64,000 bases of DNA from OCS155 cluster bacterium AG-426-D23 (GTDB lineage: Bacteria > Actinomycetota > Acidimicrobiia > Actinomarinales > Actinomarinaceae), in NCBI GenBank assembly GCA_003213165.1, contig QCNO01000003.1, positions 21,009-85,008 on the forward strand, in the 5' to 3' direction. Numbering within the stretch: the stretch's first letter is position 1; each line of letters begins with the position of its first letter. The notes beneath the pieces were generated by a model. The model saw only the letters and a program-made list of their open reading frames with translations, ran no database searches and was not told the DNA's origin. The translations under genes were made by a program, and so were the position numbers. Positions 1 to 64,000 of this stretch are shown here, piece by piece.

Positions 1-13
1 ATCTGAATTCAAT

Positions 14-319
14 TTACCAAGACGCTTTCTTTATTCCGGGTAGTTCTCCTTTAAGAGCTAAATCTCTAAACGTATTTCTGGACATACCAAACTTTCTCAG
101 ATTACCTCGAGGCCTTCCTGTAACTTCACACCTATTTCTATGTCTTGTTGGAGAAGCATCTCTTGGCATCTTAGCAATCTTTTTTTGGGCTTCTCTTTTT
201 TCATCATATGAAGTATTTGGGTCTTTAATAATTTTGAGAAGCTCTTGACGTCTATCGGAGTAAACACCTATCGTTCTTTTTCTTTGATTGTTTTTAACTA
301 TCTTGCTTGTTTTTGCCAT
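14..319 (-). CDS. rpsN: 30S ribosomal protein S14, long non-zinc (C-) form
   Basis: 101-aa ORF ending ...[39 protein letters not shown] (S14 signature). Lies directly downstream of rplE as in spc operons. Only one Cys, no CxxC pairs. Confidence 0.95.
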
Positions 320-321
320 AA

Positions 322-867
322 TTAATTCTCCCTAAACGGAAATCCTAGCGATTGTAATAATACATAACCTTGGTTGTTATCGTTAGCAGAAGTACAAATA
401 GTAATATTCATACCTCTTATATCACGAACTTTATCATATTCAACTTCTGGAAAAACTAATTGCTCGTTGAGTCCGAGTGTATAATTCCCATTTCCATCAA
501 ATGATTTTTTATTAAAACCTCTAAAATCTCTAATTCTTGGCACAACTACTTGAACAAATCTGTCATAAAATTCCCACATACGATCACCGCGAAGTGTCAC
601 TGCTACACCAATTGGCATGCCTTCTCGTATTTTAAATCCCGCAATTGATTTTTTTGCTCGCCTAATTACTGGTTTTTGTCCTGATATAGCTGTTAACTCA
701 TCAATCATAGACTCAAGTGCTCTCCCATCCGTAGCAGCTTTACCATCACCAATGTTGATAATAATTTTATCTAGTGTTGGTATCTCATTTACATTATTAA
801 GGCTAAGTTGCTCCATAACTGAAGTTTTTAATTCAGCGTAAAATTGCTCTTTTAATCTTGGAATCAT
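322..867 (-). CDS. rplE: 50S ribosomal protein L5
   Basis: 181-aa ORF in the L24-L5-S14 position with a typical L5 sequence. Confidence 0.96.
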
Positions 868-1166
868 ACTTCATCACCTGTTTGAGCTAGCACTCGATAC
901 TTTTTACCATTTTTATCAAATTTATAAGTTACTCTGCCTGACTTTTTCTTAACAACTAAAGCAACGTTTGAAACGTTTATTGGCATACTCTTGTCGATTA
1001 CACCACCCTGCATTGTTTGGCCTTGTGGTTTTTGATGTTTCTTTGTTATGTTCACACCTTCAACAAGAACAGTCCCTTTTTTTGGAAATGCTTGTAAAAC
1101 TTTTCCTTGTTTTCCTGAATCTTTACCTGATATTACTTTAACTAAGTCTCCTTTTTGAATTTTCAT
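864..1166 (-). CDS. rplX: 50S ribosomal protein L24
   Basis: 100-aa ORF with KOW-like N-terminus [23 protein letters not shown], between rplN and rplE. Confidence 0.95.
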   Translation of the reverse strand: MKIQKGDLVKVISGKDSGKQGKVLQAFPKKGTVLVEGVNITKKHQKPQGQTMQGGVIDKSMPINVSNVALVVKKKSGRVTYKFDKNGKKYRVLAQTGDEV

Positions 1167-1534
1167 TACAAAACCTCCGGCGCTAATGAAACTATTCTCA
1201 TAAATCGTTTTTCTCTAAGTTCACGACCAACTGGGCCAAAAATTCTTGTGCCCCTAGGTTGATCTTGCTCATTAATAATGACACAGGCGTTTTCATCAAA
1301 TCTTATATATGTACCATCTTTTCTTCTAGTTTCTTTTTTTGTTCGAACAACTACCGCGTTGACAATATCTCCTTTTTTTATTTGACCTCCTGGAATAGCA
1401 TCTTTTACTGTGGCAACGAAAACATCACCTAAGCCTGCATATCTAATTCTGGAACTACCTTTAACCTTTATACAAAGTACTTCTTTTGCACCTGAATTAT
1501 CAGCAACTTTTAGTCTTGACTCTTTCTGTATCAT
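1166..1534 (-). CDS. rplN: 50S ribosomal protein L14
   Basis: 122-aa ORF starting [18 protein letters not shown]..., the highly conserved L14 N-terminus. Confidence 0.97.
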
Positions 1535-1794
1535 CTTGCTCTTTCTACAATTTCAGTAATTCTCCAACGCTTTGTTTTTGAATATGGCTTAGTTTCCATA
1601 ATTTTTACCGTGTCACCAATTTTTGCTTCAAAATTTTCATCATGCGCATGTAACTTTCGTGTCTTCTTTACGATTTTTTTATATTTTGGATGTGGAAATT
1701 GAATTTCAATTGAAACAGTGACTGTTTTTTCTCTTGAATCAGAAGTGACAATTCCAGTTCTAGTTTTTCTAAAAGATCTTGATTCTTCTACCAT
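1531..1794 (-). CDS. rpsQ: 30S ribosomal protein S17
   Basis: 87-aa ORF in the L29-S17-L14 position; ...[19 protein letters not shown]... is typical S17. Confidence 0.94.
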
Positions 1795-2006
1795 TACTCA
1801 CCTTCCTCAACATTTTCAACACTAAGCTTTTCAGTCAAAACAGTATTTGCTTGAGCAATCTCTTTTCTAATTTTTTTAAATACAGAGGTGTCTTCTAATT
1901 GGCTTGTAGCTAAAGCAAACCTTGAATCCATAAGTTCTTTTTTGAGATCAACTATCTTATTTTTCAATTCAGTAACGGAAAGCTCTCTTAAATCATTCAC
2001 GCTCAT
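1794..2006 (-). CDS. rpmC: 50S ribosomal protein L29
   Basis: 70-aa helical ORF between rplP and rpsQ, with [20 protein letters not shown] typical of L29. Confidence 0.9.
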
Positions 2007-2416
2007 AAGTTATCCCTTTTTACAAATTTAGTTTTCATTGGTAATTTATGACCAGCTTTTCTCATAGCTTCTCTTGCAACATCTTCTGGAACACCAGAAA
2101 TCTCAAAAATTATGCGACCAGGTTTTACTACAGCTACATAATATTCGACATTTCCCTTACCAGAGCCCATCCTTACCTCAGCAGGTTTTTGAGTTACAGG
2201 TTTATGAGGAAAAATGTTAATCCATACTTTTCCACCACGTTTCATGGTTCTAGTTATGGTAATTCTTGCAGCTTCTATCTGCCTTCCTGTGACATAGGAA
2301 GTTTCAACCGCTTGAATTCCATAGTCACCAAAATTTACAGTGTTCCCACCTTTAGAGTTTCCTTTTCTTCTTCCTCTATGAGATTTTCTGTATTTTGTCT
2401 TTTTAGGCATCAACAT
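2003..2416 (-). CDS. rplP: 50S ribosomal protein L16
   Basis: 137-aa ORF starting [16 protein letters not shown]..., the L16 signature. Confidence 0.97.
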
Positions 2417-2419
2417 AAT

Positions 2420-3319
2420 TTACTCTTCTTCTAAGATAGATTTTTCTTCTTCAAATTCAGCTTGAGCAGTTTCTTTTGTAATTTTTTTACCGCCACCAGC
2501 TTCAACTATATTTGAGGTTTTATCCTCTCCAGATTTTTTACCACCACCGGCTTCAAGTATCTTTGATTCTTTTTTCTCTCCCACTGCAGCTTCAGCTCTT
2601 GATTTAACTGATTTTACTCTTCCAGCTGCTGGGCCACCGCTAGCTAAATTGGCTTCAGCGGAAATTTTTTCTTGTCTTAACTTGTTTGAACCGACAACAT
2701 CACCTTTATAAACCCAAACTTTTACCCCAATTGCTCCTACTGTAGTATGCGCAGCTGCTCTTCCAAAATCTATATCGGCTCTTAGGGTATGTAATGGTAC
2801 TCTTCCTTCTCTATACCATTCTCTACGCCCCATTTCAGCACCACCGAGTCTACCTGAACACTCAACTCTGACTCCTTCAGCGCCTGCTTTAAGCGCTGCG
2901 GAAACAGCTCTTTTCATTGCTCTACGAAATGCAACTCTGTTTTCTAACTGATCTGCTATACCTCTTGCTAACAATTGCGCGTCTAACTCAGCTTCTCTGA
3001 TTTCAATAATATTTAATTTAACAGGTTGTTTTGAAAGCTTTTCAATACCTTTTCTAAGACGATCAGCTTCAACACCTTTTCTACCTATTACGACACCTGG
3101 TCTTGCAGTATGAATGTCAACTGTAAGGGTTCCTCCCTTATCTCTTCTTTCAATCTCAATTCTTGACACTGCAGCTTTTGGTAGTTCTTTTGAAAGCAAT
3201 TTTCTTATTTGATAATCTTGATTTACTAAGTCCTTGTAGTCTTTACTATTAAACCAACGAGACTTCCAATCGTTAACGATTCCAATTCTAAATGCATATG
3301 GATGAGTTTTCTGACCCAT
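2420..3319 (-). CDS. rpsC: 30S ribosomal protein S3 with long repeat-containing C-terminal tail
   Basis: 299-aa ORF starting [13 protein letters not shown]..., with KH and S3-C domains recognisable. The C-terminal ~70 aa is a low-complexity extension. Confidence 0.97.
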
Positions 3320-3666
3320 TATTCACTCACACTTTCTAGTTCAATCAATAAATGAGATGTCCTCTTATTAATTCTTCCCGCTCTTCCTCTTGCTCTTGGT
3401 CTAAATCTTTTCAATGTAGGACCCTCATCAGCAATAGCTTTTGAAATGTATAAATCAGAAGCATTTAGATTATAGTTTGCTTCAGCATTAGATATAGCAC
3501 TTTCTAATACTTGTTTAATTTCAACTGCTGCTCTTCTTTTAGTAAACGTTAAAACATTTAAAGCTTCTTGAACTTCAAGACCCCTAATTAAATTAAGAAC
3601 TAACCTCATTTTATAAGGCGATTGTCTTATATATTTTCCTTGTGCTTTAACTGTTGTGTTTTCCAT
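3319..3666 (-). CDS. rplV: 50S ribosomal protein L22
   Basis: 115-aa ORF between rpsS and rpsC with a typical L22 sequence. Confidence 0.95.
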
Positions 3667-3929
3667 TAGTTTTGTCCCGGATGTCCTTTGAAAGTTCTTG
3701 TTGGCGAAAATTCTCCCAGTTTATGACCAACCATTGCTTCAGTTATAAATACAGGTAGATGCTGTCTCCCATTATGAACTGCAATAGTAAGTCCGACCAT
3801 TTCAGGAACTACTGTTGATCTTCTGCTCCAAGTTTTAATAACAGATTTGTTGCCAGTATTTTGAGCATCTTCTACTTTTTTAAGCAGATGTTCATCTACA
3901 AATGGTCCTTTTCTTAAACTTCTAGCCAT
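3666..3929 (-). CDS. rpsS: 30S ribosomal protein S19
   Basis: The conserved S19 N-terminus [12 protein letters not shown]... starts at the ATG at 3929, 1 nt after the rplB stop. The longer tracked ORF (to 4067) would overlap rplB. Confidence 0.93.
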
Positions 3930-3930
3930 G

Positions 3931-4764
3931 TTAATTTCTACCTTTTTGTGATCTGCCTCTAACAATTGATTTGTTGCTGTACTTTTTCTTTTTCCTAGTC
4001 TTCTTTTCTGGTTTACCCCATGGGCTAACAGGCACTCTACCACCAGAGGATTTGCCTTCTCCTCCACCTAAAGGATGGTCGACAGGGTTCATGGCAACAC
4101 CTCTTGTCTGTGGCCTAACCCCTTTCCATCTACTTCTGCCTGCTTTACCTAATTTTGTAAGTTCTGCCTCAGCATTTCCAACAATCCCTACAGTAGCTCT
4201 ACAATCCATTGGAACTGTTCTCATTTCTCCAGATGGTAAACGTAGCAGTGCTGTTTCACCTTCTTTGCTCATAAGCTGAACCGATGATCCAGCTGATCTA
4301 GCCATCTTAGCTCCACCACCAGGCCTCAATTCAACTGCATGCACAAAAGTACCTGCGGGTATATTTCTTAGTGGCAAGCAATTACCATCTTTAATATCTG
4401 CTTTTGGTCCTGACTCTACTCTGGAGTCAACGGATATGCCATCTGGTGCAATAATGTATGACTTTTCTCCATCAACATAGTGCAGGAGGGCAATTCTTGC
4501 ATTTCTATTTGGATCATATTCAATTCCAGCAACTCGTGCAGGGATGCCATCTTTAATTCTTTTGAAATCTATTACTCGATATTTTTGTTTGTGTCCTCCA
4601 CCTCTGTGCCTTGAAGTAATTCTTCCTTTGTTATTTCGACCACCAGATGATTTTTTTGACTCTAAAAGTGATTTTTCAGGTTTCTTTTTTGTAATATCTT
4701 TAAAATCTGTAGCAACCTGGCCACGCATTCCGGGAGTAACTGGTCTAATTTTCTTTGAACCCAT
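3931..4764 (-). CDS. rplB: 50S ribosomal protein L2
   Basis: 277-aa ORF with ...[15 protein letters not shown]... and ...[13 protein letters not shown]... L2 signatures. Confidence 0.97.
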
Positions 4765-4766
4765 TT

Positions 4767-5054
4767 TTAAACTCCAAAAGCCTCAATAGTATCCCCTTCT
4801 GCGAGAGTAACTATTGCTATTTTTCTTGTACTTTGTTGGCCAATTACATATCCAAATCTTTTTTTCTTTCCTTTTCGATACATTGTGTTGACTCTTAAAA
4901 CTTTTACACCAAACATTTCTTCAACTGCCTTTTTAATTTGTGGTTTGTCTGTTTTTGGGTGAACAAAAAAGGAGTAAGAATTTGAATCAGAAATTCTATC
5001 ATATGATTTTTCTGATATAACTGGAGCGATTAAAACATCTTCTAAATATTTCAT
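4767..5054 (-). CDS. rplW: 50S ribosomal protein L23
   Basis: 95-aa ORF between rplD and rplB, L23-like. Confidence 0.93.
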
Positions 5055-5674
5055 TATTCTTCACCTAAGAATTTTGAGATTGCATCAACAGAAAAAATTG
5101 TATCATCTGTCGAAATGATGTCGATAGCAGCCAGTTTTTTTACAGATACCAGTCTTGATTTTGGAATATTATTAAAGGATTTGTATAAATTTTCATCGTT
5201 ATCACTATAAATAAATGTAAAATTTCTTTCTATATTTAACTGATTTAGAGAAGCAACTGCTTGTTTGGTAGATGGTGTAGAAAAATCTGATCCATTAATT
5301 ACAAAAACCGAATCCTCTTTAATTCTTTGTGATATTGCCATATCCAGAGCTTTCTTTTTCATTTTTTTTGGAGTTCTGTCTTGATAAACTCTTGTACCAG
5401 GTCCATGAGCAACACCACCCCCCGCGAATTGTGGAGATCTCAGAGAACCTTGTCTAGCCCTGCCTGTTCCCTTTTGTGCCCAAGGTTTTGCACCTGTTCC
5501 AGATACCTGTGCACGTGTTTTAACACTTGCAGTATTATTCCTAAAATTAGTTCTGCTGCCTTTTACGACTTGATGAAGCAATCCAAGATTTATGTCTTCT
5601 AACTTGTTAAACGCATATTGTTTTTTTGAAACTTTATTATCGGATATATTTATGGTGTCCAGCTTTACAGTCAT
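5054..5674 (-). CDS. rplD: 50S ribosomal protein L4
   Basis: 206-aa ORF with ...KPWAQKGTGRARQGS..., the L4 motif. Confidence 0.94.
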   Translation of the reverse strand: MTVKLDTINISDNKVSKKQYAFNKLEDINLGLLHQVVKGSRTNFRNNTASVKTRAQVSGTGAKPWAQKGTGRARQGSLRSPQFAGGGVAHGPGTRVYQDRTPKKMKKKALDMAISQRIKEDSVFVINGSDFSTPSTKQAVASLNQLNIERNFTFIYSDNDENLYKSFNNIPKSRLVSVKKLAAIDIISTDDTIFSVDAISKFLGEE

Positions 5675-6303
5675 TAGTTAACCTTCACTGCACTTTGTAC
5701 TTGAACGATATTTCCTTTATTACCAGGGACAGATCCATTAACTAATAAATAATTTTTTTCTTCATTCAAACCTACGATTGTCACAGATTGCATAGTAGTT
5801 TTTTGATTTCCCATACGACCTGCCATTTTTTGTCCTTTAAAAACATGTCCAGGAAAAGATGCATTTCCAATCGAACCACCAGCTCTATGAACTTTATGCA
5901 CACCGTGACTAGCTTTTTGTCCAGAAAAGTTATGTCTTTTCATAACACCAGCAAAACCTTTACCTTTCGATATTCCAGTAATGTCTACTTTCTGGCCTAT
6001 CTCAAAAAAATCTTTAACATTGATTTTTGCTCCTGGATTTAATTCAGAGTCTTCATCAACTTTAACTTCATGTAAAACTTCTCCTGGTTCAACATCATAT
6101 TTTTTGTAGTGACTCTCAAGAGGTTTTGACATATTTTTCTTTTTACCAATAGTTAGTTGAACTGCACTATATCCGTCTTTTTCATTATTTTTAACTTGGA
6201 CAACTCTACAGTCTGACACATCTAAGACTGTAACCCCGAGGGATTTTGAATTTTCATCATAAATTTGAGTCATTCCAATTTTTTTTGCAATTAAAGTTTT
6301 CAT
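5674..6303 (-). CDS. rplC: 50S ribosomal protein L3
   Basis: 209-aa ORF starting [17 protein letters not shown]..., with ...[13 protein letters not shown]... Confidence 0.96.
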
Positions 6304-6611
6304 AATTTAATTTCTACCTCTACACCAGCAGGTAAATCAAGTCTCATTAATGAATCTACAGTTTTTGGTGTTGGTTCTACAATATCAATCAAACGTTTAT
6401 GAATTCTCATTTCAAAGTGTTCTCTTGATTTTTTATCAACATGAGGTGATCTGATGACACAATATCTATGAATTTTTGTAGGTAGAGGAATTGGACCTTT
6501 TACCTTGGCCTGAGTTTTTATGACAGTTTCAGCAATTTTACGTGCAGACTCGTCTACGACATAATTGTCATATGCTTTTAGCTTTATTCTAATTTGCTGT
6601 TCTTTTGCCAT
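6300..6611 (-). CDS. rpsJ: 30S ribosomal protein S10
   Basis: 103-aa ORF starting [15 protein letters not shown]... and ending ...GVEVEIKL; first gene of the S10 operon. Confidence 0.97.
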
Positions 6612-6620
6612 TTTTTCCTC

Positions 6621-6653
6621 AAAAAAAACCGGGAGTATGAATTCTACTCCCGG
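6621..6653 (-). terminator. Rho-independent terminator/attenuator between tuf and the S10 operon
   Basis: On the minus strand: CCGGGAGTA, a 7-nt loop, TACTCCCGG (perfect 9-bp stem), followed by T8. It starts 11 nt after the tuf stop. Confidence 0.6.
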
Positions 6654-6663
6654 TTAGTTTTTA

Positions 6664-7848
6664 TTACTCAATAACCTTTGTAACTTGTCCAGCTCCAACT
6701 GTTCTTCCGCCTTCTCTAATTGCGAACTTTACACCCTCTTCCATAGCAATTGGGGATATAAGCTCAACAGAGATAGCAACGTTGTCACCAGGCATGACCA
6801 TTTCAGTACCTTCTGAAAGACTGACTTCGCCGGTTACATCAGTTGTTCTGAAATAAAACTGAGGTCTATAACCTTTAAAGAATGGGTTGTGTCTACCACC
6901 CTCTTCTTTTGTAAGCACATAAACTTCAGCCTCAAATTTAGTATGTGGTGTGATTGAACCAGGTTTAGCAATAACTTGGCCTCTCTCAACATCATCTTTG
7001 TCTATACCTCTTAAAAGAAGTCCGACGTTGTCACCAGCTCTACCTTCATCAAGAAGTTTTCTAAACATCTCAACACCAGTGCATACTGATTTAGTTGTTT
7101 CCCTAATTCCAACAATCTCAACTTCTTCGTTAACGTTGACAATACCTTGTTCAATTCTTCCTGTAACAACAGTACCTCTACCAGTGATAGAGAACACATC
7201 CTCAACAGGCATCAAAAATGGTTTATCAACTATTCTTGTTGGCTCTTCGATGTAGGCGTCAACTTGATCCATTAATTCTTTAACAGCGTTTATGCCTTCT
7301 TCTTTACCCTCAAGAGCAGCGAGTGCTGAACCTTTTACTACTGGAACATCATCACCAGGAAAGTCATACTCGTTTAATAATTCTCTAACTTCCATTTCTA
7401 CAAGATCTAACAGCTCATCGTCATCAACTTGGTCAACTTTGTTAAGGAATACTGCAATAGCTGGTACACCAACTTGTCTCGCTAGTAGAACGTGTTCTCT
7501 AGTTTGTGGCATAGGACCATCTGCCGCAGATACAACCAAAATTGCTCCATCAACTTGTGCCGCACCTGTAATCATATTTTTAACATAATCAGCGTGACCA
7601 GGCATGTCTACGTGAGCATAATGTCTGTTTTCAGTTTCATACTCAACGTGAGCAATCTGGATAGTGATTCCTCTTTCCCTCTCTTCAGGGGCTTTGTCAA
7701 TATCTTCAAAAGCAGTAGCTTCACCACCGCTAGCATCTGATAAGACTTTTGTAATAGCGGCCGTCAATGTCGTTTTACCGTGGTCAATGTGTCCCATTGT
7801 ACCAACGTTCACATGAGGCTTGCTACGGTCAAATTTTTCCTTTGACAT
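6664..7848 (-). CDS. tuf: Elongation factor Tu
   Basis: 394-aa ORF with [18 protein letters not shown] and NKVD GTPase motifs. Confidence 0.98.
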
Positions 7849-7885
7849 ATTTTCTCCTTTTTTATAAATTTAAACCCTTTCAGGT

Positions 7886-9973
7886 TTAAACTTCTACCTC
7901 TACTCCACGAATACTCGCAGTTATTTCTTTAGTTATGCTGTCTGGTACGTCTTCATAACTATCAAACTGCATCGTAAATGTTGCACGGCCTTGTGTTCGG
8001 GAACGCAAATCAGTTGCGTATCCAAACATTTCTGATAACGGTACTTTAGCATTGACAACCTTTGCAGACCCTCTTTGCTCCATTTCAGCTATCTTGCCTC
8101 TTCTTGAGGAAAGATCTCCGACAACATCTCCCATAAAATCTTCAGGTGTTACTACTTCTACATTCATTACAGGTTCTAGTAGTTTAACTCCTGCCTTTTT
8201 TGCTCCATCTTTTAATGCCATGGAGCCAGCAATTTTAAAAGCCATTTCAGAGGAGTCTACATCATGATAAGTGCCGTCCTTTAGAGTTGCTTTTACATTT
8301 ACTAAAGGGTATCCAGCTAACACACCTGTTTCCATTGCAGCTTCTACACCAGCGTTGACAGAAGGAATATATTCTTTTGGAATCCTACCGCTTTTAATTA
8401 AATCTACAAACTCGTAACCATCTTCAATTGGCTCAAATTCCATAATGACGTGTCCATACTGACCTCTACCACCACTTTGACGGATATATTTTGCCTCAAC
8501 GTCTGTTTTCTTTTTAAGTGCTTCTCTATAGGCTACTTGAGGCTTACCAATATTAGCTTCAACCTTAAATTCTCGTTTAAGTCTGTCTACAAGTATGTCT
8601 AGATGTAACTCTCCCATACCAGAAATAATTGTTTGTCCTGTTTCTTCATCTGACTGAACTCTAAATGTCGGATCTTCTTCAGCAAGTTTTTGAAGTCCCT
8701 CTGAAAGCTTTTCTTCGTCTGCTTTAGATTTTGGCTCAATTGCTACAGATATTACAGGTTCTGGAAAAGTCATTGATTCTAATTGAATTAAGTCTGATGA
8801 TGCTGATAAGGTATCCCCCGTCTTGGCATTTTTGAGTCCTACGCCAGCAACAATATCTCCGGCACAAATGAAATCTATATCTTCTCTTGAATTAGAGTGC
8901 ATTCTTAGAATTCTTCCAAGCCTCTCTTCTTTACCTGTTGTTGTGTTAGTTACTTTATCTCCTTTATTAAGTGTTCCTGAATAAACTCTAAAGTAAGTCA
9001 ATTTACCAACATGTGGGTCGCTAACTACTTTAAATGCCAAGGCTGAGAATGGATCTTCGTCACTATGCTCTCTTACGAGTTCATTTTCTTCATCGCCAGG
9101 CTTAAATCCTGTAACAGCATCAATATCTAAAGGTGATGGAAGATAATCAACAACAGCATCTAATAAAAGTTGTACACCTTTATTCTTAAATGCACTACCA
9201 GCTAATACAGGTACAAATAATCCATCGAGTGTACCTTTTCTAATTGCTTTTTTAATATCTTCAACTGAAAGTTCTTCATCAGCAAAATATTTTTCTAAAA
9301 CATCATCATCGGCTTCAGCAACAATATCAAGCAACTCTTGTCTCTTTAACTGAGCTTCTTCTAATTTATCATCTGGTACATCAGAGATATCCCATTCTGT
9401 TCCATCATCTTTTGACCATGTATGGGCTTTCATTTCGACAAGATCGATCACACCTATAAAATCTGCTTCAGAACCTATTGGAATATGAAGTACTGCAGGC
9501 TTTGCTTCAAGCCTTTCAACAATAGATTGAACATCGAAATCAAAATCAGCACCAGTACGGTCTAATTTATTAACAAAACATATTCTTGGTACATTATATT
9601 TATCTGCTTGCCTCCATACTGTTTCAGACTGAGGCTCTACACCAGCAACTCCATCAAAAACTGCAACTGCCCCATCAAGCACTCTTAATGATCTTTCAAC
9701 TTCGACGGTAAAATCTACGTGTCCTGGAGTATCAATAATATTGATTGTGTGCTTGTTCCAAGAACATGTTGTTGCAGCAGAGGTAATAGTTATCCCTCTT
9801 TCTTGCTCCTGCTCCATCCAATCCATAACAGCAGCACCATCATGAACTTCTCCAATTTTGTAAGTTTTGCCTGTATAATATAAAATTCTTTCGGTCAATG
9901 TTGTTTTTCCAGCATCAATATGAGCCATGATTCCGATATTTCTTAAATTGTTTAATTCAACTTCTCTACTCAT
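7886..9973 (-). CDS. fusA: Elongation factor G
   Basis: 695-aa ORF with [23 protein letters not shown] and NKLD motifs, in the str operon position. Confidence 0.98.
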
Positions 9974-9976
9974 TCT

Positions 9977-10444
9977 TTACCACCTGTAATGAGCAAATGC
10001 TCTATTTGATTCAGCCATTTTGTGTACGTCTTCTCTTTTTTTAACTGAGGCACCAGTTTTGTTACTAGCATCAAGTATCTCTTTACCAAGACGCTCTGAC
10101 ATGGTCTTTTCACCTCTTTTTCTTGATGAATCAACAATCCATCGGATCGCAAGAGTTGTACTCCTTCTATTTGGAACTTCCATCGGTACTTGATAGTTTG
10201 TTCCGCCTACTCTTCTTGATTTAGTCTCTATTTGAGGTTTAACATTTTCAAAGGCATCTTTTAAGACATCCATAGCGTCGGATCCTGCTTGTTTTTGAAC
10301 TAGTTCTAGAGCGCCATAAACTATACCGCTAGCTAAATCTTTTTTACCATCTAAAAGAACTTGATTTATTATTTGAGATACTAAAACACTGTTGTATATG
10401 GGGTCCGGTTCAGCTTTTCTTTTTAGTGACGGTCCTCTTCTCAT
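9977..10444 (-). CDS. rpsG: 30S ribosomal protein S7
   Basis: 155-aa ORF starting [19 protein letters not shown]... and ending ...AFAHYRW. Confidence 0.97.
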
Positions 10445-10447
10445 AAC

Positions 10448-10816
10448 TTAACCTTTTTTACTACCGTACCTAGATCTTGCTTGTTGTCTATCAGTAACAC
10501 CGGCTGTGTCTAATGCACCTCTGATAACTTTGTATCTAACACCAGGAAGATCTTTAACTCTTCCTCCTCTTACTAGTACAATTGAATGCTCTTGCAAATT
10601 GTGCCCTTCTCCAGGTATATAAGCTGTTACCTCAGTACCTGTAGAAAGTCTAACTCTACATACTTTTCTCAGTGCGGAGTTTGGTTTTTTAGGCGTCACT
10701 GTATATACACGAGTACAAACACCTCTTCTCTGAGGTGATCCTTTTAGTCCAGGTGTCTTTTCCTTTGACACTTTGGACTTTCTTCCTTTTCTGACCAACT
10801 GTTGTATAGTAGGCAT
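10448..10816 (-). CDS. rpsL: 30S ribosomal protein S12
   Basis: 122-aa ORF starting [12 protein letters not shown]..., with ...[10 protein letters not shown]... Confidence 0.98.
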
Positions 10817-10861
10817 AAATTATCCAATCAATTTTTTGTATTATTGGCTTACCGAAAAAGT

Positions 10862-10890
10862 AGTATATGACGAATTTAAACTTACAACAA
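10862..10890 (-). promoter_or_regulatory. Candidate sigma-70-type promoter for rpsL-rpsG-fusA-tuf
   Basis: Minus strand reads TTGTTG, 17 nt, TATACT in the rpoC-rpsL gap. Pattern match only. Confidence 0.25.
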
Positions 10891-10907
10891 CCCTTATTTA
10901 TAGGTTT

Positions 10908-13900
10908 TTACTCGTCTTCTTCCTCTTTTTCTTCACCTAACATAGCTAACCATTGCGCAGGATTTGGCAAAGCATCTTCTTCAGATTCTGCTGTAGTTGA
11001 TGCCATAAACCCTAACTCTGAAACTTCAGGAGCATCTGGTAAAGATGGTGTATAAGATTGATATGCGTCTGACCCAGTACCAGCTGGAATCAAAGTACCA
11101 ATAATAACATTCTCTTTCAAGCCACTTAAAGAATCATTACTTCTTTTCATTGCTGCTTCAGTTAGTACTCTTGTAGTTTCTTGGAAAGAGGCTGCAGATA
11201 ACCATGAATCTGTTGCAAGGCTAGCTTTTGTGATACCCATAAGTTCTGGTCTTCCCTCTGCAGGAACTTTTCCGTCTTTGACTAATTCTTGATTAGTCTT
11301 TCTAAACAATGTTGCATCAACAAGTTCATTTGGTAAGAAATCAGAATTGTTTGATTTAACAATTCTTACTCTTCTTAACATTTGTCGAACAATCATTTCA
11401 ACATGCTTGTCATGAACTTCAACTCCTTGGTCTCTATAAGTTTTTTGAACTTCATCAACCAAATATTCTTGACAAGTTTTTACACCATTTATTTGTAAAA
11501 CTTCTTTAGGATCTTTAGGTCCAGTAGTTAAGGACTGTCCAGCATCGACACTATCTCCTTGATTAATTAAAATAGTTTGTCTTCTTAGAACCAACAATTC
11601 TACTTCTTCTTTGTCATTTGCTATTAGAACGTTCTTGTTACCCTCAGGAGTAGTTTCAACAGATTTAACTTTTCCATTTATTGGTGATAGTACAGCCTTT
11701 CCTTTTGGAGTTCTTGCTTCAAAAAGCTCAACTATTCTTGGAAGACCAGATGTTATATCTAATCCAACAACACCTCCAGTATGAAAAGTTCTCATTGTTA
11801 ATTGTGTTCCTGGTTCACCAATAGATTGTGCGGATATTATTCCAACTGCTTCCCCGACCTCAACTGGTTTTCCTGTAGCTAAACTAAATCCATAACAAAG
11901 TGGATCCATAGACTCAGGGTGTAATGAATTAAATGGTGTTAGGACATTAACGCTTTCTACACCTGATTTTCCTATTGCATCTAAAACTTCTGCATCTATA
12001 AAGGTTCCTTTAGATAATTTTTTACCATCATCAAGCTCTACAATTTTTTTACTAACTTTTACATCTTCTGCAAGAACCCTGCCATACAATGTAGAATGCA
12101 AGTAACGACTAACTTTTCCATCATGTATAACTTTCTTTTTAGTGCCTCTCCAATCAATATTTTCATCGCCCAAATCTTTTACAACTATTCCAGCCGCAAC
12201 ATCAACAAGTCTTCTTGTAAGATATCCTGAGTCTGCAGTTCTTAAAGCAGTGTCTGCAAGACCTTTTCTAGCACCGTGAGTAGAAATGAAATACTCAAGA
12301 ACTGACATTCCTTCTCTGAAATTACTTTTAATAGGTCTTTCAATAATGTCACCTTTTGGATTTGCGACAAGGCCTCTCATACCAGCTAACTGCCTGACTT
12401 GCATCATGTTTCCACGAGCACCTGACTTTACCATCATATCAACAGGATTAAATATTTCAGATTCCAGTTCGGCACTCATTGCGTATTGCACTTGGTCCGT
12501 TGCCTCATTCCAAATTTCAATTATCTTTTGTTTTCTCTCGGTTTCAGTAATAATGTCATCTTTAAAAAGTTTTTCAACTTTTTCTGCTTCAATTTCATAC
12601 TTTTCTAAAATTTGATTTTTGTTTGGTGGTGTTTTTACGTCATTCATTGCAACCGTAAGTCCTGCCTTTGCACCATATTTAAACCCAACTGATTTCATTG
12701 AGTCAAGGAATATTCTCAGTTCAGCTTTATTGTATCTTTGTATGACTTCGGAAATAATTTTTTTCATTTCCGGTTTCCTTACAGATGCTTGTACATATGG
12801 AAAGTCCTTAGGAAGTATTGAGTTAAAGTGCATTCTTCCTAATGTTGTTTGAATTAATTTTGATCCGTCAACTGGTTCATCAGTAATTAATTCTGAAAAC
12901 CTTCCTTTTAACTCACTGTGCATTTCAGGACTACCAGCTAAATCACCAACACGAACATTAATTGGCGTTTGGAGTCCAATATGACTACTTTCATAAGCTA
13001 TTTGAGCTTCATTAAAATCAACAAAATTTAAGTTTGCAGACTCTAGCTCATCATGACATTCAGTTATGTAATATAATCCAATTACCATGTCTTGACTTGG
13101 TGAGACAATTGGGTTTCCGGAAGCTGGTGATAATACATTGTTTGTTGAAAGCATTAAAACCCTTGCTTCAGCTTGAGCTTCTGCAGAAAGTGGGACGTGG
13201 ACTGCCATTTGATCACCATCAAAATCAGCATTAAATGCCTCACAGACTAATGGATGTACTTGAATTGCTTTTCCTTCAACTAATATTGGCTCAAATGCCT
13301 GAATACCTAATCTGTGTAAAGTTGGAGCTCTATTAAGTAAGACGGGGTGTTCTTCGATTACTTCGGCCAAAACATCCCAGACTTGTGCTCTTGATCTTTC
13401 TACCATACGTTTTGCAGATTTAATATTTTGCGCTAAACCAAGTTCAACTAATCTTTTCATTACAAATGGTTTAAAAAGTTCTAAAGCCATCATTTTAGGT
13501 AAACCACATTGTTGCAATTCAAGATGTGGGCCAACAACAATTACAGATCTAGCAGAGTAATCAACTCTTTTTCCTAAAAGATTCTGACGGAATCTACCTT
13601 GCTTTCCTTTTAACATATCCGAAAGTGATTTTAGACCTCTTCCTCCAGCACCTGCGACTGCTCTTCCCCTTCTTCCATTATCAAAGAGTGCATCGACAGA
13701 CTCTTGTAACATTCTTTTTTCATTGCTGATAATTATTTCTGGAGCACCAAGTTCAATAAGTTTTTTGAGTCTGTTGTTTCTATTAATCAATCTTCTGTAT
13801 AAGTCATTTAAATCTGAAGTTGCAAATCTTCCACCATCGAGTTGAACCATTGGTCTAAGCTCTGGGGGGATCACAGGTATGACTTCAAGTATCATTGCCT

Positions 13901-14822
13901 CGGGAGGATTTTTTCCATCAGCAAATGGCTTAATGACTTTCATTCTTTGTATTGCACGCTGTCTTCTTTGTGCAGACTTTGATTCTAAATCATTCTCAAG
14001 CTTTTCCATTTCGGCTTTTAAATCTACTAATTGTACAAGTTCTCTTACGGCTTCAGCTCCCATCCCACCTGTAAAATATTCGTCATACTTGTCAATCATC
14101 TCTCGCCATAATGTATCATTCTCTATTAAAGTTTTCGGCTTTAATGTTTTCAAGGTTGAAAATGCCTGTTCAATAACTGTAATTTCAGCGTCAGACTTAG
14201 CTTTCTTTTGCTTTATTTCTTTTTCAACTTCTTTTTTTCTAATTAGAATTTCTGGTTCAGGAATTTTGGCATTTTCCATAGCTTTAATTTCTGTATCCAT
14301 TTGTTTAATTCTTTTTTGTTCCCATTCTTCAAAATCTTCATTGACGATTTCAACTTCTGCAACAACTGCTTCTTCAAGTTCTGCTAAATCCTTAGTTCTC
14401 TTTTTTGAATCAATAGAAACTACCAAGTAAGCTGCAAAATAAATTACTTTTTCTAATTCTTTGGGAGACATATCCAAAAAATAACCTAGGCGACTTGGTA
14501 CACCTTTGAAATACCAAATATGAGTGACAGGGGCTGCTAATTCTATATGCCCCATTCTTTCACGCCTTACTTCTCTTCTTGTGACCTCAACTCCGCATCG
14601 CTCGCAAACGATACCTCTATATCTAATTCTTTTGTACCTACCACATGAACATTCCCAATCTTTTGTTGGTCCGAATATTCTTTCATCAAAGAGTCCATCT
14701 TTTTCAGGCTTAAGAGTTCTATAATTTATTGTTTCTGGCTTCTTTACTTCTCCAAAAGACCAGCTCCTCATCTGATCTGATGTAGCGAGACTAATACTTA
14801 GTTCATCAAATATTTTTTCCAT
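10908..14822 (-). CDS. rpoC: DNA-directed RNA polymerase subunit beta-prime
   Basis: 1304-aa ORF with the [12 protein letters not shown] catalytic motif and the zinc-binding [21 protein letters not shown] lineage-specific coiled-coil insertion lies after ~aa 135. Confidence 0.98.
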
Positions 14823-14825
14823 ATC

Positions 14826-17800
14826 TTATACCTCGGCCTCGTCTTGTTCTGGTCTTGTCATGTCAATTCCTAGTGTTTCCGCTGTTTTCACATATTCATC
14901 ACTTATGTCTTTCATTGAAATTTCTTCTCCAGCAGATAGAATTTCTACATTTAAGCAGAGGCTTTGCATTTCTTTAAGGAGAACTTTAAATGATTCAGGA
15001 ATTCCAGGTTCTGGTATATTGTCACCTTTAACAATTGACTCATAAACTTTTACTCTTCCTACAGTGTCATCGGATTTGATTGTTAAAAGTTCCTGTAATG
15101 CATAGCTTGCACCATAAGCTTCTAAAGCCCATACTTCCATCTCACCAAATCTTTGACCGCCAAACTGTGCTTTACCTCCAAGTGGCTGTTGGGTAATCAT
15201 GGAATAAGGTCCAGTAGATCTTGCATGAATTTTTTCATCAACCAAATGAATAAGTTTTAATATATATGTGTACCCAACAGTTATTTTAGAATCAAAAGCT
15301 TCTCCTGTTCTACCGTCATACAAAGTCGCTTTACCATCTTCATCAACAAGCAGGTTGCCATCTCTATTAGGATTAACATTTTTTAGAATTTCATGAATTT
15401 CATCTTCATCGGCACCATCAAAAACAGGGGTTGAAATTAAAGTTCCAGGTTTTGCACCCTTAGCAGCTTTTGTACCACCTTTATATTCATTCCACCCTTG
15501 ATCTGCAGCCCAACCAAGATGGGTTTCTAATATTTGTCCAAGATTCATTCGACTAGGAACACCTAAAGGAGATAGCATTATATCAAGTGGTCTACCATCT
15601 TCCATATAAGGCATGTCTTCAACAGGTAAAATTTTTGAAATTACTCCCTTGTTACCATGTCTTCCAGATAGCTTATCGCCAACTTGTATTTTTCTTTGTA
15701 TTGCAACATAAACTCTTACTTTTTGATTAACACCAGGAGGTAAATCCGCACCATCATCTCTTCTTAAGATTTGTACGTCAATTACTTTTCCTCTTTCTCC
15801 ATGAGGAACTCTTAACGAGGTATCTCGAACTTCTCTTGCTTTTTCTCCAAATATCGCTCTCAAAAGTCTCTCTTCAGGAGTTAGTTCTGTTTCACCTTTT
15901 GGAGTTACTTTTCCAACTAAATAGTCTCCAGGTGATACTTCAGCACCGATTCTCACGATACCCATTTCATCTAGATCCATCAGGACCTCTTCTGCAACAT
16001 TTGGAATATCTCTCGTTATCTCTTCTTCACCTAATTTTGTATCTCTAGCTTCAATTTCATGTTCAGCTATATGAACAGATGTGAGGACATCTTCCTTTAC
16101 AAGTCTTTCAGAAATTACAATAGAATCCTCGAAATTATAACCATCCCACGGCATGTATCCAACGAGCAAGTTTTTTCCTAGTGCTAGCTCTCCACCTTGG
16201 GTGCTCGGACCATCAGCTAAAACATCGCCAGGCTTTACTTTTGTACCAACTTTAACTAGAGGTTTTTGATTCCAGCTAGTTGCTTGATTTGAACGTTTAA
16301 ATTTGAGAACTTGAAATCTAAATTTTTTATTTGTGCCATCTTCTTTGACCGTGATTTCATCACCTGTGACTTCCTCAACTACTCCTGAAATGTCTGAAAT
16401 TAATGCTTCACCAGAATCTCTAGCAACATTTTCTTCCATACCAGTTCCAACATAAGGAGCTTCAGTTTTTACAAGGGGGACTGCCTGTCGTTGCATGTTT
16501 GAGCCCATTAAAGCTCTGTTTGCGTCATCGTGCTCAAGGAAAGGAATTAATGCAGTTGTGACTGAACAGATTTGTTTTGGACTAACATCCATGTAATCTA
16601 TGTCTTTATCTGACACAAAAGCAACTGATCCTCCATCTTGTCTTGCAAGAACTCTCTTATTTTGAAAAGTTCCGTCCTCATTTAATGGTGCATTTGCCTG
16701 AGCTATGGTGTAAATGTCTTCTTGGGCAGCAGTGAGATATACAGCTCTACTAGTTTTAACAACACCATTTTCAACCTTCCAATAAGGTGTTTCAATAAAA
16801 CCAAATTTGTTAACTCTTCCATAAGTTGCCAGCGTACCGATAAGACCAATGTTTGGACCTTCGGGTGTCTCGATAGGGCACATTCTTCCATAGTGAGATG
16901 GATGAACATCACGAACTTCGAACCCAGCTCTTTCTCGAGAAAGACCACCTGGTCCAAGTGCAGATAGTCTTCTTCTGTGAGTAAGTCCAGCGATAGGGTT
17001 CGGTTGATCCATAAATTGACTCAACTGACTTGTGCCAAAAAATTCTTTTAAGGAAGCTTGTATAGGCCTGATGTTTATTAATGATTGTGGAGTGATTGCC
17101 TCAGGTTCTTGGGTGGTCATTCTTTCTCTAACAACTCTTTCCAACCTGCTTAGACCAACACGTACTTGATTTTGAACTAATTCGCCAACAGTTCTAATTC
17201 TTCTATTTCCGAAATGATCAATATCATCCAATTTTACTGGAATTTCTTTTCCTAAATTGTTTATAAAGCTTTTCTCACCTGCGTGCAAAGCAATTACGTA
17301 TTTGATTGAATCAATCATGTCTTCTATTCTCAACATTCCATCATCTTCTGTTGAGTAAGTTTCAGCATCTTTTTCACCGTATTTACGCCCAAGTTTTTGC
17401 TCAACTTTGTATCTTCCAACTTTTGTTAAGTCATACCTCTTTGGAGTGTAAAACATCTGCTTTACAAGATTTCTTGCTGATTCAACTGAAGCAGGTTCTC
17501 CTGGGCGAAGTTTTCTGTATAAATCAATGAGTGCAGCTTCCCTGGTAGTATCAGGATCTCTTTCTATTGTATTATGAACTGATGGGTAGTCTCCAAGAAG
17601 CTCTATAGCATCTTCCTTGTTTTCAATTACATCAAGCGCCATTAAAAAACCTGTAATGTGCTGTCTTCTTTTCCTATCTACTCTTACGCCTAAAGTATCT
17701 CTTTTGTCTGTATCAAATTCAAGCCATGCACCTCTTCCAGGAATCATTTTTCCTATGAAAACTTCTTTGTCCGAAGTCTTATCAATCTCTTGAGAGAAAT

Positions 17801-18242
17801 ACACTCCGGGAGACCTAACTAGCTGGCTTACGATGACTCTTTCAGTTCCATTTATTACAAATGTTCCTGTATCAGTCATGATGGGAAAATCACCCAAAAA
17901 AACTGTCTGCTGTTTTATTTGACCCGTTTCTCTGTCAAGAAATTGAGCTGTTACATATAAAGGCTGTGAATAAGTGGAGTCTGTTACTCTACAATCTTCA
18001 AGAGTTTTTAATGGTTCTTCAAAATAATGATTTAAAAACTCTAATGAAAATCTCCCAGAAAAGTCTTCAATAGGTGAAATTTCTTCAAGTATTTCTTTTA
18101 GACCTTCTTCAATAAACCACTTGAAGGAATCTTTTTGTATAATTAATAAATCTGGAATATCTAGAACTTTTGGAATTTTTGCAAATGAAAGTCTAGAATT
18201 CTGAACAGCGGACAACAAGCCTCCTAAAAAAATTAATAACAA
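14826..18242 (-). CDS. rpoB: DNA-directed RNA polymerase subunit beta
   Basis: ~1130-aa ORF with full-length RpoB similarity (...RLSFAKIP... N-terminus). All candidate starts are TTG. An AGGAGG at 18220-18225 suggests the real start is the TTG at 18215-18218 rather than 18242. Confidence 0.97.
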
Positions 18243-18301
18243 CTACCCGAAAGATAGAGTATATTAGTACTTATTATTTAAGCAAACAAATAATAATAAA
18301 A

Positions 18302-18688
18302 TTATTTCAATTCTACAGTTGCGCCAGCACCTTCTAAGGCTTCTTTAGCTTTTTCAGCATCTTCTTTAGAAGCACCAGAAAGTATATCTGAAGGAGCGTT
18401 ATCAACAAGTTCTTTGGCTTCTTTTAGTCCTAAACTAGTTAAACCTCTAACTTCTTTGATAACTTGTATTTTTTGTGATCCTGCATCTGCAAGAACAACA
18501 TCAAAAGAATCCTTTTCTTCTCCTGCTCCTGCGTCATCTCCTCCACCTGCTGGTGCAGCAGCAACAGCGACAGGGGCTGCAGCAGTAACATCAAACTTTT
18601 CTTCAAAAGCGTCTAAGAATTCTTTTAATTCTAATACTGTCATCTCCTCAAATACGCCAAGCAACTCATCAGTTGTCATTTTAGCCAT
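18302..18688 (-). CDS. rplL: 50S ribosomal protein L7/L12
   Basis: 128-aa ORF with an Ala/Gly/acidic hinge and C-terminal ...[10 protein letters not shown]...GATVELK. Confidence 0.96.
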
Positions 18689-18691
18689 TTG

Positions 18692-19285
18692 TTATTCCTC
18701 CTCATTTTTAACTTCTTCAGAAATTGCAACATCCTCATCAGAAGAGGCAATTTCAGAAACTTTGTCCATCGATGCTTTTTTATCGACCAATGCGCTCAAA
18801 GCATAAGATGCTTTATTGATAATAGCTTTTGTACCCGCAGCTACTTTTACTAGAGGAGCATTGAATCCTCCAGCAATTTTGGCAAGAAGTACATCTCTAG
18901 GTTCAATATTCGCAAGCACATTAATTTGTTCAACAGTTAAAGGTTCTGAATTCATAAGTCCACCTTTAACAACAAAGGCATCATTTTCTTTTGAAAAATC
19001 TTTTAATACTTTTGCAGCTTCCACAGGATCAGAATCAATAATTGTGACACCAGTAGGTCCTGCAAAATAATCTGATAGTGAATTTAGTCCAATATTTTCA
19101 GCTGCTCTTTTAGCAAGAGACATCTTCACTACATTAAAAGATGCACCTGCATTTTTTAAAGATCTTCTTAACTTAGTTTGTTGAGATACAGTAAGACCTC
19201 TATATTCTGCTAATACCAAAGCGTTTGCAGACCTAAATAATTCTTCTAAGTCTTTTACTGCTTGAACTTTATCTTCTCTTACCAT
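18692..19285 (-). CDS. rplJ: 50S ribosomal protein L10 (acidic C-terminal tail)
   Basis: 197-aa ORF upstream of rplL with an L10-like N-terminal domain (...ALVLAEYRGLTV...). Confidence 0.93.
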   Translation of the reverse strand: MVREDKVQAVKDLEELFRSANALVLAEYRGLTVSQQTKLRRSLKNAGASFNVVKMSLAKRAAENIGLNSLSDYFAGPTGVTIIDSDPVEAAKVLKDFSKENDAFVVKGGLMNSEPLTVEQINVLANIEPRDVLLAKIAGGFNAPLVKVAAGTKAIINKASYALSALVDKKASMDKVSEIASSDEDVAISEEVKNEEE

Positions 19286-19416
19286 AAAAAAAATCCTTGC
19301 ATACCAAGGACCATAATCACTTTACCTGCGTTAGATTTACAAATAATGACTAACGGTCTTTGGTTTTAATTGTCTTTTAACAATATAAACGTCTTTTAGT
19401 TTTAAATACAAATAAA
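19286..19416 (-). promoter_or_regulatory. rplJ leader with Shine-Dalgarno-sequestering hairpin (possible L10/L12 autoregulatory site)
   Basis: 131-nt untranslated gap. The minus strand ends ...GGTCCTTG-GTATG-CAAGGATTTTTTTT-ATG. The hairpin (19294-19310) contains the AAGGA ribosome-binding site and is followed by a U-run. Confidence 0.3.
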
Positions 19417-20103
19417 TTACAAATTTATATCAACTGGTATTGATGGTCCCATAGTTGATGAGATGTATACACTTTTTATATACTCACCCTTTGAAGAAGC
19501 TGGTTTAGATTTTAGGACTTCTGCAATAACTTCATCAAAGTTTTGTAAAAGACTATCTGAATCAAATGAAACTTTACCTATGGACATTTGTAAATTACCA
19601 AATTTATCATTTTTAATTTCTATCTTTCCTTTTTTAAAGTCTTCAACAGCTTTTGAAACATTAGGGGTTACTGTACCAGTTTTTGGATTAGGCATGAGAC
19701 CCTTAGGTCCGAGAATTTTTCCTAATTGACCAACTTCAGCCATCATTTCGGGTGTAGAAATGACAATATCAACATCTAACTTCTCTTCTGAAGCAACTTT
19801 TGTAGCCAATTCTTTGCCACCAACTATGTCTGCTCCTGCTTCCTCAGCTTCTGTTAGCGCCTCTCCGCCAGCAAAAACAGCGATTTTTACCTCTTTACCA
19901 GTACCATTCGGCAAGGAAACTGTACTTCTAATATTTTGCTCTGCATCTTTTGGATCAATACCTAATGAAAAAGAAGCGTCAATAGATTCATCAAATTTTG
20001 CTGAGGCAACTTCCTGACAGGTTTTTATAGCTTCTGATTTCGATTGTTTAGTCTCAGATATTTTCTCTTTGGCTTGTGTGTATTTTTTTCCATGTTTTTT
20101 CAT
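19417..20103 (-). CDS. rplA: 50S ribosomal protein L1
   Basis: 228-aa ORF after rplK, L1-like (...GKILGPKGLMPNPKTGTVT...). Confidence 0.96.
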   Translation of the reverse strand: MKKHGKKYTQAKEKISETKQSKSEAIKTCQEVASAKFDESIDASFSLGIDPKDAEQNIRSTVSLPNGTGKEVKIAVFAGGEALTEAEEAGADIVGGKELATKVASEEKLDVDIVISTPEMMAEVGQLGKILGPKGLMPNPKTGTVTPNVSKAVEDFKKGKIEIKNDKFGNLQMSIGKVSFDSDSLLQNFDEVIAEVLKSKPASSKGEYIKSVYISSTMGPSIPVDINL

Positions 20104-20153
20104 TTATACTCCTTTGGTTCGAGCGATTTTAATCTCCCAAATATAACTAGTCT

Positions 20154-20579
20154 TTAATTTTCTACAGTCACTCCCATTGATCTGGCAGTTCCTGCAATAA
20201 TATTGATAGCCGCGTCAATATCATTTGCATTCAAATCTTCCATTTTTGCTTCAGCAATATTTTTTAGTTGATCCCTAGTTATTGAGGCGACTTTTTCTTT
20301 ATGCGGTTCTGGAGATCCTGATTCTAAACCTATTGCCTTTTTAATTAAATATGAAGCTGGAGCAGTTTTTGTAACAAAAGTGAATGAATTATCCTCATAT
20401 ATTGTTATTTCTACTGGTACGGTTTCTCCCTGTCTGCTCGCAGTATCATTATTAAATGCTTGAACAAAATCCATGATGTTCACACCATATTGACCTAATG
20501 CTGAACCAACTGGTGGTGCCGGTGTAGCTCCTCCTCCAGGTATTTGTAATTTAAGTAATGCTTTAATTGGTTTTGACAT
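20154..20579 (-). CDS. rplK: 50S ribosomal protein L11
   Basis: 141-aa ORF with ...[26 protein letters not shown]..., the L11 signature. Confidence 0.97.
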
Positions 20580-20588
20580 TTATATCCC

Positions 20589-21209
20589 TTAATTTTTAAC
20601 TATATCTGTAAAGCCAAGCTCTACAGGAGTTTCTCGCCCAAATATATTAACTAAAACTGTAACTTTTGATTGGTCTAAATTAATTTCCTCAATGATTCCA
20701 TTGAAGTCAGCAAAAGGGCCTGTTGTAACTCTTACTGTTTCTCCAATTTCAAAATCTGGTTTGAATTTTGGAGACTCTTTTTTAACTTCAACCTCTTCAT
20801 TTGTTCCTAAAATTCGTTCAATCTCTCTTTTAGACAGAGGGATAGGTCTTTTTCCAGAACCAACAAATCCAATAATTGAAGGCGTGTTCCTAATTTCGTA
20901 CCAAGTAGTATCGTCAAGATCCATTCTTACTAGGACATATCCTGGAAAAGTCTTTTTTTCCAAATTAACTTTTTTACCATTTCTAATTTCTACAACTTCG
21001 TCAGTTGGTATTACCACATCATATACTTTGTCTTCTAAATGAAGATTTTTAATTCTAGTTAGAATATTTGTTCGAACTTTTTTTTCATGCCCTGACTGTG
21101 CATTTAAAACAAACCATTCACCTGGTAGGTCATATGGATGTGAGGGGAAAGACTCCACTTCATCATTTATTTCAATTGTTTCATCTGTCGTGACTATATC
21201 TTCTACCAT
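20589..21209 (-). CDS. nusG: Transcription termination/antitermination factor NusG (N-terminal extension)
   Basis: 206-aa ORF with NGN domain WFVLNAQSGHEKKV and a C-terminal KOW (GETVRVTTGPFADFNGIIEEI), located between secE and rplK. Confidence 0.94.
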   Translation of the reverse strand: MVEDIVTTDETIEINDEVESFPSHPYDLPGEWFVLNAQSGHEKKVRTNILTRIKNLHLEDKVYDVVIPTDEVVEIRNGKKVNLEKKTFPGYVLVRMDLDDTTWYEIRNTPSIIGFVGSGKRPIPLSKREIERILGTNEEVEVKKESPKFKPDFEIGETVRVTTGPFADFNGIIEEINLDQSKVTVLVNIFGRETPVELGFTDIVKN

Positions 21210-21511
21210 TATGTTCCAAAGGTTAATAGAGTAATCAAAGAATTTTTAAAACTAAAATCCATTCCAAAAATAAATATGGTAAAAAATGCAATTGTGATAA
21301 TTGTTACAAGTGTAAATGAAGTTAATGTAGAACTTGTTGGCCAATTAACCCGTTTTAATTCTGTTCTAACTTCTCCAAGATAATTTGTTACTCTTTTAAA
21401 TCTTGATACTTTTTCTCCAGATTGATATTTGCCAATATTTCTATCAGCTTTTTTTGCCAAACGCTCTTCACGTTCAGACATCCGCCTCATTTCTCTATTC
21501 ATTTCATTCAT
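21209..21511 (-). CDS. secE: Preprotein translocase subunit SecE
   Basis: ...GEVRTELKRVNWPT... followed by a single TM helix. The start is set at the ATG at 21511, because the longer tracked ORF would overlap tRNA-Trp. Confidence 0.85.
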   Translation of the reverse strand: MNEMNREMRRMSEREERLAKKADRNIGKYQSGEKVSRFKRVTNYLGEVRTELKRVNWPTSSTLTSFTLVTIITIAFFTIFIFGMDFSFKNSLITLLTFGT

Positions 21512-21522
21512 AATTACCTTTG

Positions 21523-21596
21523 CAGGGGCGGTGAGACTCGAACTCACAACCTACGGTTTTGGAGACCGTCGCTCTGCCAATTAGAGCTACACCCCT
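21523..21596 (-). tRNA. trpT: tRNA-Trp (CCA anticodon)
   Basis: Hand-folded cloverleaf: acceptor AGGGGTG/CGCCCCT, anticodon stem ACGGT/ACCGT with loop CT-CCA-AA, T arm GTGAG-TTCGAGT-CTCAC. 74 nt; 3' CCA not encoded. Confidence 0.93.
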
Positions 21597-21599
21597 CAG

Positions 21600-21974
21600 T
21601 TATTGCTCCTTGTCTAATTTATTAGAAGAGCGTTTTCTTCCAAATGCAAGAAATATAATTGATAATATTCCGAGCAATGTCAATAATATTATTTTTGTGC
21701 TCTTACTTGTAGTTGTTTTTACTTTTTTATCAAGTGACGACATCACTTTTGAAGCAAAATCTGTTGGAACCTCTACATTTTTTTGTAATTCATTATCTAA
21801 TTCTTCTTTAAAGGCTTTATATCTTTTACCAGATACTTGACATTTTATACATGAAGATGCATGTAAATTGCTATCAAATCCAAAATATTCATTACTTAAG
21901 TATGCTGAAAGCATTTTATTTCTTGTTCTTTTGCATAAAATATTTTTTCTCAAATTATTTAAAATATCTCTCAT
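21600..21974 (-). CDS. Membrane-anchored zinc-binding (ZAS, HxxxCxxC) anti-sigma factor
   Basis: 124-aa ORF whose start overlaps the sigma gene stop by 4 nt. It has the HASSCIKC motif plus an upstream Cys, and one TM helix (IILLTLLGILSIIFLAF). Confidence 0.7.
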   Translation of the reverse strand: MRDILNNLRKNILCKRTRNKMLSAYLSNEYFGFDSNLHASSCIKCQVSGKRYKAFKEELDNELQKNVEVPTDFASKVMSSLDKKVKTTTSKSTKIILLTLLGILSIIFLAFGRKRSSNKLDKEQ

Positions 21975-22555
21975 CTTTCAACTTCCTCTAAAATCTGTCT
22001 TAACTTTTGATGAGCTCTATGAAGTCTGACTTTTGCTGCAGTAACACTTATATCTAAATAATCTGCGATCTCTTTATGGGATCTTCCTTCTATATTTTTA
22101 AGTTCAACAATAATTCTCTGCTCGATTGGAATTTTATCTAATGCGTTGACTAACACAGATGATAAGTCCGAATTTATTGCAACTAATTCAGGATCTTTTT
22201 TTTCATCAATCACGATCGGTTCGTAAGTATCGTCAATATTTAAAGTATTGTGCTTTTTTGCTTTCTTTCTTAAAGTCCATGCAGTATTTACGGTAATTCT
22301 ATAAATCCAAGTACTAAATGTAGAATCACCTCTAAATTTTTCAATAGCTTTCCAAGCTCTAATAAAGGCTTCTTGTGCAACATCATTTGCCATTTCTCTG
22401 TTACCTGTAAGTTTATAAGCAAGAGAGAAAACGAGATCTTGGTGCCTAATCACAAGCTGTTCAAATGCTGCTTTATCTCCAAATTGTGATTTCCTTACCA
22501 ACTCTGCATTTGAAATTTCATCTTTAGAATTGCTTGCTTCTGATATATTACTCAT
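21971..22555 (-). CDS. ECF-type RNA polymerase sigma factor (sigma-70 family group 4)
   Basis: 194-aa ORF with region 2 (DVAQEAFIRAWKAIEKFRGDSTFSTWIYRITVN) and region 4 HTH (SHKEIADYLDISVTAAKVRLHRA). Confidence 0.9.
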   Translation of the reverse strand: MSNISEASNSKDEISNAELVRKSQFGDKAAFEQLVIRHQDLVFSLAYKLTGNREMANDVAQEAFIRAWKAIEKFRGDSTFSTWIYRITVNTAWTLRKKAKKHNTLNIDDTYEPIVIDEKKDPELVAINSDLSSVLVNALDKIPIEQRIIVELKNIEGRSHKEIADYLDISVTAAKVRLHRAHQKLRQILEEVER

Positions 22556-22592
22556 TATCTATTAATAGGATAATTACGAAATCTTAATAAAT

Positions 22593-22754
22593 CTATCTTT
22601 TTTCTCGGTGTAAAGTATGTTTTCTCAATCTTGGACTATATTTCATCATTTCCAGTCTATCTGGAGTATTTGTTTTATTTTTTGTAGTCACATAATTGTG
22701 ATCACCAGTTTCAGTACAAACCAAAGTTATTGGTGGTCTCTTGTCTGAAGCCAT
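22593..22754 (-). CDS. rpmG: 50S ribosomal protein L33 (C- form; below the ORF-track size cut-off)
   Basis: Hand translation gives [53 protein letters not shown] (53 aa). It matches the L33 consensus (...ITL.C....NY.T.KN....PDRLE..KY.P....HT.HRE.R) and sits in the classical tRNA-Met/rpmG position. Confidence 0.9.
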
Positions 22755-22776
22755 TTTTTCTCCTTTTATTAACTTG

Positions 22777-22850
22777 TAGCGGCGGGCAGACTTGAACTGC
22801 CGACCTCACGATTATGAGTCGTGCGCTCTTACCAACTGAGCTACGCCGCC
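22777..22850 (-). tRNA. tRNA-Met (CAT anticodon; elongator-type, tRNA-Ile2 not excluded)
   Basis: Cloverleaf: acceptor GGCGGCG/CGCCGCT, anticodon stem CACGA/TCGTG with loop CT-CAT-AA, T arm GGCAG-TTCAAGT-CTGCC. No initiator features (no 1:72 mismatch, no GGG/CCC in the anticodon stem). Confidence 0.88.
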
Positions 22851-22872
22851 ATAAGACTTATTTTAGTCTATG

Positions 22873-22945
22873 AGCCCTCTTCCGGGATTGAACCGGAGAC
22901 CTCTTCCTTACCATGGAAGTGCTCTACCTACTGAGCTAAGAGGGC
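22873..22945 (-). tRNA. tRNA-Thr (GGT anticodon)
   Basis: Cloverleaf: acceptor GCCCTCT/AGAGGGC, anticodon stem CTTCC/GGAAG with loop AT-GGT-AA, T arm TCCGG-TTCAATC-CCGGA. Confidence 0.92.
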
Positions 22946-22949
22946 AAAG

Positions 22950-23031
22950 TGCCGAGAGTAGGATTCGAACCTACGAAGGCGTAGCCGGCAGATTTACAGT
23001 CTGCTCCCTTTGGCCGCTCGGGCATCTCGGC
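22950..23031 (-). tRNA. tRNA-Tyr (GTA anticodon, long variable arm)
   Basis: Cloverleaf: acceptor GCCGAGA/TCTCGGC, anticodon stem GCAGA/TCTGC with loop CT-GTA-AA, 13-nt variable arm, T arm GTAGG-TTCGAAT-CCTAC. 82 nt. Confidence 0.92.
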
Positions 23032-23110
23032 ATAACAATAAAGTCTCTTTTGAGTTTAGATTATAAATAAAAATTAGTGAGATGAATTTTTAATTGATTA
23101 GGATTATTTT

Positions 23111-24088
23111 ATGGACAAAAAAATTCAAAACCTATTGAATAAATGGCTTGAAAATAATCTTATTTCTGAATCAACCTACAAAAATATAGTTAATTTTGAA
23201 AACAATTCAAATCCCTCTCAAAAGTCAAAAGTTGCAAAAACAATAACTTTGATTGGAAGTCTATTTTTACTCTCAGGACTGCTTGGAACACTTCCTTTAA
23301 TTTGGGATAATCTAGCTTATTGGGCTCAGTTGCTACTTCTGATTGTTACAACAATGTTTTTAATTTATGCTGCGAATTACAGTGAAAAATTTGAAGATAG
23401 AAATATATTTATTTTTAAATCATCTGAGAGGGTATCTTCAATTCTTTATTTAATATCCACAATCTCATTTGGATCAGTTATTGCATTCACTCTAAATATC
23501 CTAAATACAACTAATAATGTAAGTTTTTCTGAAGAGATTTCGATACTTCTGGTTTCTTTATTTGTTTTCATTTATTCATTTATTTTGTATGTAAGAACTC
23601 GTCTCATCTTTCAACATATTGCACTTTTTTATACATCTATTTTTTTTCTTGGATCGCTTGGTAATTTAATTTTTCCAAATATTGAGCCTTGGGCAGGCGG
23701 ATTATTTTTAATTGCAACTGGATTAATTTGGGGACTATACACTTCAAATGAAGTATTGGGGCCAAGCTGGTTGGGTTATTTGTTATCTACATCAACAATG
23801 TCAATTGGATTTATTGTATTAATTGATGATTTATTACAAAATAATGATTTACTTCAAATAATTTTGCTAATCTTTGGCTCTGTAGTTTTTGTCTGGGCAA
23901 GCATTCAATTATCAGAGCGAGTTATATTTTATATTGGTGGATTGGGCTTAATAATCAATCTTCCACGATTAATTACCGAGTTACTACCAGACAATATATG
24001 GCCCCCTTTAATTCTATTCTTAGTAGGTGGTGTACTTGTAGCCGTAGGATTATATCTAAATTCTGTTAGAGAAAATCTAAAAAAATAA
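23111..24088 (+). CDS. Polytopic membrane protein (DUF2157-like architecture)
   Basis: 325-aa ORF with a soluble N-terminal helix (LLNKWLENNLISESTYKNI) followed by ~8 hydrophobic helices. Family assignment rests on architecture only. Confidence 0.6.
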   Translation: MDKKIQNLLNKWLENNLISESTYKNIVNFENNSNPSQKSKVAKTITLIGSLFLLSGLLGTLPLIWDNLAYWAQLLLLIVTTMFLIYAANYSEKFEDRNIFIFKSSERVSSILYLISTISFGSVIAFTLNILNTTNNVSFSEEISILLVSLFVFIYSFILYVRTRLIFQHIALFYTSIFFLGSLGNLIFPNIEPWAGGLFLIATGLIWGLYTSNEVLGPSWLGYLLSTSTMSIGFIVLIDDLLQNNDLLQIILLIFGSVVFVWASIQLSERVIFYIGGLGLIINLPRLITELLPDNIWPPLILFLVGGVLVAVGLYLNSVRENLKK

Positions 24089-24846
24089 TGTCAAGCAGGC
24101 TTTTGCTGTTGATGTCTTTAAGTATATTTGTAGCCACTTTAGTTGTAGTAGCTTTATTTGGGGTTGTTCCACTTCCTGAATATGAAGATTTAACATCAGA
24201 CAATAAAATGAGTGGAAAATTAATCTATCATTTAGAAATACAATCAGAAAATATAATTCCCCCAGCACCTGATATATTGGATTCCTGTATTTTTTATATT
24301 GATTTATCCAATAAGTCATTAATAGAAAATCCTATTGTTTGTAGTAGCGACCTTTATGAATTGTCATATGATATCTACTTTTATGATGCTCAAATTTATG
24401 AAGAACAGTATATCATCCTCTATTACTGGGATTATGAATCAAGTAATGATAGGAAAGCTTTAATGGTTGACATAACTAGTGGAAAAATTGTAGAGCATGT
24501 TGATGGAAACGTATATTCAAATGAAAATGACAATATGAACATATACGGAGAAAAATTAATCGACCCTTGGGAATCATCAGATTATAACTCAAGGTCTATA
24601 GGCATTTATTATGTAACTAGAACAGAAACTTTGGAGGTATTTAACTCAAGAGCTCCGTCAAATTATTATTTTGAATCTTTACATTGGTCACCAGATGGAA
24701 ATTATATAATTGCTGGAGATTCTGAAAATAATCTAATTATATTTTCAAAAAATAAAGCATTTACACCCCTTAAATTTCATTTAAAAACTGACATGTTAGA
24801 TGGTGAAAATATAGAGTTAATAAATGTATTGGGTTGGACTAGATAG
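24088..24846 (+). CDS. N-terminally anchored extracytoplasmic protein with PD40/beta-propeller-like repeat
   Basis: 252-aa ORF whose ATG overlaps the upstream TAA (TAATG). One N-terminal TM helix; ...LHWSPDGNYIIAGDSENNLIIFS resembles a PD40/WD40-like blade. Confidence 0.55.
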   Translation: MSSRLLLLMSLSIFVATLVVVALFGVVPLPEYEDLTSDNKMSGKLIYHLEIQSENIIPPAPDILDSCIFYIDLSNKSLIENPIVCSSDLYELSYDIYFYDAQIYEEQYIILYYWDYESSNDRKALMVDITSGKIVEHVDGNVYSNENDNMNIYGEKLIDPWESSDYNSRSIGIYYVTRTETLEVFNSRAPSNYYFESLHWSPDGNYIIAGDSENNLIIFSKNKAFTPLKFHLKTDMLDGENIELINVLGWTR

Positions 24847-25798
24847 TAAATGGTTTTTTAGGCCTTACGCCTATCTCACTTATAGCATAAGCTGCACTTT
24901 TGTTAGCTATCTCAGCTGATGATTCTATAGATAAGCCTGTTTGTAAACCATAGAGATACCCACCGGCAAAAAAATCACCTGCTCCTGTTTTATCAACAAC
25001 AACTGCTTCCGAAGCATCAAATGAATACTTTTCTCTTCCTTCTAAAATTAAAACTCCATCTGGTCCAAGAGTACAAATTAACTGTCTAACATTTGGAAAT
25101 TTTGCACTAAAAAATTCTATCGATTCCTTTGTGGTATTTTTTTCAGAAAGTGAATTTAATTCATCTTCATTGCAAAATACATAATCAATATCGTCTGCAA
25201 TAAAGCTTGTGAAACTGTCTCGGTGCATCTCAACACAAAATACATCCGAGAGACTTATTGAATTTAGACCTCCAGATTCTTTATTTATCTTGGCAGCATT
25301 TAGGAAAGCTGATTTACTTGAAGGTTTATCCCATAAATATCCCTCCATATACAAAATTTTTGCTTTTTTAATTGCGTCAATATTTAAATCTTCAACTGAG
25401 AGATATTCACCAGCACCAAGATAGGTGTTCATTGTTCTTTCACCGTCAGGAGTAATAAAGATTGCACATAATCCAGTTTGATTATCTTCACTTTCAAAAA
25501 CTGTATAATCGTTGAGACCAGAATCTTTTAAACTTGACTTAAATTGTTTACCTAGATTATCCTTTGAAATTTTTCCAATAAAACCCACTTTTCCACCTAA
25601 TTGTGATATCCAATAAGCTGTATTGGCTGCAGATCCTCCGGCTTCGTAAACTGGATTTTTCATATTTTGAAGAAGAAAATTTGAACGTTCTTTGTCAACT
25701 AAAGTCATTCTTGCTTTATTTAAATTTAATTCATCAATTACAAATTCTTCAATTTGTTCTAAAGAATCAACTAATGCATTTCCAATACAAATAATCAC
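24839..25798 (-). CDS. PfkB-family carbohydrate/adenosine kinase
   Basis: 319-aa ORF with an N-terminal GG motif (YEAGGSAANTA) and the C-terminal DKTGAGDFFAGGYLYG ATP-binding signature. Confidence 0.85.
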   Translation of the reverse strand: MIICIGNALVDSLEQIEEFVIDELNLNKARMTLVDKERSNFLLQNMKNPVYEAGGSAANTAYWISQLGGKVGFIGKISKDNLGKQFKSSLKDSGLNDYTVFESEDNQTGLCAIFITPDGERTMNTYLGAGEYLSVEDLNIDAIKKAKILYMEGYLWDKPSSKSAFLNAAKINKESGGLNSISLSDVFCVEMHRDSFTSFIADDIDYVFCNEDELNSLSEKNTTKESIEFFSAKFPNVRQLICTLGPDGVLILEGREKYSFDASEAVVVDKTGAGDFFAGGYLYGLQTGLSIESSAEIANKSAAYAISEIGVRPKKPFTI

Positions 25799-25807
25799 AA
25801 ATAAAGT

Positions 25808-26158
25808 TTATATGATTTGTCCAGGATTTCCTTCTGAGTCATGAATATTTTCAGTAAAGTTTCTTAATTCTTTCATTCCACCAGACATATTATAAGCTTC
25901 TATATCTTGAGAAATCATATAGTTAGTCACTCTGGCCGACCTTGAACCAGAACGACATACAAATATATACTTTTCATTTTGATGAAAATTATTAATATTC
26001 TCTATTATTTCTCCCATTGGAATATGAATAGCACCTACGTGATGGCCAGATGTCCATTCATCATTTTCTCTGACATCAACAAGTACACATCCTTCTTCTA
26101 TCAAATTTTCAACCTCATTTGGTTGAACCGATGGAATGCTATTAATACCTAATTCCAC
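25808..26158 (-). CDS. Single-domain rhodanese (sulfurtransferase)
   Basis: 116-aa ORF with active-site loop CRSGSRS and the typical VDVRE..E...GH.. upstream motif. Confidence 0.85.
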   Translation of the reverse strand: MELGINSIPSVQPNEVENLIEEGCVLVDVRENDEWTSGHHVGAIHIPMGEIIENINNFHQNEKYIFVCRSGSRSARVTNYMISQDIEAYNMSGGMKELRNFTENIHDSEGNPGQII

Positions 26159-26978
26159 TTTGAGTTTGCCTTAATCTTCTTACTCTTTCAATCGTTGGCG
26201 GATGAGTTGAAAATAATTTACTAAAACTATTTCCAGAAAAAGCTTTTAGTGGATCAGATATAAATAGTTGACTAACTGCAGGGTTTACGTTCATTGGAAC
26301 TTTTGAATATCGTTCAATTTTTTCAAGGGCTGACGCTAAAGCTAATGGGTTGCCTGAGATTTCTGCACCTGTTTTATCAGCACCAAATTCTCTAGTTCTT
26401 GATATTGCCATTCTGATGATTAAAGAAGCTATTGGGGCAGCAATAAATGCCAAAATTATTATTGCAGGATGTGTATTTCTGTTTCTACTTCCACCACCCC
26501 AAAAAGCCATCCTTGACATAAATGAAACTGCAGCTGCCAACATTGCAGCAATACTTGATACTAAAATATCTCTGTTTTTTATATGTGATAATTCATGAGC
26601 CAAAACACCTTCTAGTTCGTCTTTATTCAGAAGGTTCAATATACCTGTGGTTACTGCAACTTTTGCATTTTTTGGATTTCTACCTGTTGCAAATGCATTT
26701 GGTTGATCACTGTTAATAATGTACAGTTCTGGCATTGGCATCTTCTCTTTTTGTGTAAGTTGAGTTATTATTTGTGTTACTTCAGTAAATTGACCTTCTT
26801 TTATTGGCTGCGCACGAGTTGATTTTATAGCTAAGTTTCCTGAGAAAAAATAGATGAATCCATTAAAAATTAAAGCAAAAAAAAGTGCAGAAACTAAATC
26901 AAAACCAAAAGCTGTTGCAGAAAACAATACAACTAAAGTCATAAGAGTTAGAAGAGCTGTAGTCTTTACAAAATTCAT
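26142..26978 (-). CDS. htpX: Membrane zinc metalloprotease HtpX (M48)
   Basis: 278-aa ORF with TM helices flanking HELSHIKNRD (HExxH) and C-terminal ...THPPTIERV... Confidence 0.9.
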   Translation of the reverse strand: MNFVKTTALLTLMTLVVLFSATAFGFDLVSALFFALIFNGFIYFFSGNLAIKSTRAQPIKEGQFTEVTQIITQLTQKEKMPMPELYIINSDQPNAFATGRNPKNAKVAVTTGILNLLNKDELEGVLAHELSHIKNRDILVSSIAAMLAAAVSFMSRMAFWGGGSRNRNTHPAIIILAFIAAPIASLIIRMAISRTREFGADKTGAEISGNPLALASALEKIERYSKVPMNVNPAVSQLFISDPLKAFSGNSFSKLFSTHPPTIERVRRLRQTQSGIRY

Positions 26979-27002
26979 ACTCTAATTATAAAAACTTTAA
27001 AA

Positions 27003-28019
27003 TTATAACTTTTCTGCTATTAAGCAGTAAAAGCCTCCTAAACCATTTGAATCAACAATTGCTTTCAAGCCACTCAATTCAGAATTAATCTTTAATTTTT
27101 CAATTCCTTCGGCAGTTATATACTTATGTTGTAATTTATCAAAAAAAATATTAAAACCATTATCAAGTAAAAAATCTCTTTGTAATTTTAAAGTTACCTT
27201 ATAACCAAGAGTTGTAAGTTGTCTCGATATAGAAGAAAAATTTACGTCGTAAGTAATGTCTATATTTCCAGAACCTTCAATAGGGTCAACGGATAAATGG
27301 TGATTTTTGTATGTTCTTAACAATGAACTATACATTCTCTTATCTCTATTATCCTGTTCATAACCATAGTCAAATAGTAAAATTTTTTTTGGATTGATTT
27401 TTTTAATGACAGAATTTAAAAATTTATCTATATTGACTTGAATCTCAAACTCGTAATCTTCATTTGGAACTATGTTGTTTTTATTTATCCATTCAAGCCC
27501 TTCATTTCTCATCGGTTTTAATTCATATGATAATGAAGTGTCTTCTAGTAAAACTACTTTTTCATACCAACACTCATCTCTATATAGCCCAATAGAACAT
27601 GGGATATTGTCTAATATTTCATTTCCAAAAATTAAATCTGATGTATTGGTATTTAATTCATTAATTGTCGTATAAGTTTTTATTCCTTTTTTTATTAATT
27701 CATCTCTTGCAGTAGAGGACAGTTCAACTGCAGTAATTTCTTTTATACCTATTTGTTCTATTAAGGAACCTGTTCCAGAACCTATTTCTATAATATTTTT
27801 TAAATTACTTTTAGAATTTATCCAATTTCGTATGATTTTTCCAAAATATTTCGAAACTTCTGGAGATGTTAAAAAATCACCTTCTTTATCAGACCTTACT
27901 ATATCAGTATTAAAAAAACCTAGTTGCGAATATAAAGCTTCCTCCATAAAAGTGTCAAAATATATAAATTCAGTATCATATTTGTCTTTTATGTACGAGA
28001 GAAAATTTTTTTTTGGCAA
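27003..28019 (-). CDS. Class I SAM-dependent methyltransferase, DUF185 / MidA / NDUFAF7-like
   Basis: 338-aa ORF with the family hallmark GDFLTSPEVSKYFGKII and SAM-binding loop IIEIGSGTGSL. It starts 3 nt after the nuoN stop. Confidence 0.8.
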   Translation of the reverse strand: MPKKNFLSYIKDKYDTEFIYFDTFMEEALYSQLGFFNTDIVRSDKEGDFLTSPEVSKYFGKIIRNWINSKSNLKNIIEIGSGTGSLIEQIGIKEITAVELSSTARDELIKKGIKTYTTINELNTNTSDLIFGNEILDNIPCSIGLYRDECWYEKVVLLEDTSLSYELKPMRNEGLEWINKNNIVPNEDYEFEIQVNIDKFLNSVIKKINPKKILLFDYGYEQDNRDKRMYSSLLRTYKNHHLSVDPIEGSGNIDITYDVNFSSISRQLTTLGYKVTLKLQRDFLLDNGFNIFFDKLQHKYITAEGIEKLKINSELSGLKAIVDSNGLGGFYCLIAEKL

Positions 28020-28022
28020 ATC

Positions 28023-29426
28023 TTAGTTGCCAAAAAATATCGAGGATACTTCTCCAAGATAACTAAAAATCCCTGGGAAGATTCCGGAAACAAATGTTAT
28101 GAGAACAGTAAATACACCAACCACTTTTAGAGGATTTTCAAATTGAAAAATTTTATCTTCATTTACGGATTTAAGCTCGTCCATCCATATAACTTTTGAT
28201 ATTCTTGCATAATAAACTAAAGCAATAACAGCATTTATTGCACCAACAACTCCTAGAGCGATTCCAATTGAATTTGCAGAGCCCAATAAGCTCCTAAATA
28301 CTACAAACTTTGCGAACCAACCACCTAAAGGAGGAATACCAGCAAGTGAGAAAAAAAAGATTGTTGTTAAAACTCCAGCTAAAGGTGATTTTCTTGCTAC
28401 TCCTCCCCACTCATAGAAATCTGATGATCCGGCATAATTGCTAAAAAGATGTACGGACAAAAATGCTCCTAAATTCATAAATGCGTAAATAATCAGATAA
28501 GTAACACTTGCAAAAATTCCATCTTGATAATCCCCAGTAATTCCAGATATTGCAATTGGAGCTAATATAAAACCAGCTTGTGAAATAGATGAATAAGCTA
28601 AAAGTCTTATAGGGTTATTTTGTTGTAATGCGACCAAATTGCCAAGCGTCATAGTTAAACCTGAAATAATCACAAGAATCACTCCCCAGCTTGAGCCTGA
28701 TCCTGCAAAAACTTTTGTTAGTAAAATAATTAGAGCAACAAAACCAGTTGCTTTTGAACTAACAGATAAATATGCAGTTATAGGAAGGGGTGCTCCCTCG
28801 TAAGTGTCTGGAGCCCATGAGTGAAAAGGAACAATGGATATCTTAAATCCAATACCAGAAATTACTAACATTGCACTGAGTAACACTACTGGAGAGCTAG
28901 CTAGAGATGCACTAAGCAAATACGAAGCGATATTAGAAAAGACCAGCTCACCCGAAAGACCGTATAAAAGTGAAAATCCATACAATATTAGAGAAGCTGA
29001 TAAAACTCCTAGTAGAAAAAACTTAATTGCACCCTCATTTGATTTTCTATCGCCTTTTTTCCAACCAGAAAGTAAAAACATTGGAGTTGAAGCAAGTTCA
29101 ATACCAATAAATATAGTTAACAAATCTCTAGAAGAGCTGACTATCAGTGCACCTAAAAGAGAACTAAGCAATAAGTAGTAATACTCTCCCTGATAATATT
29201 TATCACTTTCAATGAAGTTGATTGAGAGAAGGAAGGTTAAGTAAGTAATTAATATAAAGAGTCCTTTTAAAATAATTGAAAATTTGTCGACAACAAAACT
29301 ATTTTCAAAAGCGTAAATAGGTGAGGTATAGTTTGCCCATTGTATTACTAAAGGAGCCAGAGAAAATAAAGTTCCAAGAAGTGCAAAAGCAGCTACATAG
29401 TATTTTGATTTTCTTGGAAGGATCAA
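28023..29426 (-). CDS. nuoN: NADH-quinone oxidoreductase subunit N (operon 1); true start probably upstream near 29495-29501
   Basis: Antiporter-like polytopic protein last in the nuo order. The tracked TTG start removes a recognisable TM1 that is in frame upstream (ISINYFAISSELIVVFTIVGTLILDL). Confidence 0.9.
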   Translation of the reverse strand: MILPRKSKYYVAAFALLGTLFSLAPLVIQWANYTSPIYAFENSFVVDKFSIILKGLFILITYLTFLLSINFIESDKYYQGEYYYLLLSSLLGALIVSSSRDLLTIFIGIELASTPMFLLSGWKKGDRKSNEGAIKFFLLGVLSASLILYGFSLLYGLSGELVFSNIASYLLSASLASSPVVLLSAMLVISGIGFKISIVPFHSWAPDTYEGAPLPITAYLSVSSKATGFVALIILLTKVFAGSGSSWGVILVIISGLTMTLGNLVALQQNNPIRLLAYSSISQAGFILAPIAISGITGDYQDGIFASVTYLIIYAFMNLGAFLSVHLFSNYAGSSDFYEWGGVARKSPLAGVLTTIFFFSLAGIPPLGGWFAKFVVFRSLLGSANSIGIALGVVGAINAVIALVYYARISKVIWMDELKSVNEDKIFQFENPLKVVGVFTVLITFVSGIFPGIFSYLGEVSSIFFGN

Positions 29427-29503
29427 ATCAAGAATTAGTGTTCCAACTATGGTAAAAACTACAATAAGTTCTGAAGATATTGCAAAATAATTTATAGAAA
29501 TTT

Positions 29504-31072
29504 TTAACCCCCAAAGGCTTTGGATAGCATTGCTATAACCGCATCATTTGTTGCGCCAAATATTAATTTAGGAAATACCCCAATTAATACTGTTAAAATA
29601 ACCAGTGGAATCCATGCTGAAAGCTCATAAAAGTCTGCATCATGAAGGTCTTTATCTGACCATTCATCTGATGGCTCTCCTAAATTAACTCTTTGTAGCA
29701 TCCAAAGTAAATAACCTGCTGTTAAGACAGTGCCAATAGCTCCAGCAACCATAGAAGTCCTGAATACAGTTGTGTTTAAACCGTCTAGTGGATTATAAGC
29801 ACCTAATAAAGCCATAAATTCTCCCCAAAAGCCAGCTAGACCAGGGAGGCCTAATGAAGCCATTGCAGTAAACCCTAGCAATGCACCCGTTTTTGGAAGT
29901 AACTTCATGTTTCCACCCAGTCTGCCCATGTCTCTTGTGTGGTAGGTATGTGCCATAGAGCCTGACAAAAAGAATAATAGTCCAGTGATTACCCCATGAG
30001 CAACCATTCCTATCATTGCCGCATTGATTCCTATTGGTGTTAGAGAAGCTATTCCTAGCATTACAAATCCCATATGACCAACTGATGAAAAAGCGATAAG
30101 TCTCTTCAAATCTGTTTGTGCAAGACAAGCCAAAGATCCATATATAATTCCAATTGCAGAGAGAATAGCAATTGCTGGAGCCCACGCTTTTGCCTGCTCT
30201 GGAAGAATTGGTATCGCAATTCTAACAAAACCATATGATCCAAGCTTCAAAAGGATAGCAGCCAATAATACTGAACCAACTGTTGGTGCTGCAGTATGTG
30301 CATCTGGAAGCCATGTGTGAAGAGGCCACATTGGAACTTTTACAGCAAATCCCAAAAATAATACAGCAAATACAAGCGTTGCAAATGTTCCGGTAAATGC
30401 GCCTGAGGTTCCAAGCTCAATTAACTCAGGAATACTAAATGTTTTATTTCCCCGATAATATAGGCCTAAAAAACCAAGTAACATAAAAGCTGATCCAAAT
30501 AATGTGAAAACAAAAAACTTAATACTTGCATAAAGTCTCGTCTCTATCTGATTTTTAAATCCAGATACGGTCCTTACAGTTTTATCACCCCATATCCCGA
30601 TCATGAAGTACATAGGTAATAATACAATTTCAAAAAATACAAAGAAAAGAATCAAGTCTAACGCTACAAATGTTCCATTCATTCCAGTCTCGAGAACAAG
30701 TATTAAAGCTAAAAAACCTTTGGGACTTTTTGGTTCAGGTAGATGCTCTAAAGAGTAGATTATTGCCAAAACGGTAATAAATGTTGATAGCACTAAAAGG
30801 GGTAGGGAGATGCCGTCTATGCCTATTTCATAATTTGCATTTATACTTTTAATCCAAGAAATCTTATTGCCAAGTTGGAGCTTTTCGGCTGACGAAAAAT
30901 CAAATTGAAAAAGCAAGATTGCACTTAAAACAAAAGTGATTAGTGAAGAAGCTAATGCAAACCGTTTAATTAATTGCTCTTGAGCTTTTGGTATTAGGGT
31001 GATTACAAATGCACTTATCAAAGGGAAAAAGACTACTGCAGAAAGCCCAATACCATTTGTAAATAATTCCAC
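29504..31072 (-). CDS. nuoM: NADH-quinone oxidoreductase subunit M (operon 1)
   Basis: 522-aa antiporter-like subunit with ...PMWPLHTWLPDAHTAAPT..., the NuoM/ND4 signature. Confidence 0.93.
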   Translation of the reverse strand: MELFTNGIGLSAVVFFPLISAFVITLIPKAQEQLIKRFALASSLITFVLSAILLFQFDFSSAEKLQLGNKISWIKSINANYEIGIDGISLPLLVLSTFITVLAIIYSLEHLPEPKSPKGFLALILVLETGMNGTFVALDLILFFVFFEIVLLPMYFMIGIWGDKTVRTVSGFKNQIETRLYASIKFFVFTLFGSAFMLLGFLGLYYRGNKTFSIPELIELGTSGAFTGTFATLVFAVLFLGFAVKVPMWPLHTWLPDAHTAAPTVGSVLLAAILLKLGSYGFVRIAIPILPEQAKAWAPAIAILSAIGIIYGSLACLAQTDLKRLIAFSSVGHMGFVMLGIASLTPIGINAAMIGMVAHGVITGLLFFLSGSMAHTYHTRDMGRLGGNMKLLPKTGALLGFTAMASLGLPGLAGFWGEFMALLGAYNPLDGLNTTVFRTSMVAGAIGTVLTAGYLLWMLQRVNLGEPSDEWSDKDLHDADFYELSAWIPLVILTVLIGVFPKLIFGATNDAVIAMLSKAFGG

Positions 31073-31080
31073 TTTTCCCC

Positions 31081-33096
31081 CTATATTATAAATAAAATTA
31101 ATAGACTAATTGTCACAACGCCACCTAAAAACATCATTAAATATTGTTGTGTCTTACCTGTTTGTAATAATTTGACCTTACCGCCAAAACTATCAGTACC
31201 CGATGAAGACATATTTAACAATTTATCAATTCCATTTTGATCAAAATTATTGTACACAATACCGCCCAATAAAGAAGCTATTTGTCCAAAACCATTGACA
31301 AATCTATCAATTACATTTGTGTTAAATTTATCTACTGCTCTAGAAATATTTATTTTTACTGGATCAATTACATACTTGAAATAAAAGTCATCTAAATAAT
31401 ACTTGTTTTCAAGAACTGACCAGATTGGTTGAATTTTAATTTTATCATCACCTGTTTCAGCACTTCCTTGCAGTTGATATAAGTAATATCCAAGTGCGAT
31501 ACCAAGCAAACCTGCTAACAAGCCACTTGATAGTGCAAATAAGTCAAAGCTTTCAGGATGGTATTCAACAATTTTGTTCTTCCTTGTCGTAACCCAGTCT
31601 GTGAATCCTGTATAAACACCAGGAATATTTACCCAACCTGAGGCTATCGCAAAGACAGACAATGCCAAAAGCGGTGTTGTCATAAGATTGTGAGACTCGT
31701 GAGGATGACCATGGCCTCTATACTCTCCAAGAAATGTTAAAGAGACTGCTCTTGTCATATAAAATGCTGTTATAAACGCTCCTAAAACTGCTATAAAAAA
31801 GAACGTTATTTCTCCTTCATGATTAAAAGACGCAAGAATTTCGTCTTTAGAGAAAAAACCTGCGAATGGTGGGAGTCCTGCCAAAGCAACTGTTCCAATT
31901 ATGAATGTTGCAAACGTCTTTGGCATAACTTTTCTTAATCCCCCCATTTCTAACATACTATTGCTATGCACAGCATGTATAACAGACCCTGCTCCCAGAA
32001 ACAACAGAGCTTTAAAGAATGCATGAGTCCATAAATGAAATAATGCGGCAGTATATGCACCTGAACCAATTGCAGCAACCATATAGCCTAGCTGACTTAC
32101 TGTTGAGTATGCGAGAACCTTTTTTAGGTCGTCTTGAACAACTGCAATTAATCCCGCTGCTAGTAAAGTGATTACACCAAAAAGCATCACAATATCTAAT
32201 GCATCAGGTGCCATTGATTTATAAAATGGAAACATTCTTGCTAGTAAATAAACACCGGCTGTAACCATTGTTGCTGCATGCATAAGTGCAGAGACTGGTG
32301 TTGGACCTGCCATAGCATCAGGCAACCAAACATGTAATGGAAATTGAGCACTCTTGCCCATGGCGCCAATAAATAATAAAATTGCGGCGATAAATGCAAC
32401 TGTAGATAGCTTTTCATATTCATGTGTTGCCTGATAAAGAATTTCAGAAATTCTCAATGTACCAGTGTTTAAAGCTAAAATAATTATTCCAATCATCAAA
32501 CCTACGTCAGCTATCTTATTTGTAATAAATGCTTTCATAGCAGCAGAAGAATTGTCTTTTTTCTCCCAATAGTGTCCGATTAATAAGTAAGAACAGACGC
32601 CAACAAGTTCCCATCCAATTAAAATTTGAATTAGTGTGGGAGAGGACACTAAAACTAACATACTTCCAGCAAATAAAGTTAGCGATGTAAAGAAAAAAGT
32701 ATATCTGATTTCTCCCTCCATGTAATTTGTTGCATAAATAAAGACAAGCAAGGCAACCGTTCCAACAACAAAATACATCATTATTGAGAGACCATCGACA
32801 ACCCAACCAAACTCAATATCAAATACACCTATACTTCCAACGTTTATAAAAAATTCGTTTACTACACCACTAGTAATGTGGGAGTACATAAGTGCAGAAC
32901 TATACAAGAATATTAATCCTATTGTAGCTAATGCTACTTCAGCACCCTTTAAAGGGAGATGCTTACCCATGAAAGTTATTATCAATGCAGCTACAAAAGG
33001 TAGTAGTACTAATAACCATGCATACTGAGCTAAAAGTCCACCATCAGTATAAATTAATTCACCTTCAGCAAAAATAGTTGTAGTGAAATTTACCAT
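31081..33096 (-). CDS. nuoL: NADH-quinone oxidoreductase subunit L (operon 1)
   Basis: 671-aa ORF with ...KSAQFPLHVWLPDAMAGPTPVSALMHAATMVTAGVY..., the NuoL/ND5 signature, plus a long C-terminal lateral-helix region. Confidence 0.94.
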   Translation of the reverse strand: MVNFTTTIFAEGELIYTDGGLLAQYAWLLVLLPFVAALIITFMGKHLPLKGAEVALATIGLIFLYSSALMYSHITSGVVNEFFINVGSIGVFDIEFGWVVDGLSIMMYFVVGTVALLVFIYATNYMEGEIRYTFFFTSLTLFAGSMLVLVSSPTLIQILIGWELVGVCSYLLIGHYWEKKDNSSAAMKAFITNKIADVGLMIGIIILALNTGTLRISEILYQATHEYEKLSTVAFIAAILLFIGAMGKSAQFPLHVWLPDAMAGPTPVSALMHAATMVTAGVYLLARMFPFYKSMAPDALDIVMLFGVITLLAAGLIAVVQDDLKKVLAYSTVSQLGYMVAAIGSGAYTAALFHLWTHAFFKALLFLGAGSVIHAVHSNSMLEMGGLRKVMPKTFATFIIGTVALAGLPPFAGFFSKDEILASFNHEGEITFFFIAVLGAFITAFYMTRAVSLTFLGEYRGHGHPHESHNLMTTPLLALSVFAIASGWVNIPGVYTGFTDWVTTRKNKIVEYHPESFDLFALSSGLLAGLLGIALGYYLYQLQGSAETGDDKIKIQPIWSVLENKYYLDDFYFKYVIDPVKINISRAVDKFNTNVIDRFVNGFGQIASLLGGIVYNNFDQNGIDKLLNMSSSGTDSFGGKVKLLQTGKTQQYLMMFLGGVVTISLLILFII

Positions 33097-33395
33097 TTCA
33101 TTAAATCAAATTCATTTATGTTGGCTGTTTGTCTATTTCTAAACAGCATAAGAACAATCGCAAGTCCTATCCCAACCTCAGCTGCTGCAATTGTGATTAT
33201 AAAAATTGTAAAAATTTGCCCTTGCATCATAGCGTCCGCAAGCATTGTATCAAACATAATGAAATTAATATTTACAGAGTTAAGAATTAGCTCTATTGAC
33301 AGAAGGACCATCACCGCATTTCTTCGGACTAAAATTCCGTAAATACCTAATGAAAATAAAGCAGCAGCAACTACTAATACAGGTTGGACAATCAA
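33090..33395 (-). CDS. nuoK: NADH-quinone oxidoreductase subunit K (operon 1)
   Basis: 101-aa, 3-TM protein with the conserved membrane Glu (LLSIELILNSVN ... AAAEVGIGLAI). Confidence 0.9.
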   Translation of the reverse strand: MIVQPVLVVAAALFSLGIYGILVRRNAVMVLLSIELILNSVNINFIMFDTMLADAMMQGQIFTIFIITIAAAEVGIGLAIVLMLFRNRQTANINEFDLMKW

Positions 33396-33910
33396 ACTTG
33401 ATCCTCATCAATCAGTGCTTCATCTTTTCTTGCTAATGTAATACCTCCTATTAGGGCAGCAAGCAAAATAAATGAAACTAATTCAAAAGGAAATACAAAT
33501 CTACTGAGTAAAATTTCACCAAGCAATTCAGTTGACGACCCAGAAGTAATTACAACCTCACCATCAAATCCATTTACTAATATATATGAAAACAAGAAAA
33601 ATATTGAACCTGCGATTGCCGCACCTAACTTTTTATTTTTATCGTTGTCAAGCTCAGCATTTTTACCCAGGGGAGCTCTAGTTATCATAATTCCAAATAA
33701 AAAGAGAACGATGACTGCGCCAATATAGACAAGAACTAGTACAAGAGCAACAAACTCTGTAGATAAAAGTAAAAACAATACTGAAGTTAAAGCAAGTGTG
33801 AAAACAAGTGAAATAGCAGCATGAATAACATTAGAAGTCGTAACAACTCTGACTGCTGTTGTAATTAGTAATAAAAGAACGAAATAAGTTACTATTTCAA
33901 AAATTTCCAT
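33392..33910 (-). CDS. nuoJ: NADH-quinone oxidoreductase subunit J (operon 1)
   Basis: 172-aa hydrophobic protein in the I-J-K position; ...VYIGAVIVLFLFGIM... is typical of NuoJ/ND6. Confidence 0.88.
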   Translation of the reverse strand: MEIFEIVTYFVLLLLITTAVRVVTTSNVIHAAISLVFTLALTSVLFLLLSTEFVALVLVLVYIGAVIVLFLFGIMITRAPLGKNAELDNDKNKKLGAAIAGSIFFLFSYILVNGFDGEVVITSGSSTELLGEILLSRFVFPFELVSFILLAALIGGITLARKDEALIDEDQV

Positions 33911-34396
33911 TTAACTTTCGAGTCCTTCAGGATCTGGAACAGTTTGAAGCCAATCATCTAATCGTTCTTTGTCGTGAAGCATATCGCCCATGTTAAATTC
34001 AGAATATTCATATTCTGGTGACCAAAATAAAGCATCGAATGGACAAACTTCAACACAGATCCCACAGTACATACATAACGCATAGTCAATGTCAAATCGA
34101 TCTAGAACAGCCCTACTTCTTTGTCTGCCTCCAGGTTTTGAAGGAGGTTGTAATTCTTTGTGGCCTTCTATATAAATACACCAGTCAGGACATTGTCGTG
34201 CACAAAGCATACAACTAGTACATGCTTCTTGATCTAAAGCAATAACTCCTCTTGCTCTCGGTGCAAGTTTTTCTTTTTCAAATGGGTAATTTACATTCGG
34301 TTTTGAATGGAAAGGAGATAGAGTTTTAAGCATATTTACTATGACGATCTTAATTCCAATTAAAAATCCCGGTACTTTTGGTCTAAAGTTTTTCAT
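33911..34396 (-). CDS. nuoI: NADH-quinone oxidoreductase subunit I (operon 1, short form)
   Basis: 161-aa ORF with two 4Fe-4S motifs, CTSCMLCARQCP and CMYCGICVEVCP. Confidence 0.93.
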   Translation of the reverse strand: MKNFRPKVPGFLIGIKIVIVNMLKTLSPFHSKPNVNYPFEKEKLAPRARGVIALDQEACTSCMLCARQCPDWCIYIEGHKELQPPSKPGGRQRSRAVLDRFDIDYALCMYCGICVEVCPFDALFWSPEYEYSEFNMGDMLHDKERLDDWLQTVPDPEGLES

Positions 34397-35367
34397 TAGA
34401 ATCCAACTTTCATAATTGCTGTTACAAGAATATTAACTAAAGATGCTGGGATTAGTATCTTCCACGCTAAGTTTTGTAATTGATCTTCTCTAAATCTTGG
34501 CTGTGACCACCTTATTGCTACCAAAATAAATCCTAAAATAGCTGTTTTTGTTAAAAGGACAATTGGTCCATAAAAGTTAACCCATTCGGTTGGCAAAAGT
34601 GGCACATGATAGCCACCAAGAAATAGTGTTGAGGCAATTGCACATAAAATGAACATATTCATATATTCGGAAATATAAAAAATAAGGAATCTTATACCAG
34701 AGTATTCTGTCATAAAACCCATAGTTAATTCGGATTCGCCAATAGGCATATCGAATGGAACTCTCATCATTTCAGCTGTCGCCGCAACCATAAAAATTAA
34801 AAACCCAACTATCTGACCGCCTACAACAAAAGGAACTCCCCATTCAATTTGTTTTTCTACAATTCCAACTAAAGACATAGTTTCAGCTTGAATAACAACT
34901 CCAACAACTGCAAGTATCAGTGGAAGTTCATACGCTATTAGCTGCCCAGCTGCTCTCAACCCTCCCATTAGGGAGTACTTATTTGCTGATGACCATCCAG
35001 CAGTTAATACACCTATAGTTCCCAATGAGCTTATAGCGAGTGCAAAAAAGACACCTAATTCTAAATCTGCAACAACTAACGTAGGGCTCAATGGAACTAC
35101 AGCAAACAAAGCTACACAAGAAACCATTACATACGCAGGCGCCCATTTAAATACTGGCCTGTCCACCTCAGTTGGGATTATGTCTTCTTTTTGAATAAAT
35201 TTTAGAATTTCAGCTACTGGAAATATAAAACCTCTAAGTCCTACATGCAAAGGTCCAGGTCTTCTCTGCATCCATGAAGCACCTTTAACATCCATTATTG
35301 TGAAAGTAATTGCACCAGTTAAAGCAGCTCCTGCAAGAAGGCCTACCTTTATCAAAACCTCTGTCAT
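34396..35367 (-). CDS. nuoH: NADH-quinone oxidoreductase subunit H (operon 1)
   Basis: 323-aa polytopic ORF with the VPFDMPIGESELTMGFMTEYSG signature of NuoH/ND1. Confidence 0.93.
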   Translation of the reverse strand: MTEVLIKVGLLAGAALTGAITFTIMDVKGASWMQRRPGPLHVGLRGFIFPVAEILKFIQKEDIIPTEVDRPVFKWAPAYVMVSCVALFAVVPLSPTLVVADLELGVFFALAISSLGTIGVLTAGWSSANKYSLMGGLRAAGQLIAYELPLILAVVGVVIQAETMSLVGIVEKQIEWGVPFVVGGQIVGFLIFMVAATAEMMRVPFDMPIGESELTMGFMTEYSGIRFLIFYISEYMNMFILCAIASTLFLGGYHVPLLPTEWVNFYGPIVLLTKTAILGFILVAIRWSQPRFREDQLQNLAWKILIPASLVNILVTAIMKVGF

Positions 35368-36560
35368 CTGTCTACATCTCCTAATACAAAATCTAAACTA
35401 CCCATTATTGCAATCAAGTCCGGTAGCAAAGCACCTTCAAGCAAATTAGGCAAAATAGATATATTGCTAAAAGAAGCTGTTCTTACTTTAAGCCTATATG
35501 GCCCTAACCCTCCATCAGATATTATGTAATAACCCATTTCTCCTTTTGGATTTTCAGCTCTTACATATGTACGTCCTTTAGGGACTTTTATGACCTTGGG
35601 TACCTTAGCTTGTAAAGGTCCAGAGGGCATTGAATCAATAGCTTGCAAAACTATTTTTGCGGATTCAACCATTTCTTTAACTCTTACATCCCATCGATCA
35701 TAACAATCTCCGTTCTCGCCAACGGGAATTTCATATTCAAATTGATCATATGGCAAATAATCTGTTTGAGTTCTCAAGTCTGATTTGACACCTGAAGCTC
35801 TAAGTATTGGACCAGATACTCCAAATGCTTCTGCGATCTCAGGAGTTAAGACGCCAACATCTTTTGTTCTTTTTTTAAATACTTCATTTCCACCAATTAG
35901 ATTCTGAAATTGATCAGCTGCCTCTATAACTTTTTGCATGGCTATTTTTGTATCTCTATAAAATCCCGCAGGTAAATCTTGAATATTTTTTTTTGTAGTT
36001 GGACCAGCTCCAGCAGCAGGTTTTACTCCACCTATTCGATTAAAGTTTGGATGAAAGCGACCGCCAGTTACTGACTCAATTAAATCTAAAACTCTTTCTC
36101 TGTCTTCCATTGCATAAAAAATTGGAGTTAACGCGCCAACTTCCAGAGCATACGCTCCATTAAATACAAAATGTGAAGAAATTCTGGCCATCTCGGTAAG
36201 AATTAATCGAATATATTTAGCTCTATCAGGTACTTCAATTTCCATTAATCTCTCAGCACCAGCTATAAATGGAATTTCATTGGAAAAACCAGCAACCCAA
36301 TCTATACGGTTTACGAGTGTTGTTATTTGGGGATATGTTCTAACTTCTGCCAATTTTTCATAGCCACGATGCATGTAACCAAGAACGGGTTTTACGTCAT
36401 GAACTTTTTCTCCATCTACTTTAGCGACCAATCTCAACACTCCGTGTGTAGATGGATGTTGAGGTCCTATATTCAGTGTCATGTCTTCAGTTTCTATTTC
36501 GACAGATACAGATGCCTCTGAAAAGTTCTTAATATTTTGTGGATCTAATGCATTAACCAT
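35364..36560 (-). CDS. nuoD: NADH-quinone oxidoreductase subunit D (operon 1)
   Basis: 398-aa ORF with NIGPQHPSTHGVLRL, GYMHRGYEKL and C-terminal LGDVDR. Confidence 0.95.
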   Translation of the reverse strand: MVNALDPQNIKNFSEASVSVEIETEDMTLNIGPQHPSTHGVLRLVAKVDGEKVHDVKPVLGYMHRGYEKLAEVRTYPQITTLVNRIDWVAGFSNEIPFIAGAERLMEIEVPDRAKYIRLILTEMARISSHFVFNGAYALEVGALTPIFYAMEDRERVLDLIESVTGGRFHPNFNRIGGVKPAAGAGPTTKKNIQDLPAGFYRDTKIAMQKVIEAADQFQNLIGGNEVFKKRTKDVGVLTPEIAEAFGVSGPILRASGVKSDLRTQTDYLPYDQFEYEIPVGENGDCYDRWDVRVKEMVESAKIVLQAIDSMPSGPLQAKVPKVIKVPKGRTYVRAENPKGEMGYYIISDGGLGPYRLKVRTASFSNISILPNLLEGALLPDLIAIMGSLDFVLGDVDR

Positions 36561-37098
36561 CTACTTGTTCACCACTTTCTGAATCTTCTGGCATACCCTC
36601 TACGTCCACATCTCCGGGCCAAGGCTTTACCTCCCTACTGATTAATTCAAAAGATTTGAGCATAGGGTTTCCTTCGTATCCATCAGGAAGATAAAGTTTT
36701 TCAAGATTTGGATGATTTGCAAAACTTATTCCAAACATTTCATATGCTTCTCTCTCATGCCAGTTGGCTCCTTCATATGTTCCAACTAGAGAATCAATTT
36801 GTGGTTCTGATTTATCAATAGTTGTAGAAACAGTAATTAAATTTGTATTTTCTACATCAGATAAGCAGGTAATTAATTCGAAACACGGTGTAACGCTTTC
36901 TTTAGGAGCTTCACCAACTGAAACATCATTGTCCCAATCCACTGCTGAGAGCCAAGAGAAAAATTTTAAGTTGAACTCATCTCTAAGTTGTTCATGTGTT
37001 TCAATCCATTGTGTTGAATCAACCTTGATATTGATTGTTTCAAACTCCAACACTGCGTTTGTAAAACTTTCTTTTATATTGTTAAAAAAATCTTCCAT
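36553..37098 (-). CDS. nuoC: NADH-quinone oxidoreductase subunit C (operon 1)
   Basis: 181-aa ORF with ...GANWHEREAYEMFGISFANHPN..., the NuoC/30-kDa signature. Confidence 0.92.
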   Translation of the reverse strand: MEDFFNNIKESFTNAVLEFETINIKVDSTQWIETHEQLRDEFNLKFFSWLSAVDWDNDVSVGEAPKESVTPCFELITCLSDVENTNLITVSTTIDKSEPQIDSLVGTYEGANWHEREAYEMFGISFANHPNLEKLYLPDGYEGNPMLKSFELISREVKPWPGDVDVEGMPEDSESGEQVDG

Positions 37099-37099
37099 G

Positions 37100-37597
37100 T
37101 TAAATAGGCTCTGTCTGAACTTCTGACCATTTTTCCTTCATATCCTCACCACGAATTTTTTTCTGAAGAAGAATTATTCCCTCCTGAAGCGCTTCTGGTC
37201 TTGGCGGACAACCTGGAACGTATACATCTACAGGAATTAATTGATCAACGCCCTTGGTGACTGAGTAAGAATCCCAATACGGGCCACCGCTATTAGAGCA
37301 TGAGCCCATTGAAATGACGTACTTTGGTTCAGGCATTTGGTCATAAAGTCTTTTGACTGAAGGAGCCATCTTATCTGTCACTGTTCCAGCAACAATCATG
37401 AAATCAGCCTGTCGTGGAGATGCGGGAAGTGGAATTACTCCTAATCTCATGAAATCATGCCTAGGGCCACTTACAGCCATAACCTCAATAGCACAGCATG
37501 CTAACCCAAATTGAAAGTACCAAAGTGAATATGATCTAGCCCAGTTAAAGACTGATGATATAGGTTTTGGAAGGCCGAATTTGTCTATGACTCCCAC
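37100..37597 (-). CDS. nuoB: NADH-quinone oxidoreductase subunit B (operon 1)
   Basis: 165-aa ORF with GLACCAIE ... GSCSNSGG ... PGCPPRPE, the cluster N2 ligands. Confidence 0.95.
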
Positions 37598-37953
37598 TTG
37601 AGCACATCCTTTCTTATTGCGTAAATAAGGCCAATCAAAAGAATGAAAATAAAAACAAACATTTCAATTAAACCAAAATAACCCAACTTTTCTAAATTGA
37701 TAGCCCATGGAAATATGAAAACTGCTTCAACATCAAAAATTACAAAAAGTAAACCGAATATATAGTACCTTACATATGTTTGACTCCATCCTGTACCTAC
37801 AGGATCTACACCACATTCATAAGTTTGCAGTTTTTCAGCATAGGGTTTGTTTGGTCTGAGCACGGAGGCTACCCCGAGTAATAGTACGACCAGAAATAGG
37901 CCGAATCCCAGCACTGCTCCTATGGTCACGTAGTCTTGAAAATAAGAAATCAT
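37585..37953 (-). CDS. nuoA: NADH-quinone oxidoreductase subunit A (operon 1)
   Basis: 122-aa, 3-TM protein with TYECGVDP and [11 protein letters not shown] motifs; first gene of the operon. Confidence 0.92.
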
Positions 37954-38034
37954 AATTTATAGTTTAGTTAAGCCTCTAAAAAGTTTAGTTTTTTCTTAAA
38001 CTTCAGTGTAATTTTTTTGTAAGATTTTTTATAA

Positions 38035-39123
38035 GTGATTAATAAACATTTTTTAGAAGAACCCAATCTTGTAGACCTTTCCAAGGAAATATATAAAGCA
38101 GTAGTTCAAGATAAATTAGAAATAAATACAAGATTTAATTTGTTATCAGATGATATTTATGACGCAGAAACTATAAACTTTATACTGGCAGACGGACTTG
38201 GTTATGAAAATCTAAATAGTACAGATTCTTATCTAAATCAAAATGTTACCAAGTCTATTAATACAACATTTCCTTCATCAACAAACGTAGCGTTATCATC
38301 AATTGCGTTTATGAGAAATCCAATTGAGCACGGGTTGATAGGGTATTACATGTTTGACAAATCACAATACGGCCTAATTAATGCCTTAAATTGGAATGAA
38401 AATAATAAAAATTTATTATTAAATGATTTTTTTCAAAAACAAAATTCAATTTGGCAAGTTTTTAAAGAAAACAAAATTCATGCTAAAAATTTCCAACCTA
38501 GAAATTTGGTTGAAACTCCTCTATCGAATTTTTTATATAATGTATCGAATATCATTCCATATGATGACGAGCAGAACTTAATCGATTTAATGTCAGAATC
38601 TACCATTTTGGAAAATAAGTTTAACTTTATTTATTATCCCTTAATTGATGTTACAGCCCATGTATTCGGAGTGAACTCAGAAGAGTGGCAGTTAGAAATT
38701 AGCAAATTTGAAAAATTAGTTAAGGAGATTTCAAGTATAAGTAATAAGAAAACAAAAACAATAATTTCAGCTGATCATGGTCTTGTAAATATTGACGAAG
38801 AACGCCGTCATCTTTTGAATTACAGTGATGATTTACAAATATATGGAGATCAACGTTCAGTTTATATAAATGGACCTAAAGAAAGTGTTTTAGAAACTTT
38901 TTCTGAAATACCTGGTGAGTTGTTGGAGCAACATGAGTTGACTTATCTTTTAGGTGAACCGACAAACGAATTTTTGCAATCAATTTTTCCTGATTTTTGT
39001 TTTTTAGTTGAAAATAAAAATATTGTTTATCCAAAACACCTTTCGGCTCAATTAAAGGGTTACCATGGAGGTTTGTCGAAAAGTGAATTAGAAATTCCAA
39101 TAATTGAACTTTCTAACTACTAA
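38035..39123 (+). CDS. Alkaline-phosphatase-superfamily enzyme (nucleotide pyrophosphatase/phosphodiesterase-like)
   Basis: 362-aa ORF (GTG start) with the ordered metal/nucleophile motifs ILADGLG, FPSSTNVA (Thr nucleophile), IDVTAHVFG, ISADHG and GYHGGLSKSELEIP. Confidence 0.75.
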   Translation: MINKHFLEEPNLVDLSKEIYKAVVQDKLEINTRFNLLSDDIYDAETINFILADGLGYENLNSTDSYLNQNVTKSINTTFPSSTNVALSSIAFMRNPIEHGLIGYYMFDKSQYGLINALNWNENNKNLLLNDFFQKQNSIWQVFKENKIHAKNFQPRNLVETPLSNFLYNVSNIIPYDDEQNLIDLMSESTILENKFNFIYYPLIDVTAHVFGVNSEEWQLEISKFEKLVKEISSISNKKTKTIISADHGLVNIDEERRHLLNYSDDLQIYGDQRSVYINGPKESVLETFSEIPGELLEQHELTYLLGEPTNEFLQSIFPDFCFLVENKNIVYPKHLSAQLKGYHGGLSKSELEIPIIELSNY

Positions 39124-39141
39124 ATTACTTATAATTAGTTT

Positions 39142-39930
39142 GTGAAAAATCTTAAACTTTTATTTTTTCTTTTAACTTTTTCTTTTTGTTCCCAGTCCAG
39201 TGAAATGACAATGGGTGCTCCTGAACCGTATTTTGAAGGAGTAGAAGATATGGCTACTTCAGAAGTATCTTTCTCAAGAGAATCTTCTTTTTCACAAGGT
39301 GACTATATCATTAAGACTGCTTATGCAAGCACAGACGTTAGTTCATTTAATTTTGAAAATACAATTAATGAAGTAGAGCTCTTGGTAAAGAATTTCAATG
39401 GAAATATTTCTAATACGTATCTCTCAACAAATTACCAAGGACTTAAAAGTTATAACTTGACTATGAATATTCCAGCTGGGGATTTTGAGAATTTTCTTAA
39501 GGCAGTAGAAGATATTTCAAAGTTTACAAACATAAGTTTAAATGCAAATGATGTAACAAAATATGTTCTTGATATAGGTTCAAGATTGAAATCATTAAAT
39601 GCTGAGAAGGAAGCACTTGAAGAAATTAAAGAGCAAGCTGTATCAACATCAGATAAGCTTCAAGTGCAGTCTCAACTTCGTTACATAAATCAAGACATTC
39701 AAGTTTTAGAAGGACAAAAAGAATATTATGAAAATTCAGTATCGTACTCTTCTTTGACGTTAGATATTAGAGAGGGTTCTGGAGTATCGTTATTTTCATG
39801 GAACTATTATGTTCAAAGAGCATTAAATTGGATTGAATCAATTATTGGTTTTGTAGTATCTTTTGGAATAATTGCAGTTCCGCTGTTGTTGTTAGTATTA
39901 GGATTTAGAAAATTTAGATCTAAAAACTGA
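39142..39930 (+). CDS. DUF4349-like exported/lipoprotein with C-terminal TM anchor
   Basis: 262-aa ORF with signal peptide plus Cys (LLTFSFCSQ), a central coiled coil (DVTKYVLDIGSRLKSLNAEKEALEEIK...LEGQKEYYENSVSYSSLTLDIRE) and a C-terminal TM helix. This layout is characteristic of DUF4349. Confidence 0.72.
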   Translation: MKNLKLLFFLLTFSFCSQSSEMTMGAPEPYFEGVEDMATSEVSFSRESSFSQGDYIIKTAYASTDVSSFNFENTINEVELLVKNFNGNISNTYLSTNYQGLKSYNLTMNIPAGDFENFLKAVEDISKFTNISLNANDVTKYVLDIGSRLKSLNAEKEALEEIKEQAVSTSDKLQVQSQLRYINQDIQVLEGQKEYYENSVSYSSLTLDIREGSGVSLFSWNYYVQRALNWIESIIGFVVSFGIIAVPLLLLVLGFRKFRSKN

Positions 39931-40005
39931 TGGCACTTTCTTATATTGGTTTATTTTTAATAATTATACTGCTCATATTTTTTGGAAAAAAAATTAAATA
40001 AGTAT

Positions 40006-40809
40006 TTAATTCGGTTGGTATGTTCCAAAAAATACTTGCCAGGCAAGACAAGTCTTAGCAAGCAAGCTTAGCCAAATGTAAGCTCTTTCACCGTATAGAT
40101 AGTCTTTCCATTTACCTACTTGCTTATATTGCAAAATCATATTTATTGAGAAAGTATTAAAGAATAAAAATATACTTACGAAAATCCATACTACAAATTG
40201 TGGGACTCCCTGGGGATTAGAATCAGTTGCAACGCCATCTCCTATGAGATTAACAAATATAAAAATCCATGGTGTAATACCAACCAAACAGCCCATGATA
40301 TAACTTGTCCAGTCAACTTTTTCAGTATATTGATTGTGAACTTCCATCATCCAACCAAACCAACACATTGCTGCATTCATAAAAAATATTCCAGCTAAAG
40401 CCCATACATCATAAATTCCTACAAGTAAAGCAATTAGGACTATCATCACAGATGCACTGATTGAGTATTCAATCCAACGCACTTTATTTATTCCTTTTGA
40501 TAAGTCGCTTTTATATTTGTTGTAAAAAGGACCGGAAATAAGATAGTGAGCAACGGCTGAAGCAAGTAAAAAGGTTGCTACAGCCGGACCAAAGTTTGTA
40601 ACTTCTCTCCATATTTCAAGTTCAGGTACTAATGCAAAACTTGAAGGATCTTCTGGAGAACCAACTCCTACTAATTGAGTTAATGTTATTGGCACAACAA
40701 AATCTGAATTCACAACAGTGCCTAACCAAAAAAGTAAACCACCTTGTATCAAGTGAACAGTACCCATAATGATATTGAATCTTTTAAGTTTCTTTATCTT
40801 AATTTCCAT
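40006..40809 (-). CDS. Heliorhodopsin (retinal-binding 7-TM photoreceptor, inverted topology)
   Basis: 267-aa 7-TM ORF with full-length resemblance to prototype heliorhodopsin 48C12. Matching segments: GTVHLIQ (TM1 His), AVAHYLISG (TM2 His), RWIEYSISASVMIVLIA (TM3 counterion Glu), and GERAYIWLSLLAKTCLAWQVF (TM7 Schiff-base Lys). A GGGGGAG ribosome-binding site precedes the ATG. Confidence 0.9.
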   Translation of the reverse strand: MEIKIKKLKRFNIIMGTVHLIQGGLLFWLGTVVNSDFVVPITLTQLVGVGSPEDPSSFALVPELEIWREVTNFGPAVATFLLASAVAHYLISGPFYNKYKSDLSKGINKVRWIEYSISASVMIVLIALLVGIYDVWALAGIFFMNAAMCWFGWMMEVHNQYTEKVDWTSYIMGCLVGITPWIFIFVNLIGDGVATDSNPQGVPQFVVWIFVSIFLFFNTFSINMILQYKQVGKWKDYLYGERAYIWLSLLAKTCLAWQVFFGTYQPN

Positions 40810-40863
40810 GTCTCCCCCAATTAGAAATAATTAATATAAGTTTAGTTTTTTATTTAGAATTAA

Positions 40864-41061
40864 ATGATGGATAAACAACTAATTTTCTCAGAAATTGAAT
40901 CAATGATTTTTGACATTGAAACCGCAATAAAATCTCTTGCAAATTCAAGAGAGTATATCGCGGAAGATGATTATTCAAGAGCATTTACTCACTTGGCAGA
41001 AATAGAAATTGAATTACAGACTTTGGCTGGAAGGGTGGCGTATATTAAATCAAGCCTTTGA
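40864..41061 (+). CDS. Hypothetical 65-aa helical protein divergent from heliorhodopsin
   Basis: Open frame starting 54 nt from the heliorhodopsin start on the opposite strand. Acidic, predicted all-helical, no recognisable family. Its 3' end overlaps the convergent ABC ATPase gene by 12 nt. Confidence 0.35.
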   Translation: MMDKQLIFSEIESMIFDIETAIKSLANSREYIAEDDYSRAFTHLAEIEIELQTLAGRVAYIKSSL

Positions 41062-42075
41062 CGGAAAAGTAGTTACCTCAGAAATTTCAATATTAATTCT
41101 GTCACCAGCTTCATAAATAGTGTTAGGTAAAGAACGTGCTCTAAAAACTTCACCTTTACTATTTTGAAATGATATTACCTGATCGTGGCCATAGAAGGTA
41201 CATTCTTTAACCAAGTAACTTCCGTCTGAATCTAAAGTGAGTTCAATACACTCAGGTCTAATTGATACATCTAAAGCACCATCATAAGCAGATACAAAAG
41301 TTCCTAAAGATGTCTCAACTCTACCGTTAACTGAGTAGCCCTTTAATATATTGGGGTCACCTACAGAGTTCGCCACAGTTTGGCTAACTGGATTTAAATA
41401 AATTTCTTGCGGCGTAGCGCTTTGTATAACTTTTCCATTTTCTAACACACTAACTACATCGCACACTGACAATGCTTCCTCTTGATCATGAGTTACAATT
41501 ATCGCAGTAGTCTCAGTTTTCCTTAAGAGATAAACTACTTCGTCTCTTAATTCCCTGGCCATATGTGCATCTAAGCTTGTAAATGGCTCATCTAGAAGAA
41601 TTACTTCCGGACCGGGAGCTATCGCCCTTGCAAGTGCAACTCTTTGTTGTTGACCACCAGATAGTTCTTGAGGATATTTATTTTTATAATTTTCTAAATT
41701 ACACATTTCTAAAACTTCTTCTAATCTTCCTTCATTTATTTCATTTTTGGAAAGTCCAAAAGATATATTTTTTTCAACGTCTAGATGTGGAAATAATGCA
41801 TAGTCTTGGAAAACCATACCAACATTTCTATCTTCAGGAGGTACAAAAACTTCATCGCTTGAAATGATTTGATTTCTCATTTCTATTAAACCAGAGTCTT
41901 GTTTTTCAAATCCAGCAATTAATCTTAATGCAGTAGTCTTTCCTGAGCCTGACATTCCCAACACGCCAACAATTGATCCATTCCAAACGTCCAAATTAAA
42001 ATCTGACAAAACAGTCTCTTTTTCGTAAGACTTTGTTACTGATCTTGCTCGTATAATTAAATTTTCAAATGCCAT
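41050..42075 (-). CDS. ABC importer ATP-binding protein (Fe3+/polyamine-type, C-terminal TOBE-like domain)
   Basis: 341-aa ORF with Walker A GMSGSGKTT, signature LSGGQQQRVALARA and Walker B ILLDEPFTSLD. Confidence 0.92.
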   Translation of the reverse strand: MAFENLIIRARSVTKSYEKETVLSDFNLDVWNGSIVGVLGMSGSGKTTALRLIAGFEKQDSGLIEMRNQIISSDEVFVPPEDRNVGMVFQDYALFPHLDVEKNISFGLSKNEINEGRLEEVLEMCNLENYKNKYPQELSGGQQQRVALARAIAPGPEVILLDEPFTSLDAHMARELRDEVVYLLRKTETTAIIVTHDQEEALSVCDVVSVLENGKVIQSATPQEIYLNPVSQTVANSVGDPNILKGYSVNGRVETSLGTFVSAYDGALDVSIRPECIELTLDSDGSYLVKECTFYGHDQVISFQNSKGEVFRARSLPNTIYEAGDRINIEISEVTTFPSKA

Positions 42076-43631
42076 TAGTTTGTTAAATTTCTAGTACTAA
42101 GTATATATGTAGGAAGTGCGCTAATTGCTAACAAAATAAATGCAGAAAATGCTGCTTGTGTAAATAAAGCTTCAGAAGCGTTAGACCATATGTCAACAGC
42201 CATAGTGCTAAAGCCAGTTGGACGCAGTAGTAAGGTTTGCGGTAACTCTTTCATTGTTGAAAGAAAAACTAAAGCTGCACCAGCTAATAATCCTTTGTAA
42301 ATAAGTGGAAATGTAATTTTTATAAATGTTTCCATCTTTGAAAAACCAAGGCCAGAACTTGCTTCAATATAGGATAGTTTCACTTGTTCCATTGACGCTT
42401 GCCCTCCTCCAACAGCTTGAGGTAAAAAAACTATTAAGTATGAGATTATAAGTGTTGTAAAAGTTTGATAAATCACTGGAACAATTTTAATAGTTATAAA
42501 CAACATTGAAATTCCTACAGCAATATGAGGAAGCCCATATAAAGTAAGGGTAACTTTTTCGAATAAATCACCAAATTTTGATCTATATTGAGAAATCATT
42601 ATAACTATCGGAGTAGCAATAATCATTGCAAATATTGAAGTTACAGTAGCTGCTGTTAGTGATCCTACTACGCCCGATAGAACGTTATTTACAGCATTGC
42701 CTTGTGAAATACCTCGAATTAACCAATAGGAAAGAACACTTATTGGTATAACTAAACTGAATAAAATAACTAAAGCAAAAAATGCTAAAACTAAAACTTT
42801 ATTTTTATAAGACAATTTAGCTTTTACAATTTCTCTTGGTGTTCCAGAAACTTTAGCTGACCTACTTAATTCACTTCCCCTTTGAACAAAACTGATTATT
42901 AAAGCAATAAATATCAACAAGGTCGAATAGAAAATTACAGGATCACCATTTATATTTATTGTGTAATAAGAGTAAATTGCCTTTGTTAATGTTCCATATT
43001 TCATTAAAGAAACAGCACCAAAATCAGAAATTACATACAATCCAACTAAAAGAGATGAATAAATAATAGGTTTTTTTAATCTTGGTAAAACAACACTGCT
43101 ATACATCTTTATTTTTTTAACTCCAAGTGACCTAGCAGCATCTTCAACTGTTGAATCTAAATTTCTAAGTGCACTACTGCAAATTAATTGAACATATGGA
43201 TAAGTAAACAAAGTAAGTACAATCCAGCTTCCAATAAAACCATCAATTCCAGATATTTCATTTATCCCAAAACTTGAAAAAATATCTACAAATAATCCCC
43301 TTGGTGAAAATGCTGAAACATATGTTAAAGCACCTATGTAAGACGGTATTACTAAAGGTAAAACTGTAAGAGTAAACAATAACTTAGAAGCAGGAATTTC
43401 ATATCGAACAATAAGAATAGAAATTAATAAACCTAAAAATAGGCTTGTAAGAATTACTGCAATAAATAAAAATATTGTATTCAAAAATAATGTAAGAACA
43501 TCCCATGATTGCAAAAATTCAGACAAATTTTTTGAAAAATTTGCAAAACGCCAAAACATATAAAAAATAGGCATCAAAAATAAAATTAAAATAAAAGTAT
43601 TTGTTACTATCAGAGGTTTTGGTGCCTTCAC
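42075..43631 (-). CDS. ABC importer permease, fused double-domain (FbpB/ThiP-type)
   Basis: 518-aa polytopic ORF (~12 TM) with two tandem permease halves; its stop overlaps the ATPase start. Confidence 0.88.
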   Translation of the reverse strand: MKAPKPLIVTNTFILILFLMPIFYMFWRFANFSKNLSEFLQSWDVLTLFLNTIFLFIAVILTSLFLGLLISILIVRYEIPASKLLFTLTVLPLVIPSYIGALTYVSAFSPRGLFVDIFSSFGINEISGIDGFIGSWIVLTLFTYPYVQLICSSALRNLDSTVEDAARSLGVKKIKMYSSVVLPRLKKPIIYSSLLVGLYVISDFGAVSLMKYGTLTKAIYSYYTININGDPVIFYSTLLIFIALIISFVQRGSELSRSAKVSGTPREIVKAKLSYKNKVLVLAFFALVILFSLVIPISVLSYWLIRGISQGNAVNNVLSGVVGSLTAATVTSIFAMIIATPIVIMISQYRSKFGDLFEKVTLTLYGLPHIAVGISMLFITIKIVPVIYQTFTTLIISYLIVFLPQAVGGGQASMEQVKLSYIEASSGLGFSKMETFIKITFPLIYKGLLAGAALVFLSTMKELPQTLLLRPTGFSTMAVDIWSNASEALFTQAAFSAFILLAISALPTYILSTRNLTN

Positions 43632-43668
43632 TCTATTAAGGATAAATAAAAATTACAGTTATTAAAAG

Positions 43669-43701
43669 AAAAAAATTCTGGCCAGAATTACCTGGCTAGA
43701 A
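43669..43701 (-). terminator. Hairpin plus U-run after the binding-protein gene (intra-operon attenuator/terminator)
   Basis: Minus strand: TTCTAGCCAG, 6-nt loop, CTGGCCAGAA (10-bp stem, one mismatch), followed by T7. It lies 32 nt after the binding-protein stop. Confidence 0.45.
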
Positions 43702-43732
43702 TTTTTGACTCATTTTGATACTAAATGAAGAA

Positions 43733-44833
43733 TCAAAATCCTGCCTGAGCAATCAACTCTACAGCTTTTTCCTGCCATAGAGATAACGCTGACCAATTTA
43801 GGTTTGAAGGAGAGTTCAAACTATTAATGTCTGGAAGCAAAGCATTAGGCTTAATACCTGTAACAAGAGGGAACTCGTAAACAGTATTTGTAAATGTTTC
43901 TTGAGCCGCTTTTGAATGAAGGAATTCAATAAATGCTAACGCTGCTGGTTTATTTTGGCTTGAAGACAAAATACCAACACCAGCAGGCATAACCATTGCT
44001 CCACATCCTTCATCCAAATATACATTCTTAATTGGTTCATTTCCGTTTTCAGCCAACACTCGCAATGTGTAATAGTGGTTAATCATTCCAATATCTAGCT
44101 CACCGGCTGCAGCAGCTGCAACTTGTGGTGAGTTTTTAGGATATTCAGCATATCCAAGTCCATTTATGGTGGTTAGCCATTCTAAGACTTTTTCTTCACC
44201 GTCCAACTCAACCATACAAGCAACCATTGCTATGAATGAAGAATTGGTTGGAGCAAGTCCTAATCGATTTCTAAACTTTTCATCTGCAAGACCATAAATA
44301 TCATTTGGCAATTCCGAATCTTGAACGTCTCTAGTATCAACAACTAGAGCTCTAGATCTACCGGATGTTCCAACCCAGTAATTATTTTTATCTACAGCCC
44401 AACCGGGAACATTATCTAAAATATCAGCTGGTAGTCTCTCAAACAGGCCTTCTTTGGCGACAATTCCAAGACTTACTGGGTCTTGAGAAAAGAAAATATC
44501 AGCAGGACTGATCGCGCCTTCAAGTTTAAGAGTTCCTGCTAACTCCGCACTTTTAGCATATCTTACCTCGACTGTTACCCCCGAAGTAGATTCAAATTCA
44601 GCAATAATTTCTGATACTAAACTTTCTTTTCTTCCGCTATAGATGACAAGCGTCCCGCTTACTTCTGCTTCTTCCTCGGTTAGTGCTGCATTAACTGCAG
44701 CTTCAATTTCTTCTTGAGAGACTTCTCCAGCTGGACCTTGTTCACCAGCCGGACCACGTTCACCAGCTGTAGTAGTACAAGCCGATAAAACTATTGTGAG
44801 AGCAACTAAAACTAAAATATATTTTTTATTCAC
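43733..44833 (-). CDS. Fe(III)-type ABC substrate-binding lipoprotein (FbpA/AfuA-like)
   Basis: The start is placed at the GTG at 44833 (GAGG 5 nt upstream), which gives the signal MNKKYILVLVALTIVLSAC with an LSAC lipobox; the tracked ORF extends to 44878. The mature part is FbpA-like, including the tandem-Tyr motif MINHYY. Confidence 0.85.
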   Translation of the reverse strand: MNKKYILVLVALTIVLSACTTTAGERGPAGEQGPAGEVSQEEIEAAVNAALTEEEAEVSGTLVIYSGRKESLVSEIIAEFESTSGVTVEVRYAKSAELAGTLKLEGAISPADIFFSQDPVSLGIVAKEGLFERLPADILDNVPGWAVDKNNYWVGTSGRSRALVVDTRDVQDSELPNDIYGLADEKFRNRLGLAPTNSSFIAMVACMVELDGEEKVLEWLTTINGLGYAEYPKNSPQVAAAAAGELDIGMINHYYTLRVLAENGNEPIKNVYLDEGCGAMVMPAGVGILSSSQNKPAALAFIEFLHSKAAQETFTNTVYEFPLVTGIKPNALLPDINSLNSPSNLNWSALSLWQEKAVELIAQAGF

Positions 44834-45264
44834 ATTTACCTCAAATTTCAAATTTACTTTGTTAATACTACTTAACATTATAAGTTAATGCTAATTTATT
44901 TAAAAAAAAATTAAAAATTTATAGAATTCAGATTTAAGTTTAAGTCAAGAAATTTAACTGTGTTGAGAAAATTAGTTTACGCTACCTGATTTAGAAAGCC
45001 TTTTAAAATTAAACGATCTTAAAACAAACTTTCCCCCATTGCGGACAAACCACATAAAGCCAGCAAGTAAGTAAGCGTAAGGACACATCATATTACTGAT
45101 ATTATACATTAAATAGTAAAATATTAATAATGCAAAAAGATCCTAAAATTGTAAGAAAATATGAACCAGTAATTTGGTTACTTTTTTTTGGATTGACCTT
45201 CGCGGTTGGTTGCCCAGCATTTTAGAAATATCATTATTTGTTAATTACTGTTAACATGTAACTA

Positions 45265-45951
45265 ATGAATACTAAAAACCCAAATATTCTCTCTCAAGAT
45301 GAAATAGAAAGTTTACCAAATTCTTTCTATTCTCATGCTGAAGCAATATATCATCTTAATGAAGTTGGTATTGAAGTAAAGCAAACCCGAGTAGCAGAGT
45401 GGCTAGGTGTTAGTAGAGCAAACGTTTCTCAAGTTATAGGAAGAATGCAAAATAATGGTCTTATTGAATTAACAGATGAATTAAAGCTCTCTAAAAAAGG
45501 TGCTTATCTAGCAAAAATAATTTCACGCAGACATCGAATAATTGAGAGATTTCTTTCAGAAGTCCTTGACTTACCTTGGGACAAAGTTTACAAAGAAACA
45601 AAAAAATGGGAAAACATTCTAAGTCCTACTACTGAAGAGGCAATGTTAAAAATTTTGGGTAATCCAACTACTGGTCCTTTTGGTAACCCAATTCCTTATT
45701 CAAACTATAAAGAAGTTCCCATGAAAAATTTATTGGATGTTGATCCAAATGAAGATTATGAAATTTTAAAAATTTCAGAAGAGCTTAAAAAAGATAACAA
45801 TGTAATTGATTTTCTACAGAAAAATCAGATGTTGCCTGGAAACAATATTTTTATTTCTGATACAAACAAGTATTCAATTACTGTCAGTATTACAAAAAAT
45901 CAATATTTTGGTCTCGATCAGTACATTGCTGAGAGAGTATTTGTCGGTTGA
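45265..45951 (+). CDS. DtxR/IdeR/MntR-family transcriptional regulator with C-terminal SH3/FeoA-like domain
   Basis: 228-aa ORF with winged HTH (RVAEWLGVSRANVSQVIGRMQNNGLI), dimerisation helix RRHRIIERFL and the GPFGNPIP linker motif. Confidence 0.88.
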   Translation: MNTKNPNILSQDEIESLPNSFYSHAEAIYHLNEVGIEVKQTRVAEWLGVSRANVSQVIGRMQNNGLIELTDELKLSKKGAYLAKIISRRHRIIERFLSEVLDLPWDKVYKETKKWENILSPTTEEAMLKILGNPTTGPFGNPIPYSNYKEVPMKNLLDVDPNEDYEILKISEELKKDNNVIDFLQKNQMLPGNNIFISDTNKYSITVSITKNQYFGLDQYIAERVFVG

Positions 45952-45991
45952 TTCAATTTATGATTATACAGAGATTTTTTATAATTGACCT

Positions 45992-46474
45992 ATGAGTAAT
46001 TTATTGTCAAATATACCTTATGAACTATTTAGTTATATTGGTGGTGGAATATTTTTGTTTATCATCATATATAAATTTTTCCCAAATTTATTTATTAAGA
46101 TTCATAAACCAGTCTTTTTCACGATAGGTATATTGTCATTATCTTTAGGATACGTTGGAATTGTAATTCCTGGTCTTCCCACAACTGTTTTTATACTGAT
46201 TGCAGCATGGGCTTTCTCAAAATGTTCAGAAAGATTTACATTTTGGATTGAAAACCACAGAATTTTTGGTCCAATCATTTTAAATTGGAAAACATATAGA
46301 GGTCTTTCAAGAAGGGCTAAGAAGCTAGCCATTTCAATGATTATTCCAACTTTTGTATTTACTATCTACTTTGTTTTTTCACTTGTTGGAGACTTAATTT
46401 TTGGTGCTTTTGGAATCGCTCTTTGCACATGGTTAGCAACTAGACCGGAGCCACCTCTTGAAAACGAAGCTTAA
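45992..46474 (+). CDS. DUF454 (YbaN-like) inner-membrane protein
   Basis: 160-aa ORF with ...VIPGLPTTVFILIAAWAFSKCSERFTFWIENHRIFGPII..., the DUF454 core. Confidence 0.82.
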   Translation: MSNLLSNIPYELFSYIGGGIFLFIIIYKFFPNLFIKIHKPVFFTIGILSLSLGYVGIVIPGLPTTVFILIAAWAFSKCSERFTFWIENHRIFGPIILNWKTYRGLSRRAKKLAISMIIPTFVFTIYFVFSLVGDLIFGAFGIALCTWLATRPEPPLENEA

Positions 46475-46476
46475 AT

Positions 46477-47079
46477 TTAGTTAGGTTCGGGGATTTGATA
46501 GCCTATTGGTGAAACTTTATCTAATTCAAATACATCTCTTGCTTGAGCTTCGTAATTCAATCCTATAGATATTTGATCTCCTTCAGTAACCCTATTCCCA
46601 TTTTCATCTAGCCTTGCATTCATGGTTGCTTTTTTGCCAGATTTACAAATTGTTTTTATTTCAGTCATCTCATCAGCCCAGGCTAATAAATATACACTTC
46701 CTGGAAAAGGTTCTCCACGAAAATCTGTTCTCAATCCATAGCAAAGAACAGGAATTTTAAGCTTATCTACAACCAAAGACAATTGAAGCACTTGTTTTGG
46801 GCTAAGGAACTGTGATTCATCAACAAGTACGCAAGACACTTTTTCCCTTTGATGTTCATGTGCAGTCCAAACATATAGATCATCATCAGCAGTAAAAATT
46901 TCACATTCCCTGTCCAAACCAATTCTTGAAGCAATTTTTCCCTCTCCAAATCTGTCATCTAGTTTTGGTGTGAATAAAAGAGTTCTCATATTTCTCTCTT
47001 CATAATTATGTGCAGACTGTAAGAGAGTTGTACTTTTTCCAGCATTCATTGCTGCATAATAAAAATATAATTTTGCCAT
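46477..47079 (-). CDS. tdk: Thymidine kinase
   Basis: 200-aa ORF with P-loop [14 protein letters not shown] and VDESQF. Two of the four usual zinc Cys positions are non-Cys here ([10 protein letters not shown]). Confidence 0.92.
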
Positions 47080-47111
47080 TTCTTATATATTAGTTATTTA
47101 ATTTATTGTTG

Positions 47112-48107
47112 CTATCGAACAGCAACTATTCTTCCAACAGTTTTTCTGCTTCCAATCATGTCAAGATGCTCGACAATTTCATCAAATTTAATAGTTTTAA
47201 AGACAGGTTCAATTTGTTGATTAGTGTATAAATCAAATATTAACTCCATCCTTGATTGAAGATATTTTTTATCATCATTTTCGAAGCTGATCATGAAAAC
47301 TCCCATAATTGAAATATTCTTAACAAGTAAATAGCTAAGCGGTTGGGAGGGAATATTTCCACTTGCAAAGCCTACTATCAGTGCTCGGCCTTCAGAGCTT
47401 AGCAGGCGTATTCCTTGTTCATATGGTTCGCCTCCAACTTGATCATAAAAGATATTCACTGGTCTTTTACCAAATTTTGCTTCCACAGTTTCTTTTAAAT
47501 CTTCCTCTTGATAATTTATTACTAAATCTGGTCCAAATTGTTTAACCAACTCTTTCTTTTTTTCAGAACCTACTGCGGCAACAACTCTTGCACCAGATAT
47601 CTTTGCAAGTTGAATAGCTGATAATCCCACTCCACCTGCTGCTGCATTAACTAATACCAATTCATTAGGTTTTATTTGAGCTCTTCTATGTAGTGCAAAG
47701 TCTGAAGTAAGGTATGACATAAGAATTGCCGCACCTACTTCAAATGAAATATTTTCAGGAAGTTTATAAGTTAGATTTTCAGACACCACACAAACATCAC
47801 CAAAACTTCCATGTCTTCCAGATCTAAATACAGTGGTCGCTGCTACAACCCTATCTCCTACTTCAAACTGACTATCTTCATGACACTCCTTTATGTAGCC
47901 TGCAACCTCAAAACCAGGTACAAATGGATGTTTTGGATTCGATTGGTACAGCCCACTTGATAATAAAAGATCAGCATAATTTAAAGTTGCTACTTTGGTT
48001 TCTATTATTAACTCTTTATCTTTGATTTTTGGGTAATCCATTGTTGTAAATTCAAGATCTGTGAATAAACCAATTTCTTTTTGAACTAATGCTTTGTATT
48101 CATTCAT
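47112..48107 (-). CDS. Zinc-type alcohol dehydrogenase superfamily NADPH:quinone oxidoreductase
   Basis: 331-aa MDR-family ORF with the Rossmann motif AAAGGVGLSAIQLAK. No catalytic zinc ligand pattern, as in Qor-like enzymes. Confidence 0.85.
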   Translation of the reverse strand: MNEYKALVQKEIGLFTDLEFTTMDYPKIKDKELIIETKVATLNYADLLLSSGLYQSNPKHPFVPGFEVAGYIKECHEDSQFEVGDRVVAATTVFRSGRHGSFGDVCVVSENLTYKLPENISFEVGAAILMSYLTSDFALHRRAQIKPNELVLVNAAAGGVGLSAIQLAKISGARVVAAVGSEKKKELVKQFGPDLVINYQEEDLKETVEAKFGKRPVNIFYDQVGGEPYEQGIRLLSSEGRALIVGFASGNIPSQPLSYLLVKNISIMGVFMISFENDDKKYLQSRMELIFDLYTNQQIEPVFKTIKFDEIVEHLDMIGSRKTVGRIVAVR

Positions 48108-48148
48108 ATCAATATCATAAAAGAATTTATTAATGGTAGTCTTTTTTT

Positions 48149-48529
48149 ATGGAAGTAATTATTAAATACATACACATGATTGGTTTGTCAGTCTGGCTTG
48201 GATCAATGATTCTTTGGGCAGTATTTGCACCTCAGCTTTATAAAATCGATCCTTCGAAAAAAACTACAGATACTTTAAGAGGCTATTTTAGTTCAGTCTC
48301 TTGGACATCATACTTTTTAGCATTAGTGTCCGGATTGACTCTTTACTTTTTAGAACAAAGCACAACTTCAAATTGGCTACTTGAAGTATCGCTTCTTGGG
48401 TTAGCTGGTGTTGTGATTGCATTACATAGCTATGCTACAAAACTTAGTGCTGCATTAAGAGGTGCTTTTAATGGGGTAATGTTAATACTTGCTTTAGTTG
48501 TTGTGTACCTAGCAACTATATATATTTAA
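48149..48529 (+). CDS. Small 4-TM membrane protein (CopD/DUF4149-like N-terminal motif)
   Basis: 126-aa ORF with IHMIGLSVWLGSMILWAVF resembling the H...W.G helix of CopD-like proteins. Family assignment is weak. Confidence 0.5.
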   Translation: MEVIIKYIHMIGLSVWLGSMILWAVFAPQLYKIDPSKKTTDTLRGYFSSVSWTSYFLALVSGLTLYFLEQSTTSNWLLEVSLLGLAGVVIALHSYATKLSAALRGAFNGVMLILALVVVYLATIYI

Positions 48530-49071
48530 AAAGAATTAATTAAGTCTAAGTCTTCTTCTGCAATAATTCCATATCCTCGTGTGAGAATGTTGCTAGTGTC
48601 TTTTTCGATCAAAAACCAATATATTGTTTCATTAGAAGGTATATTTAAATTCTCTAAAAACTGATCTAGGTCAACGTAAGCAGTGATTGTTCTATCTCTT
48701 ATTCTGTCATCTCTAATTCCTGCCCGCATTATTCCATCTAAATAGACTTCAAATAATTTTGAACTCTTTTGTACAGTTGGAACCTCAATAATGTTATGTG
48801 TGTCACCAAATCCACTATTTTCCAGCAAAGATATTGATTCATCTACTAAAGGTTGATGCCATTGTTGAAACGCAACAATAATAATTAGATTTTTATCGAC
48901 AAAATCATCTGGTACAACTTTGTCTCTTTTGTTTAAATCTCTTCCATTTATCTCTGGAAACTCTCCATATTCAACAGTCACCTCATTCTCCTGTTCTGCC
49001 TGACAACTTACAGAAAAAAATAAAATTAATACAAGAAAGCTAGTCTTGAACCGGACCAAGGACTGCCTCAA
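48526..49071 (-). CDS. Hypothetical exported protein/lipoprotein
   Basis: 181-aa ORF (TTG start) with an N-terminal signal-like segment ending FFSVSC; no recognised family. Confidence 0.55.
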   Translation of the reverse strand: MRQSLVRFKTSFLVLILFFSVSCQAEQENEVTVEYGEFPEINGRDLNKRDKVVPDDFVDKNLIIIVAFQQWHQPLVDESISLLENSGFGDTHNIIEVPTVQKSSKLFEVYLDGIMRAGIRDDRIRDRTITAYVDLDQFLENLNIPSNETIYWFLIEKDTSNILTRGYGIIAEEDLDLINSF

Positions 49072-49477
49072 GATTTTTAATTTGTTTATCCATTAATTTG
49101 TTAAAAATAGGTCCTATAAAGACTCCCAATACAAAAAAAGGAAAATTGTATTTAATATCTACAGAATAAGTAACTTCAGTGCCTCTTGAATTTGCTGACA
49201 AAAAAATAGTGTCAACAATTGTAAATATAGAAGCGCTTGCTTGTAAAGAGACTCTTAAAGGCGGGCCCCATTCAATAATCTCATAGTTGTATTCTCTTGG
49301 CTTATTATTAAAATGTGTTTTTACTTTGAAGACTGAGCCTTGTCTTAAAGGTTCTTTTGTAATAAGTTCACCTTCGTCGCCTTCAGCCCATTTTTCTAAA
49401 TTTCTAAAATCTGATAAAAAACCAAAAGCTGAATCAATATCAGTATTGACTGTTACTGTTCTTGAAAAATTTGGCAT
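49040..49477 (-). CDS. SRPBCC (START/polyketide-cyclase-like) family protein
   Basis: 145-aa ORF with N-terminus ...SRTVTVNTDIDSAFGFLSDFRNLEKW..., typical of SRPBCC proteins. Confidence 0.72.
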   Translation of the reverse strand: MPNFSRTVTVNTDIDSAFGFLSDFRNLEKWAEGDEGELITKEPLRQGSVFKVKTHFNNKPREYNYEIIEWGPPLRVSLQASASIFTIVDTIFLSANSRGTEVTYSVDIKYNFPFFVLGVFIGPIFNKLMDKQIKNLEAVLGPVQD

Positions 49478-49517
49478 ACGTTTATATTAAGTTGTTTAAA
49501 TTTTTGTAGGAAATTGT

Positions 49518-50342
49518 TTATCTAAGATTTAAAGATCTATTTCTGAATCCTATAAATCCTATTGCCAAAAATATTGCTATTTTACCAATGACGAGTAACA
49601 AGTCTTCAGCAAATAATCCATCTTGATAAGGGTTACCATATGCTCCAAAAGATGAAAGATTATCATCAAACCACTGAAAGAAATCATTTGTTCCAGCTAG
49701 TGAGTTAGTTAAATATTCAAATGCCATTAAACCTCCACCAAAAGCCCAAGCCATTGAAGATTTTCCAGTAAATGCTCCGAGCGCAAACCCAAGAGCACCA
49801 TAGGTAACTCCAGCCAAAGCGGCTTGAAGTGTTGCTTTCATAAGTGGAACATAATCAAGTGTTTGACTTAGTTCCATGGTTGCAATTGGAATAAACATTA
49901 TATTTGTCCAAGCAAAAGTTACAAATAAACCAAATAAGACAGCAAGAATTGATTGTGTTAAGTACACAGAAGTTCTTGTCATTGGTAGAGCAGCAACAAA
50001 TTCGAAAGTTCCGTCTTCCTCTGCTTTTGAACCTAATTTATTTAAAAGAATTATTGTGGCTGTGCCAATTAGAAGAGGAACAAAAGGAACTAAAAAATAT
50101 GTAGTTACCATTCCTTCTAATGTAAATACATTATCCCAATCCTTAATTCCCAATAAATTCATCACTGTATCATTTTCTGACATTCCTCTAAAAGCTTCTC
50201 TTTGTGTGTCAATAAGCAAACTTTCTACACTTGAATTTGCAAAAGCTAGTGGAAGTATTAATAAGTAAACTCCTCCAGAAATTGCCCAATTTAAAATAAA
50301 TTTTCTTGGAACTGTAATCATATATTTGAAATAGTTAAACAT
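49518..50342 (-). CDS. ABC-2-type exporter permease
   Basis: 274-aa, ~6-TM ORF whose start overlaps the ATPase stop (ATGTT/TAA junction at 50342). Confidence 0.75.
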   Translation of the reverse strand: MFNYFKYMITVPRKFILNWAISGGVYLLILPLAFANSSVESLLIDTQREAFRGMSENDTVMNLLGIKDWDNVFTLEGMVTTYFLVPFVPLLIGTATIILLNKLGSKAEEDGTFEFVAALPMTRTSVYLTQSILAVLFGLFVTFAWTNIMFIPIATMELSQTLDYVPLMKATLQAALAGVTYGALGFALGAFTGKSSMAWAFGGGLMAFEYLTNSLAGTNDFFQWFDDNLSSFGAYGNPYQDGLFAEDLLLVIGKIAIFLAIGFIGFRNRSLNLR

Positions 50343-51055
50343 TATCCCTCTCTTCTATCATAGAATGTAAAAAAAGCATCTTCTAAATCTTGACCCTCTT
50401 CTTTTGCTTTATTTAAAAATGTCTCATATGTTTCATCATATACTTTTGCACCTTCTCTTAAAACAGCCATCGAGTCGGCAACTTTTTCAACCTCAGAAAT
50501 AATGTGTGATGATAAAAGTATTGCCGCGCCATCATTAGCAAACTCTTTTACAATTTCAAAAAACGTTCTTTGATGAAATGGGTCTAGACCTGAAGTTGGT
50601 TCATCTAAAATTAATGCCTTTGGCTTATGCAGTACAGCAAGTATCAAAGCGACTTTTTGCCTATTGCCTTTAGATAGCTCTTTAATGGTTTGATCAATCT
50701 CTAATTCAAACTTTTCTGCTAACTCCATAGCATAATCAGTTGATTGGCCTCTCATGTCTGCACCAAGTTTAAATAGTGACTTAGAGTTTAAATTTTGTGG
50801 AAGTTGAGGATCTCCTGGTAAATATCCTATTATTTTTTTTGCCTCAACAGGGTTTTCAATTGTATTAATTCCCTCGACTGAGAGTGTGCCTTCAGAAGGA
50901 ATTAAAAATCCCATAAGACTTCTCATTGTTGTAGATTTTCCAGCCCCATTAGGACCAAGAAGCCCTTTAACCTCGCCATTATCAACAGAGATATTGATAT
51001 CTCCAACACCTTTTCCATTTTTGTATCTCATAGTGAGATTTTTAATTTCTATCAT
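50342..51055 (-). CDS. ABC-2-type exporter ATP-binding protein
   Basis: Walker A GPNGAGKST, signature LSKGNRQKVAL, Walker B LILDEPTSGLD. The start is placed at the ATG at 51055 (MIEIKNLTMRY), not the tracked upstream TTG at 51073. Confidence 0.9.
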   Translation of the reverse strand: MIEIKNLTMRYKNGKGVGDINISVDNGEVKGLLGPNGAGKSTTMRSLMGFLIPSEGTLSVEGINTIENPVEAKKIIGYLPGDPQLPQNLNSKSLFKLGADMRGQSTDYAMELAEKFELEIDQTIKELSKGNRQKVALILAVLHKPKALILDEPTSGLDPFHQRTFFEIVKEFANDGAAILLSSHIISEVEKVADSMAVLREGAKVYDETYETFLNKAKEEGQDLEDAFFTFYDRREG

Positions 51056-51060
51056 TATTC

Positions 51061-51076
51061 TTATTGTATACAATAA
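51061..51076. promoter_or_regulatory. Perfect 16-bp palindrome TTATTGTATACAATAA (candidate TetR operator)
   Basis: Self-complementary over all 16 positions. It lies 6 nt upstream of the ABC ATPase ATG, in the divergent region shared with the TetR-like gene. Confidence 0.4.
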
Positions 51077-51167
51077 AACTTATAAATTGACCTTACTATT
51101 TTCCGATTAATTTCGATAAGTTTAATTATAAAAAACTTATTTTTATGCTTATAGTAAATATTTAATC

Positions 51168-51730
51168 ATGGATAAAAGAAAAGTAATAGCTAAAATCGAT
51201 ATGAAGAAATTCATTATGAACTCCTTGAAGTTGGTGAAAAGCTATTAAACACCAAAAGACTTACCCAAATATCCCTAAATTCTATAAAAGAATACACAGA
51301 TATTTCTAAAACAACTATCTATGAACATTTTCATTCGTTTGAACAATTTTTATCTGATGTAATCAAGCATGTTTATAAAAAAAGGAGACAAAGCTATCTT
51401 GAAAAATTACAAGATAAACCAAAAGAAAATATAAAAACTATTTTTAAAGTTTGGACTGAATTTACTTACGAAAACTTTACCCTTGGAAGAAACATATATG
51501 CAGCTTATATACTTCTTGCTGGCAAATATAATTTTCAGCTGATGGGTGGTGTTTATAAAGATTTAGATTTGGAGTTAGAAAAGTTAGGATTTAGCGATAA
51601 AGAAAGAGAAGAGTTTATTGGAAAATTTTATTTCAGCATTGACGAGCTGATAATAGATTTGGAAAACGAAAATAAAAACAATATAAATTCAAAAATTAAT
51701 GACTTGATTTTATATCTGGATAATTACTAA
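51168..51730 (+). pseudogene. TetR-family regulator interrupted by a frameshift near codon 9 (or a homopolymer sequencing error)
   Basis: The ATG at 51168 opens MDKRKVIAK..., and this frame stops at 51246. The other frame reads NRYEEIHYELLEVGEKLLNTKRLTQISLNSIKEYTDISKTTIYEHFHSFEQFL... (a typical TetR HTH) through to 51730, but has no start codon before 51542. One extra A in the A4 run at 51192-51195 would join the two frames. Confidence 0.6.
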
Positions 51731-51738
51731 TTATTAAG

Positions 51739-51873
51739 CTATTCGTCTAAATTTTCATTTTTCTGTTTATTTCTTAACCAAGTTAAAAGTAAAGCCGGTA
51801 TTAAAAACATTAGCATTTCATCCCAACCACCTTGGTGTTGCAAGACTGGCGGAGGTATTATCTTAATAAGCAT
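51739..51873 (-). CDS. Candidate 44-aa single-TM protein coupled to nuoN (operon 2)
   Basis: Hand translation gives MLIKIIPPPVLQHQGGWDEMLMFLIPALLLTWLRNKQKNENLDE. The ATG begins 3 nt after the nuoN TAA (TAAATTATG). One hydrophobic helix with a basic C-terminal flank. Confidence 0.3.
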   Translation of the reverse strand: MLIKIIPPPVLQHQGGWDEMLMFLIPALLLTWLRNKQKNENLDE

Positions 51874-51876
51874 AAT

Positions 51877-53349
51877 TTATAGGTAGTTTTCTACCATCCA
51901 TCTTGTGATGTTCACAAGAGTATTTGGTAAAAGTCCAAAATAAATTGTTAAAGCAGCCATAAATCCCAGCAAGACTTTATCTGAGATACTAATTTTTATC
52001 TTTTCAATTGCATTATCACTTTTTTCAATAGCAGCTACCCAAATTGGTCTTAGATAGAAATAGAATCCTGCAACCGTCGTGAGCATTAAAACAGTAACTA
52101 TTAAATATTTCTCATATGACCATAAGTTAGTAATCAAAATAAATTTTGATACAAAACCGCTTGTTAATGGTAGCCCCGCTATACCAAGCATAAATACAGA
52201 AAAAGCAATCGTTAAAAATTTATTTTCTTTGAACAAACCTGATAGATTTGAAATTTTAAAATCTGAACTTAACTGTCCACTTATTATTGAAAACACCGTG
52301 AAGACTCCAATTAGTTGAATTATGTATGTTATCAAATAAAAAATGGATGCACTTATTCCATAGACACCAAAAGAAATCCCCGAAAGAATAAACCCAGACT
52401 GTATAACTCCACTGTATGCAATCAATCTTTTGATATCAGTCTGATTTGTAGCAAATAGTGCACCTGCTAAAACTGACAAAATTACAACTGCTGTAAAAAA
52501 TAAATCAAATTTATCGATAATAAATCGTAATGATATTGCAGAGAGCCTTGCTAGGACAATAAATGATGAAGCCTTTGCAACTGCAGCCATATATCCGACA
52601 TATCCTGTTGGAGAGCCTTGATAGACATCGGGTGCCCATGCTTGAAATGGTGCAGCGGCAACCTTAAATAAAAGTCCAACAATTATCATTATTAAACCAA
52701 TCAAGGTTGTTAATGGGATATTATTTGGTCCAATAAAATTAATCGCAATACTTGTTTCGTATACTCCACTTATAGATAAAGACACATATATAAGTGCAAC
52801 ACCATATATGAAAATACAAGAAGCTAAAGAACCTAAAAGGAAATACTTTAAAGATGCCTCATTGCTGAGTTGATCACCTCTATTTAAACCTGCTAATGCA
52901 TAAAGACTTATTGAACCGATTTCTAAACCTATAAATAACATTATGAAGTTTTCAGCATCCACCATTAGAAGAAACCCAGATGCAGACATCAAAACTAAAA
53001 TTAAAGCCTCTGTAGTTTTGTTATCAATCTCTTCTGAAGTTTTCCAAAAAGAATTAAACGTTAACAGTAGGATTAATCCTATTAGTACATTCCCAACCAA
53101 AGAAAATTCATCAACAAGAATTTTTTCAGAAAAATAAGAATTTACACCTTCCCTTGCAAATAGTCCAAATTTAAGAAAAATTGTAAATAACGTAATTAAA
53201 ATTCCAAAAAACGAAATGTACTTTTTAATATATACAGGCGTCGAGATTGTAATAGTACAAAAAAGTAACACCAGAGTTGTAAACACCAATGCAAGAGTTG
53301 GGCCAATTGCTAAAAAACTAAAGCTCAATATTTCTGAAATGCCGTTCAA
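51877..53349 (-). CDS. nuoN: NADH-quinone oxidoreductase subunit N (operon 2)
   Basis: 490-aa antiporter-like protein, last in the second nuo cluster (...AAPFQAWAPDVYQGSPT...). Confidence 0.92.
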   Translation of the reverse strand: MNGISEILSFSFLAIGPTLALVFTTLVLLFCTITISTPVYIKKYISFFGILITLFTIFLKFGLFAREGVNSYFSEKILVDEFSLVGNVLIGLILLLTFNSFWKTSEEIDNKTTEALILVLMSASGFLLMVDAENFIMLFIGLEIGSISLYALAGLNRGDQLSNEASLKYFLLGSLASCIFIYGVALIYVSLSISGVYETSIAINFIGPNNIPLTTLIGLIMIIVGLLFKVAAAPFQAWAPDVYQGSPTGYVGYMAAVAKASSFIVLARLSAISLRFIIDKFDLFFTAVVILSVLAGALFATNQTDIKRLIAYSGVIQSGFILSGISFGVYGISASIFYLITYIIQLIGVFTVFSIISGQLSSDFKISNLSGLFKENKFLTIAFSVFMLGIAGLPLTSGFVSKFILITNLWSYEKYLIVTVLMLTTVAGFYFYLRPIWVAAIEKSDNAIEKIKISISDKVLLGFMAALTIYFGLLPNTLVNITRWMVENYL

Positions 53350-54833
53350 TTTACATCCTTAAATAAGGCTATTGTTTCGCTTAAAAATCCCGCCTCCTGA
53401 ATGACAAAGCTTTCTATAAAACTTGGGTAAATCCCTATAAATAACATAAGTAACATAAGTGGAGCGATTGACAAAGTTTCTCTTATGTTTAAATCTTTCA
53501 AATTCTCATTTTTATCATTAGAAATGGGTCCTGTAAAAATTCTTTGATAAGCCCAAAGCATGTAAATAGCGGCTAGTACTACGCCAAACGCTGCGATTGA
53601 GGTCAAAACTTTGTAATGATCATAACTTCCCATAAGTATCATAAATTCACCAACAAACCCATTTAATCCTGGCAGTCCTATTGATGCAAAAGAGGTAAAT
53701 AAAAATATTGCCGCATATTTTGGCATTGTAATTTTAATCCCACCAAATGAACTTATGTTTCGTGTGTGTCTTCTTTCATATAGAAAGCCAACCAACATAA
53801 ATAGTGCACCTGATGTAATTCCATGATTTATCATTTGTATAATTGCACCTTCAATACTGAGATATCCTCCTGCAGAAATACCCAACATCACATATCCCAT
53901 GTGGCTCACAGATGAATATGCAATTAATTTTTTGATATCTATTTGAGCTATTGCAACTATTGCTCCGTAAATGATTCCAATCACAGATAGAACGGCAATT
54001 AAATTTTTGTATGTTATAAATCCTTCAGTAAAAAAAGGTATAGACACTCTTAAAATACCGTAGGCTCCCACCTTTAAAAGGACACCAGCCAATAAAATAC
54101 TACCTGCAGTTGGAGCTTCGACGTGAGCATCTGGCAACCAAGTATGAAGTGGAAATAAAGGTACTTTGATTAAAAAACCAAAAGTAAATAGTAGAAATAA
54201 AGTCCTAGATTGAGATGAGGAGAATTCAAGATTTGCCAGTGTATCAAAATCAAGTGCTAGAGCCCTATTAGTACCATAACTTATTACAGCCGTGTAAACC
54301 GTTCCAATAAAAATAAATACTGAACCAAAAACTGTATACAGAATAAATTTAATTGTTGCATATCTTCTATTTTCTCCGCCCCATATGCCCATTAAGAAAT
54401 ACATAGGAATTAACAATGCTTCAAAAAATATGAATAAAGAAATTAAATCACCACTTATGAAAACACCATTAACTGCAAAATGTAATGCAAGTAATGAACC
54501 AATAAATCCCTTACTCTCTGCATGTTCACTTCCAATAGACAAGAGAGAAACAAAAACCAACAATGAAGTCAACAAAAGTAATAACGTTGACATCCCAGAA
54601 ATACCAAGGCTTATTTCAAGTCCATAAGATTGAATCCACTGGTAATTGGAAAGTATTACAAATTTTGTTTTTCCAAAATCAGAGAATAATAAATAAAAAC
54701 ATTGTGTTAGAGTTATTAGAGAAAATATAATTCCAATTGGTCTAAAAATTTCTTTTCTAGAATTTGGAATAATAAAAATTAAAAAAGAACAAATAAGAGG
54801 AACAAATAGGAGAGAAATAATTATTGCGTTCAT
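53346..54833 (-). CDS. nuoM: NADH-quinone oxidoreductase subunit M (operon 2)
   Basis: 495-aa ORF with ...PLFPLHTWLPDAHVEAPTAGS... Confidence 0.93.
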   Translation of the reverse strand: MNAIIISLLFVPLICSFLIFIIPNSRKEIFRPIGIIFSLITLTQCFYLLFSDFGKTKFVILSNYQWIQSYGLEISLGISGMSTLLLLLTSLLVFVSLLSIGSEHAESKGFIGSLLALHFAVNGVFISGDLISLFIFFEALLIPMYFLMGIWGGENRRYATIKFILYTVFGSVFIFIGTVYTAVISYGTNRALALDFDTLANLEFSSSQSRTLFLLFTFGFLIKVPLFPLHTWLPDAHVEAPTAGSILLAGVLLKVGAYGILRVSIPFFTEGFITYKNLIAVLSVIGIIYGAIVAIAQIDIKKLIAYSSVSHMGYVMLGISAGGYLSIEGAIIQMINHGITSGALFMLVGFLYERRHTRNISSFGGIKITMPKYAAIFLFTSFASIGLPGLNGFVGEFMILMGSYDHYKVLTSIAAFGVVLAAIYMLWAYQRIFTGPISNDKNENLKDLNIRETLSIAPLMLLMLFIGIYPSFIESFVIQEAGFLSETIALFKDVN

Positions 54834-56731
54834 TGTGGCACCATAGGAGTGAAAATAAATAACCCAATCAGCAGAAGTAGAAACAATCCAAAATACACAA
54901 CATAACTTCTTACTAGACCTGTCTGTGTAGCCGATGCAACCTTTGAAGTTTTACCAAATGCATTTGAAACAAAATTAACAGAACCGTCAATAATGAGACC
55001 ATCGACTATTACAGCGACCTTTCTTGTAAAGTTTTTCATACCAGAAACAAAAATTGAATTACCAAAATTATTGATATAAAGAACGTTGAACGATAGATCT
55101 TTTACTAAATTAATCGGATATTCTAAATTAATTCTCTTAAAATTAATTTTTTTAAAAATTTCAAAAGAAAATATTAAATACGCTAATAGTAGTCCTGTGA
55201 AACCAGCACCAATTGATAAGATTGCAAGAATGATTAAAGTTGGACCCTCAGGTAAATGAGTTACCTTTACTCCTTCCAAAGAATAGTGAAGAACTTTTTC
55301 CACTCCGTGAAAAAAAGGTGTGTTAATAAATCCTATAAAAATTGAAAATAGACCAAGGACAATTAAAGGCCTGGTCATGGTTTTTGGAGCTTCAATTACA
55401 TCAGAATGATCGAAACCATTATCTTTTTCAAATATTAATAACCAATGTCTTCCCATGTAAAATGCTGTTAGCAAAGCTGCACTTAATCCGAGTGCCCAAA
55501 ATATGTAATACATACCACCATTTGCAAACACTGAAGCTAATATTTCATCCTTCGACCAAAAACCAGCAAGTGGAGGAATACCAGATATTGCAAGAGTCCC
55601 AATACCCATCATTGAGGCAGTTACAGGCATTTTCTTTCTCAATTTGCCCATTTTTCTTATATCTTGTTCATGGTGCATAGAGTGAATTACAGCACCTGCG
55701 CCTAAAAATAAAAGAGCTTTAAAAAATGCATGTGTTACGAGATGAAAAATTGCCGCTACGTACGCCCCAGCACCAATTGCGATAAACATAAAGCCAAGTT
55801 GAGAAATAGTTGAATAGGCTAAAACTTTTTTAATGTCATACTGGTTAATTGCTGAAAAAGCAGCGAGTAAAGCTGTTAAAAGTCCAACTAAGACTATCAC
55901 CATACCTGCAATTTTTGAATACTGTAGTATTGGTGAAATTCTAACAAGCATGAATACTCCAGCGGTCACCATTGTCGCTGCATGGATTAATGCACTCGCA
56001 GGAGTTGGTCCTTCCATTGCATCTGGTAACCAACTAAAAAGAGGAAACTGAGCAGATTTTCCAAACGCTCCAAGTAGTAAAAATAATGAAATAATAGTAA
56101 CCGTACTTTCTGGTACATCTGAAGCACTTTTTAAAACGGTGTAAAAATCGAATGTATTGAAAGTATTCAAAATGACCATTAGCCCTACTAGAAAGCCAAA
56201 ATCACCCACTCTGTTTAAAATGAAAGCCTTGTTTCCAGCTTTGGCAGCTGACGTCTTTTTTGACCAGAAGGAGATTAATAAATAAGAACTAAGACCAACC
56301 AGTTCCCATCCAAAAAACATTACTAAGAAATTTGAAGACATAACAAGTAAAAGCATTGAAAAAACAAAAAAGTTGAAGTAAATAAAATAATTATTATACT
56401 TTTCATCTTTCTCCATATAGGAAGTTGAGAAAAGTTGAATAACAAAGGATAGTCCAGTCACTAACAGAAGCATTATTCCAGAGAGACCATCAAGAGTAAA
56501 ACCTATTTTTATGTCTGGAGTATTTGTCCATTGAAAAATGCTGTAATCATTTGGCTGGAATTTATCAAGTACAAGTGTAATAAAGACAAAAGATGATATA
56601 GCAAAAGATAGTAAAGCACTATTTATTGTAAAAAAATTAGTTAAAGGTTCGTTGAATAAATTTTTGTTTAAAAATAAAAATAGAGCCGTTAATAATGGGA
56701 GGAAGATTGGAAGTAAAAACAGTAATTCCAA
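54830..56731 (-). CDS. nuoL: NADH-quinone oxidoreductase subunit L (operon 2)
   Basis: 633-aa ORF with ...KSAQFPLFSWLPDAMEGPTPASALIHAATMVTAGVF... Confidence 0.94.
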   Translation of the reverse strand: MELLFLLPIFLPLLTALFLFLNKNLFNEPLTNFFTINSALLSFAISSFVFITLVLDKFQPNDYSIFQWTNTPDIKIGFTLDGLSGIMLLLVTGLSFVIQLFSTSYMEKDEKYNNYFIYFNFFVFSMLLLVMSSNFLVMFFGWELVGLSSYLLISFWSKKTSAAKAGNKAFILNRVGDFGFLVGLMVILNTFNTFDFYTVLKSASDVPESTVTIISLFLLLGAFGKSAQFPLFSWLPDAMEGPTPASALIHAATMVTAGVFMLVRISPILQYSKIAGMVIVLVGLLTALLAAFSAINQYDIKKVLAYSTISQLGFMFIAIGAGAYVAAIFHLVTHAFFKALLFLGAGAVIHSMHHEQDIRKMGKLRKKMPVTASMMGIGTLAISGIPPLAGFWSKDEILASVFANGGMYYIFWALGLSAALLTAFYMGRHWLLIFEKDNGFDHSDVIEAPKTMTRPLIVLGLFSIFIGFINTPFFHGVEKVLHYSLEGVKVTHLPEGPTLIILAILSIGAGFTGLLLAYLIFSFEIFKKINFKRINLEYPINLVKDLSFNVLYINNFGNSIFVSGMKNFTRKVAVIVDGLIIDGSVNFVSNAFGKTSKVASATQTGLVRSYVVYFGLFLLLLIGLFIFTPMVPQ

Positions 56732-56732
56732 G

Positions 56733-57044
56733 CTATCCTCTTGACACGTTTAAAACATCGACAGATGCAGACGATTGTTTTCTAAATATCGAGACGATAA
56801 TTGCTAGTCCAACAACAACTTCGGCTGCAGCAACTACTAAGACAAAAAAAACGGCAATCTGACCATCAATTTGACCAAAATGCTTTGAAGCTGAAATAAA
56901 AGTTAAATTAACAGCATTCAACATAAGCTCAATACACATAAACATTATTAATGCATTTTTTCTTATCATCATTCCAAAAAAACCAATTGAAAAAAGAATT
57001 GCAGAAAGTGTCAAATACCAATCAGTAGTCACTTCAAGCATCAT
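56733..57044 (-). CDS. nuoK: NADH-quinone oxidoreductase subunit K (operon 2)
   Basis: The start is placed at the ATG at 57044 ([26 protein letters not shown]...), giving the usual ~100-aa 3-TM NuoK. The tracked ORF extends a further 54 nt into nuoJ. Confidence 0.9.
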
Positions 57045-57561
57045 TTTTCTTCCTTTTAGAATCATATGCAAGAGCAATTGCAGCAGCAGTTGCGACAATT
57101 AATAAAATTGAAATTATTTCAAATGGAAAAATCCAAGCAGTAAACAACGTTCCTGCAACTAACTGTGGAGTTCCCTCTATTGCAAATTCAACTGCATCAA
57201 ACCATAAATCCCATTTAAATTCTGAATTAATTGCAACGTAGCTTAATAGTGAAATAAGAATTAAAAAAACTCCACTAACTAAAAAAGTCTGCCCCTTGAT
57301 AGATTCTGAACTTTGTTCTTTTTTATCAACTCCTATCATCATTATTACGAACAAGAATAATGTCATCACAGCACCTGCATATACAAGCATTTGTACCATT
57401 GCTACAAATGTTGCATTAAGGGTTATATAAATAATGGCAATAGATACAAGGGTCATAACAAGACCCATCGCATTGTGAACTGGATTCTTTGCAAAGACTA
57501 CTATGAGGGCTCCAATAATTATCAATGAAGCAGGAATAAAGAATAAAATTAAATCTACCAA
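57034..57561 (-). CDS. nuoJ: NADH-quinone oxidoreductase subunit J (operon 2)
   Basis: 175-aa hydrophobic protein with ...[18 protein letters not shown]..., in the I-J-K position. Confidence 0.9.
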
Positions 57562-57562
57562 G

Positions 57563-58177
57563 TTACTCTTCCTCTAAAAATTGGCCTTTCTCAGGATCTT
57601 TTTTTCCTACACCCAATGACCCAGACCAATTGATAACATTTTGAAAATTTGGATTACCATTTGAAGACGTTGCTCTCATCCATCCATCAGAAGTTTGTAG
57701 CTCTTCAAATCTTGTAAGTTTTGTTTGCTCTTCATGGGTATTTGGAGTTCCATCGTCATTCACAACTAAAACGGATTTATCAAAAATTGCTTCTGATCTA
57801 TTTGCCACACTCATTTCAAACAATGAGGTCATTGTTATTGCCTCTGTTGGGCAAGCTTCAACACAAAGCGCGCAGTAAATGCATCTGAGCATATTTATTT
57901 CGTAAATAAATCCATATCTCTCACCTGGGCTTACAGGTGCGTCTTCAGGGTTATCTTCACCCCTTACATAAATACATTGAGCTGGACATACCCCTGCACA
58001 CAATTCACAACCAATACATTTTTCCATTCCATCTTCATATCTATTTAGTACATGACGGCCATGAAATCTCTGTGGCTTTTCTCTAAATTCTTTTGGATAC
58101 TTATCAGTGACAGATTTTCTGAACAATTCTTTAAAAGTTACTTTTAATCCCTTAAATAATCCGAAACTTTCACTCAC
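57563..58177 (-). CDS. nuoI: NADH-quinone oxidoreductase subunit I (operon 2, long form)
   Basis: 204-aa ORF with CIGCELCAGVCP and CIYCALCVEACP, plus a ~50-aa C-terminal extension. Confidence 0.94.
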   Translation of the reverse strand: MSESFGLFKGLKVTFKELFRKSVTDKYPKEFREKPQRFHGRHVLNRYEDGMEKCIGCELCAGVCPAQCIYVRGEDNPEDAPVSPGERYGFIYEINMLRCIYCALCVEACPTEAITMTSLFEMSVANRSEAIFDKSVLVVNDDGTPNTHEEQTKLTRFEELQTSDGWMRATSSNGNPNFQNVINWSGSLGVGKKDPEKGQFLEEE

Positions 58178-58180
58178 AAT

Positions 58181-59278
58181 TTAACTCCAAGGTAATCCAA
58201 ATTCTCTTAAGCCTAAAACTATTGCAGAAAGTATTAGCCAGACTAAAGATAGTGGAATCATTCTTTTCCATCCTAGTTCCATTAACTGGTCATATCTTAA
58301 TCTAGGGAGTGTTGCTCTTATCCAGACAAAAACAAATAGAAGTAGAAAAGTTTTTACACCTAGCCAAATTATAGGCATTATAACTGAGAAAATTGGAGGT
58401 AATATTCCTTCAAATGTAGGGCCTAGCCATCCACCTAAAAAGAAAGTTGCAGTAATCGCACACATGTTGAACATATTTATATACTCTGCCAAAAAAAACA
58501 TAGCGAATCTAAAACCTGAATATTCAGTATGAAAACCTCCAACTAGTTCTTGTTCAGCTTCAACTAAGTCAAAAGGTGCCCGATTAACTTCAGCTACTGC
58601 AGCTATAAAAAATATTCCAAATGCAACAAATTGAGGAAAAACATTCCATTTAGGAATAAATGAAACGATTGTATTAAGAATTGGAATTGAACTAGATAAA
58701 TTTCCTGATTGGCTATTTACAATATCAACCAATGAAAGTGATCCTGAATACAAAATAACAGGGACTAATGCTAAGCCCATAGCAGCTTCATAGGAAATCA
58801 TTTGTGCGGAAGCTCTTACCCCTCCTAATAAAGGATATTTTGATCCTGAAGACCATCCAGCCAATACAACGCTATATACAGCAATTGAGGATAATGCTAA
58901 GAAGTACAGGACTCCTACGTTTAAATCTGCACCAACTAATGGAATAGTATATAGTGCATTTTGCCATTCAACCGTAATATCAGGCCCTAAAGGAATAATC
59001 ATAAAGATTAAAAAAGATGGAACAAGTGCGATTAATGGTGCAAGAAGGTACATTGCCCTGTCAGCTTTTGAAGGGAGAATCTGTTCTTTTAATAATAACT
59101 TAATAGCATCAGCTAAAGTTTGAAGTATTCCAAATGGACCAGCTCTATCAGGTCCAACTCTAGATTGCATACCTGCAACTACTTTTCTTTCAAACCAAAT
59201 TAATAATATTGTATTCGTTAATAAAACTGCCAAAACTATGTTTGCTTTTACCAGTGAAATTATTAACTCAATTGACAT
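58181..59278 (-). CDS. nuoH: NADH-quinone oxidoreductase subunit H (operon 2)
   Basis: 365-aa ORF with the APFDLVEAEQELVGGFHTEYSG signature. Confidence 0.94.
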   Translation of the reverse strand: MSIELIISLVKANIVLAVLLTNTILLIWFERKVVAGMQSRVGPDRAGPFGILQTLADAIKLLLKEQILPSKADRAMYLLAPLIALVPSFLIFMIIPLGPDITVEWQNALYTIPLVGADLNVGVLYFLALSSIAVYSVVLAGWSSGSKYPLLGGVRASAQMISYEAAMGLALVPVILYSGSLSLVDIVNSQSGNLSSSIPILNTIVSFIPKWNVFPQFVAFGIFFIAAVAEVNRAPFDLVEAEQELVGGFHTEYSGFRFAMFFLAEYINMFNMCAITATFFLGGWLGPTFEGILPPIFSVIMPIIWLGVKTFLLLFVFVWIRATLPRLRYDQLMELGWKRMIPLSLVWLILSAIVLGLREFGLPWS

Positions 59279-61580
59279 TTAAAGCTTCCTTGGATTGATT
59301 TGGCGATATTTCAATGGTTTCTGAAAAATCAAATCTGTTAAAATTTCTTCTATTTTGCGGAATAAATATTACTCCATCCGCAAGTTTGTTATTAACAACA
59401 TAATTTGCCGAGACATTGTGTCCATTCTGTTTTAATGTGCATTCACCAGATGATAAATTAAGTTTTTCAATTGTGGATTCACTTGCTTCAATAAATTGTT
59501 TTGCGCCGAGTAGTGATATGCTATCTGAGTAACGAATAGTTATATTGTCTCCATAAAGCTTTTTTCCAACAAAATATTTAGAAGTTAGATTCTCATTTAA
59601 TTCAGTTGATATATTGGGCTGGTAATCATTAATAATCCCATCAAAATTACTTGGTTTATCTAAATTTTTAAATGATGGACTGTCTTGATCATCAAAATCT
59701 TGATAAGCTAACTCGTTTAAGCCATCTAGGCTATCAATATTATTATTGAAATTACAAAAGTTAGAAAGACCAGAGATAAACTCCCAATCACTCAAACTTT
59801 GGCCAGGTGAAGGTACCAGCTTATCAATTCTTGAAGTTCTAAATTCGATATTAGTAAAGGTTCCTTCTTTCTCTCCTAGTGTTGAACTCGTGGGAATAAT
59901 GTAATTGCCTAATTCAGAAGTTTCATGTAAAAATAAATCTAAACATACGACATTATCTATATCTTGAATAATTCTATGAATTTCATTTGAGAAAACAGAT
60001 CTACCTATTGGGTCAGATCCAACAACAAACAGTAAATCAGTATTTTCAGCACTTACATTTTTTGTAAAATCTCTCAGATTTTTTACATTATCTAAATTAT
60101 TAATTGCACCAAAAGTATTACCACTTGAAAATGCATTCATTATTTTTGAGTTAGAATTTTCGACTAAATATGATACTAATTTATCTAAATTCTCATCTAG
60201 TTGATAAGGGGTAGATTTTCCAATTATTGCTGTCACATTCTTATCTTTAACGTGCTCTTTTATGCCTTTTAATTTAGATATATCTTTTATTATTTCAAAA
60301 TTTTCAGAAACAATATCATCGGAATAATAAAAATCAGCTATGTCTTTCAAGGTTGAGTTTGAATGGCCAAAAACTATAAGTTTCGCTCCATTTTTTACAG
60401 CTTGCCTCACTCGTAAATAGAGTACTGGGAGATTTTCTTTTAAATCTTCAGACCAAATTACAATTGCTTCAGAGTTATTTAAATCATCAATTGTTGCTCT
60501 GTTTATACCTTTTTCAAAAAATCCAGCATATAGATAGTCATCGTTTAAATAGAAGGTTTGATTTGTTGAAGGAAAGTTTTTAGCAAACTCATTAAAAGCA
60601 ACATAATCTTCATTGGTACTATTAGTGCCTATTAGAAAATTTATATTTGTATTACTATCGCTAATTAAATCACTTAACTCTGTATAAATTTCTTTTATTG
60701 ACGTTTCCATAAATTCATTGTCTAATTTTTTTAATGGAGTTTTTAACCTAAATTCTGAATTCAAGTATTCAAAATTGTATCTACCTTTATCACAAAGCCA
60801 ACCTTGATTTACACTATCGTTGTCAATTCCAAGAATTCTAAGCATTTTGTTTTGAGATGAGTTTAATTCTGTTGAACAACCTACTGGACAACCATTACAT
60901 GTTGATCTAACTGATTTTAGATCCCAGGGTCTTGCTTTAAACCTGTATGAAGTTGACGTTAATGCACCTACGGGACAGATTTGTACTGTGTTGCCAGAAA
61001 AGTAAGATTTAAAAGGTTCGTTGGGAAAAGTATTAACTTCTGTTTTATTGCCTCTTTGAATAAATTCAATTAGTGGATCTCCAGAAATTTCATCAGAAAA
61101 CCTTGTACATCGAGCACACAGAATACATCTTTCTCTGTCTAAAAGAATAATTTCAGAAATAGAAATTGGTTTTTCAAAGTGTCTTTTTTCTTCCACAAAT
61201 CTACTTTCCCCAGGTCCATAAGCCATAGTCTGATCTTGTAAAGGACACTCACCAGCTTTATCACATATAGGACAATCAAGCGGATGATTGATTAACAAAA
61301 ATTCTAAAACTCCTTCTTGAGCTTTTTTTACTACTTCAGACTCAGTATCTACAACCATTTCATCGGTTACTTCAGTAGTACATGATGGAACTAACATTTT
61401 TCCTCTTGGAGTTTCTATTTCCACTAGACACATCCTGCACATTCCAACAGGGTCTAGTCTTTTATGCCAGCAAAATCTAGGTATATGAATTCCTGAGTCT
61501 TCACATGCTTCAATTAATAATTTGTTAGGAGCTGATTCAATTTGATTTCCGTTTACATTTATTTTTATACTTTCACTCAT
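59268..61580 (-). CDS. nuoG: NADH-quinone oxidoreductase subunit G
   Basis: 770-aa ORF with an N-terminal 2Fe-2S Cys pattern, HPLDCPICDKAGECPLQ, CILCARCTRF, and an additional CNGCPVGC...C cluster motif ahead of a molybdopterin-like domain. Confidence 0.94.
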   Translation of the reverse strand: MSESIKINVNGNQIESAPNKLLIEACEDSGIHIPRFCWHKRLDPVGMCRMCLVEIETPRGKMLVPSCTTEVTDEMVVDTESEVVKKAQEGVLEFLLINHPLDCPICDKAGECPLQDQTMAYGPGESRFVEEKRHFEKPISISEIILLDRERCILCARCTRFSDEISGDPLIEFIQRGNKTEVNTFPNEPFKSYFSGNTVQICPVGALTSTSYRFKARPWDLKSVRSTCNGCPVGCSTELNSSQNKMLRILGIDNDSVNQGWLCDKGRYNFEYLNSEFRLKTPLKKLDNEFMETSIKEIYTELSDLISDSNTNINFLIGTNSTNEDYVAFNEFAKNFPSTNQTFYLNDDYLYAGFFEKGINRATIDDLNNSEAIVIWSEDLKENLPVLYLRVRQAVKNGAKLIVFGHSNSTLKDIADFYYSDDIVSENFEIIKDISKLKGIKEHVKDKNVTAIIGKSTPYQLDENLDKLVSYLVENSNSKIMNAFSSGNTFGAINNLDNVKNLRDFTKNVSAENTDLLFVVGSDPIGRSVFSNEIHRIIQDIDNVVCLDLFLHETSELGNYIIPTSSTLGEKEGTFTNIEFRTSRIDKLVPSPGQSLSDWEFISGLSNFCNFNNNIDSLDGLNELAYQDFDDQDSPSFKNLDKPSNFDGIINDYQPNISTELNENLTSKYFVGKKLYGDNITIRYSDSISLLGAKQFIEASESTIEKLNLSSGECTLKQNGHNVSANYVVNNKLADGVIFIPQNRRNFNRFDFSETIEISPNQSKEALNVN

Positions 61581-62866
61581 AAAAGAACCTTGGTTGGAAT
61601 TAAACTTTCAACCTCTTCTCTGAAATCATTCATTAAAGATGTTATAGGTGATACAGCTGAGGGTCCTAGTGGACAAATAGTTGTCATTTTTGGAGGCCAA
61701 GAGAGACCGGGTGAAATATTATCACAAACATCAAGAAGCAGGTCGATATCTGATGCCCGACCTCTACCAGAAGCAACTCTGTCTAATATCATTTCTAACC
61801 ATGTTGTTCCCTCTCTGCATGGTGTACATTGACCACATGATTCATGAGCAAAAAAACTAACAATGCTTTTTGCAGCGTTTACAAGATTTGTGTCCTCATC
61901 CATCATCACAACTGCCCCGGAGCCAAGCATAGAATTGTTATTTGCTACATCATCAATTGTCATTTTGATGTCAAGTTGATCACCCCTAAACCAAGGGGCG
62001 GACGCACCACCAGGAATATAGGCTTTGACTTTTTTATTATTTCTTATTCCATTGCCTAGGGACTCAACAAACTCTCCAAATGAACTTCCCATTTCAATTT
62101 CGTAATTCCCAGGATTATTTACATGACCTGAAAGACTGAAAATTCTTGTTCCAGTAGACCCTTCAACACCTAACTTGTTATATTCTTTGCCAGTATTTTC
62201 CATAATCCATGGAACAGATGAAATTGTCTCAACATTGTTAACTAAAGTAGGTTTCATATATAGGCCCTTTACCGCAGGAAAATAAGGAGGTTTTAACCTG
62301 GGCTCTCCTCGTCTCCCTTCGAGTGAATTAAGTAATGCAGTTTCTTCACCACATATATATGCACCCGCACCTAAATGAACAACTAGATCTAAATTCATTT
62401 CAGAGTTAAAAATATTTTTTCCTAAATAACCTTTTTGATAAGCTTGATCTACTGCATCCTGAACTCTTCTTGCAGGTTTTGCATATTCTCCCCTGATGTA
62501 AATAAATGCATTTTCAATGTTTGCAGCAAAACAAGTAATGATTATTCCTTCAATTAGTTGGTGAGGGTCTCTCTCAAGTAAAATTCTATCTTTGAAAGTT
62601 CCGGGTTCTGATTCGTCAGCGTTTATTACTAAATATCTATCTTCATTCTCAGCTAAAAAACCCCACTTAACTCCAGTGGGAAAACCTGCGCCACCTCTAC
62701 CTCTTATATTTGATACCTTAATTTCTTCGAGTACGTTTTCAGGTGAACCATTAATTAAAGTTTTTCTTGCTGTTTCATATCCACCATTTTTTTCATAACT
62801 ATCGATTAAATGGCTATCTTCAGGATTTTCACGCATGTGTTTGGTTAAAAGAAGAGTTTCTTTCAC
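61577..62866 (-). CDS. nuoF: NADH-quinone oxidoreductase subunit F
   Basis: 429-aa ORF with the GRGGAGFPTGVKW and NADESEPGTFKDR FMN/NADH motifs and the ESCGQCTPCREG N3 cluster motif. Confidence 0.96.
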   Translation of the reverse strand: MKETLLLTKHMRENPEDSHLIDSYEKNGGYETARKTLINGSPENVLEEIKVSNIRGRGGAGFPTGVKWGFLAENEDRYLVINADESEPGTFKDRILLERDPHQLIEGIIITCFAANIENAFIYIRGEYAKPARRVQDAVDQAYQKGYLGKNIFNSEMNLDLVVHLGAGAYICGEETALLNSLEGRRGEPRLKPPYFPAVKGLYMKPTLVNNVETISSVPWIMENTGKEYNKLGVEGSTGTRIFSLSGHVNNPGNYEIEMGSSFGEFVESLGNGIRNNKKVKAYIPGGASAPWFRGDQLDIKMTIDDVANNNSMLGSGAVVMMDEDTNLVNAAKSIVSFFAHESCGQCTPCREGTTWLEMILDRVASGRGRASDIDLLLDVCDNISPGLSWPPKMTTICPLGPSAVSPITSLMNDFREEVESLIPTKVLL

Positions 62867-63477
62867 TTTTTCTCCTTTGTAGTGTTAAATGTTTGAAATC
62901 CTGGCACAGATCCAGTAGTTCCCGATTGGTCTTTAATAGCCCAGTCAAAAGATTTTGTTCCTCCGAAATTATCTTGCATTTCTTCAGCAATTATCACATC
63001 GGGTTGTTCTTTTTTTAGCCACTCGCAGAGTTTTATAGTGTTTTCAGAAGACAGACCTTCAACAGTTTCATAATTTATTTGCATTGCAGGAGCTCCACCG
63101 CATGCTCCTATGCATTCAACTGCTTCAAATGTAAATAAGTCGTTCTCATCAGTTTCGTTATTGTTTAGCCCTGTAAAGTCTTTAACAACATCAATTATCT
63201 CTTTAGAATTGTTTATTTCACAGGAAATAGATTTACAAACACTTAAAAGATATTTTCCTGTTGGTTCTTGCTTGTACATTGAATAAAAAGTTGACACCGA
63301 TTTTACTTGAACCTCTGTAATGCCCACCAATTCACTTATTACGGCAGTAGAGTCGTCGGAAATATAGCCATCTTTACTTTGTGCAAGGTGTAAAAGCGGA
63401 CCAATTGCTGATCTTTTTTGAGGATACATTTTTATTATCTTTTTAGCTTGCTTTATCATTGAATCATTCCAGCTCAT
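62863..63477 (-). CDS. nuoE: NADH-quinone oxidoreductase subunit E
   Basis: 204-aa ORF with the 2Fe-2S ligand pattern CKSISC ... CIGACGGAP, plus a C-terminal extension. Confidence 0.92.
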   Translation of the reverse strand: MSWNDSMIKQAKKIIKMYPQKRSAIGPLLHLAQSKDGYISDDSTAVISELVGITEVQVKSVSTFYSMYKQEPTGKYLLSVCKSISCEINNSKEIIDVVKDFTGLNNNETDENDLFTFEAVECIGACGGAPAMQINYETVEGLSSENTIKLCEWLKKEQPDVIIAEEMQDNFGGTKSFDWAIKDQSGTTGSVPGFQTFNTTKEKK

Positions 63478-64000
63478 CTGTCTACATCTCCAATCACAGG
63501 ATCTAATGATGCGATAGCAGCAACAGCGTCGGCAATTGGACTATCAGTCATTATTACAGGCAAAGCCTGTAGATTACAAAATGAAGGACCTCTGACGTGC
63601 ATTCTGTATGGTTTTGAAGAACCATCAGAAACTATATAACAACCGAGCTCTCCTCTTGGAGATTCTATAGCAACATATGCATCTCCTTCAGGAACTTTAA
63701 ATCCCTCAGTGTAAATTTTAAAATGATGAATTAGTGCTTCCATAGACTCATCAAGTCTTTTTCTAGGCGGAGGTGTGATCTTTTTGTCTTGAACTTTGTA
63801 TGGACCTTTTGGCATTTTGTTAAGTGCTTGTTCTACAATTTTTAAACTCTCAAAAATTTCAAGAACTTTAATTCTCCATCTTGCAAAAACATCTCCTTCA
63901 TTCAAAACTGGTACTTCGAATTCAAAGTTTTCAATTCCAGAATATGGTTGAGCTTTTCTCAAATCCCAAGAATGACCACTTGCTCTTAAACTTGGTCCTG
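63474..64000 (-). CDS. nuoD: NADH-quinone oxidoreductase subunit D (operon 2), partial; continues beyond the window edge
   Basis: The frame is open to position 64000 (...GPSLRASGHSWDLRKAQPYSG...) and ends with IGDVDR. The M of the tracked ORF is an internal TTG. Confidence 0.93.
   Translation of the reverse strand, partial: GPSLRASGHSWDLRKAQPYSGIENFEFEVPVLNEGDVFARWRIKVLEIFESLKIVEQALNKMPKGPYKVQDKKITPPPRKRLDESMEALIHHFKIYTEGFKVPEGDAYVAIESPRGELGCYIVSDGSSKPYRMHVRGPSFCNLQALPVIMTDSPIADAVAAIASLDPVIGDVDR

Follow-up and report, generated by a model that had tools for sequence, protein, structure and literature searches.

An 11-subunit, N-module-less complex I-type operon with a Trp-type NuoD in Candidatus Actinomarina

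Two nuo operons in one window

The analysed window, a 64-kb stretch of DNA from Candidatus Actinomarina (Acidimicrobiia), carries two nuo operons. Operon 1 lies on the minus strand (28023-37953) and reads nuoA-B-C-D-H-I-J-K-L-M-N, with coordinates that agree with both open reading frames and Pfam matches. Neither method detects nuoE, nuoF or nuoG between nuoD1 and nuoH1, as a sequence-only reading of this DNA had proposed, and these two genes overlap by the 4 nt that it had described, reading ATGA. Operon 1 is of the 11-subunit complex I type, has no N-module and keeps its Fe-S ligands intact.

All of its genes are on the minus strand. The first three are nuoA1 (37585..37953; 122 aa; PF00507, 5.5e-36), in which direct reading shows the FDVE motif, nuoB1 (37100..37597; 165 aa; PF01058, 1.2e-28), encoding the carrier of cluster N2, and nuoC1 (36553..37098; 181 aa; PF00329, 2.8e-31), whose product has an acidic C-terminal tail. 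These are followed by nuoD1 (35364..36560; 398 aa; PF00346, 1.7e-82), encoding a Trp-type NuoD, nuoH1 (34396..35367; 323 aa; PF00146, 2.6e-96) and nuoI1 (33911..34396; 161 aa), encoding the carrier of clusters N6a and N6b. The remaining genes are nuoJ1 (33392..33910; 172 aa; PF00499, 7.2e-32), nuoK1 (33090..33395; 101 aa; PF00420, 4.3e-28), nuoL1 (31081..33096; 671 aa; PF00361 and PF00662), nuoM1 (29504..31072; 522 aa; PF00361, 9.5e-70) and nuoN1 (28023..29426; 467 aa; PF00361, 1e-59).

The ligands for N2, N6a and N6b are all kept. Alignment to bovine PSST identifies Cys 34, 35, 100 and 130 of NuoB1 as the four N2 cysteines, and NuoI1 contains two CxxCxxCxxxCP motifs, in agreement with the ligand assignments made from the sequence alone. 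NuoK1 has both membrane glutamates (SIELIL and AAAEVG, by direct reading) and NuoH1 keeps the acidic loop between TM5 and TM6. The proton-channel residues that were checked are retained, with the exception that the TM12 acid position of NuoM1 is a conserved His (Asp in Paracoccus, Glu in NuoM2). NuoB1 and NuoL1 score above the NCBIfam NuoB subfamily and NuoL equivalog cut-offs (617.8 versus 556 for NuoL1), whereas NuoC1 and NuoI1 fall under every NuoC and NuoI cut-off. The top PDB matches are cyanobacterial and chloroplast NdhA for NuoH1, Paracoccus NuoM for NuoM1 and mitochondrial TYKY subunits for NuoI1. Together with NuoB1 and NuoC1, NuoI1 matches mitochondrial and alpha-proteobacterial subunits best, and not those of the cyanobacterial ferredoxin-dependent NDH-1.

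Operon 2 (51877..64000, minus strand) lies 13.9 kb from operon 1 and is the classical type that it had been taken for, with Pfam matches in the order D(partial)-E-F-G-H-I-J-K-L-M-N up to the end of the window. The full A-N order of its 14 genes is seen on near-identical contigs (99.98% over 5 kb), for example L081. Subunits of the two operons are 30-51% identical, the docking subunits I, C, D and B being 33%, 36%, 44% and 51% identical, respectively, and the length differences noted earlier (161 versus 204 aa for NuoI, 323 versus 365 aa for NuoH) are correct. A neighbour-joining tree of NuoD places NuoD2 with Thermus Nqo4 and NuoD1 in a separate clade. This sequence comparison supports the suggested difference in origin in the sense that operon 1 diverged anciently from operon 2.

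Three further minus-strand genes assigned by Pfam are co-directional with operon 1, with gaps of -17 to +24 nt: an M48/HtpX-like peptidase (26142-26978), a rhodanese (25808-26158) and a PfkB kinase (24839-25798). The rhodanese and the kinase are conserved only within Actinomarina, and the peptidase is found behind the operon in two other Acidimicrobiia loci as well.

The NuoD1 pocket and an NDUFAF7-family methyltransferase

NuoD1 matches Thermus Nqo4 best in the PDB (6.7e-100), followed by cyanobacterial NdhH (3.3e-95). It scores above the NF004739 NuoD cut-off and under the FpoD and NdhH cut-offs of NCBIfam. The HGVLR and HRG motifs reported for it are present (HPSTHGVLRL and MHRGYEK), and it keeps His39 and the beta1-beta2 loop. 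However, the quinone-binding Tyr (Tyr87 in Thermus Nqo4) is replaced by Trp88 (codon TGG, 36297..36299, minus strand). In HMMER alignments 'ridW' of NuoD1 stands against 'rmdY' of Nqo4, 'rwdY' of NdhH and 'rldY' of the mitochondrial subunit, and Trp occupies this position in 80/80 orthologues. The alignments also place Glu140 (36141..36143, minus strand) at the position of Nqo4 Asp139, where the Asp partner of His38 is expected; a regular expression finds its equivalent in at least 65 of 80 orthologues. A 13-residue insertion, PAAGAGPTTKKNI, follows RIGGVK (35982..36020, minus strand), opposite a gap in Nqo4, NdhH and the mitochondrial 49-kDa subunits. It is found by regular expression in 66/80 orthologues and is missing from the sister-clade proteins in which the loop length can be read in this way. 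The sequence-only reading regarded the Q- and P-modules as functional: this stands for the Fe-S ligands, but the Q-module is not canonical, having Trp88 for the catalytic Tyr and Glu140 for Asp. Replacement of the proton-donating Tyr by Trp raises doubt about ordinary quinone reduction by the operon 1 complex.

A gene for an NDUFAF7/MidA-family methyltransferase (27003..28019, minus strand; 338 aa) begins 3 nt after nuoN1. The product scores 79.6 bits against PF02636 (cut-off 23.3 bits), contains the SAM motif GSGTG and matches PDB entries 4f3n, 5ztz (the Dictyostelium NDUFAF7 homologue, 2.4e-9) and 1zkd. This position after nuoN1 recurs in 30 of 38 loci from Actinomarina and in 8 from other Acidimicrobiia. 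Both this gene and the Q-site Trp had been passed over in the sequence-only reading. Its statement that the operon has no donor-docking gene is right in that none of the known ones was found, but an accessory gene specific to complex I is present.

NDUFAF7 targets Arg-85 of the bovine 49-kDa subunit, within the peptide KCDPHIGLLHRGTEK, where the dimethylated residue lies about 7 Å from N2 (PMC3750175); dimethylation of Arg-85 near N2 is also known in Paracoccus (PMC3750175; PMC3829151). The equivalent residue is Arg65 of NuoD1, in MHRGYEK (36366..36368, minus strand). HRG is present in 81/81 D1-type NuoD sequences. Of the two paralogues only NuoD1 has the expected target Arg, NuoD2 having HTG. 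In orphan loci of Actinomycetes, too, Trp/HRG-type NuoD and the methyltransferase go together (71/80 and 77/80). By analogy with NDUFAF7 acting on Arg-85 of NDUFS2, the enzyme may dimethylate Arg65 beside N2, and this modification could aid assembly or tune N2. The accessible portions of the two Actinomarina papers (PMC7771536; 10.1101/2021.02.01.429150) mention neither the Trp at the Q-site Tyr position nor the pairing of methyltransferase and Trp-type NuoD in orphan loci across Actinomycetes.

Conservation, expression and earlier reports

Complex I of 11 subunits is an established class (PMC3144371), with Actinobacteria already among the phyla listed for the 'ancestral-type' enzyme (PMC3144371; PMC11238625). 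The N-module-less second operon is likewise not new: López-Pérez et al. 2020 (PMC7771536) and a 2021 preprint (10.1101/2021.02.01.429150) describe it for exactly this lineage, Candidatus Actinomarina, with both operons flanking heliorhodopsin.

The operon 1 gene order is kept in 80/80 related Acidimicrobiia loci, many from single-cell genomes, with all 11 genes present where the sequence is long enough. Both operon types also occur on one contig in other Acidimicrobiia: as in Actinomarina they are neighbours in at least six other loci, with 2.3-7.1 kb between them and a shared strand. No operon 1 reading frame is interrupted, start and stop codons overlap, and dN/dS is 0.00-0.06 for the core subunits and 0.12-0.22 for nuoC1, the least conserved of them. 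By these sequence measures operon 1 is under purifying selection and selectively maintained, and the dN/dS values, the 80 independent loci with one gene order, the joint occurrence on one contig elsewhere and the same layout in the two papers exclude both pseudogenisation and a chimeric assembly.

Marine metatranscriptomes bear on the expression ratio that the sequence-only reading had singled out for comparison. Operon 1 is covered about as deeply as operon 2, contig depth being a crude measure of expression, and its presence in these data suggests that it is transcribed. Plus-strand genes between the operons have near-zero depth, which argues against DNA carry-over.

Electron donor and mechanism

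Operon 1, the rest of the 64-kb window apart from operon 2, and the regions flanking related loci showed no gene for an N-module or a donor. Reduced ferredoxin is among the candidate partners proposed for other N-module-less complexes (PMC11238625; PMC3144371). We tentatively favour the reading that the product of operon 1 is a proton pump of the 11-subunit complex I type, expressed and lacking an NADH-oxidising head, and fed by a soluble low-potential carrier that is most likely ferredoxin. NuoI1 is the likely electron entry point. Against this reading, NuoG docks on the mitochondrial and alpha-proteobacterial subunits that NuoI1, NuoB1 and NuoC1 resemble most, and the proximity of the NuoEFG genes in operon 2 and the Q-site Trp also count against it. 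Neither a ferredoxin nor a ferredoxin-reducing enzyme was seen in the sequence covered, which falls short of whole Actinomarina genomes.

The main rival, which we consider rather unlikely, is that the single NuoEFG of operon 2 docks on both Q/P-modules, so that the operon 1 complex would also be driven by NADH, as an isoenzyme differing in its acceptor pocket or coupling. Adjacency of the operons, both in Actinomarina and in the six other loci, makes such sharing possible, and the closeness of the electron-entry subunits B1, I1 and C1 to N-module-bearing complexes and the similar transcription of the two operons are in keeping with it. Against it, the docking subunits are no more than 33-51% identical between paralogues, NuoD1 has its insertion and the lengths of NuoC1 and NuoI1 differ from those of their paralogues. 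Very weak counter-evidence comes from metatranscriptome run X1, where nuoEFG bins are no deeper than operon 2 nuoH-N. We also know of no N-module-less complex shown to borrow a head.

Reverse or non-quinone operation is improbable. Here the Trp-type pocket would serve another acceptor, or a proton-motive force, for example from the cell's proton-pumping rhodopsin, would push quinol electrons to a low-potential carrier. The clade-wide change of the catalytic Tyr and of the Asp partner of His38 points this way, as does the occurrence of Trp-type NuoD with no membrane arm nearby, both in orphan genes of Actinomycetes and in Methanofastidiosia, where it is part of a soluble NuoB-CD-polyferredoxin::FrhB module. 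Yet NuoD1 keeps His39 and the beta1-beta2 loop, and N2 and the acidic loop of NuoH are likewise present, in line with quinone chemistry, and aromatic replacements of Yarrowia Tyr144 reportedly retain some short-chain quinone reductase activity. Actinomarina is described as a rhodopsin photoheterotroph (PMC7771536), which would suit the reverse mode.

Very doubtful is the Fpo-type F420H2 dehydrogenase that López-Pérez et al. 2020 put forward, in which reduced F420 would be oxidised through an FpoF-like input subunit whose gene lies at another place in the genome. F420 is made by Actinomarinales, which also have genes for F420-dependent oxidoreductases (PMC7771536), and operon 1 and archaeal fpo (Methanosarcina mazei) share the set of 11 core genes, another input replacing the N-module in Fpo. 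However, the proposal builds on at most 35% identity to M. mazei Fpo, and operon 1 lies well below the cut-offs of all Fpo NCBIfam models, FpoH, FpoI, FpoC and FpoL included. FpoD gives NuoD1 339.7 bits (cut-off 600 bits) and canonical NuoD2, the only operon 2 subunit scanned, 346.8. No FpoF/FrhB domain was found in the window or the flanks of operon 1 loci: with a genuine FrhB/FpoF domain (from L245) as query, no hit is better than E = 0.17 across the 1.6 Mb of Acidimicrobiia sequence surrounding the operons. The published F420 idea has no specific support. Fpo itself reduces methanophenazine.

A non-functional relic or assembly artefact is excluded for practical purposes because of the dN/dS values and intact frames, the 80 loci with one order, both types on one contig, the metatranscriptome presence and the matching layout in the two papers.

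Known systems share parts of this picture. Canonical Nuo (operon 2, Thermus thermophilus Nqo) has homologous Q- and P-modules and the same cofactor ligands, but the Trp, Glu and HRG of NuoD1 are Tyr, Asp and HTG in NuoD2 and Nqo4, and TM12 of NuoM2 has Glu where NuoM1 has His. Mitochondrial and Paracoccus complex I (PMC3750175; PMC3829151) resembles operon 1 in NuoB1, NuoI1 and NuoC1, in the H-R-G-x-E-K context common to NuoD1 and NDUFS2, and through the PF02636 (NDUFAF7 family) methyltransferase encoded in operon 1 itself; it differs in having NuoEFG and the Q-site Tyr, and the methylation of NuoD1 is presumed by analogy. Cyanobacterial and chloroplast NDH-1 (ferredoxin:plastoquinone oxidoreductase; PDB 6hum, 6khi) shares the 11-subunit core without an N-module, the NuoH1-NdhA and NuoD1-NdhH resemblances and the HRG of NdhH. 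Unlike in NuoD1, both Tyr and Asp remain at the Q site of NdhH; NuoD1 and NuoI1 fall under the NdhH and NdhI equivalog cut-offs, NuoI1, B1 and C1 are nearer to mitochondrial-type subunits, and NdhS-, NdhV- and NdhO-like genes were not seen for operon 1.

The bacterial 11-subunit complex I-like enzymes, such as that of nuoABCDHIJKLMN in Desulfitobacterium hafniense (PMC3144371; PMC11238625), agree with operon 1 in genes, gene order and absence of NuoEFG, in the retained Fe-S ligands and in a NuoD without NiFe cysteine pairs; ferredoxin, which we favour for operon 1, is among the donors proposed for such enzymes. Operon 1 differs in its Q-site Trp, its in-operon NDUFAF7-like methyltransferase and its setting: the host is a streamlined, aerobic marine photoheterotroph that has a full 14-subunit operon alongside. 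In the favoured ferredoxin-type reading, electrons would enter singly at the exposed NuoI1 clusters and pass from N6a through N6b and N2 to a membrane quinone, probably menaquinone-type given the phylum, in a remodelled pocket. Quinone reduction would drive proton export, and the cell would operate this complex in parallel with the 14-subunit, NADH-dependent enzyme of operon 2.

An 11-gene operon beside a canonical nuo operon

Operon 1 consists of 11 consecutive open reading frames (ORFs) on the reverse strand (28023-37953), which Pfam assigns in order to NuoA, B, C, D, H, I, J, K, L, M and N. The sequence-only reading had described it as a complex I-like operon without nuoE, nuoF and nuoG, and this description holds: it is a single nuoA-D plus H-N cluster of the 11-subunit class, and within the window the NuoE-F-G genes of the N-module are found in operon 2 only. 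The direct nuoD1-nuoH1 junction with a 4-nt overlap was also read correctly; stop and start share ATGA, so there is no gene between D and H. From nuoA1 through a PfkB gene at 24839 the junctions measure -17 to +24 nt, with the exception of M-N (77 nt). A divergent gene of the PF01663 family (type I phosphodiesterase/alkaline-phosphatase superfamily; 38035-39123, +) adjoins nuoA1. The same placement is seen in 63 of the 80 related loci, 25 of them from non-Actinomarina Acidimicrobiia, and the metatranscriptome coverage of the gene is very low.

Operon 2 proved to be of the classical type with nuoD-E-F-G-H, as had been proposed, and Pfam identifies D (partial)-E-F-G-H-I-J-K-L-M-N from 51877 to the end of the window. 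Its nuoA-D genes were read from contigs matching the window at 99.98% identity over 5 kb. On the Acidimicrobiia contig L081 a gene for a geranylgeranyl-reductase-family flavoprotein (6019-7284; PF01494, GGR_cat) lies directly upstream of nuoA2, and we take its product to resemble the MenJ-type menaquinone saturases of Actinobacteria. A 44-aa hydrophobic ORF (51739-51873, -) is located 3 nt past nuoN2. Because 685 nt between 51054 and 51740 are missing from a contig of metatranscriptome run X5, this spacer appears to be absent in some population genomes. Between the two operons are genes for a heliorhodopsin (40006-40809, -), a ferric-iron ABC transporter (41050-44878) and a DtxR/IdeR-type iron repressor (45265-45951), a set (40006-45951) that has been described in the literature. 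The left third of the window (1-23031) holds a ribosomal-protein, rpoB- and rpoC-sized gene cluster, with an ECF-type sigma factor (21971-22555) and four tRNA genes (at 21523-21596 and 22777-23031), beyond which an Rfam scan of the window found nothing.

Proteins with 99% identity to NuoD1 are encoded on contigs of single-cell genomes of Ca. Actinomarina (OCS155, Acidimicrobiia), and orthologs of 66-99% identity are present in 80 fetched loci across the Acidimicrobiia. The A-B-C-D-H-I-J-K-L-M-N order is kept in all 80, with all 11 genes present wherever the locus is long enough. In six non-marine Acidimicrobiia loci operon 2-type genes lie upstream of nuoA1 on the same strand, showing that the pairing of the two operons is old and no assembly artefact; the measured gaps of 2.3-7.1 kb lead us to reject an arrangement in which operon 2 abuts operon 1 in some loci. 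In comparisons with two Actinomarina relatives the core subunits have dN/dS values of 0.00-0.06; those of NuoC1 (0.12-0.22) and of the methyltransferase encoded downstream (0.16-0.24) are higher. Pseudogenisation and chimeric assembly, the hazards raised by the sequence-only reading, are both rejected on the gene order, the low dN/dS and the two-operon pairing in other Acidimicrobiia loci. The different evolutionary origin that it suggested is supported in so far as the operons diverged anciently: identity between the paralogs is 30-51%, and a neighbour-joining tree places NuoD1 and NuoD2 in separate clades, which also rejects a recent duplication of operon 2.

Four marine metatranscriptomes have contigs spanning both operons. 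Median word depth, a rough guide to expression, is 9.8, 9.0, 1.3 and 7.7 for operon 1 and 10.4, 2.4, 0.5 and 5.4 for operon 2. Plus-strand genes at 38.2-39.8 kb have depths of 2.2, 0, 0 and 0.5, and these near-zero values argue against DNA carry-over. A depth peak of 36-73 over the nuoB1 region (37151-37687) in all four runs is probably cross-mapping from the highly conserved nuoB genes of other organisms and no real local peak.

Cofactor ligands, quinone site and subunit affinities

The ligands of clusters N2 (NuoB1) and N6a/N6b (NuoI1) are present on reading and alignment of the sequences. As claimed earlier, NuoB1 retains the N2 ligands (four Cys aligned to bovine PSST), NuoI1 has both 4Fe-4S motifs (two CxxCxxCxxxCP) and NuoD1 carries the quinone-site HGVLR and HRG motifs (HPSTHGVLRL and MHRGYEK). 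Direct reading of NuoD1 found no Cys in GPQHPSTHGVLRL or the C-terminal GSLDFVLGDVDR, so that the N- and C-terminal NiFe-binding Cys pairs of hydrogenases are lacking, and the large subunits of Mbh, Mbs and FHL score far below complex I subunits as NuoD1 matches.

The earlier judgement that the Q-module looks functional stands for these motifs and Fe-S ligands, and is overstated for the quinone site itself, which is non-canonical. In a HMMER alignment 'NRIDW' of NuoD1 falls opposite 'PRMDY' of Thermus Nqo4 (containing the quinone-binding Tyr87), 'SRWDY' of NdhH and 'DRLDY' of the mitochondrial protein. The resulting Trp88 is found in 80/80 NuoD1 orthologs. Of the Nqo4 Tyr87 and the His38/Asp139 pair, NuoD1 keeps the His only and has Glu140 at the Asp139 position; it also has a 13-residue insertion after RIGGVK. 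NuoD2 retains the Tyr and the Asp. The searchable literature, which is incomplete, yielded no relevant report of a natural Tyr-to-Trp variant at this site, the one apparent match being a different protein.

Another substitution lies in NuoM1 (29504-31072), where the motif SMAHTYHTRD has a His in place of the Asp of Paracoccus NuoM and the Glu of NuoM2 (YDR/YER motif). More than 60 orthologs share this His within the pattern [AS]H[TR]YHTR; its position is that of the acidic residue of TM12 (E. coli NuoM Glu407). The remaining channel residues that we checked, by reading the sequences against known motifs, are all in place: L, M and N have the TM5 Glu, the TM7 Lys and the TM8 Lys/His, NuoK has its two Glu, and NuoH has its acidic loop.

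The scores of operon 1 subunits against the cut-offs of curated NCBIfam models for canonical Nuo are mixed. NuoB1 and NuoL1 score above theirs and NuoI1, NuoC1 and NuoH1 below all, while NuoD1 exceeds that of NF004739 (414.5 vs 360) and falls short of that of TIGR01962 (422.6 vs 459.35). Canonical Nuo enzymes (13-14 subunits) differ in having the NADH/FMN module NuoE-F-G. The equivalog cut-offs of photosynthetic NDH-1 are missed by NuoD1 (NdhH, 353 vs 583) and NuoI1 (NdhI, 56.2 vs 302); an affinity to cyanobacterial NDH-1, towards which NuoH1 and partly NuoD1 lean and NuoI1, NuoB1 and NuoC1 do not, is therefore rejected.

The methyltransferase and the Trp-type NuoD relatives

Three nucleotides after nuoN1 is a gene for a methyltransferase of the MidA/NDUFAF7 family (PF02636, COG1565; 79.6 bits vs a gathering score of 23.3). 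It has a SAM motif of the GxGxG type (IIEIGSGTGSL, with GSGTG) and matches solved MidA-family structures in the PDB, including the Dictyostelium NDUFAF7 homolog 5ztz. The known target of NDUFAF7 is Arg-85 of the 49-kDa subunit, which lies in the peptide KCDPHIGLLHRGTEK ~7 Å from cluster N2 and becomes symmetrically dimethylated; the position is Thr in Thermus, and the modification is present in Paracoccus and absent in E. coli (PMC3750175; PMC3829151). The substrate context H-R-G-x-E-K is found in NuoD1 as MHRGYEK, with the arginine (Arg65) in 81/81 D1-type sequences, whereas NuoD2 has LHTGMEK with Thr at the target position. Since NuoD1 alone of the two NuoD proteins of this genome carries the target arginine, we infer that the methyltransferase serves NuoD1.

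A search with NuoD1 covered 1.84 billion representative proteins, among which its clade forms one full-length cluster at 50% identity; no full-length relative beyond this cluster exceeds 49% identity. In an alignment of 154 sequences (the 150 nearest representatives with NuoD1, NuoD2, Nqo4 and NdhH) the Tyr87 column holds Tyr in 101 and Trp in 31. The NuoD phylogeny that the sequence-only reading called for groups NuoD1 with three other Trp/HRG proteins and NuoD2 with Thermus Nqo4.

Sister proteins of NuoD1 come from cultured Actinomycetes, including Kribbella, Aeromicrobium, Actinomadura, Streptosporangium, Knoellia and Terrabacter. Their NuoD-like genes, which encode HRG and a Trp at the quinone-site Tyr position, are orphans: in 159 of 160 loci there is no other nuo gene within 10 kb, the remaining locus also having NuoM- and NuoN-like genes. 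The P0110 genome scan and P0005 gave one and the same orphan family. An NDUFAF7-like gene is near the orphan in 148/160 loci (71/80 and 77/80 in the two sets) and sometimes abuts it; examples of the pair are on L102 (7233-8114 and 10001-11203) and L086 (8998-10005 and 10001-11200). In the inspected loci of the first set it lies upstream of the NuoD gene on the same strand, and in the second set 80/80 orphan NuoD partners have HRG. On a contig of Candidatus Methanofastidiosia (L245, 3935-10341) a nuoB gene is accompanied by genes for a NuoCD fusion of the Trp type, a polyferredoxin that carries an FrhB/FpoF-type F420 domain as a fusion partner, and an FAD-oxidase/CCG (HdrD-like) protein. This contig has no genes for membrane subunits, and the set resembles a soluble module in the style of a 'headless Fpo'. 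From these contexts, Trp at the quinone-site Tyr position recurs, often without a quinone-facing membrane arm encoded nearby, and the methyltransferase travels with HRG/Trp-type NuoD.

Electron donor and biological meaning

The Q-module and P-module of operon 1 are intact, expressed and conserved, with three Fe-S clusters and no NADH module. In the mechanism that we propose, electrons from a soluble one-electron donor would enter at NuoI and reach N2, which would reduce a membrane quinone in the remodelled pocket; proton pumping would follow, and methylation of Arg65 near N2 may aid assembly or tune the cluster. By analogy with other complexes lacking an N-module, we tentatively favour a donor of the ferredoxin type. 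The sequence-only reading saw no donor-docking gene in the operon, and our survey agrees: the ORFs flanking the 80 loci cluster into the methyltransferase, an M48 peptidase, a rhodanese, a kinase and the PF01663 gene and nothing else, with no ferredoxin, flavodoxin or FrhB among them; operon 1 and the larger surrounding ORFs scanned have no Pfam match to NdhS, NdhV or NdhO; and no donor gene was found across operon 1, these flanks and the scanned surroundings.

The main rival, in our view rather unlikely, is that NuoEFG of operon 2 serves both complexes. NuoB1, NuoI1 and NuoC1 are most like subunits of N-module-bearing enzymes and the operons are neighbours across the class, but the docking subunits are only 33-51% identical between the paralogs. 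We consider it unlikely that Trp-type NuoD proteins, serviced by NDUFAF7-like methyltransferases, form a lineage across the Actinomycetota whose membrane-bound member is the Acidimicrobiia 11-subunit enzyme, its pocket no longer capable of the classical Tyr/His quinone chemistry and the complex using another acceptor, or running in reverse on rhodopsin-generated pmf to make a low-potential reductant, with the orphan pairs as swap-in or stand-alone versions of the module. Non-quinone or reverse operation as such, to which only the Trp and the contexts of other Trp-type homologs point, seems quite improbable. F420 as donor to an Fpo-type F420H2 dehydrogenase is very unlikely and has no specific support, as all Fpo models score below cut-off (FpoD 339.7 vs 600, no better than the 347 of NuoD2; FpoH 239.1 vs 475; FpoI 51.1 vs 180; FpoC 70.5 vs 220; FpoL 375.8 vs 1050) and a genuine FrhB domain query gave a best E of 0.17 in the window and the Acidimicrobiia sequence L001-L084 (1.6 Mb around the operons), although fpoF may be unlinked.

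The description of operon 1 is correct and was already known, for the lineage from 2020 and 2021 and as a class since at least 2011. According to López-Pérez et al. (2020, PMC7771536), two nuo operons always flank the heliorhodopsin gene of Actinomarinales; one of them lacks EFG, and they suggested that it might use F420. In a 2021 preprint (10.1101/2021.02.01.429150) the 11-gene operon is listed with genes for NDUFAF7, htpX, pspE and an adenosine kinase after it, and a 14-subunit operon nearby is noted. The 11-subunit class was surveyed in 2011 with actinobacteria among its hosts (PMC3144371), and its electron donor is generally an open question (PMC11238625). What is added here, of modest interest, is the clade-fixed Trp88 pocket, the match of methyltransferase to Arg65 and the orphan pair of Actinomycetes, none of which we found in the searchable, incomplete literature.

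Although Ca. Actinomarina, a bacterium abundant in the ocean, is extremely streamlined, it has kept 11 additional respiratory genes under strong selection; with contig depth as a rough guide, their transcription is about equal to that of its normal complex I. The fixed Trp in place of the proton-donating Tyr is a natural experiment on the catalytic site of complex I, as is a dedicated NDUFAF7-like methyltransferase matched to the sole arginine-bearing NuoD. The methyltransferase/NuoD1 pair would give a bacterial system for asking why methylation of NDUFS2 Arg-85 matters, a question relevant to the assembly of mitochondrial complex I.

What the first reader, a model, noticed from the sequence alone, without database searches (positions are those of the whole stretch)
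40006..40809. Bona fide heliorhodopsin gene in a streamlined actinobacterial genome
The 267-aa 7-TM ORF carries every residue I can recall as diagnostic for heliorhodopsins. These are the TM1 His (GTVHLIQ), the TM2 His (AVAHYLISG), the single counterion Glu in RWIEYSISASVM (TM3), and the Schiff-base Lys in SLLAKTCLAWQVF (TM7).

The Lys/Arg-rich N-terminus (MEIKIKKLKRF) fits the N-in, inverted topology of the family. It has none of the type-1 pump motifs (no RYxDW in TM3, no DxxxK context in TM7).

Heliorhodopsins are non-pumping with a slow photocycle, and their physiological output is still contested. Any conserved partner in such a compact genome would therefore be informative. No retinal or carotenoid biosynthesis gene (blh, crtEBIY) is present in these 64 kb.
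Basis: partly seen in the sequence, partly recalled or inferred. Interest (0 to 1): 0.8.

Follow-up and report, generated by a model that had tools for sequence, protein, structure and literature searches.

The report
Known heliorhodopsin of marine Actinomarina
This is a genuine, intact and very strongly conserved heliorhodopsin (an inverted, non-pumping light-sensing membrane protein) in the tiny marine actinobacterium Candidatus Actinomarina, but the gene and its neighbourhood were already described in papers from 2020 and 2021, so the call is correct but not new.

Summary
Window 40006-40809 (minus strand) is a 267-aa ORF. It scores 294.6 bits on Pfam Heliorhodopsin (cut-off 26.7) and 310 bits on the NCBIfam HeR equivalog (cut-off 100).

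All diagnostic residues align to 48C12: H19/H23, H88/H80, E114/E107, S248/S237 and K252/K241. A confident AlphaFold model (pLDDT 92) matches solved heliorhodopsins at TM 0.89-0.95. Type-1 rhodopsins reach only about 0.5-0.63. Charge distribution supports N-in topology.

The host is Candidatus Actinomarina. The window is 100% identical over 9 kb to a single-cell genome contig. No crt or blh gene matched in any ORF of 200 aa or more in the 64 kb.

The finding is already published. Lopez-Perez et al. 2020 and Bulzu et al. 2021 reported this HeR, its position between two nuo operons beside a ferric-iron ABC importer, its key residues, and the missing retinal pathway.

I add three minor points:
- HeR is under extreme purifying selection (dN/dS about 0.04).
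- It is bracketed by opposite-strand genes, which argues against the proposed afu-HeR-nuo single transcript.
- A 64-aa helical-hairpin orphan gene not mentioned in the text I read of either paper sits 57 bp away, divergently, in all 54 Actinomarinales loci.

Its physiological output remains unknown.

The parts
40006..40809 (-). Heliorhodopsin (HeR) coding sequence, 267 aa. Key codons: H19 at 40755-40753, H88 at 40548-40546, counterion E114 at 40470-40468, S248 at 40068-40066, Schiff-base K252 at 40056-40054.
   Evidence: ORF. Pfam/NCBIfam. Residue mapping to 48C12. All 49 invariant family columns kept. AF2 pLDDT 92.1 with 7 TM helices and an AB beta-hairpin. Foldseek top 10 all HeR. dN/dS 0.04.
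40810..40866 (.). 57-bp AT-rich divergent spacer between the HeR start and the small ORF's probable start (40867); 54 bp if the ORF starts at 40864. It holds the HeR Shine-Dalgarno sequence (GGGGGAG) and presumably both promoters.
   Evidence: Sequence. Alignment of 50 distinct upstream regions shows a conserved purine-rich SD and AT-rich stretch. Promoter assignment is an inference; the consensus scan gives fewer hits than shuffles.
40867..41061 (+). sORF64: a conserved orphan gene for a 64-aa soluble helical hairpin, transcribed divergently from HeR. Its 3' end overlaps the afuC stop by 12 nt. The longest ORF starts at 40864; orthologs indicate the second Met.
   Evidence: Intact in 54/54 Actinomarinales loci at 44-98% identity and about 64 aa. 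dN/dS 0.05-0.35. The KSLA(N/S)SRE peptide is kept while the overlapping hairpin is broken by synonymous changes. 298 homologs; taxon labels seen were Actinomarina/Actinomycetota apart from one 'Verrucomicrobiales' label; no Pfam family. AF2 pLDDT 96.9, helices 3-32 and 36-63. No specific fold or PDB match. Called as a 65-aa gene in public assemblies.
41050..44878 (-). Ferric-iron-type ABC importer directly upstream of HeR and co-oriented with it: afuC ATPase 41050-42075, afuB double permease 42075-43631, afuA substrate-binding protein 43733-44878.
   Evidence: Pfam ABC_tran, 2x BPD_transp_1, SBP_bac_11/6/8/1. Conserved at this position in every Actinomarinales locus whose contig extends that far. 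Named afuABC in 10.1101/2021.02.01.429150 and Fe3+ ABC transporter in PMC7771536.
38035..39930 (+). Two opposite-strand genes convergent on the HeR 3' end: a type I phosphodiesterase-family protein (38035-39123) and a DUF4349 protein (39142-39930). They separate HeR from the 11-subunit nuo operon.
   Evidence: Pfam. PDE is present in every locus that extends past the HeR 3' end (L001-L053). DUF4349 is absent from about 19 loci, e.g. L001, L011, L026-L041, L050.
28023..37953 (-). 11-subunit complex I operon (nuoA-D, H-N; no nuoEFG) downstream of HeR. Context only.
   Evidence: Pfam on nuoA, D, H, I, L, M, N. Described in PMC7771536 and 10.1101/2021.02.01.429150.

Best explanation
The ORF encodes a functional heliorhodopsin of Candidatus Actinomarina. 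It is a 7-TM retinal protein inserted N-terminus-in. All-trans retinal, which must be scavenged because the lineage lacks a known biosynthetic pathway, binds K252 as a protonated Schiff base with E114 as the single counterion. H19 and H88 form the proton-accepting group. By analogy with the characterised heliorhodopsins it does not pump ions. Light instead drives a slow photocycle whose long-lived state changes the cytoplasmic face (basic ICL1/ICL3 loops, including the family-conserved K229-x3-K233-W-K235-D236 stretch) and modulates a partner protein. The gene is most likely transcribed on its own, from the 57-bp spacer it shares with the divergent sORF64. The partner is not identified. What is shown: family membership, residue placement, fold, strong purifying selection and order-wide conservation. 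What is inferred: retinal binding, the absence of pumping, the regulatory mode of action and the monocistronic transcript.
For: Family: PF18761 294.6 bits and NF038020 310 bits. Residues: H19/H88/E114/S248/K252 align to 48C12 H23/H80/E107/S237/K241, and N108, R111, E156, Y237 and E241 are also kept. All 49 invariant columns of a 98-sequence alignment are kept. Fold: pLDDT 92.1, seven helices plus an AB beta-hairpin. TaHeR matches at TM 0.89/0.95 and rmsd 1.8 A, 48C12 at about 0.81-0.87, and the best type-1 rhodopsin only at E=3.6e-4 with TM 0.63. Topology: K+R 12 inside against 1 outside. Function retained: dN/dS 0.04 against 0.11 for AfuC, and 83-100% identity across about 53 species genomes where neighbours fall to 45-80%. 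Helices B, C, F and G are the least variable. Regulatory precedents: AbHeR-glutamine synthetase (PMC9529153), TfHeR-photolyase (PMC9769723), OcHeR-OmrDE (PMC11109279). Own transcript: opposite-strand genes lie on both sides in every locus that extends far enough.
Against: No spectroscopy, transport assay or binding assay exists for this protein. Retinal supply is unexplained. None of the partner classes catalogued for other HeRs (GS, NAD synthetase, photolyase, MerR, TerC, MDR ABC exporter, SDR, hydrolase, DUF2177, DUF2238) is adjacent here. Within the order, cytoplasmic loops vary about as much as extracellular ones (44-50% against 31-52% variable sites), so there is no signature of a specially constrained docking face. 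Some viral HeRs do transport protons (PMC12873467 abstract), so 'non-transporting' is an extrapolation. No promoter was shown.
Confidence: 0.85

Rival explanations
1. HeR belongs to one afuABC-HeR-nuo(11-subunit)-NDUFAF7-htpX-pspE transcriptional unit and acts as a light switch on ferric-iron import and/or the alternative complex I (the Bulzu et al. 2021 proposal). By analogy with OcHeR-OmrDE, it would bind the AfuBC importer.
For: The same-strand order afuA-B-C, HeR, nuoA-N, methyltransferase, M48 peptidase, rhodanese, PfkB kinase is present in the window. It is conserved in every Actinomarinales locus whose contig extends that far and was described in 10.1101/2021.02.01.429150. A HeR modulating an ABC transporter has an experimental precedent (PMC11109279). 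One distant Coriobacteriia HeR locus (L073) also has nuoA/B about 6.5 kb downstream.
Against: HeR is separated from afuC by sORF64 on the opposite strand, and from nuoA by 1.1-1.9 kb of opposite-strand genes, in every locus that extends far enough. Actinomarinales genomes are syntenic overall (PMC7771536), so linkage within the order carries little weight. None of the 26 distant HeR loci has an afu-type importer close by; only weak 24-28% ATPase hits appear. The precedent is a heterodimeric exporter, whereas this is an SBP-dependent importer. No IdeR/DtxR box was found near HeR.
Confidence: 0.15
2. The divergent 64-aa helical-hairpin protein sORF64 is the lineage-specific cytoplasmic partner or regulator of this HeR, and the two genes form a co-regulated divergent pair.
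For: sORF64 is always 50-60 bp from the HeR start on the opposite strand, in 54/54 loci. It is under purifying selection at the protein level. It is soluble and confidently folded. By the labels seen, it is restricted to the same order as this HeR clade. In the window's lineage HeR and sORF64 lie on the same side of a recombination breakpoint that separates them from afuC.
Against: Adjacency in a fully syntenic, 97%-coding genome is expected by default. No homolog was found next to HeRs outside the order. No family, motif or fold points to signalling. It evolves about 8 times faster than HeR (dN/dS 0.32 against 0.04). No interaction test was possible.
Confidence: 0.1
3. The protein is a light-driven or light-gated ion transporter, or an enzyme. 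Examples are a proton channel as reported for a viral HeR, or the carbonate/nitrate-reducing role once suggested from the 48C12 structure. It would then not be a protein-protein regulator.
For: Proton transport was reported for the viral V2HeR3 (PMC12873467 abstract). An enzymatic role was mooted from the 48C12 structure, as cited in PMC7771536. The polar cavity residues E114, H19, H88, S248, N108, E156 and Y115 are all kept.
Against: The closest solved relatives, TaHeR and 48C12, are described as non-pumping; that description rests on background knowledge of the original HeR papers, not on a test here. The host already has a dedicated proton pump, MACR. Nothing in the sequence distinguishes it from non-transporting HeRs.
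Confidence: 0.06
4. It is a type-1 rhodopsin, another 7-TM family, or a decaying relic that cannot work because the cell makes no retinal.
For: Only that retinal biosynthesis genes are missing from the window and reportedly from the whole order.
Against: No Bac_rhodopsin hit at E<=1. Type-1 structures match only at TM about 0.5-0.63 with 9-16% identity. There is no RYxDW or DxxxK motif. The ORF is intact with dN/dS 0.04 across 54 loci. The same cells keep a type-1 pump that also needs retinal.
Confidence: 0.01

Closest known systems
Heliorhodopsin of 'Ca. Actinomarinales': Lopez-Perez et al. 2020 (PMC7771536); cluster C11 of Bulzu et al. 2021 (10.1101/2021.02.01.429150, mSphere)
   Same: It is the same gene. 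It lies between the 11-subunit and 14-subunit nuo operons, is preceded by the Fe3+ ABC importer with an iron-dependent repressor nearby, has key residues equal to 48C12, and has no retinal pathway. The window is 100% identical over 9026 nt to an Actinomarina single-cell genome contig.
   Different: Nothing about the HeR itself differs. This lineage lacks the ferrochelatase that 28/53 loci carry in the cluster. The text I read of those papers does not mention sORF64 or the 31-aa micro-ORF. The opposite-strand genes around HeR argue against the single transcriptional unit they proposed.
TaHeR, Thermoplasmatales archaeon heliorhodopsin (PDB 6is6, 7clj, 7u55)
   Same: It is the best sequence and structure match: E=6.6e-67, 47% identity, TM 0.89/0.95, rmsd 1.8 A. 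The counterion Glu, the Schiff-base Lys and Met at the 48C12-Q213 position are shared.
   Different: The Actinomarina protein has clade-specific insertions (WLGT 28-31 at the end of helix A, GVGSP 48-52 in the AB hairpin, VATD 193-196 in the EF loop). It also has clade-fixed substitutions at otherwise 85-100% conserved sites (C149, W150, V207, Y264, Q265). The host is bacterial and marine-epipelagic.
48C12 heliorhodopsin (PDB 6su3/6su4/6uh3), the founding member, from a freshwater actinobacterial fosmid
   Same: H23, H80, N101, R104, W105, E107, Y108, N138, E149, Y226, E230, S237 and K241 are all conserved. The fold matches at TM 0.80-0.87.
   Different: Identity is only 43-45%. Q213 becomes M224 and S112 becomes A119. 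The Actinomarinales clade is as far from other actinobacterial HeRs as from archaeal ones; its next relatives are at most 56% identical and include Thermoplasmata, Bathyarchaeia and Patescibacteria.
HeR-partner regulatory pairs: AbHeR-glutamine synthetase (PMC9529153), TfHeR-photolyase (PMC9769723), OcHeR-OmrDE ABC exporter (PMC11109279)
   Same: The photoreceptor family is the same, and the basic cytoplasmic loops said to mediate binding are retained (ICL3 KQVGKWKD). An ABC transporter is adjacent.
   Different: None of those partner genes is adjacent. The neighbouring ABC system is an SBP-dependent importer, not a heterodimeric MDR exporter. It is not demonstrably co-transcribed with HeR.

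Membership tests
Heliorhodopsin (Pfam PF18761 / NCBIfam NF038020) | Scores above the curated family cut-offs over the full length | tested here: met
   PF18761: 294.6 bits against 26.7, profile positions 1-241 of 242. NF038020 equivalog: 310.2 bits against 100.
Heliorhodopsin (Pfam PF18761 / NCBIfam NF038020) | Retinal Schiff-base Lys in helix G (48C12 K241, TaHeR K238) | tested here: met
   K252 aligns to K241. The column is invariant in 98 sequences.
Heliorhodopsin (Pfam PF18761 / NCBIfam NF038020) | Single counterion Glu in helix C (48C12 E107) instead of the type-1 Asp pair | tested here: met
   E114 in RWIEYS aligns to E107 and is invariant. No RYxDW or DxxxK motif was found.
Heliorhodopsin (Pfam PF18761 / NCBIfam NF038020) | Conserved His pair of helices A and B (48C12 H23, H80) | tested here: met
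   H19 and H88 align to H23 and H80. Both columns are invariant.
Heliorhodopsin (Pfam PF18761 / NCBIfam NF038020) | 7-TM fold closer to solved HeRs than to type-1 rhodopsins, with the long AB-loop beta-hairpin | tested here: met
   AF2 model pLDDT 92.1, strands 38-49 and 59-71, seven TM helices. The Foldseek top 10 are all HeR (TM 0.80-0.95). Type-1 rhodopsins appear from E=3.6e-4 with TM at most 0.63.
Heliorhodopsin (Pfam PF18761 / NCBIfam NF038020) | Inverted membrane topology (N-terminus cytoplasmic) | tested here: met
   Positive-inside rule on the model's loops: K+R is 5 (N-terminal segment) + 3 + 1 + 3 on the cytoplasmic side against 1 + 0 + 0 + 0 outside. This is a computational inference only; there is no experimental topology.
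Heliorhodopsin (Pfam PF18761 / NCBIfam NF038020) | Binds all-trans retinal, has a slow photocycle and shows no ion pumping | not testable with these tools
   This requires expression, spectroscopy and transport assays.
Heliorhodopsin (Pfam PF18761 / NCBIfam NF038020) | Host is a monoderm prokaryote (the distribution rule discussed by Bulzu et al. 2021) | tested here: met
   The records holding the gene are labelled Candidatus Actinomarina / Actinomycetota.
Type-1 microbial rhodopsin (Pfam Bac_rhodopsin) | Family HMM match, helix-C RYxDW and helix-G DxxxK motifs, N-out topology | tested here: not met
   No Pfam hit other than PF18761 at E<=1. The motifs are absent. Structural similarity is only TM about 0.5-0.63 at 9-16% identity. 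The charge bias indicates N-in.
Operon-encoded HeR-partner regulatory pair (GS, photolyase, MDR ABC exporter and the other classes of PMC11109279) | HeR gene co-transcribed with one of the recurrent partner genes | tested here: not met
   The immediate neighbours are sORF64 and DUF4349/PDE, all on the opposite strand. No GS, photolyase, MerR, TerC or ABC exporter matched among the ORFs scanned with Pfam.

The most novel reading that the evidence does not exclude
HeR and the divergently transcribed orphan gene sORF64 (a 64-aa soluble helical hairpin, present in all 54 Actinomarinales loci and, by the labels seen, nowhere else) form a lineage-specific light-signalling pair. sORF64 would dock on the HeR cytoplasmic face and relay or tune its signal, possibly towards the adjacent ferric-iron importer. 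That would be a new type of heliorhodopsin transducer.
Probability: 0.1. Interest if true: 0.55.

Novelty: already known. Interest (0 to 1): 0.15.

Why it matters
Heliorhodopsins are abundant, and their physiological role is settled only for a few isolated cases. [quoted passage not shown] A gene kept under dN/dS of about 0.04 in such a genome must matter to the cell. That argument, and the locus itself, are already in the literature. This finding therefore adds confirmation rather than discovery. The useful residue is practical. HeR is probably its own transcription unit. The only strictly conserved immediate neighbour that has not been discussed is a 64-aa orphan gene, which gives experimenters one more candidate to test beside AfuABC and the 11-subunit complex I.

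Tried and rejected
1. The terminator-like hairpin at 40952-40933 (-) between afuC and HeR. It lies in the sORF64 codons for KSLANSRE, and synonymous changes destroy it in most lineages while the peptide is kept. I rejected it as a conserved terminator or RNA element.
2. An IdeR/DtxR operator near HeR or afuA. The best sites in the whole window have 6 of 19 mismatches, which is chance level.
3. A structured RNA in the HeR-flanking and afuA-dtxR spacers. A permissive Rfam search gave only implausible eukaryotic sub-threshold hits, and the fold z-score was -0.64.
4. Family assignment for sORF64. Pfam gave only coiled-coil noise at E>=0.005. The PDB profile search gave only designed coiled coils and keratin. 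The best Foldseek hit was E=0.38.
5. sORF64 or afu homologs next to the 26 distant HeRs (L055-L080). None was found beyond 24-28% generic ABC ATPase hits and one nuoA/B pair 6.5 kb away in L073.
6. A specially conserved cytoplasmic docking face. Loop variability is similar on both sides of the membrane.
7. The suspicion that the window is a chimeric assembly, because HeR+sORF64 are close to L001 while afuABC onward is close to L018. I rejected it because three independent single-cell genomes share the haplotype at 99.8-100%.
8. A ferrochelatase remnant in the 387-bp spacer. None was found. The conserved part of that spacer is a 31-aa micro-ORF.
9. The sigma-70 promoter scan around HeR gave fewer hits than shuffled sequence (4 against 7.4), so no promoter is claimed.
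Full report
OBSERVATION. The ORF listing and translation show one ATG-started ORF of 267 aa at exactly 40006..40809, on the minus strand. A GGGGGAG Shine-Dalgarno sequence precedes the ATG.

FAMILY MEMBERSHIP. The protein matches Pfam Heliorhodopsin PF18761 at E=6.3e-88 (294.6 bits, cut-off 26.7) over 241 of 242 profile positions. No other Pfam family appears at E<=1. The NCBIfam equivalog 'heliorhodopsin HeR' scores 310.2 bits against a cut-off of 100. All six sequence matches in the PDB are heliorhodopsins. The best is the Thermoplasmatales archaeon HeR (6is6, 6.6e-67), followed by 48C12 (6su3, 4.6e-56).

From those printed alignments I mapped residues as follows: H19=H23, H88=H80, N108=N101, R111=R104, E114=E107, Y115=Y108, N145=N138, E156=E149, Y237=Y226, E241=E230, S248=S237, K252=K241. 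The differences from 48C12 are Q213 to M224 (TaHeR also has Met there) and S112 to A119.

In an alignment of the query with 97 homologs, 49 columns are invariant. They include H19, H88, E114, S248 and K252, and the query keeps all of them.

An AlphaFold2 model built on that alignment is confident (pLDDT 92.1, pTM 0.85). It shows seven long helices plus a two-stranded hairpin (38-49, 59-71) between helices A and B. Foldseek against the PDB returns ten heliorhodopsin chains first (6is6 at TM 0.89/0.95 and rmsd 1.8 A; 48C12 at TM 0.80-0.87). A gap of 13 orders of magnitude in E-value follows before the first type-1 rhodopsin (4hyj, E=3.6e-4, TM 0.63, 16% identity).

On the model's loop assignment, K+R residues number 12 on the predicted cytoplasmic segments and 1 on the extracellular ones, as expected for the inverted N-in topology.

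ORGANISM AND DISTRIBUTION. A scan of one genome per GTDB species found the gene in about 53 genomes labelled Candidatus Actinomarina, Actinomarinales or OCS155, at 83-100% identity. Identity then falls abruptly to 52% or less in that scan, and to 56% or less in the protein database. The next relatives include Thermoplasmatales, Bathyarchaeia, Patescibacteria and other Actinomycetota. The window is 100% identical over 9026 nt to contig CACGRR010000005.1 of an Actinomarina single-cell genome and 99.8% identical to two others. GC content is 31-37%. The window also carries the S10/spc ribosomal cluster, tuf, fusA, rpoBC and two nuo operons, so this is core chromosome.

RETINAL GENES. I scanned every ORF of 200 aa or more with Pfam, except rpoB and rpoC, which I assigned by size and operon position. 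About 28 shorter ORFs of 100-197 aa (ribosomal proteins and small nuo subunits) were identified only by size and operon order. None of the scanned ORFs is a phytoene synthase or desaturase, a lycopene cyclase, a polyprenyl synthase or a Blh-type dioxygenase. Four ORFs gave no significant Pfam match: three of 124, 126 and 181 aa, and the 252-aa ORF at 24088-24846, whose only hit is a sub-threshold WD40 match. A six-frame HMM scan finds only this one HeR and no type-1 rhodopsin motif.

WHAT IS ALREADY PUBLISHED. Lopez-Perez et al. 2020 (PMC7771536) state several things:
- All Actinomarinales have one type-1 rhodopsin (MACR) and one heliorhodopsin.
[quoted passage not shown] - One nuo copy lacks EFG.
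- The key residues match 48C12.
- The order lacks the genes for retinal synthesis.

Bulzu et al. 2021 (10.1101/2021.02.01.429150; mSphere) single the clade out as cluster C11. They list the same-strand order afuA, afuB, afuC, HeR, nuoA-N (11 subunits), NDUFAF7, htpX, pspE/rhodanese and adenosine kinase. They propose that these form a transcriptional unit in which HeR is a light switch.

My annotations reproduce that list gene for gene: SBP 43733-44878, double permease 42075-43631, ATPase 41050-42075, HeR, nuoA 37585-37953 through nuoN 28023-29426, Methyltransf_28 27003-28019, M48 peptidase 26142-26978, rhodanese 25808-26158 and PfkB 24839-25798. A 2026 preprint on 84 complete Actinomarina genomes still calls it 'a heliorhodopsin of unknown function'. 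The finding is therefore correct but already known.

WHAT THE ANALYSIS ADDS.

(a) Selection. Across the loci, summed dN/dS is 0.040 for HeR, 0.111 for AfuC and 0.324 for sORF64. In the more distant genera HeR stays at 91-93% identity. AfuC is about 75%, NuoA 79%, thymidine kinase 88% and the phosphodiesterase about 45%. Variable sites concentrate in the N-terminus, the AB hairpin and the loops. Helices B, C, F and G are nearly fixed.

(b) Clade-specific features. There are insertions WLGT 28-31, GVGSP 48-52 and VATD 193-196. There are fixed substitutions at sites that are 85-100% conserved elsewhere: I to C149, L to W150, Y to V207, L to Y264 and R to Q265. Their effect is unknown.

(c) Transcription. 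In every locus that extends far enough, HeR is preceded by an opposite-strand gene (sORF64). It is followed by one or two opposite-strand genes: a phosphodiesterase-family protein, with or without a DUF4349 protein. A single afu-HeR-nuo mRNA would have to run antisense through 0.2 kb and then 1.1-1.9 kb of coding sequence. I infer that HeR has its own promoter in or near the 57-bp spacer. No promoter or terminator could be demonstrated.

(d) sORF64. The 240 bp between afuC and HeR is not empty, in a genome whose median spacer is 3 bp. It holds an ORF (40864/40867..41061, plus strand) that is intact and about 64 aa long in all 54 Actinomarinales loci, although identity drops to 44%. It is under purifying selection. 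Its most conserved peptide, KSLA(N/S)SRE, is preserved while the overlapping RNA hairpin is not. Public assemblies already call it as a gene. A profile search finds 298 proteins; those listed are about 64-72 aa long and unnamed. Their taxon labels are Actinomarina or Actinomycetota, apart from one 'Verrucomicrobiales' label that I take to be a mis-binned MAG. The protein folds as a two-helix hairpin at pLDDT 96.9. It has no Pfam, PDB-sequence or fold relative beyond generic coiled coils. Neither paper mentions it in the text I could read. Bulzu et al. state that conservation is confined to HeR-oriented genes. That does not hold for sORF64, for the phosphodiesterase gene, or for the repressor and DUF454 genes.

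HOW IT MOST LIKELY WORKS. The shown facts are family membership, residue placement, fold, charge bias and strong constraint. From the established properties of the family (48C12 and TaHeR structures; the original descriptions, from background knowledge) I infer the following. The protein binds all-trans retinal at K252 with E114 as counterion. It does not pump ions. It has a slow photocycle whose long-lived state signals through the cytoplasmic loops.

Three experimental precedents show HeRs binding and modulating a partner: glutamine synthetase (PMC9529153), photolyase (PMC9769723) and the OmrDE ABC exporter (PMC11109279). None of the ten recurrent partner classes listed in PMC11109279 is adjacent here.

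The candidates from linkage are the AfuABC importer, the 11-subunit complex I and sORF64. Two observations weaken all three. Synteny is conserved across the whole genome in this order. The 26 distant HeR loci show no such neighbours, apart from one Coriobacteriia locus with nuoA/B 6.5 kb away. The sister order UBA5794 carries HeRs of a different, Nanopelagicales-like clade, so it does not help date the linkage.

I put about 0.85 on 'functional, non-pumping photosensory or regulatory HeR with an unidentified partner'. I put about 0.15 on the afu/nuo switch model, about 0.1 on sORF64 as partner, and about 0.06 on a transport or enzymatic role. These partner models are refinements of the main reading rather than strict alternatives to it.

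VERDICT. Novelty is 'already known'. Interest is low (0.15), because a specialist would not be surprised and nothing new becomes testable beyond one extra candidate partner.

Noticed in passing
window 40867-41061 (+): A conserved 64-aa orphan gene (sORF64) encoding a soluble helical hairpin, divergent from HeR by 57 bp and overlapping the afuC stop by 12 nt. It is intact in 54/54 Actinomarinales loci, has dN/dS 0.05-0.35 and has no family or fold assignment. It is not mentioned in the text I read of the two papers that describe this locus.
   Followed up: yes
window 45130-45225 (+): An unannotated 31-aa micro-ORF, MQKDPKIVRKYEPVIWLLFFGLTFAVGCPAF, which looks like a single-pass membrane peptide. 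It lies 40 nt upstream of the DtxR/IdeR-type repressor gene. It is conserved at 48-100% aa identity (motif NPK..EP..W...VGCP.F) in 50 of the 53 loci that returned a hit. It accounts for much of the conserved part of the otherwise anomalous 387-bp spacer 44879-45264.
   Followed up: partly
window 44879-45264; L001 2818-3837: A ferrochelatase gene (PF00762, E=2.5e-90) sits between afuA and the repressor in 28 of 53 Actinomarinales loci. It is absent there, and from the whole 64-kb window, in this lineage. No remnant was detected.
   Followed up: partly
window 36000-49000 compared with L001 and L018/L019: There is a mosaic relationship to the species-representative genomes. Positions 36.0-37.5 kb and 40.0-41.0 kb (HeR+sORF64) are 95-98% identical to AG-349-A01 (L001). 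From about 41.1 kb onward (afuABC, repressor, DUF454, tdk, ADH) identity is 98-99% to L018/L019 but only 75-82% to L001. dS jumps from 0.14-0.22 to above 2 across the sORF64/afuC junction. Three independent SAGs share the haplotype, so this is homologous recombination between Actinomarina lineages rather than an assembly chimera.
   Followed up: partly
window 39142-39930 (+): The DUF4349 gene convergent on HeR is a presence/absence polymorphism. It is missing from about 19 loci, e.g. L001, L011, L026-L041 and L050. The adjacent phosphodiesterase-family gene is the fastest-evolving gene of the region, at 44-83% identity.
   Followed up: no
window 51168-51730 (+): A 178-codon open frame (51194-51730) has no canonical start codon before residue 116. 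An ATG at 51168 lies in another frame, which would join it through a -1 shift at an A4 run (GCTAAAATCG). By eye the N-terminus looks like a TetR-type HTH, but Pfam gives no hit. It could be a frameshifted pseudogene, a sequencing error, a non-canonical start or programmed frameshifting.
   Followed up: partly
window 28023-37953 (-) and 51877-63962 (-): There are two complex I operons 14 kb apart. One has 11 subunits and lacks nuoEFG; the other has nuoE, F and G. Both were already described, and the short one was suggested to use F420 (PMC7771536).
   Followed up: no
window 21600-22555 (-): An ECF-type sigma factor (21971-22555) is followed by a 124-aa ORF with no Pfam match (21600-21974). That ORF may be its anti-sigma factor. 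It sits next to a tRNA cluster (Trp, Met, Thr, Tyr).
   Followed up: no
L073 (Coriobacteriia MAG SKMN01000024.1), about 6.5 kb downstream of its HeR: This is the only distant HeR locus of the 26 examined that also has nuoA/nuoB homologs on the same strand, downstream of HeR. It may be coincidence, or a second instance of HeR-complex I linkage.
   Followed up: no
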